Below are positions 1 to 47,802 of a stretch of 47,802 nt of DNA, one piece after another. A program made the translations under genes and the position numbers. The notes under the pieces were generated by a model. That model ran no database searches, had not been told where the DNA came from, and was given only the letters and a program-made list of their open reading frames with translations. This DNA comes from a virus (taxonomy: Duplodnaviria > Heunggongvirae > Uroviricota > Caudoviricetes): IMG/VR virus record IMGVR_UViG_2541047899_000009. The stretch is one strand, 5' to 3'. Each line of letters opens with the position of its first letter. Positions within the stretch are counted from its first letter, which is position 1.

Positions 1-1284
1 TTACAGACTTCTTGAAGGTTGCGCAGCTGTTACAACACGCGGTTGATCTTCCGCGGCATCTTCCAGTGCACTTAAATCACGGTCTTTCACTTCTGGCATT
101 TTCAGCGCAGAGATTAAACCAATCACTGAATATGCCATGATCATAATGGCGATCGGATACCAGGATTCCGTCATGGTGCAGAAAATACCCGCCAGGATAG
201 GACCAAAACCGGAAGCGATAAGACCACCAATTTCTTTAGAAATGGCCATCCGGGTAAAGCGGTTTTTACAGCCGAACATTTCTGCCATGGTAATGTTTTC
301 CAGAGCAAATAATCCCAGCACCGCACAGTTATGAATCACAATCAGTGCCACCATAATGGTGCTCGGGGCATAGCTTTTATCTACGATGATAGAAAGCATT
401 GGCCATGCCAGCACAATCGCGGAGGTATTCATAATAATATACGGGATCCGGCGACCAATTTTATCGGATAACCAACCAAGGAACGGAATGGTCATAAAGC
501 CGAGAATCGAACTGATCATCAATGCATCTGTTGGAATTGCTTTGTTAAACAATAACGTCTGCACTAAATAGCCTGCAAGGAAAGTCTGAATTAAACCGGA
601 GTTACCAGCCTGACCAAAACGCAGCCCTGTTGCCAGCCAGAAGGATTTGCTCTGGAACATGCTACCAGCAGGTGCAGGTTTTGCTGTCGGTTGGTTGCTG
701 TCGTTAACCTTCTCAAAGACCGGGCTTTCTTTCAGATTCATACGCAACCAGATAGCAAAGACCATCACGACAACGCTCGCCAGGAACGGTATACGCCATC
801 CCCACGCAAGCAGTTCCTCTTTACTGAGAATGAAGAACATAAAGGCCCAGATTGCCGTTGCGCTCAAGGTTCCGCAGTTAGTCCCCATAGCCACAAATGA
901 GGAGATAATTCCGCGCTTACCTTTTGGCGCATATTCCGCCAGCATCGTACCGGCACCGGAAATTTCCGCACCTGCACCCAATCCCTGAATAATACGCAGC
1001 GTCACCAGCAAGATGGGTGCAAAAACACCAATCTGTGCATAGGTCGGTAACACACCAATTAAGGTGGTACAGATCCCCATCATGGTGATGGTAATAAAGA
1101 GTACTTTTTTACGCCCGATTCTGTCGCCCATTTTGCCGAAAATAAATGCTCCGACAATACGCGCCACATAACCTGCACCGTAGGTTCCCATTGCCAGAAT
1201 TAACGCCATTGCCGTTGATGATTCAGGAAAAAATATTTCATGAAACACTAACGCTGCGCCGAGCGAATATAACTGGAAATCCAT
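1..1284 (-). CDS. ydfJ: MFS-family inner-membrane metabolite transporter (YdfJ-like)
   Basis: 427-aa ORF with multiple hydrophobic helices and an MFS-type loop motif (GKMGDRIGRKK); stop codon at window positions 1-3. Symbol from recalled similarity to E. coli YdfJ. Confidence 0.8.
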   Translation of the reverse strand: MDFQLYSLGAALVFHEIFFPESSTAMALILAMGTYGAGYVARIVGAFIFGKMGDRIGRKKVLFITITMMGICTTLIGVLPTYAQIGVFAPILLVTLRIIQGLGAGAEISGAGTMLAEYAPKGKRGIISSFVAMGTNCGTLSATAIWAFMFFILSKEELLAWGWRIPFLASVVVMVFAIWLRMNLKESPVFEKVNDSNQPTAKPAPAGSMFQSKSFWLATGLRFGQAGNSGLIQTFLAGYLVQTLLFNKAIPTDALMISSILGFMTIPFLGWLSDKIGRRIPYIIMNTSAIVLAWPMLSIIVDKSYAPSTIMVALIVIHNCAVLGLFALENITMAEMFGCKNRFTRMAISKEIGGLIASGFGPILAGIFCTMTESWYPIAIMIMAYSVIGLISALKMPEVKDRDLSALEDAAEDQPRVVTAAQPSRSL

Positions 1285-2069
1285 AATTCACAGGTGTTTT
1301 TTCCCATCCAGTGGTTTCCTTGGCGTTTTCTAGGTTTTTTCAGATAGTTGCATTTTTTAAAAAGCATCCTAAGTTCGATCTCAGTGTCTATCTGGGGCCT
1401 ATTTCTGTCCCATATATGCCCCAAAAAAACTCCTCAACAGATAAGTAGTTTTTTCATGGAGTTACGCGTAAAATCAATAACGGCTGGAAATCATTCAATA
1501 CTCGCACTATCGAAAAATTTACCAGCCAACCGCAGCACGTTCTTGCATAAGGCGTGTCTGCGGTTTTTCAACTATTCAGATACATCACTCCCATCACATT
1601 CATTCCTCCGCATCAAAGGCATATAGGCTATATCACCTTGATATTTTTCTTCTTCAGATAAAAACTGTTATCTATGTATACTTTTAAACCCAATCCGTGT
1701 AGAGTCTCTGCATAAGATAGTTTGCAGTTGCCACTTCAGCTTGCGCCATAAACCGCCTGATTTTTGCCGCCATCTGTTAGCATTCCTGTATACCTGAAAC
1801 GACAATGTTTATCTACGAACTTTAAGAACACCCAGGATAAAAATTGTCAACTATATCATATATAACACATTACTAATTCGAGGCTATATGAACAGCATAC
1901 TGATAATCACTTCGCTCCTTATCATATTCAGCATTTTTAGTCATGCTCTAATAAAATTAGGGATTGGCATATCCAATAACCCAGACAAAACCGATGTATA
2001 AGTCAACATATCCTGAATCAGACATACAATATCGCAATGAAAATCAATAATATTTTAAGGAATATATTC

Positions 2070-2303
2070 ATGAAATCAAAAGACACCCTAAAGTGGTTCC
2101 CTGCGCAGCTTCCTGAAGTCAGAATTATCCTAGGGGATGCTGTAGTGGAAGTAGCAAAACAGGGAAGACCTATCAATACCAGAACATTGCTTGATTACAT
2201 TGAAGGAAACATAAAGAAAAAATCATGGCTGGATAACAAAGAATTATTACAAACAGCGATATCAGTTCTTAAAGACAACCAAAATTTAAATGGTAAAATG
2301 TAA
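2070..2303 (+). CDS. ydfK: YdfK/YnaE-family small prophage protein
   Basis: 77-aa product from the internal Met (MKSKDTLKWFPAQLPEV...) of ORF 2037..2303; sits next to pin as in Qin/Rac-type prophages. Confidence 0.6.
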   Translation: MKSKDTLKWFPAQLPEVRIILGDAVVEVAKQGRPINTRTLLDYIEGNIKKKSWLDNKELLQTAISVLKDNQNLNGKM

Positions 2304-2619
2304 TATAATAAACTTACTTTTTTATCATTTTTCCACTTTAACAACATTTTGCTCCACTTTTCCACGACCAAACAACTTGAAATCTGGTTAAAATAACACG
2401 CAACACTATTCTTCTTCCTTGAGTCCGCCCGGAACTCGAAAAACAAACCGAGTTAAAGCCATTTTTCACAAAATCGATTTTGGGTCTCACCAAAATTACG
2501 GGGTTGCATACGCATTCGTTTATTTTCGAACGTGTACATACAAACATGCACAAAAATAATCAAAATTATTTTCTGAGATGCATTATGATATGAACACCAA
2601 TTTCGTATAGAGTCTCACT

Positions 2620-3210
2620 ATGTCTCGAATTTTTGCTTACTGTCGGATATCAACGCTGGATCAGACCACCGAAAATCAACGCCGGGAAATCGAAAGTGCA
2701 GGTTTTAAAATCAAACCTCAGCAAATAATCGAAGAACACATTAGCGGCTCAGCAGCAACCAGTGAGCGTCCTGGTTTTAACCGGTTGCTTGCTCGCCTGA
2801 AATGTGGTGATCAATTGATTGTGACAAAACTGGATCGCCTTGGTTGTAATGCAATGGATATCAGGAAAACAGTGGAACAACTGACCGAAACAGGTATCAG
2901 AGTGCATTGCTTAGCATTGGGGGGCATTGACCTGACCAGTCCAACAGGAAAAATGATGATGCAAGTAATTTCAGCAGTCGCTGAATTTGAACGAGACCTT
3001 TTACTTGAACGCACTCATTCCGGGATAGTAAGAGCCCGGGGCGCAGGGAAACGTTTTGGTCGACCACCTGTGTTAAATGAAGAACAGAAACAGGTGGTAT
3101 TCGAACGGATTAAGTCAGGTGTAAGTATAAGTGCCATTGCCCGGGAATTCAAAACCTCGCGGCAAACCATTTTAAGAGCCAAAGCAAAACTTCAGACACC
3201 TGACATATAA
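2620..3210 (+). CDS. pinQ: Pin-type DNA invertase (serine recombinase, Gin/Hin/Cin/Pin family)
   Basis: 196 aa; N-terminal resolvase catalytic region (YCRISTLDQ with Ser nucleophile), C-terminal HTH ([19 protein letters not shown]); adjacent to tail fibre genes. Confidence 0.9.
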
Positions 3211-3437
3211 AAAATAATCTCGGTGTGAGATGCCTTACGTCTTCCAAGCCCCCTTCCTTGCCGTAAATGGAAAGATACATCTAATTATAGAATTTATATG
3301 TTTTACCCTACGGCAGTGCTAGCCATTCAATATCCTGTGCAGTTGACGTATCAACACGGTTCAGCAACACCCGATACTTCTTCAAGGCTTCCCGCAACGA
3401 GGTTTCTTCCTCCGTTGCATATACAGCTCACCTTTTT

Positions 3438-3731
3438 TCACCCACGATTAACCAACAGCCAGACCAGCAGACACGCCACCACCGGCACAGCAAAATCCAT
3501 CAGGCTTGCCACATCCCACGCACGCGGATCAAAACCGCCCCACCACGGCATATTCATACGCTTGCCATGCCCGAACATTTCAATCCAGCGATATTCTGCC
3601 TGGGTATGTTCACGCGCAATGAAGAACGTACAACCAGCTATCGCCCCGTAAGCCCAGTTTCCGGTAAAAAGACCAACCAGTACCTGCGCAGCCACAGCAC
3701 AAAGTGCATGAAGGAAAGGTGTTATATCCAT
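3438..3731 (-). CDS. hypothetical small membrane protein
   Basis: 97-aa ORF with two hydrophobic segments (LHALCAVAAQVLVGLF, FAVPVVACLLVWLLV), directly downstream of the tail fibre genes on the same strand. Confidence 0.45.
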   Translation of the reverse strand: MDITPFLHALCAVAAQVLVGLFTGNWAYGAIAGCTFFIAREHTQAEYRWIEMFGHGKRMNMPWWGGFDPRAWDVASLMDFAVPVVACLLVWLLVNRG

Positions 3732-3741
3732 TACGCCTCCT

Positions 3742-4446
3742 TTATCCGATATCGCTTCGGGAAACGGATAACAACTTTAATTCTGACTCAAGTTCATCAA
3801 CTCTTTCAGTCAGCTTCTGGATATGGTGAATCAGTGGAACAACCAGACGTTCGTACATTACACCTTCGGCAACAAGGCCATTGCTGGAAATGGTTTCCGG
3901 TGCATCATCTTCGTTGGCTGGTCGCCAGTGAACAAACTGAGGGGCAATTTCTCCAACTTCCTCGGCAATCAATCCATAGAATCCCCAGTCACGCCTGTCA
4001 TTTTCGCATTGCGACCTGTACCACACAGGGCGCATCCTGAAAATGAGATCGGCGTGCTCTGAATCTATCGTCTCTACTGAATGTTTATAGCGGATAGACG
4101 ATGTTGACCGCAGCACAGACGAAATTGCAGGGTCAGGATTAAGATAAAGATTTGCCGCCGCTGTAGTTGTGCCCAATCCCCATAAATAAAACGCTTCACG
4201 GCCAGTCAGCGGGTAAAAATCTCCGCCATAACGACCACTTTCCAGATCGTTCACTTCCACTTTGTTTTTCAGCTTATTATCAACTTCAGTTTTTGTGTAT
4301 CTGGTGCTGATATCCTGCTTTGCACTGGCCATATCAGTCTGAAGCGTTGATACTTTTCCGTTAATAGAGGAAATATCTTCCTTTGCTTTACTAACATCTC
4401 CCTTCAGCGTGGTGATGTCTCCCGGAATTACTGTTGATGTAGCCAT
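3742..4446 (-). CDS. tail-fibre-like protein with C-terminal intramolecular chaperone (peptidase S74-like) domain
   Basis: 234 aa; N-terminal coiled-coil-like segment; C-terminal region (SSIRYKHSVETIDSEHADLIF...GLIAEEVGEIAPQFV...GLVAEGVMYERLVVPLIHHIQKLTERVDELESELK) matches the autoproteolytic chaperone pattern of tail fibres and endosialidases. Confidence 0.6.
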   Translation of the reverse strand: MATSTVIPGDITTLKGDVSKAKEDISSINGKVSTLQTDMASAKQDISTRYTKTEVDNKLKNKVEVNDLESGRYGGDFYPLTGREAFYLWGLGTTTAAANLYLNPDPAISSVLRSTSSIRYKHSVETIDSEHADLIFRMRPVWYRSQCENDRRDWGFYGLIAEEVGEIAPQFVHWRPANEDDAPETISSNGLVAEGVMYERLVVPLIHHIQKLTERVDELESELKLLSVSRSDIG

Positions 4447-4455
4447 TTCTCTACC

Positions 4456-4737
4456 TCACATCCAGCCACGAAGTTGATGCTCAACAGCAACCGCGTATTC
4501 ATCGAATAATGACGATATTTGCGTATCCTTAATGATGCGCACGTTTACAAAATATCCATCTTCCTTAACACATACCGGTTCGCCATCTTCAGTCAGCTCT
4601 CCGGTTTCTTTGTACACGTTACCTATCACATCAATCAGAATATCATCCTGCATCGACTCGTCATTATAATAGCCAATACTTCCCATAAAGGCCGAAAAGT
4701 CGGCCCTGTCGGCAAATTTGAGTGTTAAATCTTTCAT
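4456..4737 (-). CDS. hypothetical protein downstream of side tail fibre
   Basis: 93-aa ORF whose start overlaps the stf stop; acidic, no recognisable motif. Confidence 0.45.
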   Translation of the reverse strand: MKDLTLKFADRADFSAFMGSIGYYNDESMQDDILIDVIGNVYKETGELTEDGEPVCVKEDGYFVNVRIIKDTQISSLFDEYAVAVEHQLRGWM

Positions 4738-7148
4738 TAGATTGACTCCCCCATCTGAGCATCAGTCAATGCCTTGTGCCAAATACGCAGATTTCGAACG
4801 TGTCCAAATAGGTGACGGTTGCCGGATGATGATTGACCACCAATATTAATGAAGCCTCCTGTATATTTGTGTTTTTTATAAGGAGAAACTACCTTAGCAC
4901 CAATATTACCGTTAACCACAACACACAATTCTCGACTTTCTGTGAATCTAAAGCCGATAATGCTTTTTCTCTCTGGTCGTTCTATAACGCTTTTATATTC
5001 TATTTTAGTGCCTTTACCATTTGTAATGATTGCGCGTGCTCCCAAAGATGTATACCCCAAATACATATAACTTTCATCTGCAATTTCAGTTGTATCTCCC
5101 GTAGTGGAAATATTAAGAATACGTGCGCTACCTTCTTTGTTTGGCGATTCATCCCAATTGGTATTAACTTCTGCTAATGAACTAATAGCGGGATTGCACC
5201 AATTTAGAGAAATGGGGACCGTTACAATATCGCTGGCGCGTGTTACAGGGGATGCGCCTGTTATAATAAACGATGAAGCGCACGCCCCACCTTCAACTTG
5301 AGGGGTCGCAATATAAATATAATCATCCGCGCCAGTGCCCACTCCTTTTGCCGGGGCATACTGAACCATTCCACCTATCATATTTTCTGTATCAAGTGCC
5401 TTAATTGTCGCCTCAAAAAAGATCCATTTGCTTGCTTCATCTTTAACAGCCCTTGCAGTAATGCGATTAGCGGCACCACCCGTCTTATCAATAGATAAAT
5501 CTGTCGTATTTAAGTAAGCGTCACCTAAGAATGTGTAGGTAGAACCATCATAGTTTTCAAATCGTAATCGGCATCTTAAATTTGGAGTGCCACTTTGCAC
5601 CCTGCATGATATGGTTACATACTTTTCTCCGCCTGTTACATCAAAACCTTTACTGCCGGAAACGGTTACTATGTTAATCGCTGAAATTTGCCCTACCATT
5701 TCTGGTTTTAATGTAAATTTTGCGTACTGGAATCCGAAATCATCTACACCTGATGCACTTAAGATCATATTTGACGACTTGTTCCATTTAGTCGGATTTG
5801 TTGAATTGATTAGCAGGTTAGTTCTTTGCCCCTCAATAAGCAGGCCATCACGTTCAAATCGTGGCTCGTCAATGGCAGCCTCTGTCAGCACACCAGATTT
5901 ATTAATGTAAGTTGCTTTCGATGCGCGTTTAAACTTTACAATCTTGTAGCCAGGCATTGTTATTTCATCGTCGCCAATAACAATTTTTTTATATGATGGC
6001 GAAAAGCCCGTAATCATATCCAGTGAATCATTAAACGGTATCCACACATCGGGCAACGGCTGCAAAACTTGTTTATACGGCTCCGCTGCCTGGCTTGCAT
6101 ACTCTCTGGCTGCGTCTTCACTTGCTTTAGCTGCTGTCTGGCTTGCTGCCGATGCTTGCGCCGAGTTCGCCGCCGCAGTCTCGCTCGCCTTTGCGTTGGT
6201 TTCACTGGTTTTTGCTGCTTTTTGACTGTTAGCTGATGCAGTGGCAGAAGCAGCCGCCGCGCTTGCAGAACTGGCTGCGGCACTCTCGCTTTGGGCCGCT
6301 GCATCCTGACTGCTTTTCGCCGCAGTTTCACTGGCTTTGGCATTCGTTTCGCTGGTCTTCGCTGCCGTCTGGCTGGACTTTGCGTTAGTTTCACTCGTCT
6401 TCGCAGCTTTCTGGCTGTTAGCCGCAGCAGTTGCTGATCCAGCTGCTGAAGTCGCAGAACCGGCTGCCGCGCTCTCGCTTTGGGCTGCTGCAACCTGGCT
6501 GTTTTTTGCCGCAGTTTCACTGGCTTTGGCATTCGTTTCGCTGGTTTTCGCTGCCGTCTGGCTGGACTTTGCGTTGGTTTCGCTCGTCTTTGCGGCTGTC
6601 TCGCTATTTTTCGCGTTGGTTTCTGATTTTTTGGCTGCTGTCGCGGAGTTTGCCGATGCAGTCTTTGAGGTCGCTGCCGCCTGTGCACTATTAGCTGCAT
6701 TCGTTTCTGAGGTTTTCGCCGCGTTCTTTGATGATGCCGCTGCAGTTTCGGATTTCTTTGCCGCCGCTGCGCTCTGAGAGGCGGCTTCGGCGTTGCGTGC
6801 CACTTCTTCCACCATTGCCTCAAAACGACGCAATGCCTCCGGCATGACATCATCTTCCGTCATGGCACCGAGAAAATCATTCAGCGTACCTGGTCTGGAG
6901 CCTTCATAGACGGTAATGGTCCCGGCATGTGAAGGCGGAAAACCTTCAACCAGCAGGGTGACGCTGTACTGGCCATACTCAACATCCATGCTGTAACGTC
7001 CGGCTTCATCCGGATTTTCAGAAGCCACCGTGTTCACCAGTACCGTGGTGCTGTTACGCTTTGCCTTCAGTTGAATAGTGCAGTTCTGTATTGGTTTTCC
7101 CGCACCATCTTTCAGCACACCTGAGATTTTTACTGCTGCCATATCCAC
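4737..7148 (-). CDS. stf: side tail fibre protein (lambda Stf-like N-terminus, Ala/Ser/Thr-rich repeat shaft, lectin/jelly-roll-like C-terminal domain)
   Basis: 803 aa; N-terminus (AVKISGVLKDGAGKPIQNCTIQLKAKRNSTTVLVNTV...YSMDVEYGQYSVTLLVEGFPPSHAGTITVYE) closely matches recalled lambda Stf; long (AAKTSETNAK)n-type repeats follow. Confidence 0.9.
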   Translation of the reverse strand: MDMAAVKISGVLKDGAGKPIQNCTIQLKAKRNSTTVLVNTVASENPDEAGRYSMDVEYGQYSVTLLVEGFPPSHAGTITVYEGSRPGTLNDFLGAMTEDDVMPEALRRFEAMVEEVARNAEAASQSAAAAKKSETAAASSKNAAKTSETNAANSAQAAATSKTASANSATAAKKSETNAKNSETAAKTSETNAKSSQTAAKTSETNAKASETAAKNSQVAAAQSESAAAGSATSAAGSATAAANSQKAAKTSETNAKSSQTAAKTSETNAKASETAAKSSQDAAAQSESAAASSASAAAASATASANSQKAAKTSETNAKASETAAANSAQASAASQTAAKASEDAAREYASQAAEPYKQVLQPLPDVWIPFNDSLDMITGFSPSYKKIVIGDDEITMPGYKIVKFKRASKATYINKSGVLTEAAIDEPRFERDGLLIEGQRTNLLINSTNPTKWNKSSNMILSASGVDDFGFQYAKFTLKPEMVGQISAINIVTVSGSKGFDVTGGEKYVTISCRVQSGTPNLRCRLRFENYDGSTYTFLGDAYLNTTDLSIDKTGGAANRITARAVKDEASKWIFFEATIKALDTENMIGGMVQYAPAKGVGTGADDYIYIATPQVEGGACASSFIITGASPVTRASDIVTVPISLNWCNPAISSLAEVNTNWDESPNKEGSARILNISTTGDTTEIADESYMYLGYTSLGARAIITNGKGTKIEYKSVIERPERKSIIGFRFTESRELCVVVNGNIGAKVVSPYKKHKYTGGFINIGGQSSSGNRHLFGHVRNLRIWHKALTDAQMGESI
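6120..6720. repeat. tandem direct repeats (about 189-bp unit, 2 full copies plus partial copies) inside stf
   Basis: Near-identical stretches beginning around 6322 and 6511 (gcagtttcactggctttggcattcgtttcgctggt...); they encode the repeated AAKTSETNAKSSQTAAKTSETNAKASETAAK blocks. Confidence 0.8.
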
Positions 7149-7153
7149 TCCAC

Positions 7154-7180
7154 AAAAAAGCCCGCCTGAACCGGCGGGCT
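7154..7180 (-). terminator. rho-independent terminator downstream of lom
   Basis: GC-rich hairpin agcccgcc-tgaacc-ggcgggct followed on the minus strand by a T6 tract. Confidence 0.6.
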
Positions 7181-7206
7181 GTCATAACACTGTGTTACCT
7201 GGCTAA

Positions 7207-7806
7207 TCAGAATTTATAACCGACACCCACGATGAAACCGTCAGTGCGCCAGTCACCACTGCCGGAGCCTTCATAAGCAATATCAATGGCCACGGATTCG
7301 GTCGGGTTAAACTGCACGCCAGCTCCCCACGCCAGAGACGTGTTGCTGTGGCGACCGTCATCACTTCCGGTCAGCACATCGTGCGTTTTCCCCTTATTGT
7401 CAGTTACGCGGAGATAATCCCCGGAAAAAGTCGACACACGGCTGTAAGCCATACCCGCCATCGCATACGCGCTGAACCATTCATTCACGCGCACAGACGG
7501 CCCCACCATCACGCTGAACCAGCGGTTACGCACGGAATCTTCATGCCAGCGGGTATTGCTGTAACGGGTAAGCTGGCGATTCTTGTCTCCTGCATAGCTG
7601 AATGACGTCACCAGCCCCAGTGTGTCCGTAAACTCATAACGGTATTTCACGTTAACCCCGTTAAGATCATCGCTGCCGGGAACGTTCGTCGAGGCATGAA
7701 GATACCCCGCGCTCAGCGTGGACTGATGTTCAGATGCCCATGCAGGCGCACCGGATACGGACAGACAGATGGCTGCGGACAAAATGGCTGCACAAACTTT
7801 ACGCAT
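7207..7806 (-). CDS. lom: Lom (Ail/Lom-family outer-membrane beta-barrel protein)
   Basis: 199 aa with signal peptide ([24 protein letters not shown]), alternating beta-strand pattern and C-terminal aromatic residue (GYKF); lies between J and stf as in lambda. Confidence 0.9.
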
Positions 7807-7830
7807 AATTACCTCTCGCTTTTCTGCAAT

Positions 7831-7854
7831 AAAAAAGGCGCCATTTCTGGCGCC
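7831..7854 (-). terminator. rho-independent terminator downstream of J
   Basis: Hairpin ggcgcc-atttct-ggcgcc followed on the minus strand by a T-tract (plus-strand aaaaaa). Confidence 0.55.
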
Positions 7855-7873
7855 CGTATATGGGTTATAAAAT

Positions 7874-10800
7874 TCAGCTGATACTGATGCCTGCGGTGGC
7901 TTTCTTCATCACCACAACCAGCAAATCGCTGATACTTGCTGTGGGATACCAGTCATTTACCAGCCATGCTGACACCGAAAACTCCAGCGTCATGTGACCG
8001 TGACCGGCAGGCATATCAATAACGCCACTGTAAATCAGCGTATTATCCAGCGCGGTACGGTTATAAATTTCAGCACCGTTTTTCCGCACTATCAGACGGC
8101 ATGAGGAGTAAATATCAGTATGCTCTCTCTCATGTTTAGCGCCGCTGAATGCCACCGCCGGAATAACAATCTGCCGGTCAAACGGCTGATCGTCATAAAC
8201 CCTGACGGTAATGGTCCCTGATGGCCACCGCTCCGGTGCACGGGAGTCCCGGGGGAAAGCTTTGCCCACTGTTTTAACGAGATCGCCTTCAATCTGGTTC
8301 GCGGACAGTTTTCCCAGAACCCGACAGTTCTCGTTAATCGTGACGTTGTTGAGCGTCCCGGAGTTCGCATTCACGTTACCGCTGATATCGGCATTTTTCG
8401 CCGTCAGCCGCCCATCCGGTGTCAGGGAAAATGCCGGAGGATTACCGCCGCTGGTAATGGTGGGGGCCGTCAGGCGTTTCAGGAACACGTCGTTCATGAA
8501 TATCTGGTTGCCCTGCGCCACAAACATCGGCGTTTCATTCCCGTTTGCCGGGTCAATAAACGCGATACGATTGGCGGCAACCAGAAACTGACTCAGTTTG
8601 CCTTCCTCTGTATCCTCCATACTGAGGCCAATACCCGCGACATAATGTTTGCCGTCTTTGGTCTGCTCAATTTTGACGCCCCACATGGCATTCCACTTAT
8701 CACTGGCGTCCTTCCACTCTTTCGAAAACTCCTCCAGTCTGCTGGCGTTATCCTCCGTCAGCTCGACTTTTTCCAGCAGCTCCTTGCCGAGATGGGATTC
8801 GGTTATCTGGCCTTTGAAAAAATCCAGGTAACCTTCCGCATCATCGCTCGCCCGACCAACAGCCTCCACGAATGCCGATTTGCCGACGGTGTTCACACTG
8901 CGGATATAAAAGTAATAATCACGACCCGGTTTGATATTGATACTGGCGGCTATCCAGTACAGCCCCGTGCCAAGGTAGCGGGCTGTGGTTTCAACCTGCC
9001 TGATATCCGCAATCCGTTTTTCCGAGAACCAGAACTCAAACTGTACCGTCGGGTCATAAACCGCAAGATGTGGCGTGGCGGTTATCTGAAAATAGCCCGG
9101 TGTCAGCTCAATCCGAGACGGCGCTGCCGGTGCGGCAATCCGGAACGATACCGATGCCGGATCGCCCTGCAGCCCCCACGCATTTACCGCCCGGACCGTC
9201 AGCATGTAACGCCCCAGCGCCAGTTGCGTGAAGCGGTATGTGGTTTCCGTCGTCCGGGCCGTGCTGACCAGCCGCTCACTGCCGTCATCCGCTGCCACGG
9301 TCAGGCGAAGCAGGAAGCTCACGCCCTTCACCACCTTCGGCGTGTCCCAGCGGGCCAGCACCTGATATTCCCCGCTGTCTGCGGTGACTTCGGCAGTCAG
9401 GTGCTGCACCGCTGGCGGCGTGACACCATTCACCGTGCCGCTCTGGTCGCCGTCAAAGTGCGCCCCGTTATCCACGATGGCCTCTTTCTCCGGTACATGC
9501 TGCACGGCAGTGATGGCATACGTGCCGTCGTCGTTCTCACGGATACTCACGCAGCGGAACAGGCGCTGGCGCAGCGTCGGCAACTTCAGCCCCCACACGC
9601 TGTATTCAGCAACGCCGTCAGGAACACGGCTCACTTTCACCTTCACGCCGTCGGTGACGGACTGGACCTCCACGCTGACCGGATTACCCTGCCCGTCAAC
9701 CAGGCTTATCAGCGTGGTGCCGGAGGATGGCAGCGTGATTTCACGGTCGAGCGTCAGCGTCCGGGTCTGGCTTTTCACCGCCAGCACGCGACCACCGATG
9801 CTGATACCGGCATAGTCATCATCGCAGATTTCAATAACATCGCCCGGCACATGGCGAAGCCCTTCTGCGCCCACGCTGAAATCCACGGTCTGCGTTTCCA
9901 GCAGTTCCGTTTTAATCAGCCACAGCCCGGCTCGGTGTGCCTGCCCCCGACTGGTACAACCAAAGGCATCCATCTTCGTGACATTACGACCGTAACGGGC
10001 AATGGCCTGCGTATCTTCAACAAGCTCTGTCGCCGTCTCCCAGCCGTTATCCGGGTCAATCCAGTTCACCTCAACGGCATTATGGCGGTCCTTCAGGGCG
10101 CTGAAGCTGTAGCGGAACGGCGCGCCATCATCCGGCATCACCACATTACTGCGGTTATAGGTCCACACCTTATCCGACGGTCGGTCCTGCACGAACGTCA
10201 GCGTCTGCCCGTTCCATACCGGCATACAGCGCATCGCCGAGCAGAAATCACTGAGCACATCCCACGCCTTGCGCTGTGTGGTCAGGTAAGCGTTACAGGT
10301 GATGCGCGGCTCCGTGCCGCCAAAGCCGTCCGGCACCGACTGGTCGCAATTCTGGCCGATGACATACAGCGCCCATTTATCCACATCCGCCGCACCAAGA
10401 CGTTTCCCCATGCCGTAGCGCGGATGGGTCAGCATATCCCACAGACACCAGGCCATGTTGTTGCTGTATGCCGGTTTTAACGTTCCGTCCCAGATACCGC
10501 TGTATTGCCGCGTCTGCGGGTTATAGTTCGACGGCACCTGCAGAATGCGCCCGCGAAGATGATAATTACGGCTCACCTGCTGGCTGCCGAACTGCTCCGA
10601 GTCCACCTGCACGCCAACCAGTGCCGTGTTCGGGTAGCACTGTTTCACATCGATGATTTCGGTGTATGACGACCAGAGCGTTTTGTTCTGCAGTTGGTCT
10701 GTGGTGCTGTCCGGCGTCATCCTGCGCATCCGGATATTGAACGGGCGCGGCGGCAGGTTACCCACCACCACCGAGGCCAGATACTGTGAGGTGGTTTTGC

Positions 10801-11269
10801 CTTTAATGGTGATGTCTTTTTCCGTCACCCAGCCACCGTTACGTTGTATCTGAACCAGCAGGCGGACTTCCGACGGATTCCTGTCCCCCTTTGAGGTGGT
10901 TTCCACCAGTGCCTGCACGCCGAAGGTAAAACGCAGTCGGTCAATGTTTGCCGACGTGATGGTCCGGGTGATCGGCGTGTCGTATTTCACTTCCGTACCC
11001 AGCACCGTCTCGGAGCCGGAGGATTCAAATCCCTCCGGCGGTGTTTGCTCCTGCTCACCGGCCCGGAACACCACCGTGACGCCGGAGATGTTGGTATTCC
11101 CCTCAATGTCCAGCACTGGCGTACTGTTCAGCAGCACGCTTTTTAATCCATCTACCGGACCTTCAACCGGCCCTTCGCTGATGGCATCGATCACACTCAG
11201 CAACTGCGTGGACTTCAGGTTGTCCTTCGCTTCGCGCGGAGTATGCCCCTTACTGCTGCCTTTACCCAT
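7874..11269 (-). CDS. J: tail tip host-specificity protein J
   Basis: N-terminus [34 protein letters not shown] matches recalled lambda J nearly residue for residue and length is about 1131 aa. The track ORF extends to 11314 but homology supports the internal Met. Confidence 0.95.
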
Positions 11270-11329
11270 TCCTAACGCTCCATAAACGACAAAACCGCCC
11301 GGAGGCGGTTTCACATAAAACGTTTTTCA

Positions 11330-11977
11330 TCAGCGACCAATCACCACAACCTGACCACCATCCCCTTCGTCTGCCGTGCTGATCTCCTGAGAGACCACCC
11401 GCGACCCCACGCGCATTTCACCGTACAGAACGGGCAGAACATTGCCCTGGGCAACCATGTTATCCAGTGAGGAGAAATAGGTGTTCTGTTTGCCGTTATC
11501 TGTACTTGCTGCCGTGGGCGTCCTGGCTTTCGGTGCCAGCATCTGCGCCACTCCGCCCAGGATCATACTGGCCCCTGCCGCATACATACCCGATACAGCC
11601 GCGGCTCCCAGCCAGCCCACAGGGTTCCACCATGCCACCGCAATCAGCGCCGCCCCCAGCACCACCTGAAACACACCGCCACTTTTAGCTCCCGCCAGAC
11701 GCGGCACGATGTGGATCACGGCACCATTTGCCAGCGGCTCATTAAGACGGGCAGACAATTCGGTTTCACCGGCATCACGCCCGGCAATGCGTACCTGGTA
11801 CCAGCCGTCGCTCAGTTTCTGACGAAACGCCGGGATCTGCATGGCCAGCGCCCGGATGGCTTCGGACCCCGTTTTCACTCGAAGGTCGATGCGGCGGCCA
11901 AATCGTTGTAAATCCCCGTAAAGGCAGATGCGTGCCATGCCCGGTGACGCCAGAGGGAGTGTGTGCGTCGCTGCCAT
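11330..11977 (-). CDS. I: tail tip assembly protein I
   Basis: 215 aa; MAATHTLPLASPGMARICLYGDLQRFGRRIDLRVKTG... and C-terminus NGKQNTYFSSLDNMVAQGNVLPVLYGEMRVGSRVVSQEISTADEGDGGQVVVIGR match recalled lambda I; overlaps K by about 103 nt as in lambda. Confidence 0.95.
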   Translation of the reverse strand: MAATHTLPLASPGMARICLYGDLQRFGRRIDLRVKTGSEAIRALAMQIPAFRQKLSDGWYQVRIAGRDAGETELSARLNEPLANGAVIHIVPRLAGAKSGGVFQVVLGAALIAVAWWNPVGWLGAAAVSGMYAAGASMILGGVAQMLAPKARTPTAASTDNGKQNTYFSSLDNMVAQGNVLPVLYGEMRVGSRVVSQEISTADEGDGGQVVVIGR

Positions 11978-12618
11978 TTGTCGGTGTACCTCTCTCGTTT
12001 GCTCAGTTGTTCAGGAATATGGTGCAGCAGCTCGCTGTCGCCGCAGTAAATGGCGGCATGATTCGGCACCGATGAACCAAAACAGCACAGCAGCACATCG
12101 CCCGGCTGCGCCGCTGACAACGGCACCTGATACAGCCCTGTGGCCTCCAGATTATCCAGATAGAGATTCTGACCGTTACGCCACCAGTCATCCTCGCGAT
12201 GAAAATCCGGCATCTCAATCCCCGCCAGATGGTAAGCATCCCGGAACAGCGTGTAACAGTCCGTCACCCCGTGCTCAAAGCGCCGCCCGGAAAGATGTGG
12301 CACACAGCGGAACTTGTGAATCGCTCCCCGGCAAACCAGCCACCACGGCAAATCACTCTGCACCTGCAGCCGCCGGTCGGTCTCACTCAGCCAGGGCATA
12401 CCACCGGGGTGGCTGTGGACCAGCGCCACAATCTCACCCTGCATCTCTGCCCGCAGCCAGTCCTCCGGCGACATCCGGAAATACTCCTCCGGCTCACCGG
12501 AGATATTCACGCAGGGAAAATATCTTTCCCCCTCCGGTGTTCTCACCACGAAGCCGCACGACTCCGCTGGCGCACATCGCCGGGCGTGCGCCAGAATCGC
12601 TGATTCTGTCTCTGTCAT
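11875..12618 (-). CDS. K: tail tip assembly protein K (MPN/JAMM + NlpC/P60-like)
   Basis: JAMM motif HSHPGGMPWLSETD (HxHx7Sx2D). ATG at 12618 lies 5 nt after the L stop; the lambda-annotated start would correspond to the internal Met near 12474. Confidence 0.85.
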   Translation of the reverse strand: MTETESAILAHARRCAPAESCGFVVRTPEGERYFPCVNISGEPEEYFRMSPEDWLRAEMQGEIVALVHSHPGGMPWLSETDRRLQVQSDLPWWLVCRGAIHKFRCVPHLSGRRFEHGVTDCYTLFRDAYHLAGIEMPDFHREDDWWRNGQNLYLDNLEATGLYQVPLSAAQPGDVLLCCFGSSVPNHAAIYCGDSELLHHIPEQLSKRERYTDKWQRRTHSLWRHRAWHASAFTGIYNDLAAASTFE

Positions 12619-12623
12619 GGGAT

Positions 12624-13322
12624 TCACTGCGAAAGTTTGTTAATGGAAAGGAAGCCGCCAAAGTTGCCGACGTTATTGCGAAACTTACAGCCACTCAGGC
12701 ATTTGCTGCATTTATCCTTCGTGATATCGGACGTCGGCTGGTCATATTCATCCGCGACCGCCGGACCGTGATAACCGCACTCATCACCGCGATAGGTCCA
12801 GGTGCAGGTATTAGCCAGCATGATGCGCCCCGGAAAAACAGCACCGTCCGTTTCCGTCGGCGTGGACAGTACAAAAGAGGCACTGACCGCGCTCAGTTCG
12901 CTGCACTGCTCGATGCGCCAGCGGCTGATCACCTCCTGCTCCGGATCGGCGTCACTGTTTCCGTTGACGAAGTTCACCGCATCCAGAAAACGGGCGTAAA
13001 CCTTACGCCTGACCACCGTTCCGCCGACCAGACTCTGCAGGTCTTCCGCCATCCCGGTGACCATTCCGTGCAGGTTAGAAACCGTCAGTGTCGGACGGGC
13101 AGCACTGCCCTTGCCGTTCAGTTCAAATCCCGTCCCCTGAATGGGGTATGCCTGATACTGCCGCCCCTGCCAGGTAACCGGCTCACCTTTTTCGTTCTGC
13201 TCATTACAGAAAAAATAACGTTCACCACCGACCTCTGTCAGATCGATTTCCCAGAGCACCACCTGGGCTGACTGAGTGAGGCGTGTCGTCTCATGATGTG
13301 TTTCCTGTGGAATATCCTGCAT
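12624..13322 (-). CDS. L: tail tip assembly protein L
   Basis: 232 aa; lambda L-like throughout, including the C-terminal cysteine cluster (CSKCLSGCKFRNNVGNFGGF). Confidence 0.95.
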   Translation of the reverse strand: MQDIPQETHHETTRLTQSAQVVLWEIDLTEVGGERYFFCNEQNEKGEPVTWQGRQYQAYPIQGTGFELNGKGSAARPTLTVSNLHGMVTGMAEDLQSLVGGTVVRRKVYARFLDAVNFVNGNSDADPEQEVISRWRIEQCSELSAVSASFVLSTPTETDGAVFPGRIMLANTCTWTYRGDECGYHGPAVADEYDQPTSDITKDKCSKCLSGCKFRNNVGNFGGFLSINKLSQ

Positions 13323-13331
13323 CAGAGCCTC

Positions 13332-13661
13332 CTATGCCACGACCTGTTCAAAATCTGCCGTTATGGTTACCCACAGCGCCCCCACGCTTGCCGACCATTT
13401 ACGACAAACCACCCTGATCGGTTTCCAGTCATAAGGTGGCGTCCACTGAAATGCACGGACGCCACCGTGCCGTTCCAGAAAGGCTTTTAAAGATGGGTGT
13501 TCACATTTACGAACACGTATCGTCACGCTGTAAGTCGACAACTGGTTATTCAGTCCCGCCGCACGACGCTGTTCATAACCATCGCCCAGCTTCACTGTCA
13601 CCACTTTCGGCTCTGATACCACATTCATATCCGGGCGCACTTTCCAGTGAAACGTCTCCAT
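13332..13661 (-). CDS. M: tail tip protein M
   Basis: 109 aa, lambda M-like (METFHWKVRPDMNVVSEPKVVTV...), sitting between H and L. Confidence 0.9.
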   Translation of the reverse strand: METFHWKVRPDMNVVSEPKVVTVKLGDGYEQRRAAGLNNQLSTYSVTIRVRKCEHPSLKAFLERHGGVRAFQWTPPYDWKPIRVVCRKWSASVGALWVTITADFEQVVA

Positions 13662-16600
13662 TACCGATATGCTCCACTTAACCGACCACCATCACGGGCC
13701 TGCTGTTGCATAAAGTCCGCTGCCGCTTTTTTCCCGAGGTCATAAACCGCCTTCAGGGCAGCCGGACCTATCTGCCCGTTCGTGCCATCGTTATTGATCT
13801 CGATGTTGTACTGCGGGGAAAACATCGCCATACCTGAACCCCCAATATCCGCCACAACCCCCAGCTTACCGTCAGCACCACGACGCAATGGCAGAATGGC
13901 TTCAGGTCCCGCTTCCCCCATCACACCCGCGCCTTTTGCAAAAGCAAAAAACGTCGGACGGTTAACCACCGTGCCACTGTAACGACTCAAATCAGCAGAC
14001 TGATAAATCCCCCCATTGGCATTCAGGGAAAGGCTGCTGAGATCAAATCCCAGTACACTGCCAATCCCTTTTATCGATTTCATCATGGTTGCCTGCGCCA
14101 GGATTTTCGCCATATCTGACAGCACAGAAGAGGTGAAGGATTTGAAATTGAGTTTGCCGGTAGTGACAAAAGTTGCCAGGCCATTTCCCATGTTGCTGAA
14201 GGCTGACGAGAACACCTGTTCTGCTGTTTCTGCCGTATTATCTGCATCCACGGTAAAATCCTGAAATGCACGCAGGACTCCGTTTTTCCAGTTACCCTGC
14301 ACAACTTCAAGCTGTTGCCAGTAACGGCGATTCTCATTCAGTTGTCGGTTCAGGCTCTCCGTCAGCGCCTGCTCGGCCTTTCTGTAGTCATCCGTGTTAT
14401 ATGTCCCTTTCTGCTCACTATCCCGCCTCAACTGCTCCAGCTGTTGCTGGTATTTCTGGCGAAGACTCAGTTGTACCTGATATCGCTGTCGCTGCTGATC
14501 ACCCATACCCACCGTGGCGATATCCAGGTCATGTTGCTGACGCTGAGCGCGCTCTTCTTCAGCCAGTTGACTGGTCAGCTGAATTGTTTTTTTCTTCAGC
14601 TCGTTGAGTGCCGTCTGTTTCTGAAGCTCCTGCTGTTTTACATCCAGCAGCGTCAGTGCCTGAATCAGTTCATCTTTACGGGCCAGCACACTCTTTTCAT
14701 CTGCCGTCAGTTTTTTCCCGTCCAGGTCGCTGATGCGCTGCTGCAGAGCCAGGAGCTGTTTATGCGCTTCTGTCATCCTTTCCGTGGCAATGCCTGCTGA
14801 CTGTCTGGCAGCAGCAATCTGTCCTTCCACCTGTGCCTGTTGCTGACTGTACTGCAGCAATAACCGGGTGGCCTCATCATTACGGGTTTCGCGTGTTTTT
14901 TTCTTACCGGATGCCAGGGCTTTCTCGTAACGTTCATTTTCACGTTGTATCGCCGCATCCCTGACAGCCTGATCGGCGTACTGCATGGCATTAATACGCG
15001 CAATTTCACGCTGATGTCGTGCAGCTTCCGTTTCATTCATCCGGTTCAGTGCAGCATTTTCAGCATTACGGCGTTTCTGTTGCTCCTGATAATTCCGCTC
15101 TGCCTGCTCTTTTGCATCCTGCAAATCCTTCTGGCGTTTTTTCTCCTGAAGATCGTTAAGACGCTGCTGATCGTATTCAACCTGAGAAGATGATGCCGTC
15201 CAGGGGAGTCTTTTCGCCCGCGACACTTTCTCCTGCAAAGTGGCAATCTGCGCATCCAGCGAATCTTCACGACCAATATTCATGGCCGCATCCCAGAACT
15301 GCTTCCACCAGTCAGACAAAGTTTGCAGCGTACTGCCCAGCGCATTGAGGTTATTATCAATATCCGCAGTACGCCGACCGGTTTCCTCTGCCAGTGCAGA
15401 CATGGCTATCCGTGCCGCATCACTGGACCGCCCCTGCTCTCCAAGGACGCGTATCTGCTCAAGCTGAGTGGCAGTAAGAAAATGCAGCTCATTGTCCAGA
15501 GACTTCGCGGCATTTACAGGATCATCCTTCAGCCGCTTAAACTGATTTATGGTATCGCTGACCGACTGGCCAACCGATCGCTCCATCTGTGCGGCAGCTC
15601 TCGCCACCATACCGATATCGTTTCCACGAAATGCACCACTCCCCACCACCTGAGCCAGCGCACCGGCTGCAGCATGTTGCGTGATACCATTCCCGGAAAT
15701 AGCACGACTGAGCGTCCACAGCTGCCCGGCAGTGACTCCGGCATAATGCCCCGTCAGCGACAGCTGGCGGTTAAATTCTTCCCCCTCCTTCTGACCGTCA
15801 TACCAGGCTTTACCCAGACCATAGACGGCCGCGGTAATACCGCCAATAACCCCGCCCAGCATCATGCCTTTCGGTGACATCAGTGTGTCTATCCATCCGG
15901 CACGGTTAGCCAGCGTTATCCCGGATCCCCTCAGCGCCCCTAAATTGCCGCGGGCCAGTTCACCTATCAGAACGCCTATCTCCTGGCGGGCCGCTGCACT
16001 TTTCAGACCCAGCGAATGCGTGGCTTTTCCTGCCCGCTCCATTTTGCGGATATACACTTCTGCAGCACTGCTTACCCCCAGCTGGGCAGCCCTGGCACGA
16101 AGCAACTCAGAAGAAGAAAGATTCTGGCGGGTTGCCTGCTCTTTAAGCTGACGGATAAACGCCACTTTCTGTCGGGTAGCCTCTGCCTCAGCCTGCGTAA
16201 GAACACGGGTTTTCGCCGTAACCTCAGAAATCAGCGCCAGATAATCCTGCTGACCAATCCCGCCACTGTTTCTGGCCTGTCGGATCTGCTGCTGAATACG
16301 CTGTAATTCCTGCAGCCCCGCACTGGCCTGTTTCACACTGTCAATCTGACGATAAAACGCAGCAGCCGCTTTATCCTGAGCCTCCGCCAGAGCGATGGCC
16401 TGCGCCTGTTCCTCGCGCATTTTCTGGCTCAGTGCCTCCATGCGCTGGCGGGTTTTCTCCACCTCGCGGGCCATGCGTTCATGAGCCTGTGCGTTCTTCT
16501 CCACCGTCTGCGCATGGACGGATGCGGCTGTTGCAGCCGAAGAAGCTGCCTGCGTTGTCTGCCGGGCGGCCTGAGTCTGACGCTCCATAAAACGCTGCAT

Positions 16601-16726
16601 ACGGGCAGAAGACCGTTCTGCATCGCTGGCTGCACCATTCAGAAGGTTTTTGATACGGGGAATTTCATTTTTAAACTCTGCCGCATCAATCCCCAAATCA
16701 ATGACCAGGTTGGCTATCTGGTCCAT
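13661..16726 (-). CDS. H: tail tape measure protein H
   Basis: About 1021 aa, coiled-coil rich; C-terminus (NIEINNDGTNGQIGPAALKAVYD...RDGG) matches the recalled lambda H C-terminus. Start taken as the ATG at 16726 preceded by GGAGG; the track ORF begins at an upstream alternative codon (16756). Confidence 0.9.
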   Translation of the reverse strand: MDQIANLVIDLGIDAAEFKNEIPRIKNLLNGAASDAERSSARMQRFMERQTQAARQTTQAASSAATAASVHAQTVEKNAQAHERMAREVEKTRQRMEALSQKMREEQAQAIALAEAQDKAAAAFYRQIDSVKQASAGLQELQRIQQQIRQARNSGGIGQQDYLALISEVTAKTRVLTQAEAEATRQKVAFIRQLKEQATRQNLSSSELLRARAAQLGVSSAAEVYIRKMERAGKATHSLGLKSAAARQEIGVLIGELARGNLGALRGSGITLANRAGWIDTLMSPKGMMLGGVIGGITAAVYGLGKAWYDGQKEGEEFNRQLSLTGHYAGVTAGQLWTLSRAISGNGITQHAAAGALAQVVGSGAFRGNDIGMVARAAAQMERSVGQSVSDTINQFKRLKDDPVNAAKSLDNELHFLTATQLEQIRVLGEQGRSSDAARIAMSALAEETGRRTADIDNNLNALGSTLQTLSDWWKQFWDAAMNIGREDSLDAQIATLQEKVSRAKRLPWTASSSQVEYDQQRLNDLQEKKRQKDLQDAKEQAERNYQEQQKRRNAENAALNRMNETEAARHQREIARINAMQYADQAVRDAAIQRENERYEKALASGKKKTRETRNDEATRLLLQYSQQQAQVEGQIAAARQSAGIATERMTEAHKQLLALQQRISDLDGKKLTADEKSVLARKDELIQALTLLDVKQQELQKQTALNELKKKTIQLTSQLAEEERAQRQQHDLDIATVGMGDQQRQRYQVQLSLRQKYQQQLEQLRRDSEQKGTYNTDDYRKAEQALTESLNRQLNENRRYWQQLEVVQGNWKNGVLRAFQDFTVDADNTAETAEQVFSSAFSNMGNGLATFVTTGKLNFKSFTSSVLSDMAKILAQATMMKSIKGIGSVLGFDLSSLSLNANGGIYQSADLSRYSGTVVNRPTFFAFAKGAGVMGEAGPEAILPLRRGADGKLGVVADIGGSGMAMFSPQYNIEINNDGTNGQIGPAALKAVYDLGKKAAADFMQQQARDGGRLSGAYR

Positions 16727-17027
16727 AACGCACACCTCCGGAAATACCTTCCCCAAGATGCATCAGTTCTTCGTCCGTTCGCTCCGGTATCCCGTTCTCT
16801 TCCGGTAAAAGGCTGAAATCAGCCACCGCAGCATCACTGCTGCCGGACACCATTCTCACGATCAATGCCTTCAGCGAGGCAAACTGCGCATCCATCCACA
16901 CATCACTGAAGCTCTGCATCCGGAAATAATCGCCCCACTCACCAAGCTCAGTGGCCGACATTTCCGACAGCATCCGCCGCCAGTCTGCCCGCCGGAACTC
17001 CCGGGCAAGCCGCATGACAAACTGCAT
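16698..17027 (-). CDS. T: T segment of tail assembly chaperone GT (made by -1 programmed frameshift from G)
   Basis: 109-aa ORF in the -1 frame relative to G, beginning just after the G stop; conserved G/GT arrangement upstream of the tape measure gene. Confidence 0.7.
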   Translation of the reverse strand: MQFVMRLAREFRRADWRRMLSEMSATELGEWGDYFRMQSFSDVWMDAQFASLKALIVRMVSGSSDAAVADFSLLPEENGIPERTDEELMHLGEGISGGVRYGPDSQPGH

Positions 17028-17035
17028 TTCCCGCG

Positions 17036-17425
17036 TCAGGACTTTTCCGGCGTCAGCGCCTCATGCTCATCATCCACGGCATTATCAATGGCCCCCATAC
17101 CGCTCAGCGACAGAACCATCTCCGCCCCCGCACCCAGGGCATCATACGACCATGTTGTAATAACGGATGCGCAAAGCGTCTCTACATCCTTAGACTGATC
17201 CGCATTCCACAGTGAGCGGGAAACCAGCCAGGCATTGATATCCATCCCCATCCGCAGAAAAGCAATCTGTCGTTCAGCCTCCGGCAGTTCTCCCTCCACG
17301 GCATCAAACTTTGCCGTTCGCTGCTGAACAAACGTCAGATATTCAATTCTCTGCAGCCCGGACAGCTCACTGAGCACCACGGACTGTTTTTCATAATTAA
17401 ACGTGTCCTGTTTCAGAAACATCAT
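17036..17425 (-). CDS. G: tail assembly chaperone G
   Basis: MFLKQDTFNYEKQSVVLSELSGLQRIEYL resembles recalled lambda G (MFLKTESFEHNGVTVTLSELSALQRIEHL); ATG at 17425 preceded by GGTGGAG. Confidence 0.85.
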   Translation of the reverse strand: MMFLKQDTFNYEKQSVVLSELSGLQRIEYLTFVQQRTAKFDAVEGELPEAERQIAFLRMGMDINAWLVSRSLWNADQSKDVETLCASVITTWSYDALGAGAEMVLSLSGMGAIDNAVDDEHEALTPEKS

Positions 17426-17437
17426 GTTCTCCACCTG

Positions 17438-17462
17438 CAAAAAAGCCCCGCATAACCGGGGC
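17438..17462 (-). terminator. rho-independent terminator downstream of V
   Basis: Hairpin gccccg-cataacc-ggggc followed on the minus strand by ttttttgcagg. Confidence 0.5.
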
Positions 17463-17482
17463 AAATGATGAGTATCGTCCTG

Positions 17483-18226
17483 TTAACCTGCTGCGCTGAC
17501 AGTCACCGCAGTCACAGCCACAAAATTCCCGTCAGCGGTCATGCCCACAATGCTGACACTGCCCTGCTTCACGCCTTTTACCGTGGCCACAAGTCCGTTC
17601 AGGGTAACCGTGGCAGTCTGTGGATCTGACGAATGCACACTGATCGCTTTGTCACTGGCTCCGTCAGGTTTTACTGTAAAGGTCAGCGTGGTGGTTGCTC
17701 CCACTTTTACACTGGCAGACGCCGGTGATACTGTCAGCCCGGTAACGCTCACGGTTTCAGTGCCTTCCTCTGCCAGATACGGACGCCCCACACCGCTGAT
17801 TTTCACAGTGCGGGTCATCACGTCTTTTGAGGCAATGGTTTTACCCAGTGAGCTCAGCCAGCCACGGAAAACATCAACAGTGCCGTTGGGATATTTGATA
17901 CGAAACGCGCAGACTTCACCGGAGTCGAACAACTGAACCAGTTTTTTCTGCCCGCTGTCACCCGGACGCCAGGCCAGCGTCGCCGAAGTATCACCAACGG
18001 ATTTCTGCCCCTGGGTTGTCGTTTTCCAGTCTGCATCTTCATCATCGAGATAAGTGTCATCTTCTGCATCAGCGGTCATTTCGCCAGGTTGCAGATCCTT
18101 CACCATCGCAAGACGCAGCCAGTCAGTGTCCGACAAAGGGTTCGCAAACGCATCGCCGTTGCCGGTATACATCCAGAACGTCGTCCCCGCACCTTTCGTC
18201 TTTGCCAGTGGATTTGGTGTGGTCAT
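17483..18226 (-). CDS. V: major tail protein V (with C-terminal Ig-like domain)
   Basis: N-terminus (KGAGTTFWMYTGNGDAFANPLSDTDW...YLDDEDADW...FPNGTVDVFRGW) matches recalled lambda V; ATG at 18226 preceded by AAGGAGG. Confidence 0.95.
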   Translation of the reverse strand: MTTPNPLAKTKGAGTTFWMYTGNGDAFANPLSDTDWLRLAMVKDLQPGEMTADAEDDTYLDDEDADWKTTTQGQKSVGDTSATLAWRPGDSGQKKLVQLFDSGEVCAFRIKYPNGTVDVFRGWLSSLGKTIASKDVMTRTVKISGVGRPYLAEEGTETVSVTGLTVSPASASVKVGATTTLTFTVKPDGASDKAISVHSSDPQTATVTLNGLVATVKGVKQGSVSIVGMTADGNFVAVTAVTVSAAG

Positions 18227-18236
18227 TACCACCTCC

Positions 18237-18638
18237 TTAATTCGTGTACGTGATCTGGTACGTGATTTCCGCCATCGCCCAGGTGGCCATCTCATTATCA
18301 CGTTGATAGTTAAAACCGAGTGGGTTCAGGGTGTCGATGAGTCCGGAAAGTGCCGGTACATCATTCAGGGCCGGGAAAATGGTGCTCTCCATCCACATAT
18401 CCAGCTCTGAATCCGGTGCCTGTGCCCGGATGAAGACGGCAATATGCAGAACAGCCTGCCAGTCATCTTCATCCGTCATTTTTCCGGTGTACTGAGCATC
18501 ACTCAGCCACACCGCCACGGCAGGCAGTTCCTGCGCATCAATAAATGCCGGAAGCCCGTCAAAAAACGTGGCGCTGTCTCCACACTGTTCCCGAAGGCGT
18601 GCCAGTACGACCTGGCGGATTTGTGTATGTCGGTTCAT
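18237..18638 (-). CDS. U: tail terminator protein U
   Basis: Lambda U-like (ATFFDG, PAVAVWLSDAQYTG, PDSELDMWMES); the ATG overlaps the Z stop (ATGA). Confidence 0.85.
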   Translation of the reverse strand: MNRHTQIRQVVLARLREQCGDSATFFDGLPAFIDAQELPAVAVWLSDAQYTGKMTDEDDWQAVLHIAVFIRAQAPDSELDMWMESTIFPALNDVPALSGLIDTLNPLGFNYQRDNEMATWAMAEITYQITYTN

Positions 18639-19225
18639 CGGGTCAGCCATAACCTCAGTTGTTGTTTCAGTGCATACCCCAGCTGTTTCGGCATTTCCGC
18701 AGCAATGATGTGGTCGCGGGCATCTTCAAATGCCTGTGTCAGCGGTCCGGACAGCGGGATTTTCACTACCTCCACAGGAAGACGATTTTTTCTTGGCCTG
18801 CCCTGATGGTCATGCCCTGTTGCAAAACGCGCTTCAGGAAGACGCCTCAGAACATGCCAGCGGCCATTCGCCAGTTGCTGAACAAATGCCCCCCGGAAAA
18901 AGTATTTTCCCACTCTCAGTCCTTCACCAGCACGCCGCCGTGTTGTGTTCAGTTTGATGGCGGGCAGATTGCCCCGGTTAACGCGGATCCTGGCCGTCAT
19001 TTTTCCTGACGGACTGGCTTTAAACACCCGGACACGCTGACGTACCAGTTTCAGGGGGATCCCTTTCACCTGGTTATCTCCCGCAACGGTATTCCCGGCA
19101 ACCTGCCGGGTGGCAACCGAGACCGCTTTCTGTGCCACACGGTTTATCGCCCATGCGCTGGCCTGTGGCACCATACGGGTATCAAGGCTGTTCAGATTGC
19201 GGATGGCATTCTCAAGCCCCTTCAT
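18635..19225 (-). CDS. Z: tail completion protein Z
   Basis: 196 aa in the lambda Z position between the head-completion gene and U; basic, Z-like. Confidence 0.75.
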   Translation of the reverse strand: MKGLENAIRNLNSLDTRMVPQASAWAINRVAQKAVSVATRQVAGNTVAGDNQVKGIPLKLVRQRVRVFKASPSGKMTARIRVNRGNLPAIKLNTTRRRAGEGLRVGKYFFRGAFVQQLANGRWHVLRRLPEARFATGHDHQGRPRKNRLPVEVVKIPLSGPLTQAFEDARDHIIAAEMPKQLGYALKQQLRLWLTR

Positions 19226-19236
19226 CCCACACCTCT

Positions 19237-19512
19237 TTACTCAATAAAGATCATTGGCTTACCGTTAAAGCGTTCATGCCGTGTGACCGTCCATTGTTGT
19301 CCGTCATAAACAACGCGATCCCCGCGCCGTGGGCGGTATCCCGAAGAAAACACCACCAGAGAGACCGCAGGTCCGGACAGAGCATTCAGCTCTGCCAGTG
19401 TTTCTCCCGGGATCACAGTCATATCGACATCATTAATCGAGGCTGTCTTTCCCATCTTTCTGACCGTGATCGCATCCATACGCGCTGCCAGCCGGGAAAA
19501 GGGATCAGACAT
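19237..19512 (-). CDS. head-tail connector / head completion protein (FII-like position)
   Basis: 91-aa ORF between the head genes and Z; assignment is by position and size only. Confidence 0.5.
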   Translation of the reverse strand: MSDPFSRLAARMDAITVRKMGKTASINDVDMTVIPGETLAELNALSGPAVSLVVFSSGYRPRRGDRVVYDGQQWTVTRHERFNGKPMIFIE

Positions 19513-19828
19513 TGAGTTTTACCGGCACTTCTTCTACACTGGTTCCGGCATCTGCCCAGACAACCCCGACCAGCGGATCAGAGCCGCTGTTAGTCAGCTG
19601 AACTTTTCCGGACTTCAGATAAACCTTCTTACCCGTTTTCATGTCATCCGTTTTCAGCTTAGGCAGCATAAACACACCTTCGGTCATGCCGTCGCCTGTT
19701 TCACCCTGTGGAATATCGGTCAGCGCCACCGCAAAAACATCACCCACCTGCACCAGCTCTCCGCTGCTGATGGCTGCACTGGCAACAATCGCCACCGTTT
19801 TTCCTTCTTCTACAAAATTCTTTGCCAT
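19505..19828 (-). CDS. DUF2190-like head-associated protein (possible decoration/stabilisation protein)
   Basis: 108 aa from the internal ATG (MAKNFVEEGKT...) preceded by GGAGA; immediately downstream of the capsid gene. Confidence 0.55.
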   Translation of the reverse strand: MAKNFVEEGKTVAIVASAAISSGELVQVGDVFAVALTDIPQGETGDGMTEGVFMLPKLKTDDMKTGKKVYLKSGKVQLTNSGSDPLVGVVWADAGTSVEEVPVKLNV

Positions 19829-19871
19829 AACTGTCTCCGCACAGCCCCGTTCAGGGGCTGATTTCAGGTAC

Positions 19872-19890
19872 AAAAAAAGCCCTTACGGGC
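19872..19890 (-). terminator. hairpin terminator downstream of the major capsid gene
   Basis: gcccttacgggc hairpin followed on the minus strand by T7 (plus-strand aaaaaaa). Confidence 0.55.
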
Positions 19891-19914
19891 CATCAGAGTT
19901 GTTGTCTGCGACGT

Positions 19915-21873
19915 TTACGCCGTACATTTCACCAGACCGCGGTGATCAACTGGCGCGACACCGGCGTCAATACGCACTTTCGTTGTCACGCCATCCACAC
20001 TGAAGCCCTCCATCTGATCAATATATGGCGTATCCACACCGTTGAGATAAGCCACTTCAATCGTATCGGAGCCTTTTGACGCAGCCAGGTAGAAGGTGGT
20101 CTGGCTGTTATCATCAAGACGAGGCTCTGCAATAACGGTCGCAAAATCTTTCACCGGGTTAATAATACCGGCGTTAATGTCAGCCCCCTTGACACTTGAG
20201 GAGCGAATGACCTGGTTAGCAACAGACTCCATCGCCGTCGGTACCAGTACGAACGCAGGACGAATATTCAGATGACGCTCCCCCTCTTTCTGAACGCGCA
20301 TCAACTGGCGGGCTTTATCCAGCGATGCCACGTCCATTGCAGCGCTCTCCAGTACGTTTGCATGTTTCGCTTTATCGAACAGACTTACATTATCTGTGGA
20401 GATTTTCGGGTTAGACGTCAGAATGGCATAAACCAGATCGGCAATAGTGGATTTCGCCGCACGGCCCAGTTTCATCGGGACATCGGTCAGCATATTCAGA
20501 TCATCATTGATAATGGCCTGACGGGTGATACTGAACAGCTCGCCATAGGTCGCCAGTGCAATAGTGGCCTGTTTATCTCCGGTGGTGACGTATTTATATT
20601 CCGCCCCTTCACGCACCTGACGCAGAGCACTGAAGCCCCCCATACCCACACGATGGGCAATTTTAAAATCAGACAACTGACCTTTCCGCGTCCATTGTTC
20701 ATAGGTTTCAGGAGCATCTTCCCAGCCCTGCAGAATGGCTTTGTTCGCAACATCCAGCAGAATATTACCGAAGTCAGACGTACTGTGGGTGAACGCCGCA
20801 CCGACCATCTGCATCGGGTTATAACCGGAAACCCCAATACCCCGTTCAGTCAGTGACATACGGGCATATTCACGCAGGGTCATCCCGTTGTAGACATTAT
20901 CACGTTCGGTTTTTTCAAATCCGGCACGCGCCATCAGCGCCTGGCGGATCCCGTCCCCCACAAAATTACCGTTACCAGCATAAATATGAGCCGGTGTATT
21001 TTTATTGGATGGCGTGGACTCGCGCCCCATCTCGTTCAACAGCTTTTCGCGGGCCTGCTCCAGCGAACACTCAGGATCGGCAAGACACTGAGCCTGCAGC
21101 GTCTGATAACGCCCGCCAAACATGGCAAACAGATCATTAATACCGTTTACACGCGCTTTTTGCTCTGCCAGTACCTGCGCACGGATACTGTTTTCATCCA
21201 CCACGGGTGCTGCTGCCTGCACTGGCGTCCGGGAGGCTGCAGGTTCATCATCCTGTACGCGTGGAGCACTGTTGCGTGGCGGAGTAATCATGTTTCGAAT
21301 GGATTCCGGCATCTTTTTAAATTCCTCTGTACGTTTTGACTGAATACATGCCATTGCCTTAACGGCTGGCGTCACCTGATCAGCAAATCCATGTGCCAGA
21401 CATTCGGCACCGGACATCCAGGTCTCATCCGCCAGCATGGCAGCAATTTCATCGGTGGTTTTCCCGGTTTTCTGTGCATAAGCGGGTAACAGAACCGCCT
21501 CAACCTTATCGAGCAGGTCGGCATAGGTGCGCATGTCCTCCGCATCACCGCCCGTAAAGCCAAATGGTTTATGAATCATCATGAAGGTGTTTTCCGGCAT
21601 AATGACCGGGTTTCCCACCATCGCAATGACCGACGCCATTGACGCCGCCACACCGTCGACATAAACGGTAATGGACGCACCATGTGTTTTCAGCGCATTA
21701 AAAATGGCGATGCCTTCAAAGACATCGCCACCCGGTGAATTGATATGGAGATTAATGTGGGTGATATCGCCCAGTGCATTCAGATCACTGATAAACTGCT
21801 TCGCTGTAACACCCCAGAAACCAATCTCGTCATAAATATAAATATCCGCGTCACTCTGGTGACCAGCCTGCAT
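19915..21873 (-). CDS. head maturation protease (ClpP/S49-like) fused to major capsid protein
   Basis: About 652 aa; N-terminal serine-protease motifs (INSPGGDVFEGIAIFNALK, DGVAASMASVIAMVG), a linker, then a long C-terminal capsid-like domain. Start taken at MQAGHQSD just after the portal stop. Confidence 0.8.
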   Translation of the reverse strand: MQAGHQSDADIYIYDEIGFWGVTAKQFISDLNALGDITHINLHINSPGGDVFEGIAIFNALKTHGASITVYVDGVAASMASVIAMVGNPVIMPENTFMMIHKPFGFTGGDAEDMRTYADLLDKVEAVLLPAYAQKTGKTTDEIAAMLADETWMSGAECLAHGFADQVTPAVKAMACIQSKRTEEFKKMPESIRNMITPPRNSAPRVQDDEPAASRTPVQAAAPVVDENSIRAQVLAEQKARVNGINDLFAMFGGRYQTLQAQCLADPECSLEQAREKLLNEMGRESTPSNKNTPAHIYAGNGNFVGDGIRQALMARAGFEKTERDNVYNGMTLREYARMSLTERGIGVSGYNPMQMVGAAFTHSTSDFGNILLDVANKAILQGWEDAPETYEQWTRKGQLSDFKIAHRVGMGGFSALRQVREGAEYKYVTTGDKQATIALATYGELFSITRQAIINDDLNMLTDVPMKLGRAAKSTIADLVYAILTSNPKISTDNVSLFDKAKHANVLESAAMDVASLDKARQLMRVQKEGERHLNIRPAFVLVPTAMESVANQVIRSSSVKGADINAGIINPVKDFATVIAEPRLDDNSQTTFYLAASKGSDTIEVAYLNGVDTPYIDQMEGFSVDGVTTKVRIDAGVAPVDHRGLVKCTA

Positions 21874-21886
21874 CCTGAACCAGGAA

Positions 21887-23395
21887 TTATTCTTCGGACT
21901 GGTCGTCGGTGTGCTGCGGCTCCTGTCGTTTCGTTGCGGCACTGCTGCCTCCTTTATCACTGGCCGGATCGGTATCAAATACCAGATCCAGCTTGCGGTT
22001 TTCATCAATTTCTGCCTTGCGCCGACGTTTGACATCATCCGGATTACGACCACCTGCACGTACCCAGTCTGATTCTGTCGCCGCTCCACCACGAATCTGA
22101 ATTTTCCAGGCCTCAGCCTCCTTAACAGGGTCAATCCACGGCATCACCGGTCCGGAATACACCGCGGTATACAGTGAAGAACGGTCAAGATCGCGGGGTA
22201 GCCTGATAACACCGGATGCCACAGCCTGTTTCAGCCAGGCACGATACATCGGGCGGGTGACGGCACCAATAAACCAGTCCTGCAGGATCAGGTAGCCATC
22301 AGTGGATTCAACCAGCTCCTGACGCTGGGCGCTGTAAGTGCCGTTATAGTTGCGCGCTGTACTGGAAAAACTCAGACGACTGCCCGCCGCCACGGCACGC
22401 AACTGACCATTACGAAAAGTTTCAAGGTTAGGATTGGGGCGATCCGACTTCACCATTCCGATTTCTTCGCCGGGTTTCAGATCGTCGTAAATAATGCCTG
22501 GCTGAATGGTAAGCTCGCGTTCATTCTCCTTGCTGTCATTACCATCCGTTTCATAGCTCTGTCCGTCGCCTTTGCGGATGTACATCCCCAGAGCAGCAGC
22601 GATCCTTGCTGCAGTCAGCTCAGAATCTTCATATTCTTTCAGGGCACTGAGGCGGATCAGCACACCGGACAATAAAGACGTCCCGCGCATCTGGTGCAGA
22701 CGGCGAACAAATTTAAGATGCAGCATTCGCTCTGCATCCACTTCTTTGGTTTCCATCTGCCGTCCGGATACAGGACGACTTTTATACACCAGATATTTTT
22801 CGGGACGCCCCCAGTCATCAACAAACACGCCCTGATTCAGCCTGTTGCTCTCATCACTGGTCATGGGAATAAAGTCCGGCTCGAGCGCCTCCAGCCAGAA
22901 ATGAACACCGGCAGAAGGCGTCAGGCTGTTTATGCGCCCGGAAACCATCTGGGCAAACACCTCACCATCGCGCAGCCAGGTACGCAGCATCAGACGTTCC
23001 AGCATCGGACGGGTAAACTGCCCGGTGACCTCCGGACTGACAGACCATTCACTCCATCGGGTACGTATCTCCGCTGCCAGATCACGGGCAATGGCCCCAT
23101 TGCGTAATACCGGATGTGGCTCGACAATAATCCCGTTTTTCCCCACCACCCGTTCTTCCAGCTTGTCAAATACACCAATGACCAGATCGTGGTTGTTATC
23201 AAGGTAACGAGCCTGCTCACGTAACGACACGGCCCCGTACTGGCTTAACTGGTCGGCAGTTCGGTTCTCCCGTCGGGCTTTGTGTGTCCGCGTCGTTTTT
23301 ACGGCCTCATAAGCCTGGATCACCGCACGGGAACGCAGCCTTGCCGCTTTCCATCCTGGTGAAAAAACGCCAATCACATCATCAAGAATTGCCAT
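21887..23395 (-). CDS. portal protein (lambda B-like)
   Basis: About 502 aa, acidic C-terminus; its ATG overlaps the W stop; sits between the terminase/W and protease-capsid genes. Confidence 0.85.
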   Translation of the reverse strand: MAILDDVIGVFSPGWKAARLRSRAVIQAYEAVKTTRTHKARRENRTADQLSQYGAVSLREQARYLDNNHDLVIGVFDKLEERVVGKNGIIVEPHPVLRNGAIARDLAAEIRTRWSEWSVSPEVTGQFTRPMLERLMLRTWLRDGEVFAQMVSGRINSLTPSAGVHFWLEALEPDFIPMTSDESNRLNQGVFVDDWGRPEKYLVYKSRPVSGRQMETKEVDAERMLHLKFVRRLHQMRGTSLLSGVLIRLSALKEYEDSELTAARIAAALGMYIRKGDGQSYETDGNDSKENERELTIQPGIIYDDLKPGEEIGMVKSDRPNPNLETFRNGQLRAVAAGSRLSFSSTARNYNGTYSAQRQELVESTDGYLILQDWFIGAVTRPMYRAWLKQAVASGVIRLPRDLDRSSLYTAVYSGPVMPWIDPVKEAEAWKIQIRGGAATESDWVRAGGRNPDDVKRRRKAEIDENRKLDLVFDTDPASDKGGSSAATKRQEPQHTDDQSEE

Positions 23396-23607
23396 CAGAA
23401 CCTCGCCAGCCGGTACCCGGGATGCCCCCGTCGTCGTGTAATCAGAGCCGCAAGGCGGCGCTCCCACTCCTGCCGCCCCTGCCGGATCTCAGATAAGTTT
23501 TCCATGGTCATCTGCTGACCATTAAAAGTGACGGATTTTCCGTCCAGCACCGCCATTTCAGCTTCCGTATAACGCTGAATCATGGCTTCAATATCATTCT
23601 GATTCAT
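23395..23607 (-). CDS. W: head-tail joining protein W
   Basis: About 70 aa; lambda W-like C-terminus (RRRGHPGYRLARF versus recalled lambda RRRGPAGFYV); GGAGG 6 nt upstream of the ATG at 23607. Confidence 0.8.
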   Translation of the reverse strand: MNQNDIEAMIQRYTEAEMAVLDGKSVTFNGQQMTMENLSEIRQGRQEWERRLAALITRRRGHPGYRLARF

Positions 23608-25706
23608 AACCATCCTCCGGAAGTCAGCCAGGGGTTAACATCGTCAGTTACTGTTTTCTTCCGTTTTTGTTTTTTAACAGGCGTGGGTACCGGTTCCGGT
23701 GAGGGTGACGGTTCGGTACTGTCCGGGACACACTCCAGCCAGGTTTCCCGGCTCGCCCACTCCGGTGCATCCGGCCAGCGGATCTTTTCGTATCCATGCA
23801 GAATGACCAGAGCCTCGGCATACACCATCAGGTCAAAAGCTTCGTTGGCACCGCGACCCGGCTTACTCCATTTCCCGTCACTGCTCCGCTCTTCATACGT
23901 CAGTTCGTCGTAAAACCAGCTCCCCAGCCAGTCAGGGAAATGCACATAGCCGGGACCTAGCGAGTCACGCCATAACGCGTTATTCACCCGGTCTTTCAGG
24001 GCATCCGTCTGAAGAAGCCAGAGCGGCACATCACCTGCGGCCTGCGCCCGTCGGCCCGTTCGTCCGGTGTTATCAGGGAATGTACGGGTGATCAGTTTTG
24101 CTCGCCGGATGCTGTCGCCCTTAAACAGGTAAATACGTTTACCAAGGCCATCACGACGGCAACGACGCCAGAATTTATAGGCATTATCAGTGACCCCGTC
24201 TTCACCGCCGGAGTCCACCGCCATTGCCATCAGTCGCATTTGTTGAGAAGGGTCGGAGGCCAGCGGCCAGCTTTTATGAAAAACATCCGTCAGCAGGACA
24301 TCCCAGTCTTCCGGATAGCTGGCCGGATCAATTCGCTGGCTCTCCCCGTCGCTGTCACCGCGCAATGACTGCGTGATGTTGTAACGATCAATAATCCAGC
24401 GTTCGCCACGGCTGCCATAGCCCGTTACCTGAACCACAAAACGGCGATGACGTCCCGCCTGCACATCCACTGTCGCCACAAGGAAATTAACGCCATCCGG
24501 CACACTGCGGGAAGGAACTGGCTCTGCCCGCTGCTCAAGCAATTCACTTTTTCGTTGCTCCATGCTGGCGCGGGGAAGATAAGGTAATCCCCAGTCGGTA
24601 TTGATAACCGTCTTGAGTGTCTCTTCACTTCCGGTTGTCTCGTATTCCTGTTCTGCAGTAAGCAGTTTGTAAACGAGTTGCGAGAGTGTCTGATAAGCAG
24701 CTGCCGGACCCTCCATCCAGAATGACGCAATACGTGAACGCCGGGGATCACCATAACGACTGCCATCTGCATTGATGGATTCACCATCCCGTAACCAGAC
24801 CCCACGTCCGTTCAGCTCGCGTTTTTGTTCAGGCAAAATCCGTCCTGAACAGGAAGGACACTGAATATAAGCCGCCTCACTTGCCAGCACAGGATCGGCA
24901 ATATCACGGAAACCAGCAACCACATCGCCGCAGGGCTGAAAATACTCACCACAGTGTGGACAGGGCCAGTACCAGCGACGGCGATCGCCACGGTTATAGA
25001 GCGACAGGATCCCCGTGGTTGGTGGAGCCTCATGCGGTGAAGTCCGTCGCCATTTCACATCCTTCACATCCCTGCCGGGGGAACTCTCCACCAGCGTCAT
25101 ACCACTGGACATAAATGTGGTGGTACGTTTTGAGGCAAGAGAGAAGGCATCCCCCTCACCATCAATATCTTCCGGAAAACGGTCATAATCCGTCAGCGCC
25201 ACGCATTTATAATCTGATGAAGACATGATATTGACTGACGGCCAGCCGATTTTCAGGTAGTTGCCAGCAAGGAATGTTCTGTCATAAACGTTGTTGTCAT
25301 TTTTGTTCGGACTCAGGCGACTGACCACTTCCGGGCTGACGCGAAACGTTCTGGCGAGTCGTTTTTTGGAGTGTTCGCGGGCTTTTTCCTCCGTCATCTG
25401 AATGATCAGCATATCAGCAGGATCGCAAATCACGTTGTAAATCACCCAGCCGTCAATCAGGCCGATAGTCTTGCCGGTTCGTGCCGGGCCAACAAATATC
25501 ACTGCGTCGTATTCACGCGAGGCCAGGCAGTTCATAGGCTCAATAACATACGGTGCCACCAGCGGATCCCATGGGACTGAGTTCCCTGCCCCCATGGGCA
25601 CCCGCATATACTGAGCAACGGCATCAGCAACCCGCATTCGTCTCGGTGCGCGAAGGATATAACCTGAATCGGTTCGTGCTGCCTTTGCGGTTTCCTGATT
25701 CAGCAT
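23604..25706 (-). CDS. terminase large subunit (lambda gpA family)
   Basis: 700 aa; Walker A-like VGPARTGKT, nuclease/zinc region (CPHCGEYFQPCG...CPSCSG); follows the small subunit gene with overlapping stop/start. Confidence 0.9.
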   Translation of the reverse strand: MLNQETAKAARTDSGYILRAPRRMRVADAVAQYMRVPMGAGNSVPWDPLVAPYVIEPMNCLASREYDAVIFVGPARTGKTIGLIDGWVIYNVICDPADMLIIQMTEEKAREHSKKRLARTFRVSPEVVSRLSPNKNDNNVYDRTFLAGNYLKIGWPSVNIMSSSDYKCVALTDYDRFPEDIDGEGDAFSLASKRTTTFMSSGMTLVESSPGRDVKDVKWRRTSPHEAPPTTGILSLYNRGDRRRWYWPCPHCGEYFQPCGDVVAGFRDIADPVLASEAAYIQCPSCSGRILPEQKRELNGRGVWLRDGESINADGSRYGDPRRSRIASFWMEGPAAAYQTLSQLVYKLLTAEQEYETTGSEETLKTVINTDWGLPYLPRASMEQRKSELLEQRAEPVPSRSVPDGVNFLVATVDVQAGRHRRFVVQVTGYGSRGERWIIDRYNITQSLRGDSDGESQRIDPASYPEDWDVLLTDVFHKSWPLASDPSQQMRLMAMAVDSGGEDGVTDNAYKFWRRCRRDGLGKRIYLFKGDSIRRAKLITRTFPDNTGRTGRRAQAAGDVPLWLLQTDALKDRVNNALWRDSLGPGYVHFPDWLGSWFYDELTYEERSSDGKWSKPGRGANEAFDLMVYAEALVILHGYEKIRWPDAPEWASRETWLECVPDSTEPSPSPEPVPTPVKKQKRKKTVTDDVNPWLTSGGWL

Positions 25707-26200
25707 TACTCCTCCTGCTGTAATTCCTCCTCATCATCCGCACCTGCTTCAGTCACCCGCAGGGCTACCTGATCGCGCAGATCATCAATAATGGACTGAA
25801 CACGGCTCACAGCGGCAGGCTGCAGACCGCAGTCACGTTCAAGAATATCCGGTAATGTCTCCAGCACCTGCACGACCGCTTTTGCCCAGATGGCAAACTC
25901 CCGTCTGACATCACTGGCCGGAATGAGTTGTGCCGTTTCCTGTTCGAACTTAAGACGCTCACGTTCAGACTGATACCAGGCTTTGCGCTCATGTGCGTCC
26001 ATTTCGCCTTCTGCAACCGGCGGTGGTAATGCCAGAAATGCCGACACAATATCAACCACCCGATAAAGCTTGAGGTTGCTTTCATGCCCCCCTGCAACGG
26101 GTAGATTTTGCAGCCTTGCCGCAGCAGTCTGGCGATGTACACCTGACAGTGCCGCCAATTGACTGATATTCAGCGTCAGATTTTTTAACTCTCGATCCAT
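25706..26200 (-). CDS. terminase small subunit (Nu1-like, HTH DNA-binding)
   Basis: 164 aa with N-terminal HTH (LNISQLAALSGVHRQTAAARL) and acidic C-terminus; directly upstream of the large terminase gene. Confidence 0.8.
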   Translation of the reverse strand: MDRELKNLTLNISQLAALSGVHRQTAAARLQNLPVAGGHESNLKLYRVVDIVSAFLALPPPVAEGEMDAHERKAWYQSERERLKFEQETAQLIPASDVRREFAIWAKAVVQVLETLPDILERDCGLQPAAVSRVQSIIDDLRDQVALRVTEAGADDEEELQQEE

Positions 26201-26339
26201 ACCCGCTCCAGAATGTTTTAAACATGCATCTTGCGAACGACTTTAGGCAAACGGTGTTAGTGATGAACAAAAAACAATCAAAATCGACACCACAAAAATA
26301 AAAATACTGTAATATCAATCTATTACAGTAGTGGTGATG

Positions 26340-26450
26340 ACGGATGAAATTTCAAAAACTAGCCTTTTTCCGCGACGCTCCCGCCCCGTGGCAGGGGCCC
26401 CCACCGGGAGGACCCGACAGCCTGACAGCCTGACAGCCGTGATGAGCATC
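26340..26450. other. candidate cos region (cosN/cosB)
   Basis: GC-rich segment (cgcgacgctcccgccccgtggcaggggcccccaccgggagg) and three tandem gacagcct octamers located 150-250 bp upstream of the small terminase start, as in lambda. Confidence 0.35.
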
Positions 26451-26762
26451 TGATACAGCGCTTTACATAATGGCATAGGAATAATTCAGAAGGACATCAC
26501 AGCATGCCCACACAAATTAGTGTGAGTGTCCTGTTTCTTCCTACGCACAGGACTGACGAGCATGAGGGGAAAATATGCGAACCATAAATGCCTCATCTTC
26601 AGCAATGCAACCGGCATCCGAACAGGACGATATTGTAAATTCACCTAATTACGAGGACATTGCAGTAGTTGAATTGCAGCTCTGTATTAGCCTGACAGTG
26701 ACAGAATGCGATATTGACTCTGTCACAGGTGAAATAGTTTGAATGATTAGCAGTTATGGTGC

Positions 26763-26969
26763 TCAGTCAACCACCAGGGAATAATCCTTCGAATTCTTAT
26801 CGTGCTTCACCAACGCTGCCTCAATTGCCCTGAATGCTTCCAGAGACACCTGATGTTCTATACATGCAATTACAACATCCGGGTAACTCATAGAAATGGT
26901 GCTATTAAGCATATTTTTTACACGAATCAGATCCAACGAGAGTTCATCAGCAGATTGTTCTTTATTCAT
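26763..26969 (-). CDS. hypothetical moron protein
   Basis: 68-aa ORF in the moron region between the terminase and lysis modules; no motif recognised. Confidence 0.4.
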
Positions 26970-27254
26970 TTTGTCGCTCCATGCGTTTGCTCGTCATCTA
27001 GCGGTTAAAATATTACTTCAAATCTTACTGCATAAAAGAGGAAAAGTATGAAAGTTTGAGTACATCGACCTTACATACATCTGTCGGTTGCATATCCCTC
27101 CTGGATGCCAGCAAGGCTCAATTTTGTTACGCAATCAACACTATTCATCAAAAACAGGCTTAATATTTGACATAAATCATCAACAAAACACAAAGAGGTC
27201 AGACCAGATTAAAACAATAAACACGATAATGCTAACTACGCGCCATCGTATCAC

Positions 27255-27680
27255 ATGGAAGGTTTACCAATGGCTCAGGCTGCCATTTTTAAAGAAATAT
27301 TCGATCAAGTGCGTAAAGATTTAAACTGTAAATTATTTTATTCTGAGCTAAAACGTCACAATGTCTCACTTTATATTTACTATTTAGCCACAGATAATAT
27401 TCACATTGTGTTAGAAAACGACAACATAGTGTTAGTAAAAGGACTCAAAAAGGTTGTAAATGTTAAATTCTCCAGAAACAAACATCTTATAGAGACCTCC
27501 TATAATAAGCTGAAATCAAAAGAAATCACATTTCAACAATACAGGGAAAATCTTGCTAAAGCAGGAGTTTTCCGATGGGTTACAAATATCCAGGAACACC
27601 AAAGATATTACTATGCCTTTGATAACTCATTACTATTTACTGAAAGCATCCAGAAAACTACACAGATCTTACCACGCTAA
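27255..27680 (+). CDS. ydfO: YdfO-like (DUF1398) prophage protein
   Basis: 141-aa ORF starting at an ATG; recalled as YdfO-like and sits near gnsB/cspI as in Qin. Confidence 0.6.
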
Positions 27681-27831
27681 ACCATAACGTCCGGCTTCTC
27701 TCACTCCTGAGCCGGACTGCATTGGTTTAATAAAAACCATCAACAATTGTGATTTAGATATTCGGAACCATTCAAATATAACAAAACCCCGTAAAAACGA
27801 GGTTTATGGATAAATTTTATTATTGAATACA

Positions 27832-28005
27832 TCAGATTAAATTAATCTTGACATCATAGCTTTCAAGACCCGTCATTTTTTCCCGTGCGGTAAACTGAAT
27901 ACTGGTAACTTCTTTCCCGGTCTTTTTCTTAAGTTCAATAATTTTTTTTGTTATATATTCAGAAATATCTGCTTCTGCTTTTGTTTTTAAGTTTTCAATA
28001 TTCAT
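27832..28005 (-). CDS. gnsB: GnsB-like small protein (Gns family)
   Basis: 57-aa ORF absent from the track (below cutoff): MNIENLKTKAEADISEYITKKIIELKKKTGKEVTSIQFTAREKMTGLESYDVKINLI; AAGAGGA RBS upstream. Confidence 0.65.
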   Translation of the reverse strand: MNIENLKTKAEADISEYITKKIIELKKKTGKEVTSIQFTAREKMTGLESYDVKINLI

Positions 28006-28176
28006 CATTTCCTCTTTTAGTCTGTTATGACTTTCCAGTTACACAGTAAGTCGATTATATGGTGCAAACGTGTAAAAGATAAGATGAAACATCGCAATAA
28101 TCAACATACGATAGTCTAAATTTTACACAAACAGACAAAGAGAATTTTCCTGAATTATCAATACAATAGCATCAAA

Positions 28177-28407
28177 TCAACTCAAGAGCCTTATTGCTGC
28201 TTCCAGAATTTCTTCTGAAGTAACATGTCGATCCGCGGCTACATAAATGACTTTATGATCTCCGGTCAGAGATGGAAACCCTGCGGCCATTACAGTAAGG
28301 TGTGTTTTTTCGCCATTTGGATATTCACGCATGATGGTGTTAACTCCAGTCATCGCTGGCACTACCACTGCTGGTTCAGAGTTAAAAAAAACTATGATTT
28401 TTTTCAT
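28177..28407 (-). CDS. hypothetical small protein
   Basis: About 76 aa from the internal Met (MKKIIVFFNSEPAVVV...); no motif recognised. Confidence 0.4.
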   Translation of the reverse strand: MKKIIVFFNSEPAVVVPAMTGVNTIMREYPNGEKTHLTVMAAGFPSLTGDHKVIYVAADRHVTSEEILEAAIRLLS

Positions 28408-28678
28408 GATGTTACCGTAGTATGTGAGTATCCATCGAATAGATACCAAGCAAAAAAGCTCCCGAAGGAGCCTTCATTTTCACTTTTTTAAATCCAACGA
28501 CAGACGGCTGGCATTTAAGTATTGTGAAATATTATCAAATGTAATCATCATTGATTTACAAAAGATACATTTTGCCCCGAAAGGATTCATGTCAGAAACA
28601 TCAAAAGATGATGTTCTATACTGGGAACCATGACAACACGGGCATCTAAAGTGAATATGGTTTGTAATATTGTCTACC

Positions 28679-28891
28679 TCAAAGCGCCACTACATGAACA
28701 GCGGCAGGACCTTTAGGTCCGTTCTCAATACCAAATTCAACTTCCTGATTCTCAGTTAATGTTTTGAAATCGTTGCTCTGAATTGCTGAGAAATGGACAA
28801 ACACATCTTTGCTGCCATCTTTCGGCGTGATGAAACCAAAACCTTTTTCAGGGTTAAACCATTTCACTAAACCAGTCATTTTGTTAGACAT
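28679..28891 (-). CDS. cspI: cold-shock protein (CspA family)
   Basis: 70 aa; RNP1/RNP2 motifs (KGFGFI, VFVHF); C-terminus ...PAAVHVVAL matches recalled CspI. Confidence 0.85.
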
Positions 28892-29253
28892 AATTATTAC
28901 CTTTTGAAGAAATTAGCCCTTGGGCAGAATGGTCCGAAAAAAAATATCAGAGAGAAAAACCAACAAGGAAATCTCAAGAGGTACAAATAATAAAATTATA
29001 ACAATGACTGCTTCAGATAAATTTGTAACAAACCAGAACACCATTAACGCATGATTAACCACCCATAGCAAGGATTACTTTTGTAAAGAAAAACACAGCA
29101 ATGAAAGAATAGCTTTATTTATTAATAAAACGTGTCATTCTGATTAAGACCTTTTATCTTACCCTTAAGATTTCAGGAATTTTGGCTCATGGAAGAGTCC
29201 TTTTTATTTAAATTTTACATTCCGCGATGTAAATGTTCCGATTTAATATTACC

Positions 29254-30277
<1,024 letters not shown>

Positions 30278-30281
<4 letters not shown>

Positions 30282-30565
30282 ATATATTTATGATGAGGAC
30301 GCTCGTGCTTATTGGCAGGATTTTCAATCTTAAAGGAGTACTGATGCTGCAGATAAGACTCAACTTTTTCTGACAATTTTTCTGCTACTTCCAGGAAGAC
30401 TTGCCGGACGCTCCTTCTGGCTGCTGCCTCATAAAACTCCAGCGCAGCTCCTTCAACACGGTCCATGGCGACATCCAGGTCAAAAATTTCACCGTCAAAG
30501 CGTTCTTTGTCCTGTAAGGCTACAGTTACCGTAACTTTATTCTCAAAATTACGGACTCCTTTCAC
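30278..30565 (-). CDS. ydfR: YdfR-like (DUF1327) protein
   Basis: 95-aa ORF between holin and endolysin, as recalled for Qin ydfR. Confidence 0.55.
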
Positions 30566-30593
30566 AACCAGTTCATAGTCTTGAGTCGTTGGA

Positions 30594-30809
30594 TTACTCT
30601 CCTCTCGCAGCCTTACGCCTGTCTTCTTTAATCTTGAAATAAAGATTTGTCAGATACGTCAGCAGGCCAAAAACCAGGCTACCCAGCACACCGATTGCAG
30701 CCCACTGTGACGGAGTTACTTTATCGAGTAACTGCAATGCCCAGAAACCAGCATTACCCGCCGATGTGCCATAGGCAACACCTGTTGTTAACTTATCCAT
30801 TGATTTCAT
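30594..30809 (-). CDS. essQ: class II holin / pinholin with dual start (S21-like)
   Basis: [71 protein letters not shown]; two TM domains and the M-K-S-M dual-start motif of phage 21 S. Confidence 0.85.
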
Positions 30810-31028
30810 ATCCTCACCCCGATGTACACGGATGGTGCAATATGTTTGAAAAGATCGGAGTCTACGGGGTAGTTTTGACAGCACACGCTGTTCTCAACGG
30901 CGCTAAAGAAACATACACATTAAAAATGTGAGTAATTATTTTGAAAGAAAGTCATATATAAAATAATAATACGAGAAATGTTTTCATATTTAGTGTACTG
31001 TATACGGCCATTTATACAGGAAAAGCCT

Positions 31029-31199
31029 ATGTCAGAACGTAAAGACTCAAAATCACGCCGTAATTATCTCGTTAAATGTTCCTGCCCAAACTGCACCCAA
31101 GAGTCAGAACACAGTTTTTCAAGAGTACAAAAAGGTGCCCTTTTGATCTGCCCTCATTGCAACAAAGTATTCCAGACAAATCTTAAAGCTGTAGCCTGA
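31029..31199 (+). CDS. small zinc-ribbon protein (hypothetical)
   Basis: About 56 aa from the internal Met (MSERKDSKS...); paired cysteines CSCPNC...CPHC. Confidence 0.4.
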   Translation: MSERKDSKSRRNYLVKCSCPNCTQESEHSFSRVQKGALLICPHCNKVFQTNLKAVA

Positions 31200-31252
31200 T
31201 TGATTTTATTAGTAACAAGTATTTTTTATATTTTAATAATATATTTAAAGCA

Positions 31253-31283
31253 GATAATAAAAAACCCGCCTGAGCGGGTTTGA
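31253..31283 (-). terminator. rho-independent terminator of cspB
   Basis: Hairpin aaacccgc-ctga-gcgggttt followed on the minus strand by ttttttatt. Confidence 0.6.
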
Positions 31284-31562
31284 GATTGTGGTGCTTTTTG
31301 TGGGAGTCATCCACTTACGCACTTTGTTTTGCCATGCCAGCAGTTAGCTTCTGCTGTAAAACTATTCATGCAGCAAACCTGCACTTCACCACAATGGTTA
31401 GCATACTTTTCCTGATTAAGATTTTGCCAAATATGCTGGCCATTGTTTCATGTATTGGACCTCCTTAAATTTTATTAAAGAAATCCAATATTCACTACTC
31501 TGTCCGTATCTCTACTCAGGCATCAGCCTTCTTCGTTATCGTATACAGACGAGCGATGAATT

Positions 31563-31778
31563 TTAATCAGTAATGATGACATTTGCTGCTGCAGGACCTT
31601 TAGCACCACTCTCTATAGAGAAGGTAACCTTTTGACCTTCAAATAAGGTTCGATAATTATCATTCTGAATCGCAGAAAAATGCACAAACACATCTTTACT
31701 ACCATCAACAGGAGAAATAAAGCCGAAACCTTTATCAGCGTTAAACCATTTTACTAAACCAGTCATTTTATTTGACAT
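31563..31778 (-). CDS. cspB: cold-shock protein (CspA family)
   Basis: 71 aa: [67 protein letters not shown]...; recalled CspB. Confidence 0.85.
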
Positions 31779-32078
31779 TCTACATTCCTTAACTTGAGCC
31801 TTTCGGCATAAATGGTTTGCATAACAGAAACGACTTCGTACTTAATTGGAGAGACTCAAAGAAGGAATAAGTGAATAACACCTGAAATGAGAACTGCTTT
31901 AGTAAACTACTTCGTATATCGTCTGTTCTTCAAACCGACGCAATCATTAACGCATAGTTGAACATATGAAGCAATGTTTATTTTAGACATCCAGCCATCT
32001 TCAACCCCATCAAAAAACTATAGCTTTCTTCAGGAACGTGTGTATAGTGCGCCAAGTTATCAGTATTAAGGAATTTTT

Positions 32079-32291
32079 TTGTCCCGTAAAATGACAGGAA
32101 TTGTCAAAACCTTTGACGGCAAAAGCGGCAAGGGTCTTATCACCCCATCCGATGGTCGTATCGATGTCCAGCTTCATGTTTCAGCGCTCAATCTCCGCGA
32201 TGCAGAAGAAATTACCACCGGATTACGCGTGGAATTTTGCCGGATAAATGGTCTGCGTGGCCCTTCAGCTGCCAATGTTTACCTTTCATGA
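32079..32291 (+). CDS. cspF: cold-shock-protein-like (CspF/CspH type, divergent RNP motifs)
   Basis: 70 aa: [26 protein letters not shown]...[16 protein letters not shown]; divergently transcribed from cspB. Confidence 0.8.
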
Positions 32292-32587
32292 GCTATATTA
32301 AAGCTTTAATTTCAGGCCCCATCGGATCACACATGGAGAGTTTTTATGAATAACCCCGTCTGTCTTGATGACTGGTTGATTGGCTTTAAAAGCTTATGCT
32401 GTACTTTGGCCGTAATAGCTCTGCTAATAATATAATAAGCAGACTCATTGTGTTTAGGGACATTGTACTGGAAGAAAACATTTTAAACATCAGGCAAATA
32501 ACCAAGTCACCAGCTAAATAATAAGTTAACAGACATGAGTCCCGGGATGAGATTCAACATTACCATTGCCCCATTTAAAGCACAAAA

Positions 32588-32615
32588 CCCGCTCATCAGC
32601 GGGTTTTCTACTTTT
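32588..32615 (+). terminator. hairpin terminator after cspF (possibly bidirectional; candidate tR' on the minus strand)
   Basis: aaacccgctcatcagcgggttt followed by tctactttttc on the plus strand; the same hairpin on the minus strand is followed by tgtgcttt. Confidence 0.55.
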
Positions 32616-32645
32616 TCTTAACGTCGGGTATACAAAGCCCATCAT

Positions 32646-32681
32646 TGAAAAAATTTTATCCATATTTTTTGAAAAATGCAA
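32646..32681 (-). promoter_or_regulatory. candidate sigma70 late promoter (PR'-like) downstream of Q
   Basis: On the minus strand: TTGCAT, 17-nt spacer, TAAAAT, located about 35-65 bp downstream of the Q stop. Confidence 0.4.
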
Positions 32682-32712
32682 ACATCATGTCGCCATCTTC
32701 AGCAAAAATCAT

Positions 32713-33465
32713 TTATCTCGTCACCTTCCTCAATTGCGCTTCCGCGTATGCTTCTTCCTGCCAGCACTTTGTTACCAGTTTACCAATGACGTCCGCATAC
32801 CCCTTATACCACTGATAATCGGTCAGGTCTGGTACCAGCTTCTGGACATGACGTCGTGCCAGCGTGGTCGGTAAACGACTAAACCGGTTTCCATTACAAC
32901 GCCCACAAATCTTATATACCGGTACGCCATGAAACCGGGTTCTTTTTTCATCCAGAACAATCCCTTTACCCTTACACCCTCTGCACGCTGTGCTGACTTC
33001 GCCCTTACCATGGCAATGCTGACATAGTTCCTTCACCCATTCTTCCTTGATTACAGATTCCCCGCGTCTGTAGTGTTTCACCACTTCGCGCAATACATTA
33101 TAAAATCCCGTACCTGAACAATGCTCACAGCGAGCCTTACTTGCCGCAGACCTGGAGTAATCAGCAAAGGCAAAATTCACGAGGTAAGGAATAATCTGTA
33201 ACCGGATTTCTTCACTCAATTTGTTCAATGTCGGGTTATCCAGTGCCATCGCGTAATTTAGCAGGCCTTCAATCGCAAACTGAGCGTCCTGAACACCAAC
33301 TTTTGCCAGAAATAAGGCCAACCCAAGTGGTGCTTTCGACTGCACCATCCCCTGCGCTGCCATTACATCCGTAATTGTTAAACAACCGGTGCCTGTCGCT
33401 GGAGCGTCATCGCTCAATTTTGGAGATTTTGGGGAGTAATATTTTGGTAAGGCTTCAAGGTTCAT
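32713..33465 (-). CDS. quuQ: late-gene antitermination protein Q (phage 21/82 Q family)
   Basis: 250 aa from MNLEALPKYY; zinc-binding cysteine clusters (CEHCSGTG, CQHCHGKG, CRGCKGKG, CGRCNGN). Confidence 0.85.
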   Translation of the reverse strand: MNLEALPKYYSPKSPKLSDDAPATGTGCLTITDVMAAQGMVQSKAPLGLALFLAKVGVQDAQFAIEGLLNYAMALDNPTLNKLSEEIRLQIIPYLVNFAFADYSRSAASKARCEHCSGTGFYNVLREVVKHYRRGESVIKEEWVKELCQHCHGKGEVSTACRGCKGKGIVLDEKRTRFHGVPVYKICGRCNGNRFSRLPTTLARRHVQKLVPDLTDYQWYKGYADVIGKLVTKCWQEEAYAEAQLRKVTR

Positions 33466-33478
33466 GCTCGTTCTCCAC

Positions 33479-34567
33479 TTACGCCAGTACGCCAATTGCC
33501 AGCGCGCGATCGATAAAACGAAATATCAGCTCCAGTTGGGAGCCATACTTCTCTTCAAATGCCACTGTATCCGTATGCAGCTCGTTGTGATGCTTTCTGC
33601 ACAAAGGCAACACAAAGAGATCATGTGCTTTTGTTCCCATTCCGCCCTGCCCGTGACCAATCAGATGATGCGGATCGTCGGCTGGCATACCGCAGCAAGC
33701 ACACGGCTGTGTCTTAACCCAACGTGTGTATTTCTCCTTAACCCAGCGGCGACGTTTAGGCAGCTTCATGAAAGATTCCGGAGACTCTGGATCAACGGTG
33801 ATGCTTACCACCGTCTTTTCCTGTGGTAGTTTTTGTTGCTGGTGGGCGTAAGGCAACGGTGCAAGATTTTTTGTGCGTTGTTTCAATATGCTGGTGGCGG
33901 TCTGCTCTCCCGGTACGATGTCGCTTTCGCGGTACACCGAGCAGATTTTTTCCGCTGGTAATCCCAGCGAACGACGCGATACAGCCTCAGGTAGTGCATC
34001 CACCACCTGATTGCAGACCGCCCACCAAGATAATTCAGCCAAAGATAATTCCCGCTCCTGCGTACCGCTTATTGCGTGACGGATGACGTCAATCACCCAT
34101 GCTGTCAGATTTTGTTGAGCAAGCAGCTCCAGTGATTCCGATGTCTGGTCACGCAGTTGGTTGTCGCAGTGCCAACACAACACCATTGCGCCGGTACCAT
34201 AACGGTGAATGACTGTTTCAGTGTGATGGTAATCGCCATTAGGCCACTGGCAGGATGTAACATGACGTAATAGCCAGTCAGACAATGAGCCAACGCCGCC
34301 AGCAGCACGAATCACCCGTTCGTTACTAAAAAACGGCAGCAATGTTTTGTCTTCCGCCAGCGGCTGGCCAACGGCAGGAACGACTCCGGATGGCAGATTA
34401 CGCATGCTTTTTGGTTCCGGTTCCACCAGCACTCGAGGATTATGAAATATCTGTATGGATTCACGGCCCGGCTTAAGGACCACCAGCCCAAGCTCAGGCA
34501 CCAGAACAGGTCTAAGTAATACCCGCACGTTACCTCCAGATCCGTTGCTGGAAAGTGCGGGACGCAC
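33479..34567 (-). CDS. ydfU: YdfU-like (DUF968) protein with HNH-like zinc finger
   Basis: 362-aa ORF; C-terminal CACCGMPADDPHHL...LCRKHHNELH motif; directly upstream of Q. Confidence 0.7.
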   Translation of the reverse strand: MRPALSSNGSGGNVRVLLRPVLVPELGLVVLKPGRESIQIFHNPRVLVEPEPKSMRNLPSGVVPAVGQPLAEDKTLLPFFSNERVIRAAGGVGSLSDWLLRHVTSCQWPNGDYHHTETVIHRYGTGAMVLCWHCDNQLRDQTSESLELLAQQNLTAWVIDVIRHAISGTQERELSLAELSWWAVCNQVVDALPEAVSRRSLGLPAEKICSVYRESDIVPGEQTATSILKQRTKNLAPLPYAHQQQKLPQEKTVVSITVDPESPESFMKLPKRRRWVKEKYTRWVKTQPCACCGMPADDPHHLIGHGQGGMGTKAHDLFVLPLCRKHHNELHTDTVAFEEKYGSQLELIFRFIDRALAIGVLA

Positions 34568-34808
34568 GTGGTGGGCGTTCGGAGTAAGGCAATCTGACTG
34601 AGATTATCCAGTGACGGTAGTCGAGACTAAGGGCTTTCTTAACCTCGTATCCGCGCCTGCGGTAACACTGAATTATCCATTCAGCCTGCTCTTCAGTGCA
34701 TGGTGGATGCTGGAACCAGTCCGATTTGAATGCATGAAAACGCCGTCCGCACCTGCTGGCAAAGACGGCAGAATCATCAGAATTGTGTAATTTGGTATCG
34801 TGCGCCAT
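34530..34808 (-). CDS. rem: Rem-like small protein
   Basis: Internal Met MAHDTKLHNSDDSAVFASRCGRRFH... within ORF 34530..34919; position between hokD and ydfU as recalled for Qin; start uncertain. Confidence 0.5.
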   Translation of the reverse strand: MAHDTKLHNSDDSAVFASRCGRRFHAFKSDWFQHPPCTEEQAEWIIQCYRRRGYEVKKALSLDYRHWIISVRLPYSERPPRASRTFQQRIWR

Positions 34809-35169
34809 CGGTTGTCTCTGCTGGCGCAGCAGGTGCCAGTTGTTCAGGCTGGCGTATAAAGTATAAATAAACTGGTTCCAGTGTAAAGCCCCTACATTAA
34901 TGGAATAAAAGTCAAACAACAGATTGTTGGGATAAACACAACGCTTATTATTAAAAGCGATTAGATAAATTAAATTTTAATGTTATGCAATTTTACCAGA
35001 TCACCATAACATCTCGTTTGAAACCACCAAAACAACAACCATATCAATATTGATTATGTTAAAGTGAGTAAATATGGAAAACAACAAATCTGCACATTAC
35101 GCTCCTTTTTTATCTGTGATACTTTTTGTTTTATGCTGTGTGTGGGCATTATTTTTATAAAAATATTTA

Positions 35170-35198
35170 CAGATAAAATAAACCCGCCGAAGCGGGTT
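35170..35198 (-). terminator. rho-independent terminator of hokD mRNA
   Basis: Hairpin aacccgc-ttcg-gcgggtt followed on the minus strand by tattttat. Confidence 0.6.
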
Positions 35199-35266
35199 AA
35201 GTGCGGGTGCATTGAGGATGCCTGACACATCAGAGGTGGCGAGGGATTTCTCCCTCGCCTGGTCTC

Positions 35267-35422
35267 TTACTCCTCAGGTTCGTAAGCTGTGAAGACAGCG
35301 ACCTCCGTCTGGCCGGTTCGGATTCGTACCTCGCAGAGGTCTTTCCTCGTTACCAGTGCCGTCACTATGACGGTTAAACAGATGACGATCAGGGCGATTA
35401 ACATCGCCTTTTGCTGCTTCAT
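35267..35422 (-). CDS. hokD: Hok-family type I toxin
   Basis: 51 aa: MKQQKAMLIALIVICLTVIVTALVTRKDLCEVRIRTGQTEVAVFTAYEPEE; single TM helix, canonical Hok. The upstream in-frame extension and leader are consistent with mok/sok elements. Confidence 0.9.
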   Translation of the reverse strand: MKQQKAMLIALIVICLTVIVTALVTRKDLCEVRIRTGQTEVAVFTAYEPEE

Positions 35423-35699
35423 AGCCTGCTTCTCCTTGCCTTTCGGCACGTAAGAGGCTAACCTACATGTGTCTAGCATGAAATTGGCCTCAGATTAATG
35501 TTAAGCGTCTTGCAGGACGCGTAATGTTAACTGGGGCTTTTCTCTATCTGCCTTTGGTGTTCATGCCTGAGACAGATAGCCTCAAGCACCCGCAGCCATT
35601 CTACTTAACTCCCGTCACCTCGCCAATATGAAATCAATCAGAAAGGCGAACCATAAGAGCAATAGCAAGACAATAAGGCCCGCATGGTCGTACAAAGAC

Positions 35700-38498
35700 T
35701 CAGGCACCGTGACATTTTTTGTACTTTATTCCCGAGCCACAGGGGCATTGTTCATTCCGGCCGACCGCACCAAAAACTTCAGTTAATTTAGTCTTTGCTG
35801 CTTTATGGGCAAGCTGTACGATGTAATTTGATTGATTTTGGATTTCTTGACGCTGTACACCTGTGAGGCCTTCGATATAGGGAGCAAGGCGCTGCATTTC
35901 GACATCAGCTGCTTTATGCTGACCCGATAGTGCCAATATGACTGCGTACTGGCTTCGAACCTGAATCAGTCGATGTACTAGACCTGCCTCATTGACAACC
36001 GGCAGGACATGTTGCTCCATGACTTCCTTGGCACCGTCGTAATCCTTTATGGCAACAAACTCATCCGCCAGATCTTGGCCCACCCTGACCATGGATTCCG
36101 GGGCCATGGCCAGATTGTAGAACTTCATCGAATGAATACGCAGTAATGGTGACAGTTTTCCCTGCGCATCACGAATTCTGGCCAGCAACTCCAGAGCATC
36201 AGCCATATGTTTAAAGTGTTCCTGCATATTTTCGGAATGATTAATAGTTTTCCATAATGCGTCGGCGTTTTTTCCTATGACATCAGCAGGTGTGATACCA
36301 AATAAAGAATAGTACCCTTGTATAACATTACAGCTTAATGTTTCAGCATCCTTGAGTTTTTTTAATCTCCAGAGTGCAATGGCATGGTTGTAGTCAAAGA
36401 TGCGTTTATGTTCTTCATCTGGGAGTTGGGGGCGGACTTCCTGTGCCAGCTTTTGAACTTCTCGTGCATCATTGCTTTCTGCCGAAAATAACATTCGTTT
36501 CATTGCATAGGCCATCTCTTCTTGATAGCCGAACTTGTGCTCCGCAAGTAAAGCTCCCATGATGTTTAACCTCTGAGCAATGTGGTCGGATATTCCGTCT
36601 TTAAGCTCAACGAAAACAAGGCCATCCAATGCCCAGAATTTATGAACAGGTCCCAATAAGTCCGATGTTGCAGCACGCTCCAAGCTTGCAAGAATGTCGA
36701 CCGTCACGCCCATCTCATAAAACATTTCTTGGCCTGAGAGTTCGATCAACGTCGTGACATCATTAAGCTTAATATAAAGTTGAGTCAACAACGATAACCG
36801 TTTTGTATTGCGGGTATTATGAAGACTTTCAACTAAAAGGTCTTTCAGCGCTAGTAGCGCTTTGTTCGATATACCCTGATCCATCAGTTCCAGATGTTGC
36901 AGTCCTAGCCCCCTGACAGCATCATGTACCTTCAGGGTCTGGTTTCCATAAATTTCAATAGTGCCAGTAGCGCGCATTTTCCTAATTAAAGAAGCCGCAC
37001 TGCTTGGTGAAATGTTCAGCGAATTGATTAGGAGCGTAGAAATCTCTTCGCGACTCAGCCCTACGTCAGAGAGACTGAACAATGCCAGCGCGCTCTGAAG
37101 TAGTGATTCAAATCCCTGAAATACACGTGACAGAATAATTTCTTGGGCGGTTTCCGCAGTATGGGTTTGTTGCTGGAGTTCAGCACACAGAGCATCGACA
37201 CTACGCTCATAGTCAGAAACGGCGATTTTTGCGGCGCTCTCTACATACAGGGGAAGACCACCAGTGTAAGCCCGTAGCTGCTCGTATCCCATAGCGGTGG
37301 CAAATCCTCCGATATCGTTTACAACGACAGCTACCGTATCGAGATTCCATCCCTGCAGGCCCTCGCGCTGTAGCCCCGTCATGACCTCCAGTTCGCGAAC
37401 GTTTTCGTGAGGCTGGCACAACAGCACAAAACGAATATGTGTAGTTGCATTCAGAACATCCCGTAGATTTTCCGCAGGTACACGATGGGCGTTATCCAGA
37501 ACCAGCACCAAGGTGGTACCCTGCTCTTTCAGGTAGGTATCAAAACTCCTAAGAGCCTCAAAACCACTGGCTCCGGGGAGCAAAATCCTGCGCAAACCGT
37601 CTTGGTCACGGGCTGTAAATCTAGCAGCCATCTCCCGCACCAGCGTACTGGCCAGAGCTGGACCGGGAAGATCACCGGTGTCGTAATAAGCACAAAGTGC
37701 AGTGGAGTGTAATGCGGCCTGTGCGGCCCACGCTGTCTTGCCTGCACCTGAGAGTCCACAAAGGATACGGATCCGCTCACCAGATGTGAGAGAAGGTTCT
37801 TCGTTTTGTGGGCGGTACAGTGCTGGTGGTGCAGGAAAGTCCTGTAGCTGAACGATCAACTGTTCAAATAGTTCAGTAAGTTCCTCCGTGAAAAACGTAT
37901 GTTGTCCATTGGTATCGCCTCCGGTGGCGGCAAGCTGAACCAACCCTGCTAACTTCCAAATCAAGGATTCTGGGGACAATAGTGAAAATTTCAGCTTTTC
38001 TGCTTCTGCGATACACCATGTGGCCGCATCAGCCAGAGTACTCCATGCGGGCGGAAGTGCCGGGTGACGTCCAGCTGTCGACCGGGGCCAGACAATAAGA
38101 ACATCAGAAGGAAGCTTTTTATCGTCAATCATCTTCTGAAGCAGCGGTCCAGGCGCCTGGTTTACAATAATCACAAAAGAAGCCACCCCTTCGCGGTTTG
38201 CCGAAGTATGCTCATTTCTGAGCTTTACAAATCGCTCCAGAGCCCCCGACACATCGTTGGGCATAATAGGCTTTGAACGGGTTTTAACCTGAATGTAGAG
38301 ACGTTCCTGTTTGGATTTCAGCTCAATATCCTCATCAAGCTCGACAGTTACTGAGTCCATAGCAGCCCTCTGCGCCAAAAGTAAGCAGCCTACAGCGTAA
38401 AGATGCTGGTAAAGGAACCCCCGGTGTACCGCTTCGATACGCACCAACTGCACAGGATCCAGTACGTCCAGATGTTGTTTGTTTTCACTTCCCCACAT
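35700..38498 (-). CDS. STAND-like P-loop NTPase with N-terminal nuclease-like domain, helical repeat region and C-terminal SEC-C zinc motif; candidate Avs/NLR-like antiphage defence protein
   Basis: 932 aa. Walker A GLSGAGKT (about aa 248-255), Walker B LVLVLD (about aa 330-335), possible PD-(D/E)xK-like residues in the N-terminal 80 aa (VELDEDIELK...YIQVK), about 550 aa of predicted helical repeats, terminal CPCGSGIKYKKCHG. Single large gene flanked by AT-rich spacers immediately upstream of hokD. Confidence 0.6.
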   Translation of the reverse strand: MWGSENKQHLDVLDPVQLVRIEAVHRGFLYQHLYAVGCLLLAQRAAMDSVTVELDEDIELKSKQERLYIQVKTRSKPIMPNDVSGALERFVKLRNEHTSANREGVASFVIIVNQAPGPLLQKMIDDKKLPSDVLIVWPRSTAGRHPALPPAWSTLADAATWCIAEAEKLKFSLLSPESLIWKLAGLVQLAATGGDTNGQHTFFTEELTELFEQLIVQLQDFPAPPALYRPQNEEPSLTSGERIRILCGLSGAGKTAWAAQAALHSTALCAYYDTGDLPGPALASTLVREMAARFTARDQDGLRRILLPGASGFEALRSFDTYLKEQGTTLVLVLDNAHRVPAENLRDVLNATTHIRFVLLCQPHENVRELEVMTGLQREGLQGWNLDTVAVVVNDIGGFATAMGYEQLRAYTGGLPLYVESAAKIAVSDYERSVDALCAELQQQTHTAETAQEIILSRVFQGFESLLQSALALFSLSDVGLSREEISTLLINSLNISPSSAASLIRKMRATGTIEIYGNQTLKVHDAVRGLGLQHLELMDQGISNKALLALKDLLVESLHNTRNTKRLSLLTQLYIKLNDVTTLIELSGQEMFYEMGVTVDILASLERAATSDLLGPVHKFWALDGLVFVELKDGISDHIAQRLNIMGALLAEHKFGYQEEMAYAMKRMLFSAESNDAREVQKLAQEVRPQLPDEEHKRIFDYNHAIALWRLKKLKDAETLSCNVIQGYYSLFGITPADVIGKNADALWKTINHSENMQEHFKHMADALELLARIRDAQGKLSPLLRIHSMKFYNLAMAPESMVRVGQDLADEFVAIKDYDGAKEVMEQHVLPVVNEAGLVHRLIQVRSQYAVILALSGQHKAADVEMQRLAPYIEGLTGVQRQEIQNQSNYIVQLAHKAAKTKLTEVFGAVGRNEQCPCGSGIKYKKCHGA

Positions 38499-38732
38499 AA
38501 CCTATTCCTTGAGCTATTTGTTTGACGGACTCACATTAGTACTTCAATGTAATCAATTGAACTTGAATTATAATTAAAAGAGGCAAAGAAAAGTCATTTG
38601 GCCTATTCTCCGTTGATTAATACAAACTAACGATACCAACGTTCACCTGACTCAAAGCTGACAACCAGACTAGGTCTGGGCCTGTGCCATCGAAGTGTCA
38701 ATTAATATCTGAACTAATGCTCTTTAATTTCG

Positions 38733-39149
38733 TCACTTCAATAAATACCGAACATTTCCCTGATAAAATTCCAGTATGCGCTGCATAACTTCGCTCTGAC
38801 GACACTCGCGACAAATTATATTCTGTCGTCTGTTGTAACGGCGTATTTCGCCATCTAGCAATGAATAAATCAGGTCAGGGTCGCTCTTCTTTTTCACTGC
38901 CGCTCTCGACATTTTTTTGCGGGCTTTTCCCCAGTCCTTACTGGCCTGCTCCGAAGGAAATATTCCATGTCCTGAACCATATACTGCGCCACTAACTACC
39001 AGCTCTTTCGCCAGAACTTCTATCAGGTGTCTCGTCGCCCCGGTTTCATTTTCCAGTTGTTTACGCGTTTTTCGCCCATCTCTGCATACCAGTTCCACAA
39101 TGCGCGCCTTCACTTCTTCCCGCAGTTCGGGAGTAAAAACTTTTGCCAC
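38733..39149 (-). CDS. hypothetical basic protein (possible winged-helix DNA-binding), downstream of the replication initiator
   Basis: 138-aa ORF 37 bp after the replication gene; Lys/Arg-rich with C-terminal CRECRQ; no ATPase motifs. Confidence 0.45.
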   Translation of the reverse strand: MAKVFTPELREEVKARIVELVCRDGRKTRKQLENETGATRHLIEVLAKELVVSGAVYGSGHGIFPSEQASKDWGKARKKMSRAAVKKKSDPDLIYSLLDGEIRRYNRRQNIICRECRQSEVMQRILEFYQGNVRYLLK

Positions 39150-39186
39150 AAGCCCTCCTGAAAATTACCCCATGACCTGAAATCTG

Positions 39187-40263
39187 TTACCCTCTGAATC
39201 CCGGCGGAATTTCGGTGTCCGGTTCAGAAATATGATTAACACAACGCTGGTTGTTCGTGCCGCTTACCGGGAGCAACCAGGGGTTTTCAAAATTCCGGTC
39301 CGGTCCAAAAAACGTCGTCGCTCGCTGAACAAATTCCGTTCCCGTTTTCCCGGTAGCAGCCAGGTATCTTGTGTAACGCCTCACACCATCCAGCATGGCC
39401 TCTGGTGGCACCCCCTCGCGTAATCTGGCCTTCCAGGCACTGAAAGCGGATTTCTTCGGGTTTGCCCCGGCTCGTAACGGGTATTCCCGCCAGACCTGCT
39501 CGAACGCATCCGGATAATCCACTCGTCCCACAGGCTGCCCGGTGTTTTCCGGGACTACCCGATCGGCTTCCCGCTGAATGGCGGAATCGGCTTCAGGCTG
39601 CTGCAGTTGGTGTGATTGCTCCGGCCCTGCGGTCATCGCCTGCTGCACAGCGCCCGAATCGGCTTTCAGCGCATACGCTGAATCGGCTTCCGGTGTCGTG
39701 CCTGCGGGCTGGCCAGGAGTGACGGTCTGAACATCCCCTACATGGTTCGTGGCGTTTTTTACGCCAGGGACCATAGTGTTTTGATCTTCTTTATCTGTAT
39801 CTCTATCTGTATCTTTATCTGTCGTGACTCGTCGTGACATGTGCGTGACATTTCGTGACGCGCCGTGACAATCGCCATTTTGTTCCCGCTTTCTTTCCCT
39901 CTCACGCTGCGCCCTCTTGCGCTCTGCCGGAGATTTTGCGGTTTGCGAAATATTGCCGTTGTCCTCTTTAAGCACCTGGCGTTTCTCCCATCCAGTGATT
40001 AAATCACCATCAAGTACCCGCCCCTGCATCGTCTGCAAAATTGAATCAATTACCTCTTCTGTCACGTCGAGCGCACTTGCCAAATCTTCTGTCGTGACAT
40101 CAATGTGACCTCGCGTGACATTTCGTGACGCGCTCACCAGGAGGTGGATATACACTGCCATCACTGTTGCAATTGGCTGCCCTGACACCCTGGCAATTGT
40201 TCGCCACTTAGGGTCATTTGGCATGTCATGCCATAATCTGAGCCAAGCGTTAGCCATACTCAC
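39187..40263 (-). CDS. phage replication initiation protein (O-like, with internal iteron-bearing region)
   Basis: 358 aa; N-terminal DNA-binding-like region, low-complexity acidic/basic linker (KDTDRDTDKED), conserved C-terminal region (YPLRAGANPKKSAFSAWKARLREGV); the gene contains clustered direct repeats (see iteron feature). Confidence 0.65.
   Translation of the reverse strand: MSMANAWLRLWHDMPNDPKWRTIARVSGQPIATVMAVYIHLLVSASRNVTRGHIDVTTEDLASALDVTEEVIDSILQTMQGRVLDGDLITGWEKRQVLKEDNGNISQTAKSPAERKRAQRERERKREQNGDCHGASRNVTHMSRRVTTDKDTDRDTDKEDQNTMVPGVKNATNHVGDVQTVTPGQPAGTTPEADSAYALKADSGAVQQAMTAGPEQSHQLQQPEADSAIQREADRVVPENTGQPVGRVDYPDAFEQVWREYPLRAGANPKKSAFSAWKARLREGVPPEAMLDGVRRYTRYLAATGKTGTEFVQRATTFFGPDRNFENPWLLPVSGTNNQRCVNHISEPDTEIPPGFRG
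39790..40135. repeat. iteron-like direct repeats / putative replication origin inside the replication gene
   Basis: gcgtgacatttcgtgacgcgc occurs near 39843 and again near 40113; additional cgtgac copies (tcgtgactcgtcgtgacat, tctgtcgtgacatcaatgtgacc) and tctgtatct repeats in an adjacent AT-richer stretch. Confidence 0.55.
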
Positions 40264-40328
40264 CTCCTCTGATACCGAATCTTTTTACTCACGAATTGCC
40301 GGAAGCGATTCGATATGGCTATTGTCAG

Positions 40329-40754
40329 TCAATGTACTGCCACAGCATTTCCTGCCGGGCCACCACGGTTCATCTGATTGAAACCGGCGATTGCCACTGC
40401 GACAAAATCATCAGCGTCTCTCACCAGTCGCTCCCGCGTCTCCACCAGCTCCCGAAAATAAGTTGAACTGTGGCTGCGCATTCTGGCCACCAGCAAAGGT
40501 GGCATTGCCTTTTCGATCGCTGGTAACAACGCCTGAATTTTTTCAACTGCATCAGGGGTGTCTTTCTCTATCCAGCGGAAAATTTTCTGGGTATTGCGAG
40601 CCAGGGCTTCCGGATGGCTGTCGTCATACAGTTCCGGGAACGTCATACCCAGTTCGAAATACGCTTTGGTAATCTTCGCAGTCGGTACTTTTTCGCCGTC
40701 CGGATGCGCCCAGGCATTCATCGCCATGCGGATGTGTTCATGCTTGATTTTCAT
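40329..40754 (-). CDS. CII-like regulator (YdaT family)
   Basis: About 141 aa from MKIKHEHIRMAMNAWAHPDGEK...; position immediately after the Cro-like gene in the rightward early operon. Confidence 0.55.
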   Translation of the reverse strand: MKIKHEHIRMAMNAWAHPDGEKVPTAKITKAYFELGMTFPELYDDSHPEALARNTQKIFRWIEKDTPDAVEKIQALLPAIEKAMPPLLVARMRSHSSTYFRELVETRERLVRDADDFVAVAIAGFNQMNRGGPAGNAVAVH

Positions 40755-40980
40755 GAATCCCCCCTTGGTTAGAAGGCGGATTATGATCAGAATCGGGAAT
40801 GACAACCGTCGGTATGTGTAACTCATATTTGAGCGCCCCGGCAGTGACTGCCTGAATTAGCAACGCCCATTTCCACGGAACGTCTTCCCCCCACATGCTG
40901 ACTGTGGTTTTTGACGTTCCTAGAGCGGCGGCTGTTTTAACAACTCCGCCAAAATAGCCTAATACTTCTGATTTTTTCAT
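40738..40980 (-). CDS. Cro-like HTH repressor (YdaS family)
   Basis: About 80 aa from MKKSEVLGYFGGVVKTAAALGTSKTTVSMWGE (HTH); divergent from the CI-like gene. Confidence 0.65.
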   Translation of the reverse strand: MKKSEVLGYFGGVVKTAAALGTSKTTVSMWGEDVPWKWALLIQAVTAGALKYELHIPTVVIPDSDHNPPSNQGGIHENQA

Positions 40981-41071
40981 GAGTCGCTCCATAAAACTGA
41001 ACGCCAAAAGTTTAATAATCAAAACCAAAGAAAGTCAAGAAACAAAACCATCTGTGTTTTAAAATCAAAAC
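40981..41071. promoter_or_regulatory. divergent immunity promoter/operator region (OR analogue)
   Basis: 91-bp AT-rich intergenic region between divergent Cro-like and CI-like genes with partial palindromes (aaaactgaacgccaaaagttt, aaaaccatctgtgtttt). Confidence 0.5.
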
Positions 41072-41710
41072 ATGAACAAGCAAACAATATCTGAACGCAT
41101 AACCCAACGTATGCATGCGCTAAACTTGAAAGGCAAAGACCTTGTCAATGCCACTGGCGCATCAAAAGGCTCCGTAAGTCAATGGATGAACGGTGGAGGA
41201 GCGCCGTCCTCGCGTTACATAAGTTCACTGGCAAAGATATTGAAAGTAAACGAAAATTGGCTTCTTAATGGAGGAGAGTTAAATACAGGTGATTCGCTTG
41301 ATCTATCTTTACCGCCGATAAAAACGGTTCCGCTACTATCACTTCAGCAGGCAGCAAGCTGGAGTGATTATATGAAAAATTCCTCAATAACCTCTTGTGT
41401 GCAGCTTGTCGGAGAAATCCCGGCCAATACCTTTGCTGTTGTTCTAGAGAGTGACAGTATGTCGACATCTGGTGGTGGAGTTTCCATCCCAAATGGTTCA
41501 ACAGTTTTTGTTGATCCCGATCGAATCGTACAACCAGGAAATATTGTCCTTGCCTTACCCAAAGGGACCACAACGCCTGTCATTCGCAAACTGGAGATAG
41601 AAGGGCCGGATATTCTTTTAGTCCCCACGAATCCTCGCTACCCTTCAATTATGCTGGATGATCTATCTTGCATATTGGGAGTATGCTTTAAAATTCAACA
41701 AGATATTTAA
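41072..41710 (+). CDS. CI-like prophage repressor (HTH-XRE N-terminal domain + S24 LexA-like autopeptidase domain)
   Basis: 212 aa; HTH (GKDLVNATGASKGSVSQWMNG), S24 domain with Ser in VVLESDSMS and Lys in VIRKLEIEG. Confidence 0.85.
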   Translation: MNKQTISERITQRMHALNLKGKDLVNATGASKGSVSQWMNGGGAPSSRYISSLAKILKVNENWLLNGGELNTGDSLDLSLPPIKTVPLLSLQQAASWSDYMKNSSITSCVQLVGEIPANTFAVVLESDSMSTSGGGVSIPNGSTVFVDPDRIVQPGNIVLALPKGTTTPVIRKLEIEGPDILLVPTNPRYPSIMLDDLSCILGVCFKIQQDI

Positions 41711-42002
41711 CCAACCTCATCTATTTGATTAACTGTATGCCATCGTAGTGATGGCGTAACAGCTGCCTGCTTAAAATGTTTTGATAAAAAAACATTGACC
41801 TTAAATGTTCATTTTTCTAAACTTCATTCATTCCCTCACCCCGCCCCACAGAATGCAGGGCAATACTTCGAGTTACCAGGCAGTGGTCAGGGGTTAAGTA
41901 GCCAGCCCGAGGCGTAAGAACATGACGGCAGGGTTCAACTTTAATAACTATGCAGCAGGTTTTTGTTCCGCTACCCCGGCGTTAAGGGGAAATGAGGTCA
42001 GC

Positions 42003-42158
42003 ATGGATACTATCGATCTTGGCAACAGCGAATCTCTGGTATGTGGCGTGTTCCCCAACCAGGACGGCACGTTCACCGCGATGACGTATACCAAAAGCAA
42101 AACGTTTAAAACCGAAAATGGTGCCCGTCGCTGGCTGGAAAGAAACTCAGGTGAGTGA
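42003..42158 (+). CDS. ydfA: YdfA-like small protein
   Basis: 51 aa from the internal Met (MDTIDLGNSESLVCGVFPNQDGTFTAMTYTK...); first gene of the dicB-type operon. Confidence 0.6.
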   Translation: MDTIDLGNSESLVCGVFPNQDGTFTAMTYTKSKTFKTENGARRWLERNSGE

Positions 42159-42159
42159 T

Positions 42160-42735
42160 ATGGATTTCGACACAATCATGGAAAAGGCTTACGAAGAATA
42201 CTTCGAAGGCCTTGCCGAAGGCGAAGAAGCTCTCAGCTTCAGTGAGTTTAAACAGGCACTCAGAATAAGAATGTGCTCTCACAATGACGCGGAGCACAAA
42301 TATGAGAAGCAAAATCAGACCGCAGAAAATTTTGTTCTGGAACCCGGAGAAACGCTTTTCAAAATTCCCGTTACGTGCCCCATTTGCGGTTTTACATCAG
42401 AAGAACTTGACGACTCCTGTAACAATCAGGAAACAACCAAGTATGTCGAAGATGATACTGAGTGCGCACGAAGAACGATTATATCCACGAGTCCAAACTC
42501 CAGGATCAATAAATCTCACTTTGAGAGGGTGATTAATCCACTCCCCCAAACCAATAAAAAAGATGCCGGAGGACAAAAAACCCAATGGAACAACGGGATA
42601 TCTGTCAAAAAAAGACGTTCCATTAAAGACAAACAACGCAGCGCCAACAACTGTAAGCGCTTTATACCAGTAATCAATTTTCATGTTCTTAAGCGGATTT
42701 ATTGGTGGTTGCGACATTGCTTAATGAATCCTTAA
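42160..42735 (+). CDS. hypothetical protein (YdfB/YdfC region), zinc-ribbon-like
   Basis: About 191 aa from MDFDTIMEKAYEEYFEGL; CPICGF...C motif; basic C-terminus. Confidence 0.5.
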   Translation: MDFDTIMEKAYEEYFEGLAEGEEALSFSEFKQALRIRMCSHNDAEHKYEKQNQTAENFVLEPGETLFKIPVTCPICGFTSEELDDSCNNQETTKYVEDDTECARRTIISTSPNSRINKSHFERVINPLPQTNKKDAGGQKTQWNNGISVKKRRSIKDKQRSANNCKRFIPVINFHVLKRIYWWLRHCLMNP

Positions 42736-42994
42736 AACTGTGGTGATTTTAAGGATACCACCTCGCCTGACGTGGTTAAAAGCAGGCACACAACACGAAA
42801 GCGCACGGCGAAGTTCGTCTCACTGTACGGTGTCGTTAAATTTAATTCGACCGTGCGCTTCCGGTTGTGGCAACCCGCAAAATGGCGCGGCGGTAAGTAT
42901 GGCGGGGTTATTCCTTCCCCGTTGAGGACACCGAGTTGTCAGGTTGACCATACGCTTAAGTGACAACCCCGCTGCAACGCCCTCTGTTATCAAT

Positions 42995-43052
42995 TTTCTG
43001 GTGACGTTTGGCGGTATCAGTTTTACTCCGTGACTGCTCTGCCGCCGTTTTT
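42995..43052 (+). ncRNA. dicF: DicF small regulatory RNA (ftsZ-targeting)
   Basis: tttctggtgacgtttggcggtatcagttttactccgtgactgctctgccgccgttttt matches the recalled DicF sequence, including the 3' stem-loop and U-tract; located upstream of dicB. Confidence 0.85.
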
Positions 43053-43221
43053 AAAGTGAATTTTGTGATGCGGTGAATGCGGCTAAGCGCACGCGGAACA
43101 GTTAAAACCAAAAACAGTGTTATGGGTGGATTCTCTGTATCCGACGTTAATTGTTAACTGGTTAACGTCACCTGGAGGCACCAGGCACTGCATCACAAAA
43201 TTCATTGTTGAGGACGCGATA

Positions 43222-43410
43222 ATGAAAACGTTATTACCAAACGTTAATACGTCTGAAGGTTGTTTTGAAATTGGTGTCACTATCAGTAACCCTGTATTTA
43301 CTGAAGATGCCATTAACAAGAGAAAACAAGAACGGGAGCTATTAAATAAAATATGCATTGTTTCAATGCTGGCTCGTTTACGTCTGATGCCAAAAGGATG
43401 TGCACAATGA
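43222..43410 (+). CDS. dicB: cell division inhibitor DicB
   Basis: 62 aa: MKTLLPNVNTSEGCFEIGVTISNPVFTEDAINKRKQERELLNKICIVSMLARLRLMPKGCAQ (internal start of ORF 43117..43410). Confidence 0.9.
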   Translation: MKTLLPNVNTSEGCFEIGVTISNPVFTEDAINKRKQERELLNKICIVSMLARLRLMPKGCAQ

Positions 43411-43598
43411 ATTCAGCATTTGCGCTTGTTCTGACAGTTTTTCTTGTTTCCGGAGAGCCAGTTGATATTGCAGTCAGTGTTCACAGGACAATGCAGGAGT
43501 GTATGACTGCAGCAACCGAACAGAAAATTCCCGGTAACTGTTACCCGGTCGATAAAGTTATTCACCAGGATAATATCGAAATCCCGGCAGGTCTTTAA
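43407..43598 (+). CDS. ydfD: YdfD small membrane/lysis protein
   Basis: 63 aa from MNSAFALVLTVFLVSGEPVD...; start overlaps the dicB stop. Confidence 0.75.
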   Translation: MNSAFALVLTVFLVSGEPVDIAVSVHRTMQECMTAATEQKIPGNCYPVDKVIHQDNIEIPAGL

Positions 43599-43691
43599 AA
43601 CAGTTCCGTAATAAATATCCGGTTTCATTCTTATATGCCAGCAATGGCAGGGATTTGTTCATCCTTAAATCTGTCATGAGGTTAAAACAAA

Positions 43692-46163
43692 ATGAGTAAA
43701 GTCTTTATTTGCGCCGCTATTCCTGACGAACTGGCAACAAGGGAAGAAGGCGCTGTGGCTGTAGCCACAGCCATTGAAGCTGGCGACGAACGCCGTGCTC
43801 GAGCAAAATTTCACTGGCAGTTCCTGGAACATTATCCGGCTGCTCAGGACTGCGCTTATAAATTTATTGTCTGCGAGGATAAACCTGGCATACCCCGCCC
43901 TGCCCTCGATTCATGGGATGCTGAATATATGCAGGAAAACCGCTGGGATGAGGAGTCTGCTTCTTTTGTCCCGGTTGAGACTGAATCCGATCCGATGAAC
44001 GTCACTTTTGACAAGCTGGCCCCTGAAGTACAGAACGCTGTCATGGTTAAGTTCGACACATGTGAAAACATCACCGTTGATATGGTTATTAGCGCACAGG
44101 AATTGTTGCAGGAAGACATGGCAACATTCGACGGACATATCGTTGAAGCGTTGATGAAAATGCCAGAAGTTAACGCCATGTATCCGGAGCTTAAGTTGCA
44201 CGCCATTGGGTGGGTTAAGCATAAATGTATTCCTGGTGCTAAATGGCCCGAAATTCAGGCAGAGATGCGCATCTGGAAAAAACGTCGCGAAGGTGAACGC
44301 AAGGAAACCGGAAAATACACGTCTGTTGTTGATCTCGCCCGCGCCAGAGCCAATCAACAGTACACTGAAAATTCAACAGGAAAAATCAGCCCGGTCATTG
44401 CTGCCATTCATCGCGAATACAAGCAGACATGGAAAACACTGGATGACGAACTGGCCTACGCTCTCTGGCCTGGTGATGTGGATGCCGGAAACATTGACGG
44501 CAGCATCCATCGCTGGGCAAAAAAAGAAGTTATCGACAACGACCGCGAAGACTGGAAGCGTATCTCGGCATCAATGCGCAAACAGCCTGATGCCCTTCGC
44601 TACGACCGCCAGACTATTTTTGGCCTTGTCCGTGAGCGTCCGATCGACATTCACAAAGATCCCATAGCACTGAACAAATATATCTGCGAATACCTGACGA
44701 CAAAGGGCGTGTTTGAGAATGAAGAAACAGACCTGGGCACTGTTGATGTTCTCCAGTCATCAGAAACACAAACTGATGCAGTGGAAACTGAGGTATCTGA
44801 TATCCCAAAAAATGAAACCGCGCCGGAAGCTGAACCATCTGTAGAGCGTGAGGGGCCGTTCTATTTCCTCTTCGCAGATAAGGACGGAGAAAAATACGGT
44901 CGCGCAAACAAACTTTCTGGTCTGGATAAGGCACTGGCTGCTGGCGCCACTGAAATCACAAAAGAAGAATATTTTGCCCGAAAAAATGGCACATACACGG
45001 GCTTACCGCAAAATGTAGATACCGCTGAAGATTCAGAACAACCAGAGCCGATAAAAGTTACCGCTGACGAAGTAAACAAAATTATGCAGGCAGCCAATAT
45101 CAGCCAGCCTGACGCCGATAAGTTGCTTGCTGCATCACGTGGTGAATTTGTTGAAGGGATTAGTGACCCGAATGATCCGAAATGGGTTAAGGGGATCCAG
45201 ACCCGCGATTCTGTGAACCAGAACCAGCATGAATCGGAACGGAACTACCAAAAAGCGGAACAAAACAGCACAAATGCGTTACAAAACGAGCCAGAAACGA
45301 AACAGCCTGAACCAGTGGCGCAACAGGAAGTGGAAAAAGTCTGCACCGCCTGCGGTCAGACCGGCGGCGGCAACTGCCCTGATTGTGGCGCGGTGATGGG
45401 CGACGCAACATACCAAGAAACATTCGATGAAGAGTATCAGGTTGAAGTTCAGGAAGATGATCCGGAGGAAATGGAAGGCGCTGAACATCCACACAAGGAG
45501 AACACTGGCGGCAATCAGCATCACAATAGCGATAATGAAACTGGCGAGACGGCAGATCACTCAATTAAGGTGAACGGTCATCACGAAATCACATCCACCA
45601 GCAGGACGTGTGACCATCTAATGATCGACCTTGAAACCATGGGAAAAAATCCTGATGCCCCGATCATCTCAATAGGTGCAATATTTTTCGATCCGCAAAC
45701 CGGAGATATGGGACCGGAATTTAGTAAGACTATCGATCTGGAAACTGCTGGCGGAGTCATTGATCGGGACACCATTAAATGGTGGCTTAAGCAATCACGC
45801 GAAGCGCAATCTGCCATTATGACCGATGAAATCCCGTTAGATGATGCACTGTTACAATTACGGGAATTTATCGACGAAAACTCCGGTGAATTTTTTGTTC
45901 AGGTTTGGGGAAATGGAGCCAACTTCGACAACACGATTTTGCGCCGTTCATACGAACGGCAGGGGATCCCCTGCCCGTGGCGTTACTACAACGATCGCGA
46001 TGTACGCACAATCGTTGAGCTGGGGAAAGCCATAGACTTCGATGCCAGAACGGCTATTCCATTCGAAGGTGAGCGCCATAATGCACTTGATGACGCCCGT
46101 TACCAGGCAAAATACGTTTCAGTTATCTGGCAAAAACTGATCCCGAGTCAGGCTGATTCTTAA
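43692..46163 (+). CDS. large prophage protein with C-terminal DEDDh (DnaQ-like) 3'-5' exonuclease domain and internal zinc ribbon (YdfE-like)
   Basis: 823 aa; C-terminal exonuclease motifs (HLMIDLETMG, GNGANFDNTIL, HNALDDARYQAKY); CTACGQTGGGNCPDCG zinc ribbon; acidic low-complexity linkers. Confidence 0.75.
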   Translation: MSKVFICAAIPDELATREEGAVAVATAIEAGDERRARAKFHWQFLEHYPAAQDCAYKFIVCEDKPGIPRPALDSWDAEYMQENRWDEESASFVPVETESDPMNVTFDKLAPEVQNAVMVKFDTCENITVDMVISAQELLQEDMATFDGHIVEALMKMPEVNAMYPELKLHAIGWVKHKCIPGAKWPEIQAEMRIWKKRREGERKETGKYTSVVDLARARANQQYTENSTGKISPVIAAIHREYKQTWKTLDDELAYALWPGDVDAGNIDGSIHRWAKKEVIDNDREDWKRISASMRKQPDALRYDRQTIFGLVRERPIDIHKDPIALNKYICEYLTTKGVFENEETDLGTVDVLQSSETQTDAVETEVSDIPKNETAPEAEPSVEREGPFYFLFADKDGEKYGRANKLSGLDKALAAGATEITKEEYFARKNGTYTGLPQNVDTAEDSEQPEPIKVTADEVNKIMQAANISQPDADKLLAASRGEFVEGISDPNDPKWVKGIQTRDSVNQNQHESERNYQKAEQNSTNALQNEPETKQPEPVAQQEVEKVCTACGQTGGGNCPDCGAVMGDATYQETFDEEYQVEVQEDDPEEMEGAEHPHKENTGGNQHHNSDNETGETADHSIKVNGHHEITSTSRTCDHLMIDLETMGKNPDAPIISIGAIFFDPQTGDMGPEFSKTIDLETAGGVIDRDTIKWWLKQSREAQSAIMTDEIPLDDALLQLREFIDENSGEFFVQVWGNGANFDNTILRRSYERQGIPCPWRYYNDRDVRTIVELGKAIDFDARTAIPFEGERHNALDDARYQAKYVSVIWQKLIPSQADS

Positions 46164-46235
46164 TGTTCAACTGTCGCCGGTTGTGACTGGTATTCTGCAA
46201 CCGGCGCTCGTCTGATGTAAGAGATAAAGAAATCG

Positions 46236-46487
46236 ATGAGCGAAGTAATCATGATTGTCTCTCCCGGCAAATGGGTATCCGAAGAGCAGTTAATTGCGCT
46301 GAAAGGAATAAAAAAAGGTACGTTAAAAAAGGCCCGGGAAAAATCGTTTATGGAAGGAAGGGAATATAAGCATGTCGCTCATGACGGTATGCCATGGGAT
46401 AACAGTCCATGCTTTTACAACCTGGAAGAAATTGATCGCTGGATTGAGCGCCAGGCATCAGCGAGACCAAGACGTCATCTTACTTGA
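46236..46487 (+). CDS. xis: excisionase-like protein
   Basis: 83-aa ORF immediately upstream of the integrase on the same strand; small basic protein. Confidence 0.6.
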   Translation: MSEVIMIVSPGKWVSEEQLIALKGIKKGTLKKAREKSFMEGREYKHVAHDGMPWDNSPCFYNLEEIDRWIERQASARPRRHLT

Positions 46488-46506
46488 CTAAAAGCCACAC
46501 TAACTA

Positions 46507-47802
46507 ATGAGAGAAGTTGAAATGAAATATCCGACAGGCGTGGAAAACCATGGAGGGAAATTACGTATCTGGTTTGTTTATAAAGGCGTAAGAGTCAGGG
46601 AAAATCTGGGGGTTCCTGACACAGCAAAAAACAGGCGCGTTGCAGGTGAACTACGCTCCTCTGTTTGTTACGCAATAAAAACTGGTGTTTTCGACTATGC
46701 AAAACAGTTTCCCTCCTCACGCAATCTGGAAAAATTTGGTGAGGCCCGACAAGATTTAACCATAAAAGAACTGGCTGAAAAATTTCTGGCACTGAAAGAA
46801 ACTGAAGTCGCCAAAACATCACTCAACACATACCGTGCCGTCATCAAAAATATCCTGAGCATAATCGGTGAAAAAAATCTTGCCTCATCGATTAATAAAG
46901 AAAAATTACTGGAGGTTCGTAAAGAGCTACTGACTGGATACCAGATCCCCAAAAGTAACTATATTGTTACACAACCAGGGAGATCGGCTGTAACTGTAAA
47001 TAATTACATGACAAATCTTAACGCCGTGTTCCAGTTTGGTGTTGATAACGGTTACCTGCCAGATAATCCGTTTAAGGGGATCTCGCCATTAAAGGAATCA
47101 AGAACCATTCCGGATCCTCTTTCGCGGGAGGAATTTATCCGTCTTATCGATGCGTGCAGAAATCAGCAAGCAAAAAATTTATGGTGTGTTTCTGTTTATA
47201 CTGGCGTTCGCCCTGGTGAGCTGTGTGCACTTGGATGGGAGGACATAGATCTGAAAAATGGAACAATGATGATCAGGAGAAATTTAGCAAAAGACCGTTT
47301 CACGGTACCAAAAACACAGGCGGGAACCAATCGGGTCATTCATCTTATTAAGCCAGCAATCGACGCTCTCCGGAGTCAGATGACATTAACGAGACTGAGC
47401 AAAGAGCATATCATTGATGTTCACCTCAGAGAGTATGGCAGAACAGAAAAACAAAAATGCACCTTTGTTTTTCAACCTGAAGTGTCAGCGAGAGTAAAAA
47501 ATTATGGTGACCATTTTACCGTTGACTCAATAAGGCAGATGTGGGACGCAGCGATAAAACGTGCCGGACTCCGCCATCGAAAATCATATCAGTCGAGACA
47601 TACTTATGCCTGCTGGTCGCTGACAGCTGGTGCTAACCCGGCATTTATAGCAAACCAGATGGGCCATGCAGATGCGCAAATGGTATTTCAGGTATACGGA
47701 AAATGGATGTCTGAAAACAATAATGCACAGGTAGCTTTGTTAAATACACAGTTAAGCGAGTTTGCCCCAACCATGCCCCATAACGAAGCAATGAAAAATT
47801 AA
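46507..47802 (+). CDS. int: tyrosine-type site-specific integrase
   Basis: 431-aa ORF (probable start at MKYPTG, about 46522); conserved catalytic residues in the C-terminal domain (RPGELCAL..., HxxR in SRHTYACWS, Tyr in VYGKW); ends at the window edge. Confidence 0.9.
   Translation: MREVEMKYPTGVENHGGKLRIWFVYKGVRVRENLGVPDTAKNRRVAGELRSSVCYAIKTGVFDYAKQFPSSRNLEKFGEARQDLTIKELAEKFLALKETEVAKTSLNTYRAVIKNILSIIGEKNLASSINKEKLLEVRKELLTGYQIPKSNYIVTQPGRSAVTVNNYMTNLNAVFQFGVDNGYLPDNPFKGISPLKESRTIPDPLSREEFIRLIDACRNQQAKNLWCVSVYTGVRPGELCALGWEDIDLKNGTMMIRRNLAKDRFTVPKTQAGTNRVIHLIKPAIDALRSQMTLTRLSKEHIIDVHLREYGRTEKQKCTFVFQPEVSARVKNYGDHFTVDSIRQMWDAAIKRAGLRHRKSYQSRHTYACWSLTAGANPAFIANQMGHADAQMVFQVYGKWMSENNNAQVALLNTQLSEFAPTMPHNEAMKN

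Follow-up and report, generated by a model that had tools for sequence, protein, structure and literature searches.

The window, i.e. the whole 47,802-nucleotide stretch of DNA analysed here, is an E. coli prophage of the lambdoid, Qin-like type, and carries on its minus strand a gene assigned to PHROG 3729, 'replication initiation protein', with an E-value of 8.5e-251. RefSeq lists this initiator as a CDS in an E. coli prophage that is identical, and phage records 96–97% identical to it use the names 'DNA replication protein O', 'replisome organiser' or 'primosomal protein I'. An earlier note on this DNA had called the gene 'O-like', a description that holds for its position and record annotation but not for its protein family, the Pfam model Phage_rep_O (lambda O) being matched neither by the initiator, even at E-values up to 10, nor by any member of alignment A1. 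A DUF977 gene begins 38 bp past the initiator, and no helicase-loader gene was found beside it in the window prophage; among relatives with the same N-terminal half, a lambda P-like gene occurs in L062 and a DnaB-like helicase in Pseudomonas.

The initiator has a predicted winged-helix domain at the N terminus, then a linker modelled as disordered and finally a C-terminal module. In the AF2 model, residues 1–95 appeared confident and residues 134–249 disordered, with helices predicted in the N-domain at residues 2–14, 16–25, 29–45, 56–63 and 67–77, and a beta wing at residues 78–88. Searches of Pfam and NCBIfam returned no significant family, the sub-threshold matches being Phage_rep_org_N, HTH_Crp_2 and the C-terminal tail of DnaT. 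A profile search of PDB sequences found nothing for the N-domain and matched only DnaT-like C-domains of other family members, while Foldseek comparison of the AF2 model with the PDB gave no significant match (best E-value 0.69). Since the weak Foldseek matches of the N-domain were all to generic winged-helix regulators, its fold class is suggested by the model rather than established. The N-domain also gave a weak match to Phage_rep_org_N (E-values 0.016 and 0.12), with scores under the curated cut-offs (TIGR01714, 15.4 versus 49.8 bits; PF09681, 12.8 versus 23.3 bits); because this alignment is collinear over the full model, it may be remotely related to phage replisome organisers such as SPP1 gp38. 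The features of the locus, in window coordinates, are the following.

39187..40257, minus strand: replication initiator gene, 356 amino acids from the ATG at 40257; the open reading frame reaches a GTG at 40263
39973..40257, minus strand: predicted winged-helix DNA-binding domain (residues 1–95; AF2, pLDDT 84–94 over most of it)
40093..40129, minus strand: iteron array 1, four GTCAC(G/A) at gene nt 128, 138, 148 and 159 (spacing 10, 10, 11)
40061..40066, plus strand: single inverted iteron core GTCACG, 33 bp further downstream in the gene than array 1
39823..39869, minus strand: iteron array 2, five GTCACG at gene nt 388, 398, 408, 419 and 429
39843..39863, plus strand: exact 21-bp repeat GCGTGACATTTCGTGACGCGC, first copy, equal to two iterons (10 + 11 bp, seven codons)
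40113..40133, plus strand: exact 21-bp repeat GCGTGACATTTCGTGACGCGC, second copy, 270 bp from the first
39783..39822, minus strand: A-rich, purine-rich tract of the coding strand, ACAGATAAAGATACAGATAGAGATACAGATAAAGAAGATC, encoding DKDTDRDTDKED; putative DNA unwinding element
39782..39800, no strand assigned: mosaic joint, where an exchangeable C-terminal module meets the N-terminal one (domain, both arrays, A-rich tract), from the L062 and L061 alignments

Phased repeats and an A-rich tract within the initiator gene

The hexamer GTCACG, as read on the coding strand, forms two arrays inside the initiator gene, with four and five copies spaced by 10–11 bp. Array 1 encodes residues 43–55 (ASRNVTRGHIDVT), that is, the end of helix 3 and the loop ahead of the helix-turn-helix, and array 2 encodes residues 130–146 in the disordered linker. 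On the plus strand, array 1 reads CGTGAC at 40093, 40114 and 40124 and TGTGAC at 40104, while the CGTGAC copies of array 2 lie at 39823, 39833, 39844, 39854 and 39864 (spacing 10, 11, 10, 10). The 21-bp sequence that the earlier note had seen twice about 270 bp apart was recovered as an exact repeat, and the further CGTGAC copies reported around it turned out to be phased in both arrays. TRF, a repeat finder of the kind that the note had proposed to use, reported a period of 10 and 4.9 copies on array 2.

The repeats are far beyond chance. The 21-mer has exactly two occurrences in the window and none expected in 100 shuffles, even with three mismatches allowed, and the spaced pair GTGAC-N5-GTGAC was observed five times against 0.10 expected, all five within the arrays. 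Eight of the 19 CGTGAC copies of the 47.8 kb fall inside the two array stretches of ~45 bp; nowhere else in the window do three copies of GTGAC or GTCAC fall within 45 bp, and no other motif cluster or iteron-like array was found. Iteron copy number shifts in steps of two iterons (21 bp, seven codons), so that the reading frame is kept. At the protein level the repetition appears as the peptide ASRNVT, duplicated at residues 43–48 and 133–138; of the repeated peptides that had been placed in the linker, the repetition itself stands, but the first copy lies in the folded winged-helix domain.

In the direction of transcription, array 2 is followed by the A-rich tract, where the AT-richer tctgtatct stretch mentioned in the earlier note resolved into 2.9 copies of a 12-bp unit, TCTTTATCTGTA, at 39788–39822. 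Its AT skew is −0.47 to −0.50. Positions 39783–39818, with a GC content of 28% versus 54% for the initiator gene, constitute the least stable 36-bp duplex (dG −38.3 kcal/mol) of the 2.4 kb between 38700 and 41100, intergenic regions included. In most homologues a tract of (AGATAA)n or (AGATAC)n likewise comes after array 2. GC skew was uninformative at this scale, and the counts of a promoter and terminator scan were not above those of shuffles, one 'promoter' match being two iterons.

Selection at silent positions and co-variation of the arrays

Codon usage was compared in 18 genes of the GTCACG group from different genera, with N-domain identities of 64–86% and host GC contents of 34–63%, the iteron columns being chosen from the window sequence alone. 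The mean fraction of the most frequent codon was 0.96 in the 13 hexamer codons versus 0.53 in 59 other codons of conserved residues (Mann–Whitney P = 3e-8). In array 1, the codons V47 GTC, T48 ACG, G50 GGT, H51 CAC, V54 GTC and T55 ACG were fixed in 18/18 genes, as were S134 TCA and V144 GTC in array 2. The V65 GTG codon, which forms the inverted copy, was fixed in 15/15 genes, and most homologues carry GTGAC at gene nt 192. The codons of the A-rich tract were likewise fixed (0.93), while silent positions outside the repeats were saturated across genera. A second clade with CGAACG as its core behaved in the same manner (0.97 versus 0.57). The fixation of hexamer codons across genera shows selection on the DNA itself, in addition to any on the protein.

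In distant homologues, both arrays of a gene switch their core together, with CGAACG, GTAACG or GTGACG in place of GTCACG, and stay at about nt 130–160 and 350–430 of the gene; the spacing is 10 bp (161 cases) or 11 bp (40 cases). The earlier note had expected homologous initiator genes to lack the repeats if its reading were wrong, and most of them do carry repeats. Array 1 is absent in L034 and L037, and no obvious repeats at all were seen in L027, L029, L041, L042, L044, L046 and L057. The helix-turn-helix and wing are nearly alike between groups of differing core, and a search for recognition-helix residues tracking the iteron core found none.

The association of the arrays with the initiator N-domain extends across hosts from enterobacteria to Acidobacteria. 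A scan of IMG/VR with the pattern GTCACG-N4-GTCACG-N4-GTCAC matched at least 120 stretches, 80 of which were examined; 53 of these 80 carry a homologue of the N-domain, and 119/119 of their matches are on the coding strand, each at a canonical offset. Among the remaining loci, eight of ten tested ORFs matched replication-initiator PHROGs. Tandem GTCACG repeats of viral contigs thus occur almost only inside initiator genes, the same tandem motif being also intergenic in contigs L081, L092, L098 and L141.

The arrays are part of a module. The alignment with L062, which shares the N half and has a DnaT-like C half, stops at 39800, and the alignment with L061, which shares the C half and has another N half, begins at 39782. 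When C halves are exchanged, the arrays remain with the N half, and the joint coincides with the end of the A-rich tract. Placement of an origin here would account for the initiator gene being mosaic at one precise point.

A candidate replication origin and the competing explanations

Taken as a whole, the GTCACG arrays and the A-rich tract probably constitute the replication origin of the prophage, located within the coding sequence of its own initiator. The best explanation, by analogy, is an iteron-type origin with an adjoining unwinding element that would work like lambda ori and SPP1 oriL. The proposal of the earlier note that iterons form a putative origin inside the initiator gene is supported by the frozen silent codons and the co-varying arrays, as far as sequence comparison can tell, and gains further support from arrays travelling with the N half, an A-rich tract that is the least stable duplex of its surroundings and a motif that in viral contigs is almost confined to initiator genes. 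Upon induction, the initiator would be expressed from the early rightward operon (cro, a cII-like gene and the initiator), and its N-terminal winged-helix domains might bind the hexamers head-to-tail, which should all sit on the same face of the DNA because they are spaced one helical turn apart. Across the 260 bp between the two arrays, the bound proteins may come together and constrain the intervening DNA; the resulting stress could open the adjoining (GATAAA/GATACA)n tract at 39783–39822, and the C-terminal module would then recruit the host helicase machinery. No DnaA box (up to one mismatch, 38600–41200), IHF consensus or GATC clustering was found.

We consider it unlikely that the arrays are purely regulatory, with the initiator or another early protein bound at an autoregulatory roadblock or operator while replication starts elsewhere. 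The layout agrees with the mapped origins of lambda and SPP1 (PMC7466680, PMC6316719), a low-stability, purine-rich tract after array 2, as seen in most homologues, would be needless for a pure operator, and the 47.8-kb window offers no other motif cluster or iteron-like array. Nonetheless, the sites do lie inside a transcribed gene, some origin-binding proteins autoregulate too, and any site bound by the N-domain would give the same pattern of DNA selection and co-variation; array 1, moreover, is dispensable in L034 and L037.

The chance is slighter still that the repeats serve some other DNA transaction, be it packaging (a pac site), partition or the exchange of gene modules at a recombination hot spot. 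Some pac sites consist of hexamer repeats. The mosaic joint between N and C halves at the A-rich repeat, together with a similar GATAAAGATACAGATAAAGA tract in the unrelated Rac ydaU, may point to a tract that favours recombination. However, the arrays follow the initiator N-domain in a comparison of hosts from enterobacteria to Acidobacteria, the motif of viral contigs sits in replication-initiator ORFs, and the lambda-like terminase genes of the prophage are far from the arrays.

A constraint on the mRNA instead of the DNA, through a structure or the site of an RNA-binding factor, appears very improbable. Every direct copy is on the coding strand, and the inverted copy (gene nt 191–196) could pair with a direct one, but the CGAACG group does without an inverted copy, the RNA fold of 39780–40140 was not more stable than shuffles (z = −0.46) and the coding strand had no Rfam match. 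Likewise, the occurrence of the tandem motif in intergenic DNA (the four contigs named above) and a spacing of one DNA helical turn, with no obvious meaning for RNA, do not fit such a constraint. Finally, the view that the DNA repeats are a mere by-product of a duplicated peptide, ASRNVT, required by the protein is already contradicted by the codon analysis and hardly deserves consideration: within the GTCACG group SRNVTRGH-DVT does not vary, and SRxVT turns up again in the linker, but the silent positions of these residues are frozen across hosts of 34–63% GC (e.g. G50 GGT and S134 TCA, both 18/18) whereas at other invariant residues every codon is in use, successive hexamers sit in different reading frames, and the linker, predicted as disordered, shows no conservation otherwise.

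Relation to known origins and distribution of the module

As a candidate replication origin, the element is of a known and expected kind, not previously described in this initiator family; literature searches on the origin of the family, on GTCACG iterons and on DUF1376 origins found no description, which does not prove absence from the wider literature. In lambda and Stx phages the origin, made up of iterons and an AT-rich tract, occupies the middle part of gene O, and the number of iterons in lambda-type origins varies in-frame between phages, four versus six (PMC7466680, PMC6022878). Similarly, the candidate origin is inside the initiator gene of an early rightward operon, downstream of cro and a cII-like gene, an AT-rich tract comes after the repeated sites of array 2 as transcription runs, and array 2 and the tract are located where the N-terminal half meets the C-terminal one, in lambda the halves for origin binding and for handling the helicase loader. 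The lambda parallel drawn by the earlier note is therefore valid for the in-gene placement, but not for the protein, which lacks the lambda O domain, nor apparently for the layout. Lambda sites are 18-bp inverted repeats, each for an O dimer, whereas those of the window are direct cores of 6–7 bp with a period of 10–11 bp; the origin appears bipartite, with a second array 260 bp upstream, inside the sequence coding for the DNA-binding domain, unlike the single mid-gene block of lambda, and the prophage has no P gene next to its initiator.

SPP1 oriL offers another resemblance, with direct repeats together with an AT-rich unwinding element inside gene 38 that are bound by gp38, so that in both cases repeats and (putative) unwinding element lie within the gene of the origin-binding protein itself (PMC6316719). 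The collinear alignment to Phage_rep_org_N over the whole N-domain and the annotation as replisome organiser in some records are further likenesses to gp38, with the family match of the window protein below threshold. SPP1 differs in having a second origin, oriR, 13 kb away, where the window has a single locus comprising two arrays; it also encodes a loader and a helicase of its own (gp39 and gp40), while no loader or helicase gene lies downstream in the window. Plasmid iteron origins (RepA, pi, TrfA) are comparable in their tandem direct repeats, winged-helix initiators, AT-rich unwinding element alongside and, in some cases, distant auxiliary repeat clusters (PMC4980987, PMC4081077). Their iterons, however, measure about 17–22 bp and are found outside the rep gene, as a rule in the company of DnaA boxes; nothing of this applies to the window. 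Classical iterons in general are of 18–22 bp, and the core described here is shorter (6–7 bp).

A comparable layout, each with its own repeats, was found in two other E. coli initiators, L061 and Rac ydaU, whose N halves have no detectable similarity to that of the window protein. L061 contains two clusters, each with three copies of AAGGGGCTT, and after them (GAACAG)n; its N half gave no Pfam match to DUF1376. The ydaU–ydaV region of Rac has the same gene order (ydaS/cro-like, ydaT, initiator), and ydaU has repeats of its own, first in the N-domain part and once more in the linker, after which comes a tract of the same kind, GATACAGATAAAGAT; it differs in its DUF1376 N-domain and its looser, GATGTTCAA-type repeats. 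Rac has been reported to have an active origin, oriJ (PMC3945230).

These likenesses allow a bolder reading, which we regard as possible although doubtful: an unrecognised and very widespread design, in which a two-part origin would be written twice into the frame of the initiator, in the loop of the DNA-binding domain and in the linker, its parts ~25 helical turns apart and followed by a purine-rich unwinding tract that would double as the joint for module swaps. N-terminal halves without detectable similarity would then have reached comparable designs. In the strongest form of this idea, the iteron-encoded peptide (SRNVTRGH.. versus SNATERGRTQ..) may help to read the iterons, the same nucleotides specifying both the site and part of its reader, which, if true, would account for a helix-turn-helix that barely differs between core groups. 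In L037, however, a domain like that of the CGAACG group is combined with GTCACG in the linker, a mismatch that constitutes evidence against a simple model in which the loop reads the iteron.

The locus provides a concrete candidate origin for a replication module that is not known to have a mapped one. It also suggests a computational signature for such origins, namely a phased short repeat occurring twice in a gene, silent sites that are frozen and a hexanucleotide tract rich in purines, and the co-variation series GTCACG, GTAACG, GTGACG and CGAACG might serve as material on the evolution of initiator specificity. Recoding or codon-optimising such initiator genes would be expected to wreck the cis-acting site. 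In a plasmid collection no small natural replicon was found, the plasmids with the gene being all large, apart from two circular genomes of Pseudomonas phages (51 kb). The replication module is present in ~30% of complete E. coli genomes (1647/5426, counting matches that cover 80% or more of the region), and also in phages whose hosts include Pseudomonas, Aeromonas, Ralstonia and many others.

Repeats and low-stability tract in the initiator gene

The 1144 bp queried (39187–40330) have an exact counterpart in the E. coli WP4-S18-ESBL-07 chromosome, and the window corresponds to a Qin-like lambdoid prophage adjoining rspB, with int, xis, exo, dicB, a cI-like repressor, cro, a YdaT/cII-like gene, a replication gene, an antiterminator, and lysis and head genes. 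An earlier note had read iteron-like repeats within the initiator gene as the probable replication origin, a reading that found support in the comparative evidence; from sequence comparison, we consider it quite probable that the element is the iteron-type origin of the prophage with an adjacent unwinding element. The 21-mer on which that note relied is indeed present as two exact copies (39843 and 40113), where chance predicts none, and represents one double iteron unit (21 bp, 7 codons). The repeats fall into two phased clusters, arrays 1 and 2, and no further clusters of the motif besides these occur in the 47.8 kb:

40738–41028: cro, upstream of the initiator gene in the early rightward operon
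40329–40826: cII-like gene, upstream of the initiator gene in the same operon
39187–40257, minus strand: initiator gene (356 aa), carrying both arrays
40093–40129, coding strand: array 1, GTCAC(G) at gene nt 128, 138, 148 and 159
40061–40066: single inverted copy, gene nt 191–196
39823–39869, coding strand: array 2, GTCACG at gene nt 388, 398, 408, 419 and 429
39783–39822: A-rich tract, ACAGATAAAGATACAGATAGAGATACAGATAAAGAAGATC, 12-bp unit x 2.9, directly abutting array 2

No 36-bp duplex in 38700–41100, the intergenic regions there included, is less stable than the A-rich tract, which has a GC content of 28% versus 54% in the surrounding gene and a strongly A-rich coding strand.

Over its full length, the initiator protein matched PHROG 3729 ('replication initiation protein'; E 8.5e-251). 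Isolated phages including Tritos, Evi and vB_EcoS-640R1 carry the gene at 96–97% identity, labelled 'DNA replication protein O', 'replisome organiser' or 'primosomal protein I', and the region was matched at >=80% coverage in 1647 of 5426 complete E. coli genomes. The domain search detected no lambda O domain in the protein; it gave just two family signals, both sub-threshold, with Phage_rep_org_N aligned collinearly (E 0.016 and 0.12) and the C-terminal tail resembling DnaT. In an AlphaFold model built from 22 homologues, residues 1–95 were confident, with helices at 2–14, 16–25, 29–45, 56–63 and 67–77 and a beta hairpin at 78–88, a layout that the model predicts to be winged-helix. Foldseek returned no significant match to this model, and its weak matches were without exception winged-helix regulators. 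According to the helix limits, array 1 codes for the last part of helix 3 plus the loop preceding the helix-turn-helix (aa 43–55); likewise, since aa 134–249 appeared disordered, the beginning of the disordered linker (aa 130–160) is specified by array 2 together with the A-rich tract. Immediately before this iteron-coding stretch lies a basic helix (aa 107–126, window 39880–39939; AKSPAERKRAQRERERKRE) of the form 'AERKRxQRER', which might take part in DNA binding. Helices of this type are also found in many viral-contig initiator ORFs whose N-domains are quite unlike this one but whose GTCACG repeats are the same.

Selection on the repeats as DNA

Viral contigs were searched with the bare DNA pattern GTCACG-N4-GTCACG-N4-GTCAC, which recovered at least 120 stretches, most of them with two matches about 260 bp apart. 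An N-domain homologue was encoded in 53 of the 80 viral loci examined, and all 119 matches in those 53 loci lay on the coding strand, at gene offsets 128 or 138 and about 388–440. Most of the remaining 27 matches fell within the linker of other ORFs, a few matches were intergenic, and eight of the ten such ORFs tested corresponded to PHROG replication initiators, replisome organisers or DnaD-like loaders. Purely regulatory sites, or sites for packaging or recombination, would fit less well both with this near-exclusive tie of the arrays to initiator genes and with the obligatory low-stability tract. Promoter and terminator matches were at chance level, and no DnaA or IHF sites were found.

Because homologues do not vary in the peptide SRNVTRGH-DVT, constraint on the DNA had to be separated from constraint on the protein. 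A genome scan yielded 58 loci encoding relatives of the N-domain, from enterobacteria to Acidobacteria. The codon test used 18 GTCACG-core genes, each from another genus (N-domain identity 64–86%, host GC 34–63%), and measured the share of the commonest codon at conserved residues, in columns set from the window sequence alone. This share averaged 0.96 at the 13 hexamer-spelling codons versus 0.53 outside the repeats (Mann-Whitney p=3e-8), the latter value implying that silent sites there are saturated. V47 GTC, T48 ACG, G50 GGT, H51 CAC, V54 GTC, T55 ACG, S134 TCA and V144 GTC were fixed in 18/18 genes. The GTG codon of V65 that gives rise to the inverted copy was fixed in 15/15, and the codons of the A-rich tract were likewise fixed (0.93). 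Since these codons are frozen and the reading frame differs between successive hexamers, the repeats are selected as nucleic acid, and the codon data contradict an explanation of the repeats by the protein alone. In the clade with the CGAACG core, the iteron codons reached 0.97 versus 0.57 (p=2.7e-6), a partly circular figure as columns were chosen by motif presence. An mRNA-level element is very unlikely, since no Rfam family matched and the RNA fold was no more stable than shuffles (z = -0.46).

Co-variation and exchange of modules among homologues

Distant homologues retain the architecture, with the core word altered jointly in both arrays. Arrays of 2–7 copies each lie at about nt 130–160 and about nt 350–430, the second followed by a purine-rich hexanucleotide repeat. 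A CGAACG(C) core is found in many genes of beta-proteobacteria, acidobacteria and planctomycetes, GTAACG in four loci (L005, L024, L031, L040) and GTGACG in one (L056), so that ACGC is common to all cores (GTCACGC, GTAACGC, GTGACGC, CGAACGC). Over 47 loci, adjacent cores were spaced by 10 bp in 161 cases and by 11 bp in 40, and the first cores of the two arrays were separated by a median of 250 bp. Copy number changes in two-unit steps of 21 bp or 7 codons, keeping the frame: array 1 has two extra iterons in E. albertii L004, E. coli L062 and two further sequences (P0015, P0019), and array 2 of the window has two more than most relatives. Between groups whose cores differ, the helix-turn-helix and the wing are almost unchanged, and the most divergent segment is that encoded by array 1. 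One locus (L037) has a domain of the CGAACG type together with GTCACG repeats in its linker, and another (L034) lacks array 1, indicating that the loop is not the sole reader of the iterons. In L042 (Serratia MAG) and L057 (Pantoea sp.), whose genes have no recognisable iterons, the place of the array-2 linker (gene nt about 330–500) is taken by a segment, ..VRVGISRNPWARCKDLKS.., that by eye looks like a GIY-YIG-type nuclease.

Many matches in E. coli genomes span the C-terminal half alone, or the N-terminal half and repeats alone. The E. coli locus L062 joins a window-type N half with both arrays to a DnaT-like C-domain, its similarity to the window stopping at 39800 and a lambda-P-like gene coming next, while L061, also from E. 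coli, has a window-type C half from 39782 on, a different N half and a DnaC-like gene next. These swaps place the arrays and the A-rich tract in the N-terminal module, which is presumably origin-specific, and the sequence comparison puts the exchange point at the end of the tract. The same pattern of module exchange is known for lambda O. The L061 N half, for which hhalign detected no similarity to the window protein (probability <1%), shows the same design with its own repeat word: GGGCTT at nt 171 and AAGGGGCTT at nt 184 and 195, then AAGGGGCTT at nt 440, 451 and 462 followed by (GAACAG)n. Similarity to the window protein was also undetectable for Rac ydaU (DUF1376), which carries looser GATGTTCAA-type repeats in the N-domain part and linker, then GATACAGATAAAGAT. 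In E. coli K-12 Rac (L063), ydaU (1620–2477) has after its repeats AATAAAGATACAGATAAAGAT, nearly identical to the A-rich tract of the window. The ydaU repeats and tract may mark oriJ, and the tract common to both genes may be a recombination joint.

Known origins and neighbouring genes

The window arrangement would be comparable in its working to lambda ori, which lies midway in gene O and combines a 39-bp high-AT region with four iterons that are 18-bp inverted repeats (PMC6022878, PMC7466680), and to SPP1 oriL, with direct repeats as well as an AT-rich unwinding element within gene 38, bound by gp38 (PMC6316719). It differs from both in its short cores phased one helical turn apart, in the division of these cores between two arrays, some 25 turns from each other, of which one lies within the stretch that codes for the DNA-binding domain, and in the prophage having no loader or helicase gene beside the initiator. 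Neither the protein domain nor the iteron type fits the lambda O family, to which the arrangement therefore does not belong; for the replisome-organiser family, the match stays under the threshold. No published description of an origin for this initiator family was found in the literature searched. The bipartite in-frame origin design proposed here would be common to many phages.

A DUF977 gene begins 38 bp 3' of the initiator gene, and the region 38733–39187 is without a helicase-loader gene. In relatives, the same C half is followed by a DnaC-like gene (L061 1746–2492) and the same N half by a lambda-P-like gene (L062 1485–1946) or a DnaB-like helicase. The loader-less arrangement of phage Tritos is identical to that of the window, so the layout is presumably functional. 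Two genes downstream of the initiator, a 932-aa gene (35700–38498, minus strand) encodes an N-terminal Cap4/LmuA-like nuclease, an AAA ATPase and a C-terminal SEC-C zinc motif; its slot holds other cargo in Tritos (ImmA-like and others), and it therefore looks like a defence-type moron. The cI-like repressor ORF (41072–41710, plus strand; 212 aa) combines an S24 peptidase domain with an HTH at the N terminus. In the identical prophage, RefSeq calls just its last 113 aa (41372–41710, 'LexA family protein'), leaving the DNA-binding half unannotated there. Very many database copies of the initiator protein are 'partial', at contig ends, one cluster of them comprising 1121 members from contigs of about 700 bp, which suggests that short-read assemblies often break within the gene, perhaps owing to several prophages per genome sharing its modules.

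Follow-up and report, generated by a model that had tools for sequence, protein, structure and literature searches.

Intact ydfE of a Qin-like prophage encodes a RecE-type N-terminal scaffold with a predicted DEDDh exonuclease domain

Results

The DNA analysed here (the window) is a 47,802-nt stretch of a Caudoviricetes virus, IMG/VR record IMGVR_UViG_2541047899_000009. A complete ydfE-type ORF at 43692..46163 (+), running from ATG to TAA, encodes 823 residues plus the stop codon. This reading frame, listed in a first-pass annotation made from the letters alone, is real: it coincides with RefSeq CDS WP_001583545.1 ('exonuclease') on a 100%-identical E. coli O7:H15 chromosome, and PHROG 2082 ('exonuclease') matches the protein over its full length. 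Residues 1–256 equal the remnant of the K-12 ydfE pseudogene, with 256/256 residues identical up to the IS2E insertion point, and orthology with K-12 ydfE (b1577) is supported by the common neighbours dicB–ydfD and the common chromosomal site rspB. The gene is thus an undamaged ydfE, an identity that the first-pass annotation missed; in K-12, the standard laboratory strain, IS2 has left only a truncated pseudogene.

Upstream in the same operon lie the small RNA DicF (42996-43047, +; Rfam RF00039, 72.5 bits) and, by RefSeq annotation, dicB (43222-43410, +) and ydfD (43407-43598, +). RefSeq places the excisionase gene xis (46236-46487, +) directly downstream of ydfE, followed by the tyrosine integrase gene int (46522-47802, +). 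In the window xis follows 73 nt after the ydfE stop codon, and in loci with the same downstream module (e.g., L007, L017 and L018) it starts at +76 nt; neither recT nor lar lies between ydfE and xis–int in the window. The gene order repressor, DicF, dicB, ydfD, ydfE, xis, int bears out the early-left location first assigned to the gene: ydfE is the last gene of a repressor-controlled early-left operon (dicF–dicB–ydfD) of a Qin-like lambdoid prophage, directly before xis–int. The K-12 dicB promoter, which DicA represses, reportedly drives transcription of dicB, ydfD and ydfE (PMC11430063). Promoter-like and terminator-like sites of ydfE itself occurred in counts within shuffle expectation, and a hairpin after the stop codon, sought as a terminator, gave z −1.9 and carries no T-run. 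Because the early operon is repressor-controlled and promoter-like sites of ydfE itself do not exceed chance, the gene should be silent in the lysogen.

DNA encoding the DEDDh payload, the catalytic C-terminal domain, occurs in 4069 of 5426 complete E. coli genomes (75%; 8098 copies, up to 7 per genome), more than twice as many as the 1736 that carry the RecE nuclease domain. The isolated phages HannyBb and 813R8 also carry a ydfE-type gene. A literature search for papers on YdfE function found none. The protein is catalogued and common, yet uncharacterised. The label 'exodeoxyribonuclease VIII' on many database entries is wrong for YdfE, and 'exoribonuclease' is putative.

YdfE is modular, with a folded N-terminal arm, an acidic disordered tether and a C-terminal DEDDh exonuclease domain. 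The catalytic domain, of the Rv2179c-like/DexA-like type, spans residues 641–823 (45612..46160, +). Pfam PF16473 matches residues 642–813 with E 2.3e-67 and 226.5 bits against a cutoff of 27, covering profile positions 2–177 of 177; our local Pfam copy, which lacks the PF27430 and PF27432 models, gave no other domain in YdfE. Alignment of YdfE, T4 DexA and five family members shows D646, E648, D746, H796 and D801 to be invariant, and this pentad aligns with DexA D7, E9, D119, H186 and D191 (DexA numbering from PMC12153337). A sequence search of the PDB returned T4 DexA (8KEL, E 1.6e-6). The AF2 model has the RNase H-like DnaQ fold, with block-mean pLDDT of about 66–92 over residues 641–820, and Foldseek ranked DexA best, followed by RNase T, the DnaQ domain and Orn/REXO2, all at probability 1.00. 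The C-terminal DEDDh exonuclease first read from the sequence is upheld for the last ~180 residues, with all five catalytic residues intact; the domain is of the Rv2179c/DexA type and is predicted to have 3'-5' activity.

The arm begins with the YdfE_N head (residues 1–218; 43692..44345, +), which AF2 divides into an alpha/beta subdomain (1–100) and a helical subdomain (105–218), with pLDDT of about 90–97 and dN/dS of 0.08–0.27; in relatives it is replaced by the RecE-type Exonuc_VIII head. The core helical domain follows at residues 245–340 (44424..44711, +), marked by the motifs LDxEIAxALWPGDVD, DREDWKR and ALRYDRQTIFGLV. It is the only module that nearly every family member contains, having a coverage of 0.96 and the highest identity of all segments among 44 divergent relatives; it aligns to RecE 278–350, with pLDDT 93–97 and dN/dS 0.12–0.18. 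AF2 also delineates a small beta-hairpin/helix domain at residues 388–432 (GPFYF...GRANK...EITKEEY; 44853..44987, +; pLDDT 92–96, dN/dS 0.04–0.08), which many relatives have, though not all.

Structure prediction, proposed earlier as a check on this region, gave a confident fold for the arm (AF2 pLDDT 85), and searches with the high-confidence model of residues 1–440 returned no structural relative in the PDB or BFVD at E≤1e-3. Matches were limited to weak ferredoxin-like or small-protein hits, and no function can be derived from the fold. As a minor correction to the first-pass description, low complexity or disorder is confined to residues 219–237, 345–383, 439–456 and 496–636 of the N-terminal 640, and some 400 residues have a well-folded prediction. 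The region is uncharacterised, as first stated, but it is no orphan: it is covered by Pfam PF27430 (YdfE_N) and PF27432 (YdfE_C), precomputed matches to which exist for the 92–93% identical 823-aa cluster representative P0010 and all close relatives, and it is partly common to RecE. dN/dS is 0.04–0.27 in the folded parts and conserved motif vs 0.5–0.7 in the linkers. A homologue of a host exonuclease whose N-terminal extension is not conserved, the alternative raised at the outset, is contradicted by an extension that is conserved and under purifying selection. With its confident AF2 fold, its dN/dS and its carriage by isolated phages, the arm is functional.

Between arm and nuclease, the tether bears a short motif under strong conservation, RGEFVEGISDPNDPKW, as well as a four-cysteine zinc ribbon. 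The motif lies in a disordered segment at residues 474–498 (DKLLAASRGEFVEGISDPNDPKW; 45111..45185, +). It is 55–93% identical in proteins that otherwise share 20–35% identity, has dN/dS of 0.03–0.12 and a pLDDT of about 50 with one short helix, and is also found in K-12 RecE, making it a candidate partner-binding peptide. The zinc ribbon noticed earlier is present at residues 551–565 (CTACGQTGGGNCPDC; 45342..45386, +), its four cysteines (C551, C554, C562 and C565) spaced C551-x2-C554-x7-C562-x2-C565. It is conserved in RecE, matches an NCBIfam zinc-ribbon model weakly (E 0.014) and is optional, since several DEDDh-carrying relatives lack it. The acidic disordered tether proper, assigned from charge and AF2, covers residues 567–636 (45390..45599, +) and includes the payload junction at about residue 622. 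The acidic peptide quoted in the first-pass annotation, EVQEDDPEEMEGAEHPHKEN, is found. In the acidic tract the net charge falls as low as −13 per 30 residues (at 569–600), and over residues 1–640 it totals −52. In the tether, pLDDT is about 30 and dN/dS 0.46–0.77. The tether sequence is common to RecE and P0008 up to ...ETGE(T/V)AD and diverges beyond.

BLASTP against K-12 RecE aligned YdfE residues 262–625 with RecE 278–591 at 39% identity (364 columns, E 9e-62). Over residues 474–625 identity rises to roughly 80% by alignment inspection, and module BLAST gave 84–89% over sub-segments. The homology stops about 20 residues before either nuclease domain begins, with the RecE side ending at residue 591. 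The match to the NCBIfam equivalog PRK09709 reaches 282.9 bits against a cutoff of 1269 and covers model positions 271–602 only. YdfE matched neither PF12684 (DUF3799, the PD-(D/E)XK 5'-3' nuclease) nor PF06630 (the Exonuc_VIII head).

Heads and payloads are combined in several ways across the family. The family alignment of 53 sequences, which includes the query and close relatives, contains 18 with the Exonuc_VIII head, 11 with DUF3799 and 10 with the Rv2179c-like domain. Proteins P0001–P0009 and P0113 join an arm as in YdfE to DUF3799, and arms 97–98% identical to that of YdfE carry the RecE-type 5'-3' PD-(D/E)XK nuclease. In the opposite direction, P0128 has the K-12 RecE head (100%) and a YdfE-type DEDDh domain (99%). 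Such head-by-payload combinations recur in the divergent lineages P0122, P0141 and P0245, in which the DEDDh domain is 53–76% identical. Other payloads are also fused to the YdfE arm. One of these, 'modX' of sister proteins, yielded nothing significant in a PDB sequence search, a profile search or hhalign against the Rad52-type single-strand annealing protein (SSAP) of phage epsilon34; its sole matches are sub-threshold Rad52 hits (Pfam E 0.0027; TIGR00607 E 0.13), and a Rad52-like nature is suggestive only. Because the arm is common to proteins with the RecE nuclease or other payloads, we conclude that YdfE is a RecE-family scaffold with a swapped catalytic payload.

The one PD-(D/E)XK sister gene examined (L005) has RecT and Lar downstream and dicB–ydfD upstream. 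A specific link between the DEDDh domain and DicF was rejected on this ground, the sister gene having the identical dicB–ydfD upstream context. No SSAP (annealase) is annotated in the whole prophage, and RecT was found within 6 kb downstream in 0/55 complete DEDDh-type loci (each extending 1.5 kb or more beyond the gene), which are nearly identical E. coli prophages and not independent observations. A search for related loci with a narrower arm alignment yielded only 10 at species level; context statistics are not independent, because the IMG/VR matches kept are all at least 99% identical. With no annealase in the prophage or downstream of DEDDh-type loci, the gene does not form part of a classical exonuclease/annealase recombination pair.

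Discussion

The most likely reading, to which we give about an even chance, is a 3'-5' DNA-end exonuclease in the recombination slot of the phage. After prophage induction, YdfE would degrade DNA from its 3' ends as a 3'-to-5' exonuclease dependent on Mg2+. Its substrates would probably be recombination or replication intermediates, and it may also scavenge broken DNA, as T4 DexA is reported to do. The arm and tether motif may anchor the enzyme at DNA ends or on a partner from host or phage, as presumed for the RecE N-terminus; because the arm has no structural relative, this docking role is purely what we infer. Unlike RecE, YdfE would work without a cognate annealase. The first-pass annotation had offered recombination or counter-defence as possible roles. 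The link to recombination is the better supported part, through RecE homology, recT at L005 and the epsilon34 gene cluster; for counter-defence, PADLOC and anti-restriction homology gave nothing. Several observations run against parts of the preferred reading: no annealase accompanies the gene, 3'-5' polarity would destroy, not create, the 3' tails that annealases need, and PF16473 is named after an exoribonuclease, with RNase T and oligoribonuclease among the structural neighbours of the domain, so that an RNA substrate is possible.

A nuclease for defence or superinfection exclusion, degrading incoming phage DNA such as DNA carrying modified cytosines, in the way claimed for EcD, a DexA homologue of E. 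coli, seems unlikely to us. It draws on the report that this stand-alone homologue protects against T4 (PMC12153337), an EcD-like protein being 38% identical to the YdfE domain, on the host-modulating neighbours dicB, dicF and ydfD, and on the presence of the payload DNA in three quarters (75%) of complete E. coli genomes. The EcD hallmark is absent, however: YdfE has Asp (D718) where EcD has Ala. DexA W152 and D169 align with Tyr and Arg, the second in a stretch of low identity. The domain is also nearer to the epsilon34-type enzyme of a recombination cluster (56%) than to EcD (38%), ydfE is expected to be silent in the lysogen, PADLOC defence models gave no match, and the claim for EcD comes from one study with plasmid over-expression. 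We consider it equally improbable that YdfE is a 3'-5' exoribonuclease that, once the prophage is induced, trims or breaks down RNAs of host or phage, perhaps transcripts or small RNAs of its own operon such as DicF. T4 DexA, a DNA exonuclease, is the closest solved relative by sequence and structure, and the scaffold is common to DNA enzymes (RecE nucleases and the Rad52-like module). These points outweigh, in our view, the annotation of PF16473 as '3'-5' exoribonuclease Rv2179c-like', the description of Rv2179c as a divergent RNase T orthologue (PMC8628891), the many RefSeq copies named '3'-5' exoribonuclease' and the closeness of RNase T and oligoribonuclease in structure. Among the solved complexes listed, RNase T is itself active on DNA too. 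That the processed small RNA DicF is encoded in the same operon does not amount to a specific DEDDh–DicF link, since the PD-(D/E)XK sister gene has the same dicB–ydfD genes upstream.

Destruction of immunity nucleic acids during lytic growth (linear or cyclic oligonucleotide signals, retron msDNA or guide RNAs) would make YdfE a counter-defence factor. An early-left operon is a usual site of anti-defence genes, the epsilon34 enzyme neighbours the anti-RecBCD protein Abc2, and oligoribonuclease-like enzymes are structurally near; even so, we rate this proposal as very unlikely, since it is pure inference that leaves the large RecE-type scaffold unexplained, YdfE has no homology to known anti-defence proteins, and it does not co-vary with any defence system. 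Least probable of all is a functionless mosaic by-product of accidental prophage recombination in shared linker DNA, carried without selection. Intragenic mosaicism is evident from pairwise dS, which differs by over tenfold along the gene; in K-12 the gene is a pseudogene, and some copies are truncated, such as L011 at 385 aa. Against this stand purifying selection on the folded domains and the motif, intact catalytic residues in all copies examined, 8098 mostly full-length copies in 4069 genomes together with carriage by isolated phages, and the recurrence of the same head-by-payload combinations in P0122, P0141 and P0245. The DNA-end exonuclease remains the reading we prefer.

A broader proposal, which we put forward tentatively and hold to be of low probability, is that the YdfE/RecE arm and the tether motif RGEFVEGISDPNDPKW form a general delivery scaffold of enterobacterial temperate phages, docking onto one conserved host or DNA-end partner and bearing interchangeable DNA-end-processing payloads. 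The payloads could comprise the 5'-3' PD-(D/E)XK and 3'-5' DEDDh nucleases, an annealase module of Rad52-like type and two or more unknown modules. RecE's N-terminal part enhances linear-linear recombination, a function that the scaffold, if real, would explain. The DEDDh form, which is the most frequent in E. coli, would in that case be an annealase-independent end-processing activity of opposite polarity. That the RecE-type scaffold in YdfE is conserved, folded, selected and re-used with several payloads offers a concrete way to study it, through natural payload swaps, the conserved peptide motif as bait and the universally present core helical domain.

Among enzymes of solved structure, T4 DexA (PDB 8KEL/8KEN) is nearest to the C-terminal domain by both sequence and fold (Foldseek E 5.6e-8, TM 0.63–0.69 on the target), and the catalytic pentad is common to both. 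DexA, a phage DNA exonuclease of 3'-5' polarity, is reported to act in DNA scavenging and in homing-associated repair (PMC12153337). Identity is just 22–26%, and DexA is a stand-alone protein of 227 aa with extra loops, whereas YdfE has a 640-aa arm. Of the DexA residues that recognise 5hmC, W152 corresponds to Y766 in YdfE, aromatic but not Trp, and D169 to R786, the latter in an alignment region of low identity. Closer in sequence are stand-alone Rv2179c-like exonucleases of enterobacterial temperate phages (Salmonella epsilon34 gp34, Escherichia LLS gp34 and 1720a-02), which are 56–60% identical to residues 641–823 and share the Pfam family (PF16473) and the early-left location, but have neither arm nor tether. 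The epsilon34 gp34 gene (56% identical) sits in a cluster ordered Rad52-type SSAP, SSB, DEDDh exonuclease, Abc2; LLS gp34 lies directly before xis–int. More distant stand-alone homologues in Vibrio, Pseudomonas and Salmonella SAP012 phages have mixed, uninformative contexts, mostly of hypothetical proteins.

M. tuberculosis Rv2179c, the founder of PF16473, shares the Pfam family and DEDDh fold with YdfE but is a cellular, stand-alone enzyme reported to be an RNase T-like exoribonuclease (PMC8628891), and it did not appear as a PDB sequence match to YdfE at E≤0.01. EcD ('HREX'), a stand-alone DexA homologue of E. coli, is reported to protect against T4 and to cut 5hmC DNA, its Ala78 (the equivalent of DexA D90) preventing formation of the tetramer that cuts unmodified DNA (PMC12153337). 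We reconstructed its sequence from the published forward primer and the reported A78, which led to a matching 189-aa IMG/VR protein. EcD is likewise a DexA-family DEDDh enzyme encoded in E. coli, and the reconstructed sequence is about 38% identical to the YdfE domain; it differs in standing alone (about 189 aa) and in having Ala at the DexA-D90 position, where YdfE has Asp (D718). Membership of YdfE in the HREX/EcD group was rejected on this identity and on the retention of Asp718, which is lost in EcD.

RecE of the K-12 Rac prophage resembles YdfE in architecture. The two proteins differ in nuclease (DEDDh, 3'-5', in YdfE; PD-(D/E)XK, 5'-3', in RecE), in head (YdfE_N vs Exonuc_VIII) and in the downstream gene, YdfE having no recT. 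The roughly 600-residue N-terminal region of RecE is listed as of 'unknown function', yet it alters recombineering outcome (PMC11611040). YdfE and RecE are homologous through the middle and tether, where both have the zinc ribbon, the acidic tract and the motif RGEFV(E/D)GISDPNDPKW; both occupy the same genomic slot, late in the early-left operon near xis–int, and both place a long non-catalytic N-terminal region ahead of a C-terminal exonuclease.

Results

The open reading frame runs from ATG to TAA over exactly 43692–46163 (plus strand) and encodes 823 residues, as first annotated. Over positions 41000–47802 the window matches the E. coli O7:H15 ST70 chromosome at 100% identity, and a CDS there, WP_001583545.1 'exonuclease', is annotated at the coordinates of the ORF. 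The window is a Qin-like lambdoid prophage located between ydfJ and rspB with a full structural gene set. K-12 MG1655 holds the cryptic prophage Qin at the same site, where the gene after ydfD is the pseudogene ydfE, interrupted by IS2E. The N-terminus of the window protein is identical to this remnant at 256 of 256 residues, which makes the ORF an intact ydfE. Preceding it in the same orientation are a LexA-family (CI-type) repressor gene, ydfA, a truncated ydfB, the DicF sRNA (42996–43047, plus strand; Rfam 72.5 bits), dicB and ydfD; downstream are xis, 73 nt past the stop codon, and then int. The annotation of the prophage contains no annealase gene. In K-12, a DicA-repressed promoter is listed as driving dicB, ydfD and ydfE together (RegulonDB, as cited in PMC11430063), and no promoter-like site was found directly upstream of the window ORF, site counts not exceeding those in shuffles. 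This places the ydfE-type gene among the induction-time (early-left) genes, with no obvious expression in the lysogen.

The dicBF-type operon at 41372–43598 (plus strand) is complete, with DicF, dicB and ydfD; ydfC is absent there, and ydfB is annotated as truncated. About 730 nt at 42263–42995 are unannotated, and a 205-aa ORF at 42118–42735 has a YdfB-like start followed by Cys-containing sequence. Immediately past the exonuclease stop codon and ahead of xis, a G+C-rich hairpin of 9–10 bp (46175–46206, plus strand) lacks a T-run and is not significant (folding energy z-score −1.9, matched by 9 of 200 shuffles). In the replication/early-right region, a gene at ~35700–38498 (minus strand), unusually large for such a position, encodes a 932-aa 'SEC-C metal-binding domain-containing protein' and neighbors genes for YdaT-like, DUF977 and 356-aa hypothetical proteins. 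Low-G+C blocks at 27000–32000 and 1–6000 (0.34–0.45 versus ~0.54 in the structural genes) contain cspB, cspF, cspI and ydfK (cold-shock paralogues), gnsB, lysis genes, pinQ and tail-fibre genes, and represent moron/accessory regions typical of Qin-like prophages.

The C-terminal module, or payload (aa 641–823), had been read as a DEDDh exonuclease, and both its Pfam assignment and its catalytic residues bear this out. An Rv2179c-like domain (PF16473; aa 642–813, E 2.3e-67) is the one strong Pfam match; a weak RNase_T match overlaps the same stretch, and the Pfam search returned no further domain in the 823-aa protein. T4 exonuclease A (DexA; 8KEL) is the only solved structure detectable by sequence (E 1.6e-6). 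AlphaFold2, run on a 53-sequence family alignment, gave block-mean pLDDT of ~66–92 for aa 640–820, and Foldseek against the PDB places DexA first (E 5.6e-8), followed by RNase T, a DnaQ domain and oligoribonuclease/REXO2. All sequences in an alignment with DexA and five family members share D646, E648, D746, H796 and D801, which match DexA D7, E9, D119, H186 and D191 (DexA numbering from PMC12153337). This pentad identifies the domain, on sequence grounds, as an apparently intact DEDDh 3′–5′ exonuclease, compatible with a preference for either DNA or RNA.

The N-terminal ~640 residues, here termed the arm, are in part homologous to RecE. The NCBIfam RecE (exodeoxyribonuclease VIII) equivalog matches aa 246–625 at model positions 271–602, far under the family cutoff, and BLASTP aligns YdfE 262–625 with K-12 RecE 278–591 (39% identity, E 9e-62). 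From aa 474 onward roughly 80% of positions are identical to K-12 RecE, as judged by eye from the alignment; this stretch holds a conserved motif, RGEFV(E/D)GISDPNDPKWVKGIQTRD, the zinc ribbon and the acidic tract. The latter two were recognized at first pass and are confirmed by four cysteines (C551, C554, C562 and C565) and by a net charge of −13 per 30 residues around 569–600; the net charge of aa 1–640 is −52. The YdfE/RecE alignment stops at the start of the RecE nuclease domain, defined as residues 564–866 (review PMC11611040). Close relatives of aa 1–640 in the databases carry precomputed matches to PF27430 (YdfE_N) and PF27432 (YdfE_C), both newer than the Pfam version used on the window protein. 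The first-pass annotation had assigned the N-terminal region no function. A literature search indeed found no functional study of a ydfE-type gene, but the RecE homology and the YdfE_N/YdfE_C families mean that the region is no orphan. Membership of the RecE family itself was rejected, none of three defining features having been found.

An AF2 model of aa 1–440 (mean pLDDT 85) predicts an alpha/beta subdomain (1–100), a helical subdomain (105–218), a helical core (245–340) and a small beta-hairpin/helix domain (388–432), separated by disordered acidic linkers. The model has no Foldseek match at E ≤ 1e-3 in PDB or BFVD, so its folds have no recognizable relative. Codons were compared with those of E. 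albertii orthologues, phage 813R8 and a sister gene joining the same arm to a PD-(D/E)XK domain; dN/dS was 0.04–0.27 in the folded domains, 0.03–0.12 in the motif (aa 474–495) and 0.5–0.7 in the disordered linkers. Across 44 divergent relatives, conservation is highest in the core helical domain and the motif. Low dN/dS and this conservation argue that the arm is under selection; to us the motif looks like a putative short linear binding peptide in a flexible tether. Synonymous divergence differs more than tenfold along the gene in single pairs (window 43692–46163 versus loci L010, L009, L100 and L005): against L010, from E. albertii, dS is 0.29–0.55 in aa 1–432 and 0.02–0.05 in aa 496–823. 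The pattern indicates intragenic mosaicism, with recent recombination breakpoints within the coding sequence.

Searching with aa 1–640 retrieved sister proteins of 880–900 aa that are 97–98% identical to the window protein from aa 1 to ~600 and end in a DUF3799 PD-(D/E)XK domain near-identical to that of RecE; in a 1058-aa variant the PD-(D/E)XK domain is longer. The DEDDh and PD-(D/E)XK forms diverge past ...ETGE(T/V)AD, at ~aa 622, within the disordered tether. Searched exhaustively, 1.84 billion cluster representatives yielded only 247 arm relatives, many of them fragments, and local module mapping of the long ones revealed a combinatorial family. Its members have one of two heads, YdfE_N or the RecE-type Exonuc_VIII (PF06630); nearly all contain the core helical domain (aa 245–340); a small GPFYF domain, the conserved motif and the zinc ribbon are optional. 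At least five payloads occur: DEDDh, RecE-type PD-(D/E)XK, long PD-(D/E)XK, a module we call modX and a short 'LCANPA' module. One protein (P0128) joins the K-12 RecE head (100% identical) to the DEDDh domain of the window (99%), and phage 813R8 has a RecE-type head with a DEDDh payload, followed by xis-int, at a different attachment site.

No significant match to modX turned up anywhere; PDB sequence, profile and epsilon34 Rad52-type SSAP comparisons were all non-significant. Its only sub-threshold matches are to Rad52 in two libraries (Pfam E 0.0027; TIGR00607 E 0.13), at the same signature segment, and are suggestive only of a possible relation. A YdfE_N arm fused to modX occurs in Pectobacterium phage ZF40 gp07-gp06 (L006 2687–5364), followed by a Sipho_Gp157-family gene, and likewise in loci L012–L015 (Pantoea, Erwinia, Enterobacter); these would be arm–annealase fusions if the Rad52 relation is confirmed. 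The representative search also returned a 703-aa protein (P0203) in which RecE residues 1 to ~527 continue in frame into the C-terminal portion of RecT, the join lying in the zinc ribbon; it reflects either a natural deletion that fused recE with recT or an error of assembly.

At the Rac attachment site (L005), the PD-(D/E)XK sister gene has the same dicB-ydfD genes upstream as in the window and is followed by RecT and Lar, the classical RecET arrangement. The DEDDh form has xis-int directly downstream, and none of the 55 complete DEDDh loci that have sufficient downstream sequence has RecT within 6 kb downstream; these are near-identical E. coli prophages and amount essentially to one observation repeated. 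In Salmonella phage epsilon34, a stand-alone homologue (gp34, 56% identical to the DEDDh domain) lies in the PL operon in the order kil, gp36 (Rad52_Rad22 family, Pfam E 4.7e-25), gp35 (SSB), gp34 and Abc2 (anti-RecBCD). In phages LLS and VPHZ6 the stand-alone homologue is the last or near-last early gene ahead of xis-int, as in the window; the remaining contexts examined were uninformative. IMG/VR contigs L103, L108, L118, L119, L121 and L124 encode 189-aa stand-alone DEDDh proteins that start MIDTET, share 38% identity with the window's exonuclease domain, and fit the forward primer and Ala78 of EcD, a published E. coli DexA homologue.

Counted by query DNA in 5426 complete E. coli genomes, the DEDDh payload is found in 4069 (75%; 8098 places), the YdfE_N head in 3966 (6860 places) and the K-12 RecE nuclease domain in 1736 (1827 places). 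In a species-representative scan, loci outside E. coli were confined to Escherichia, Shigella, Pantoea, Erwinia, Enterobacter, Citrobacter and one metagenome-assembled proteobacterial genome.

Discussion

The window protein is a RecE-family scaffold in which a DEDDh exonuclease replaces the nuclease of RecE. Its architecture, homology and context are established; substrate, polarity in vivo and biological role are inferred, and we see roughly an even chance that it acts as an induced, annealase-independent exonuclease docked by its arm. After induction it would digest DNA from 3′ ends, trimming recombination or replication intermediates and possibly scavenging broken DNA, as reported for T4 DexA; the arm and motif would supply docking, and no cognate annealase would be needed. 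The main difficulty is that 3′–5′ activity would remove the 3′ tails used by annealases, and the description 'RecE with another nuclease' would therefore be too simple.

An RNA substrate is permitted by the family name and by the RNase T/Orn structural neighbors; the scaffold, shared with DNA enzymes, and the closeness to DexA make it unlikely. Defence against phage is improbable as well, even though EcD, a stand-alone protein, was reported to protect against T4 by cutting 5hmC DNA (PMC12153337, 2025). An EcD-like 189-aa sequence, reconstructed from the published forward primer and IMG/VR matches and containing the reported Ala78, is only 38% identical to the window's DEDDh domain, which has Asp (D718) at that position and Y766 and R786 in place of DexA W152 and D169; moreover, the gene sits in a repressed operon and has no PADLOC match. 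Counter-defence, with gene location as its sole support, is very unlikely, and least probable of all is a functionless mosaic, which selection, prevalence and recurrence contradict.

The gene is extremely common and already catalogued (RefSeq, PHROG 2082, Pfam YdfE_N/C), and as an example of mosaicism it would not surprise a phage genomicist. It nevertheless offers a good, testable handle on the unexplained N-terminal region of RecE. What we classify as new is the combination itself: a RecE-type scaffold carrying a payload of reversed polarity.
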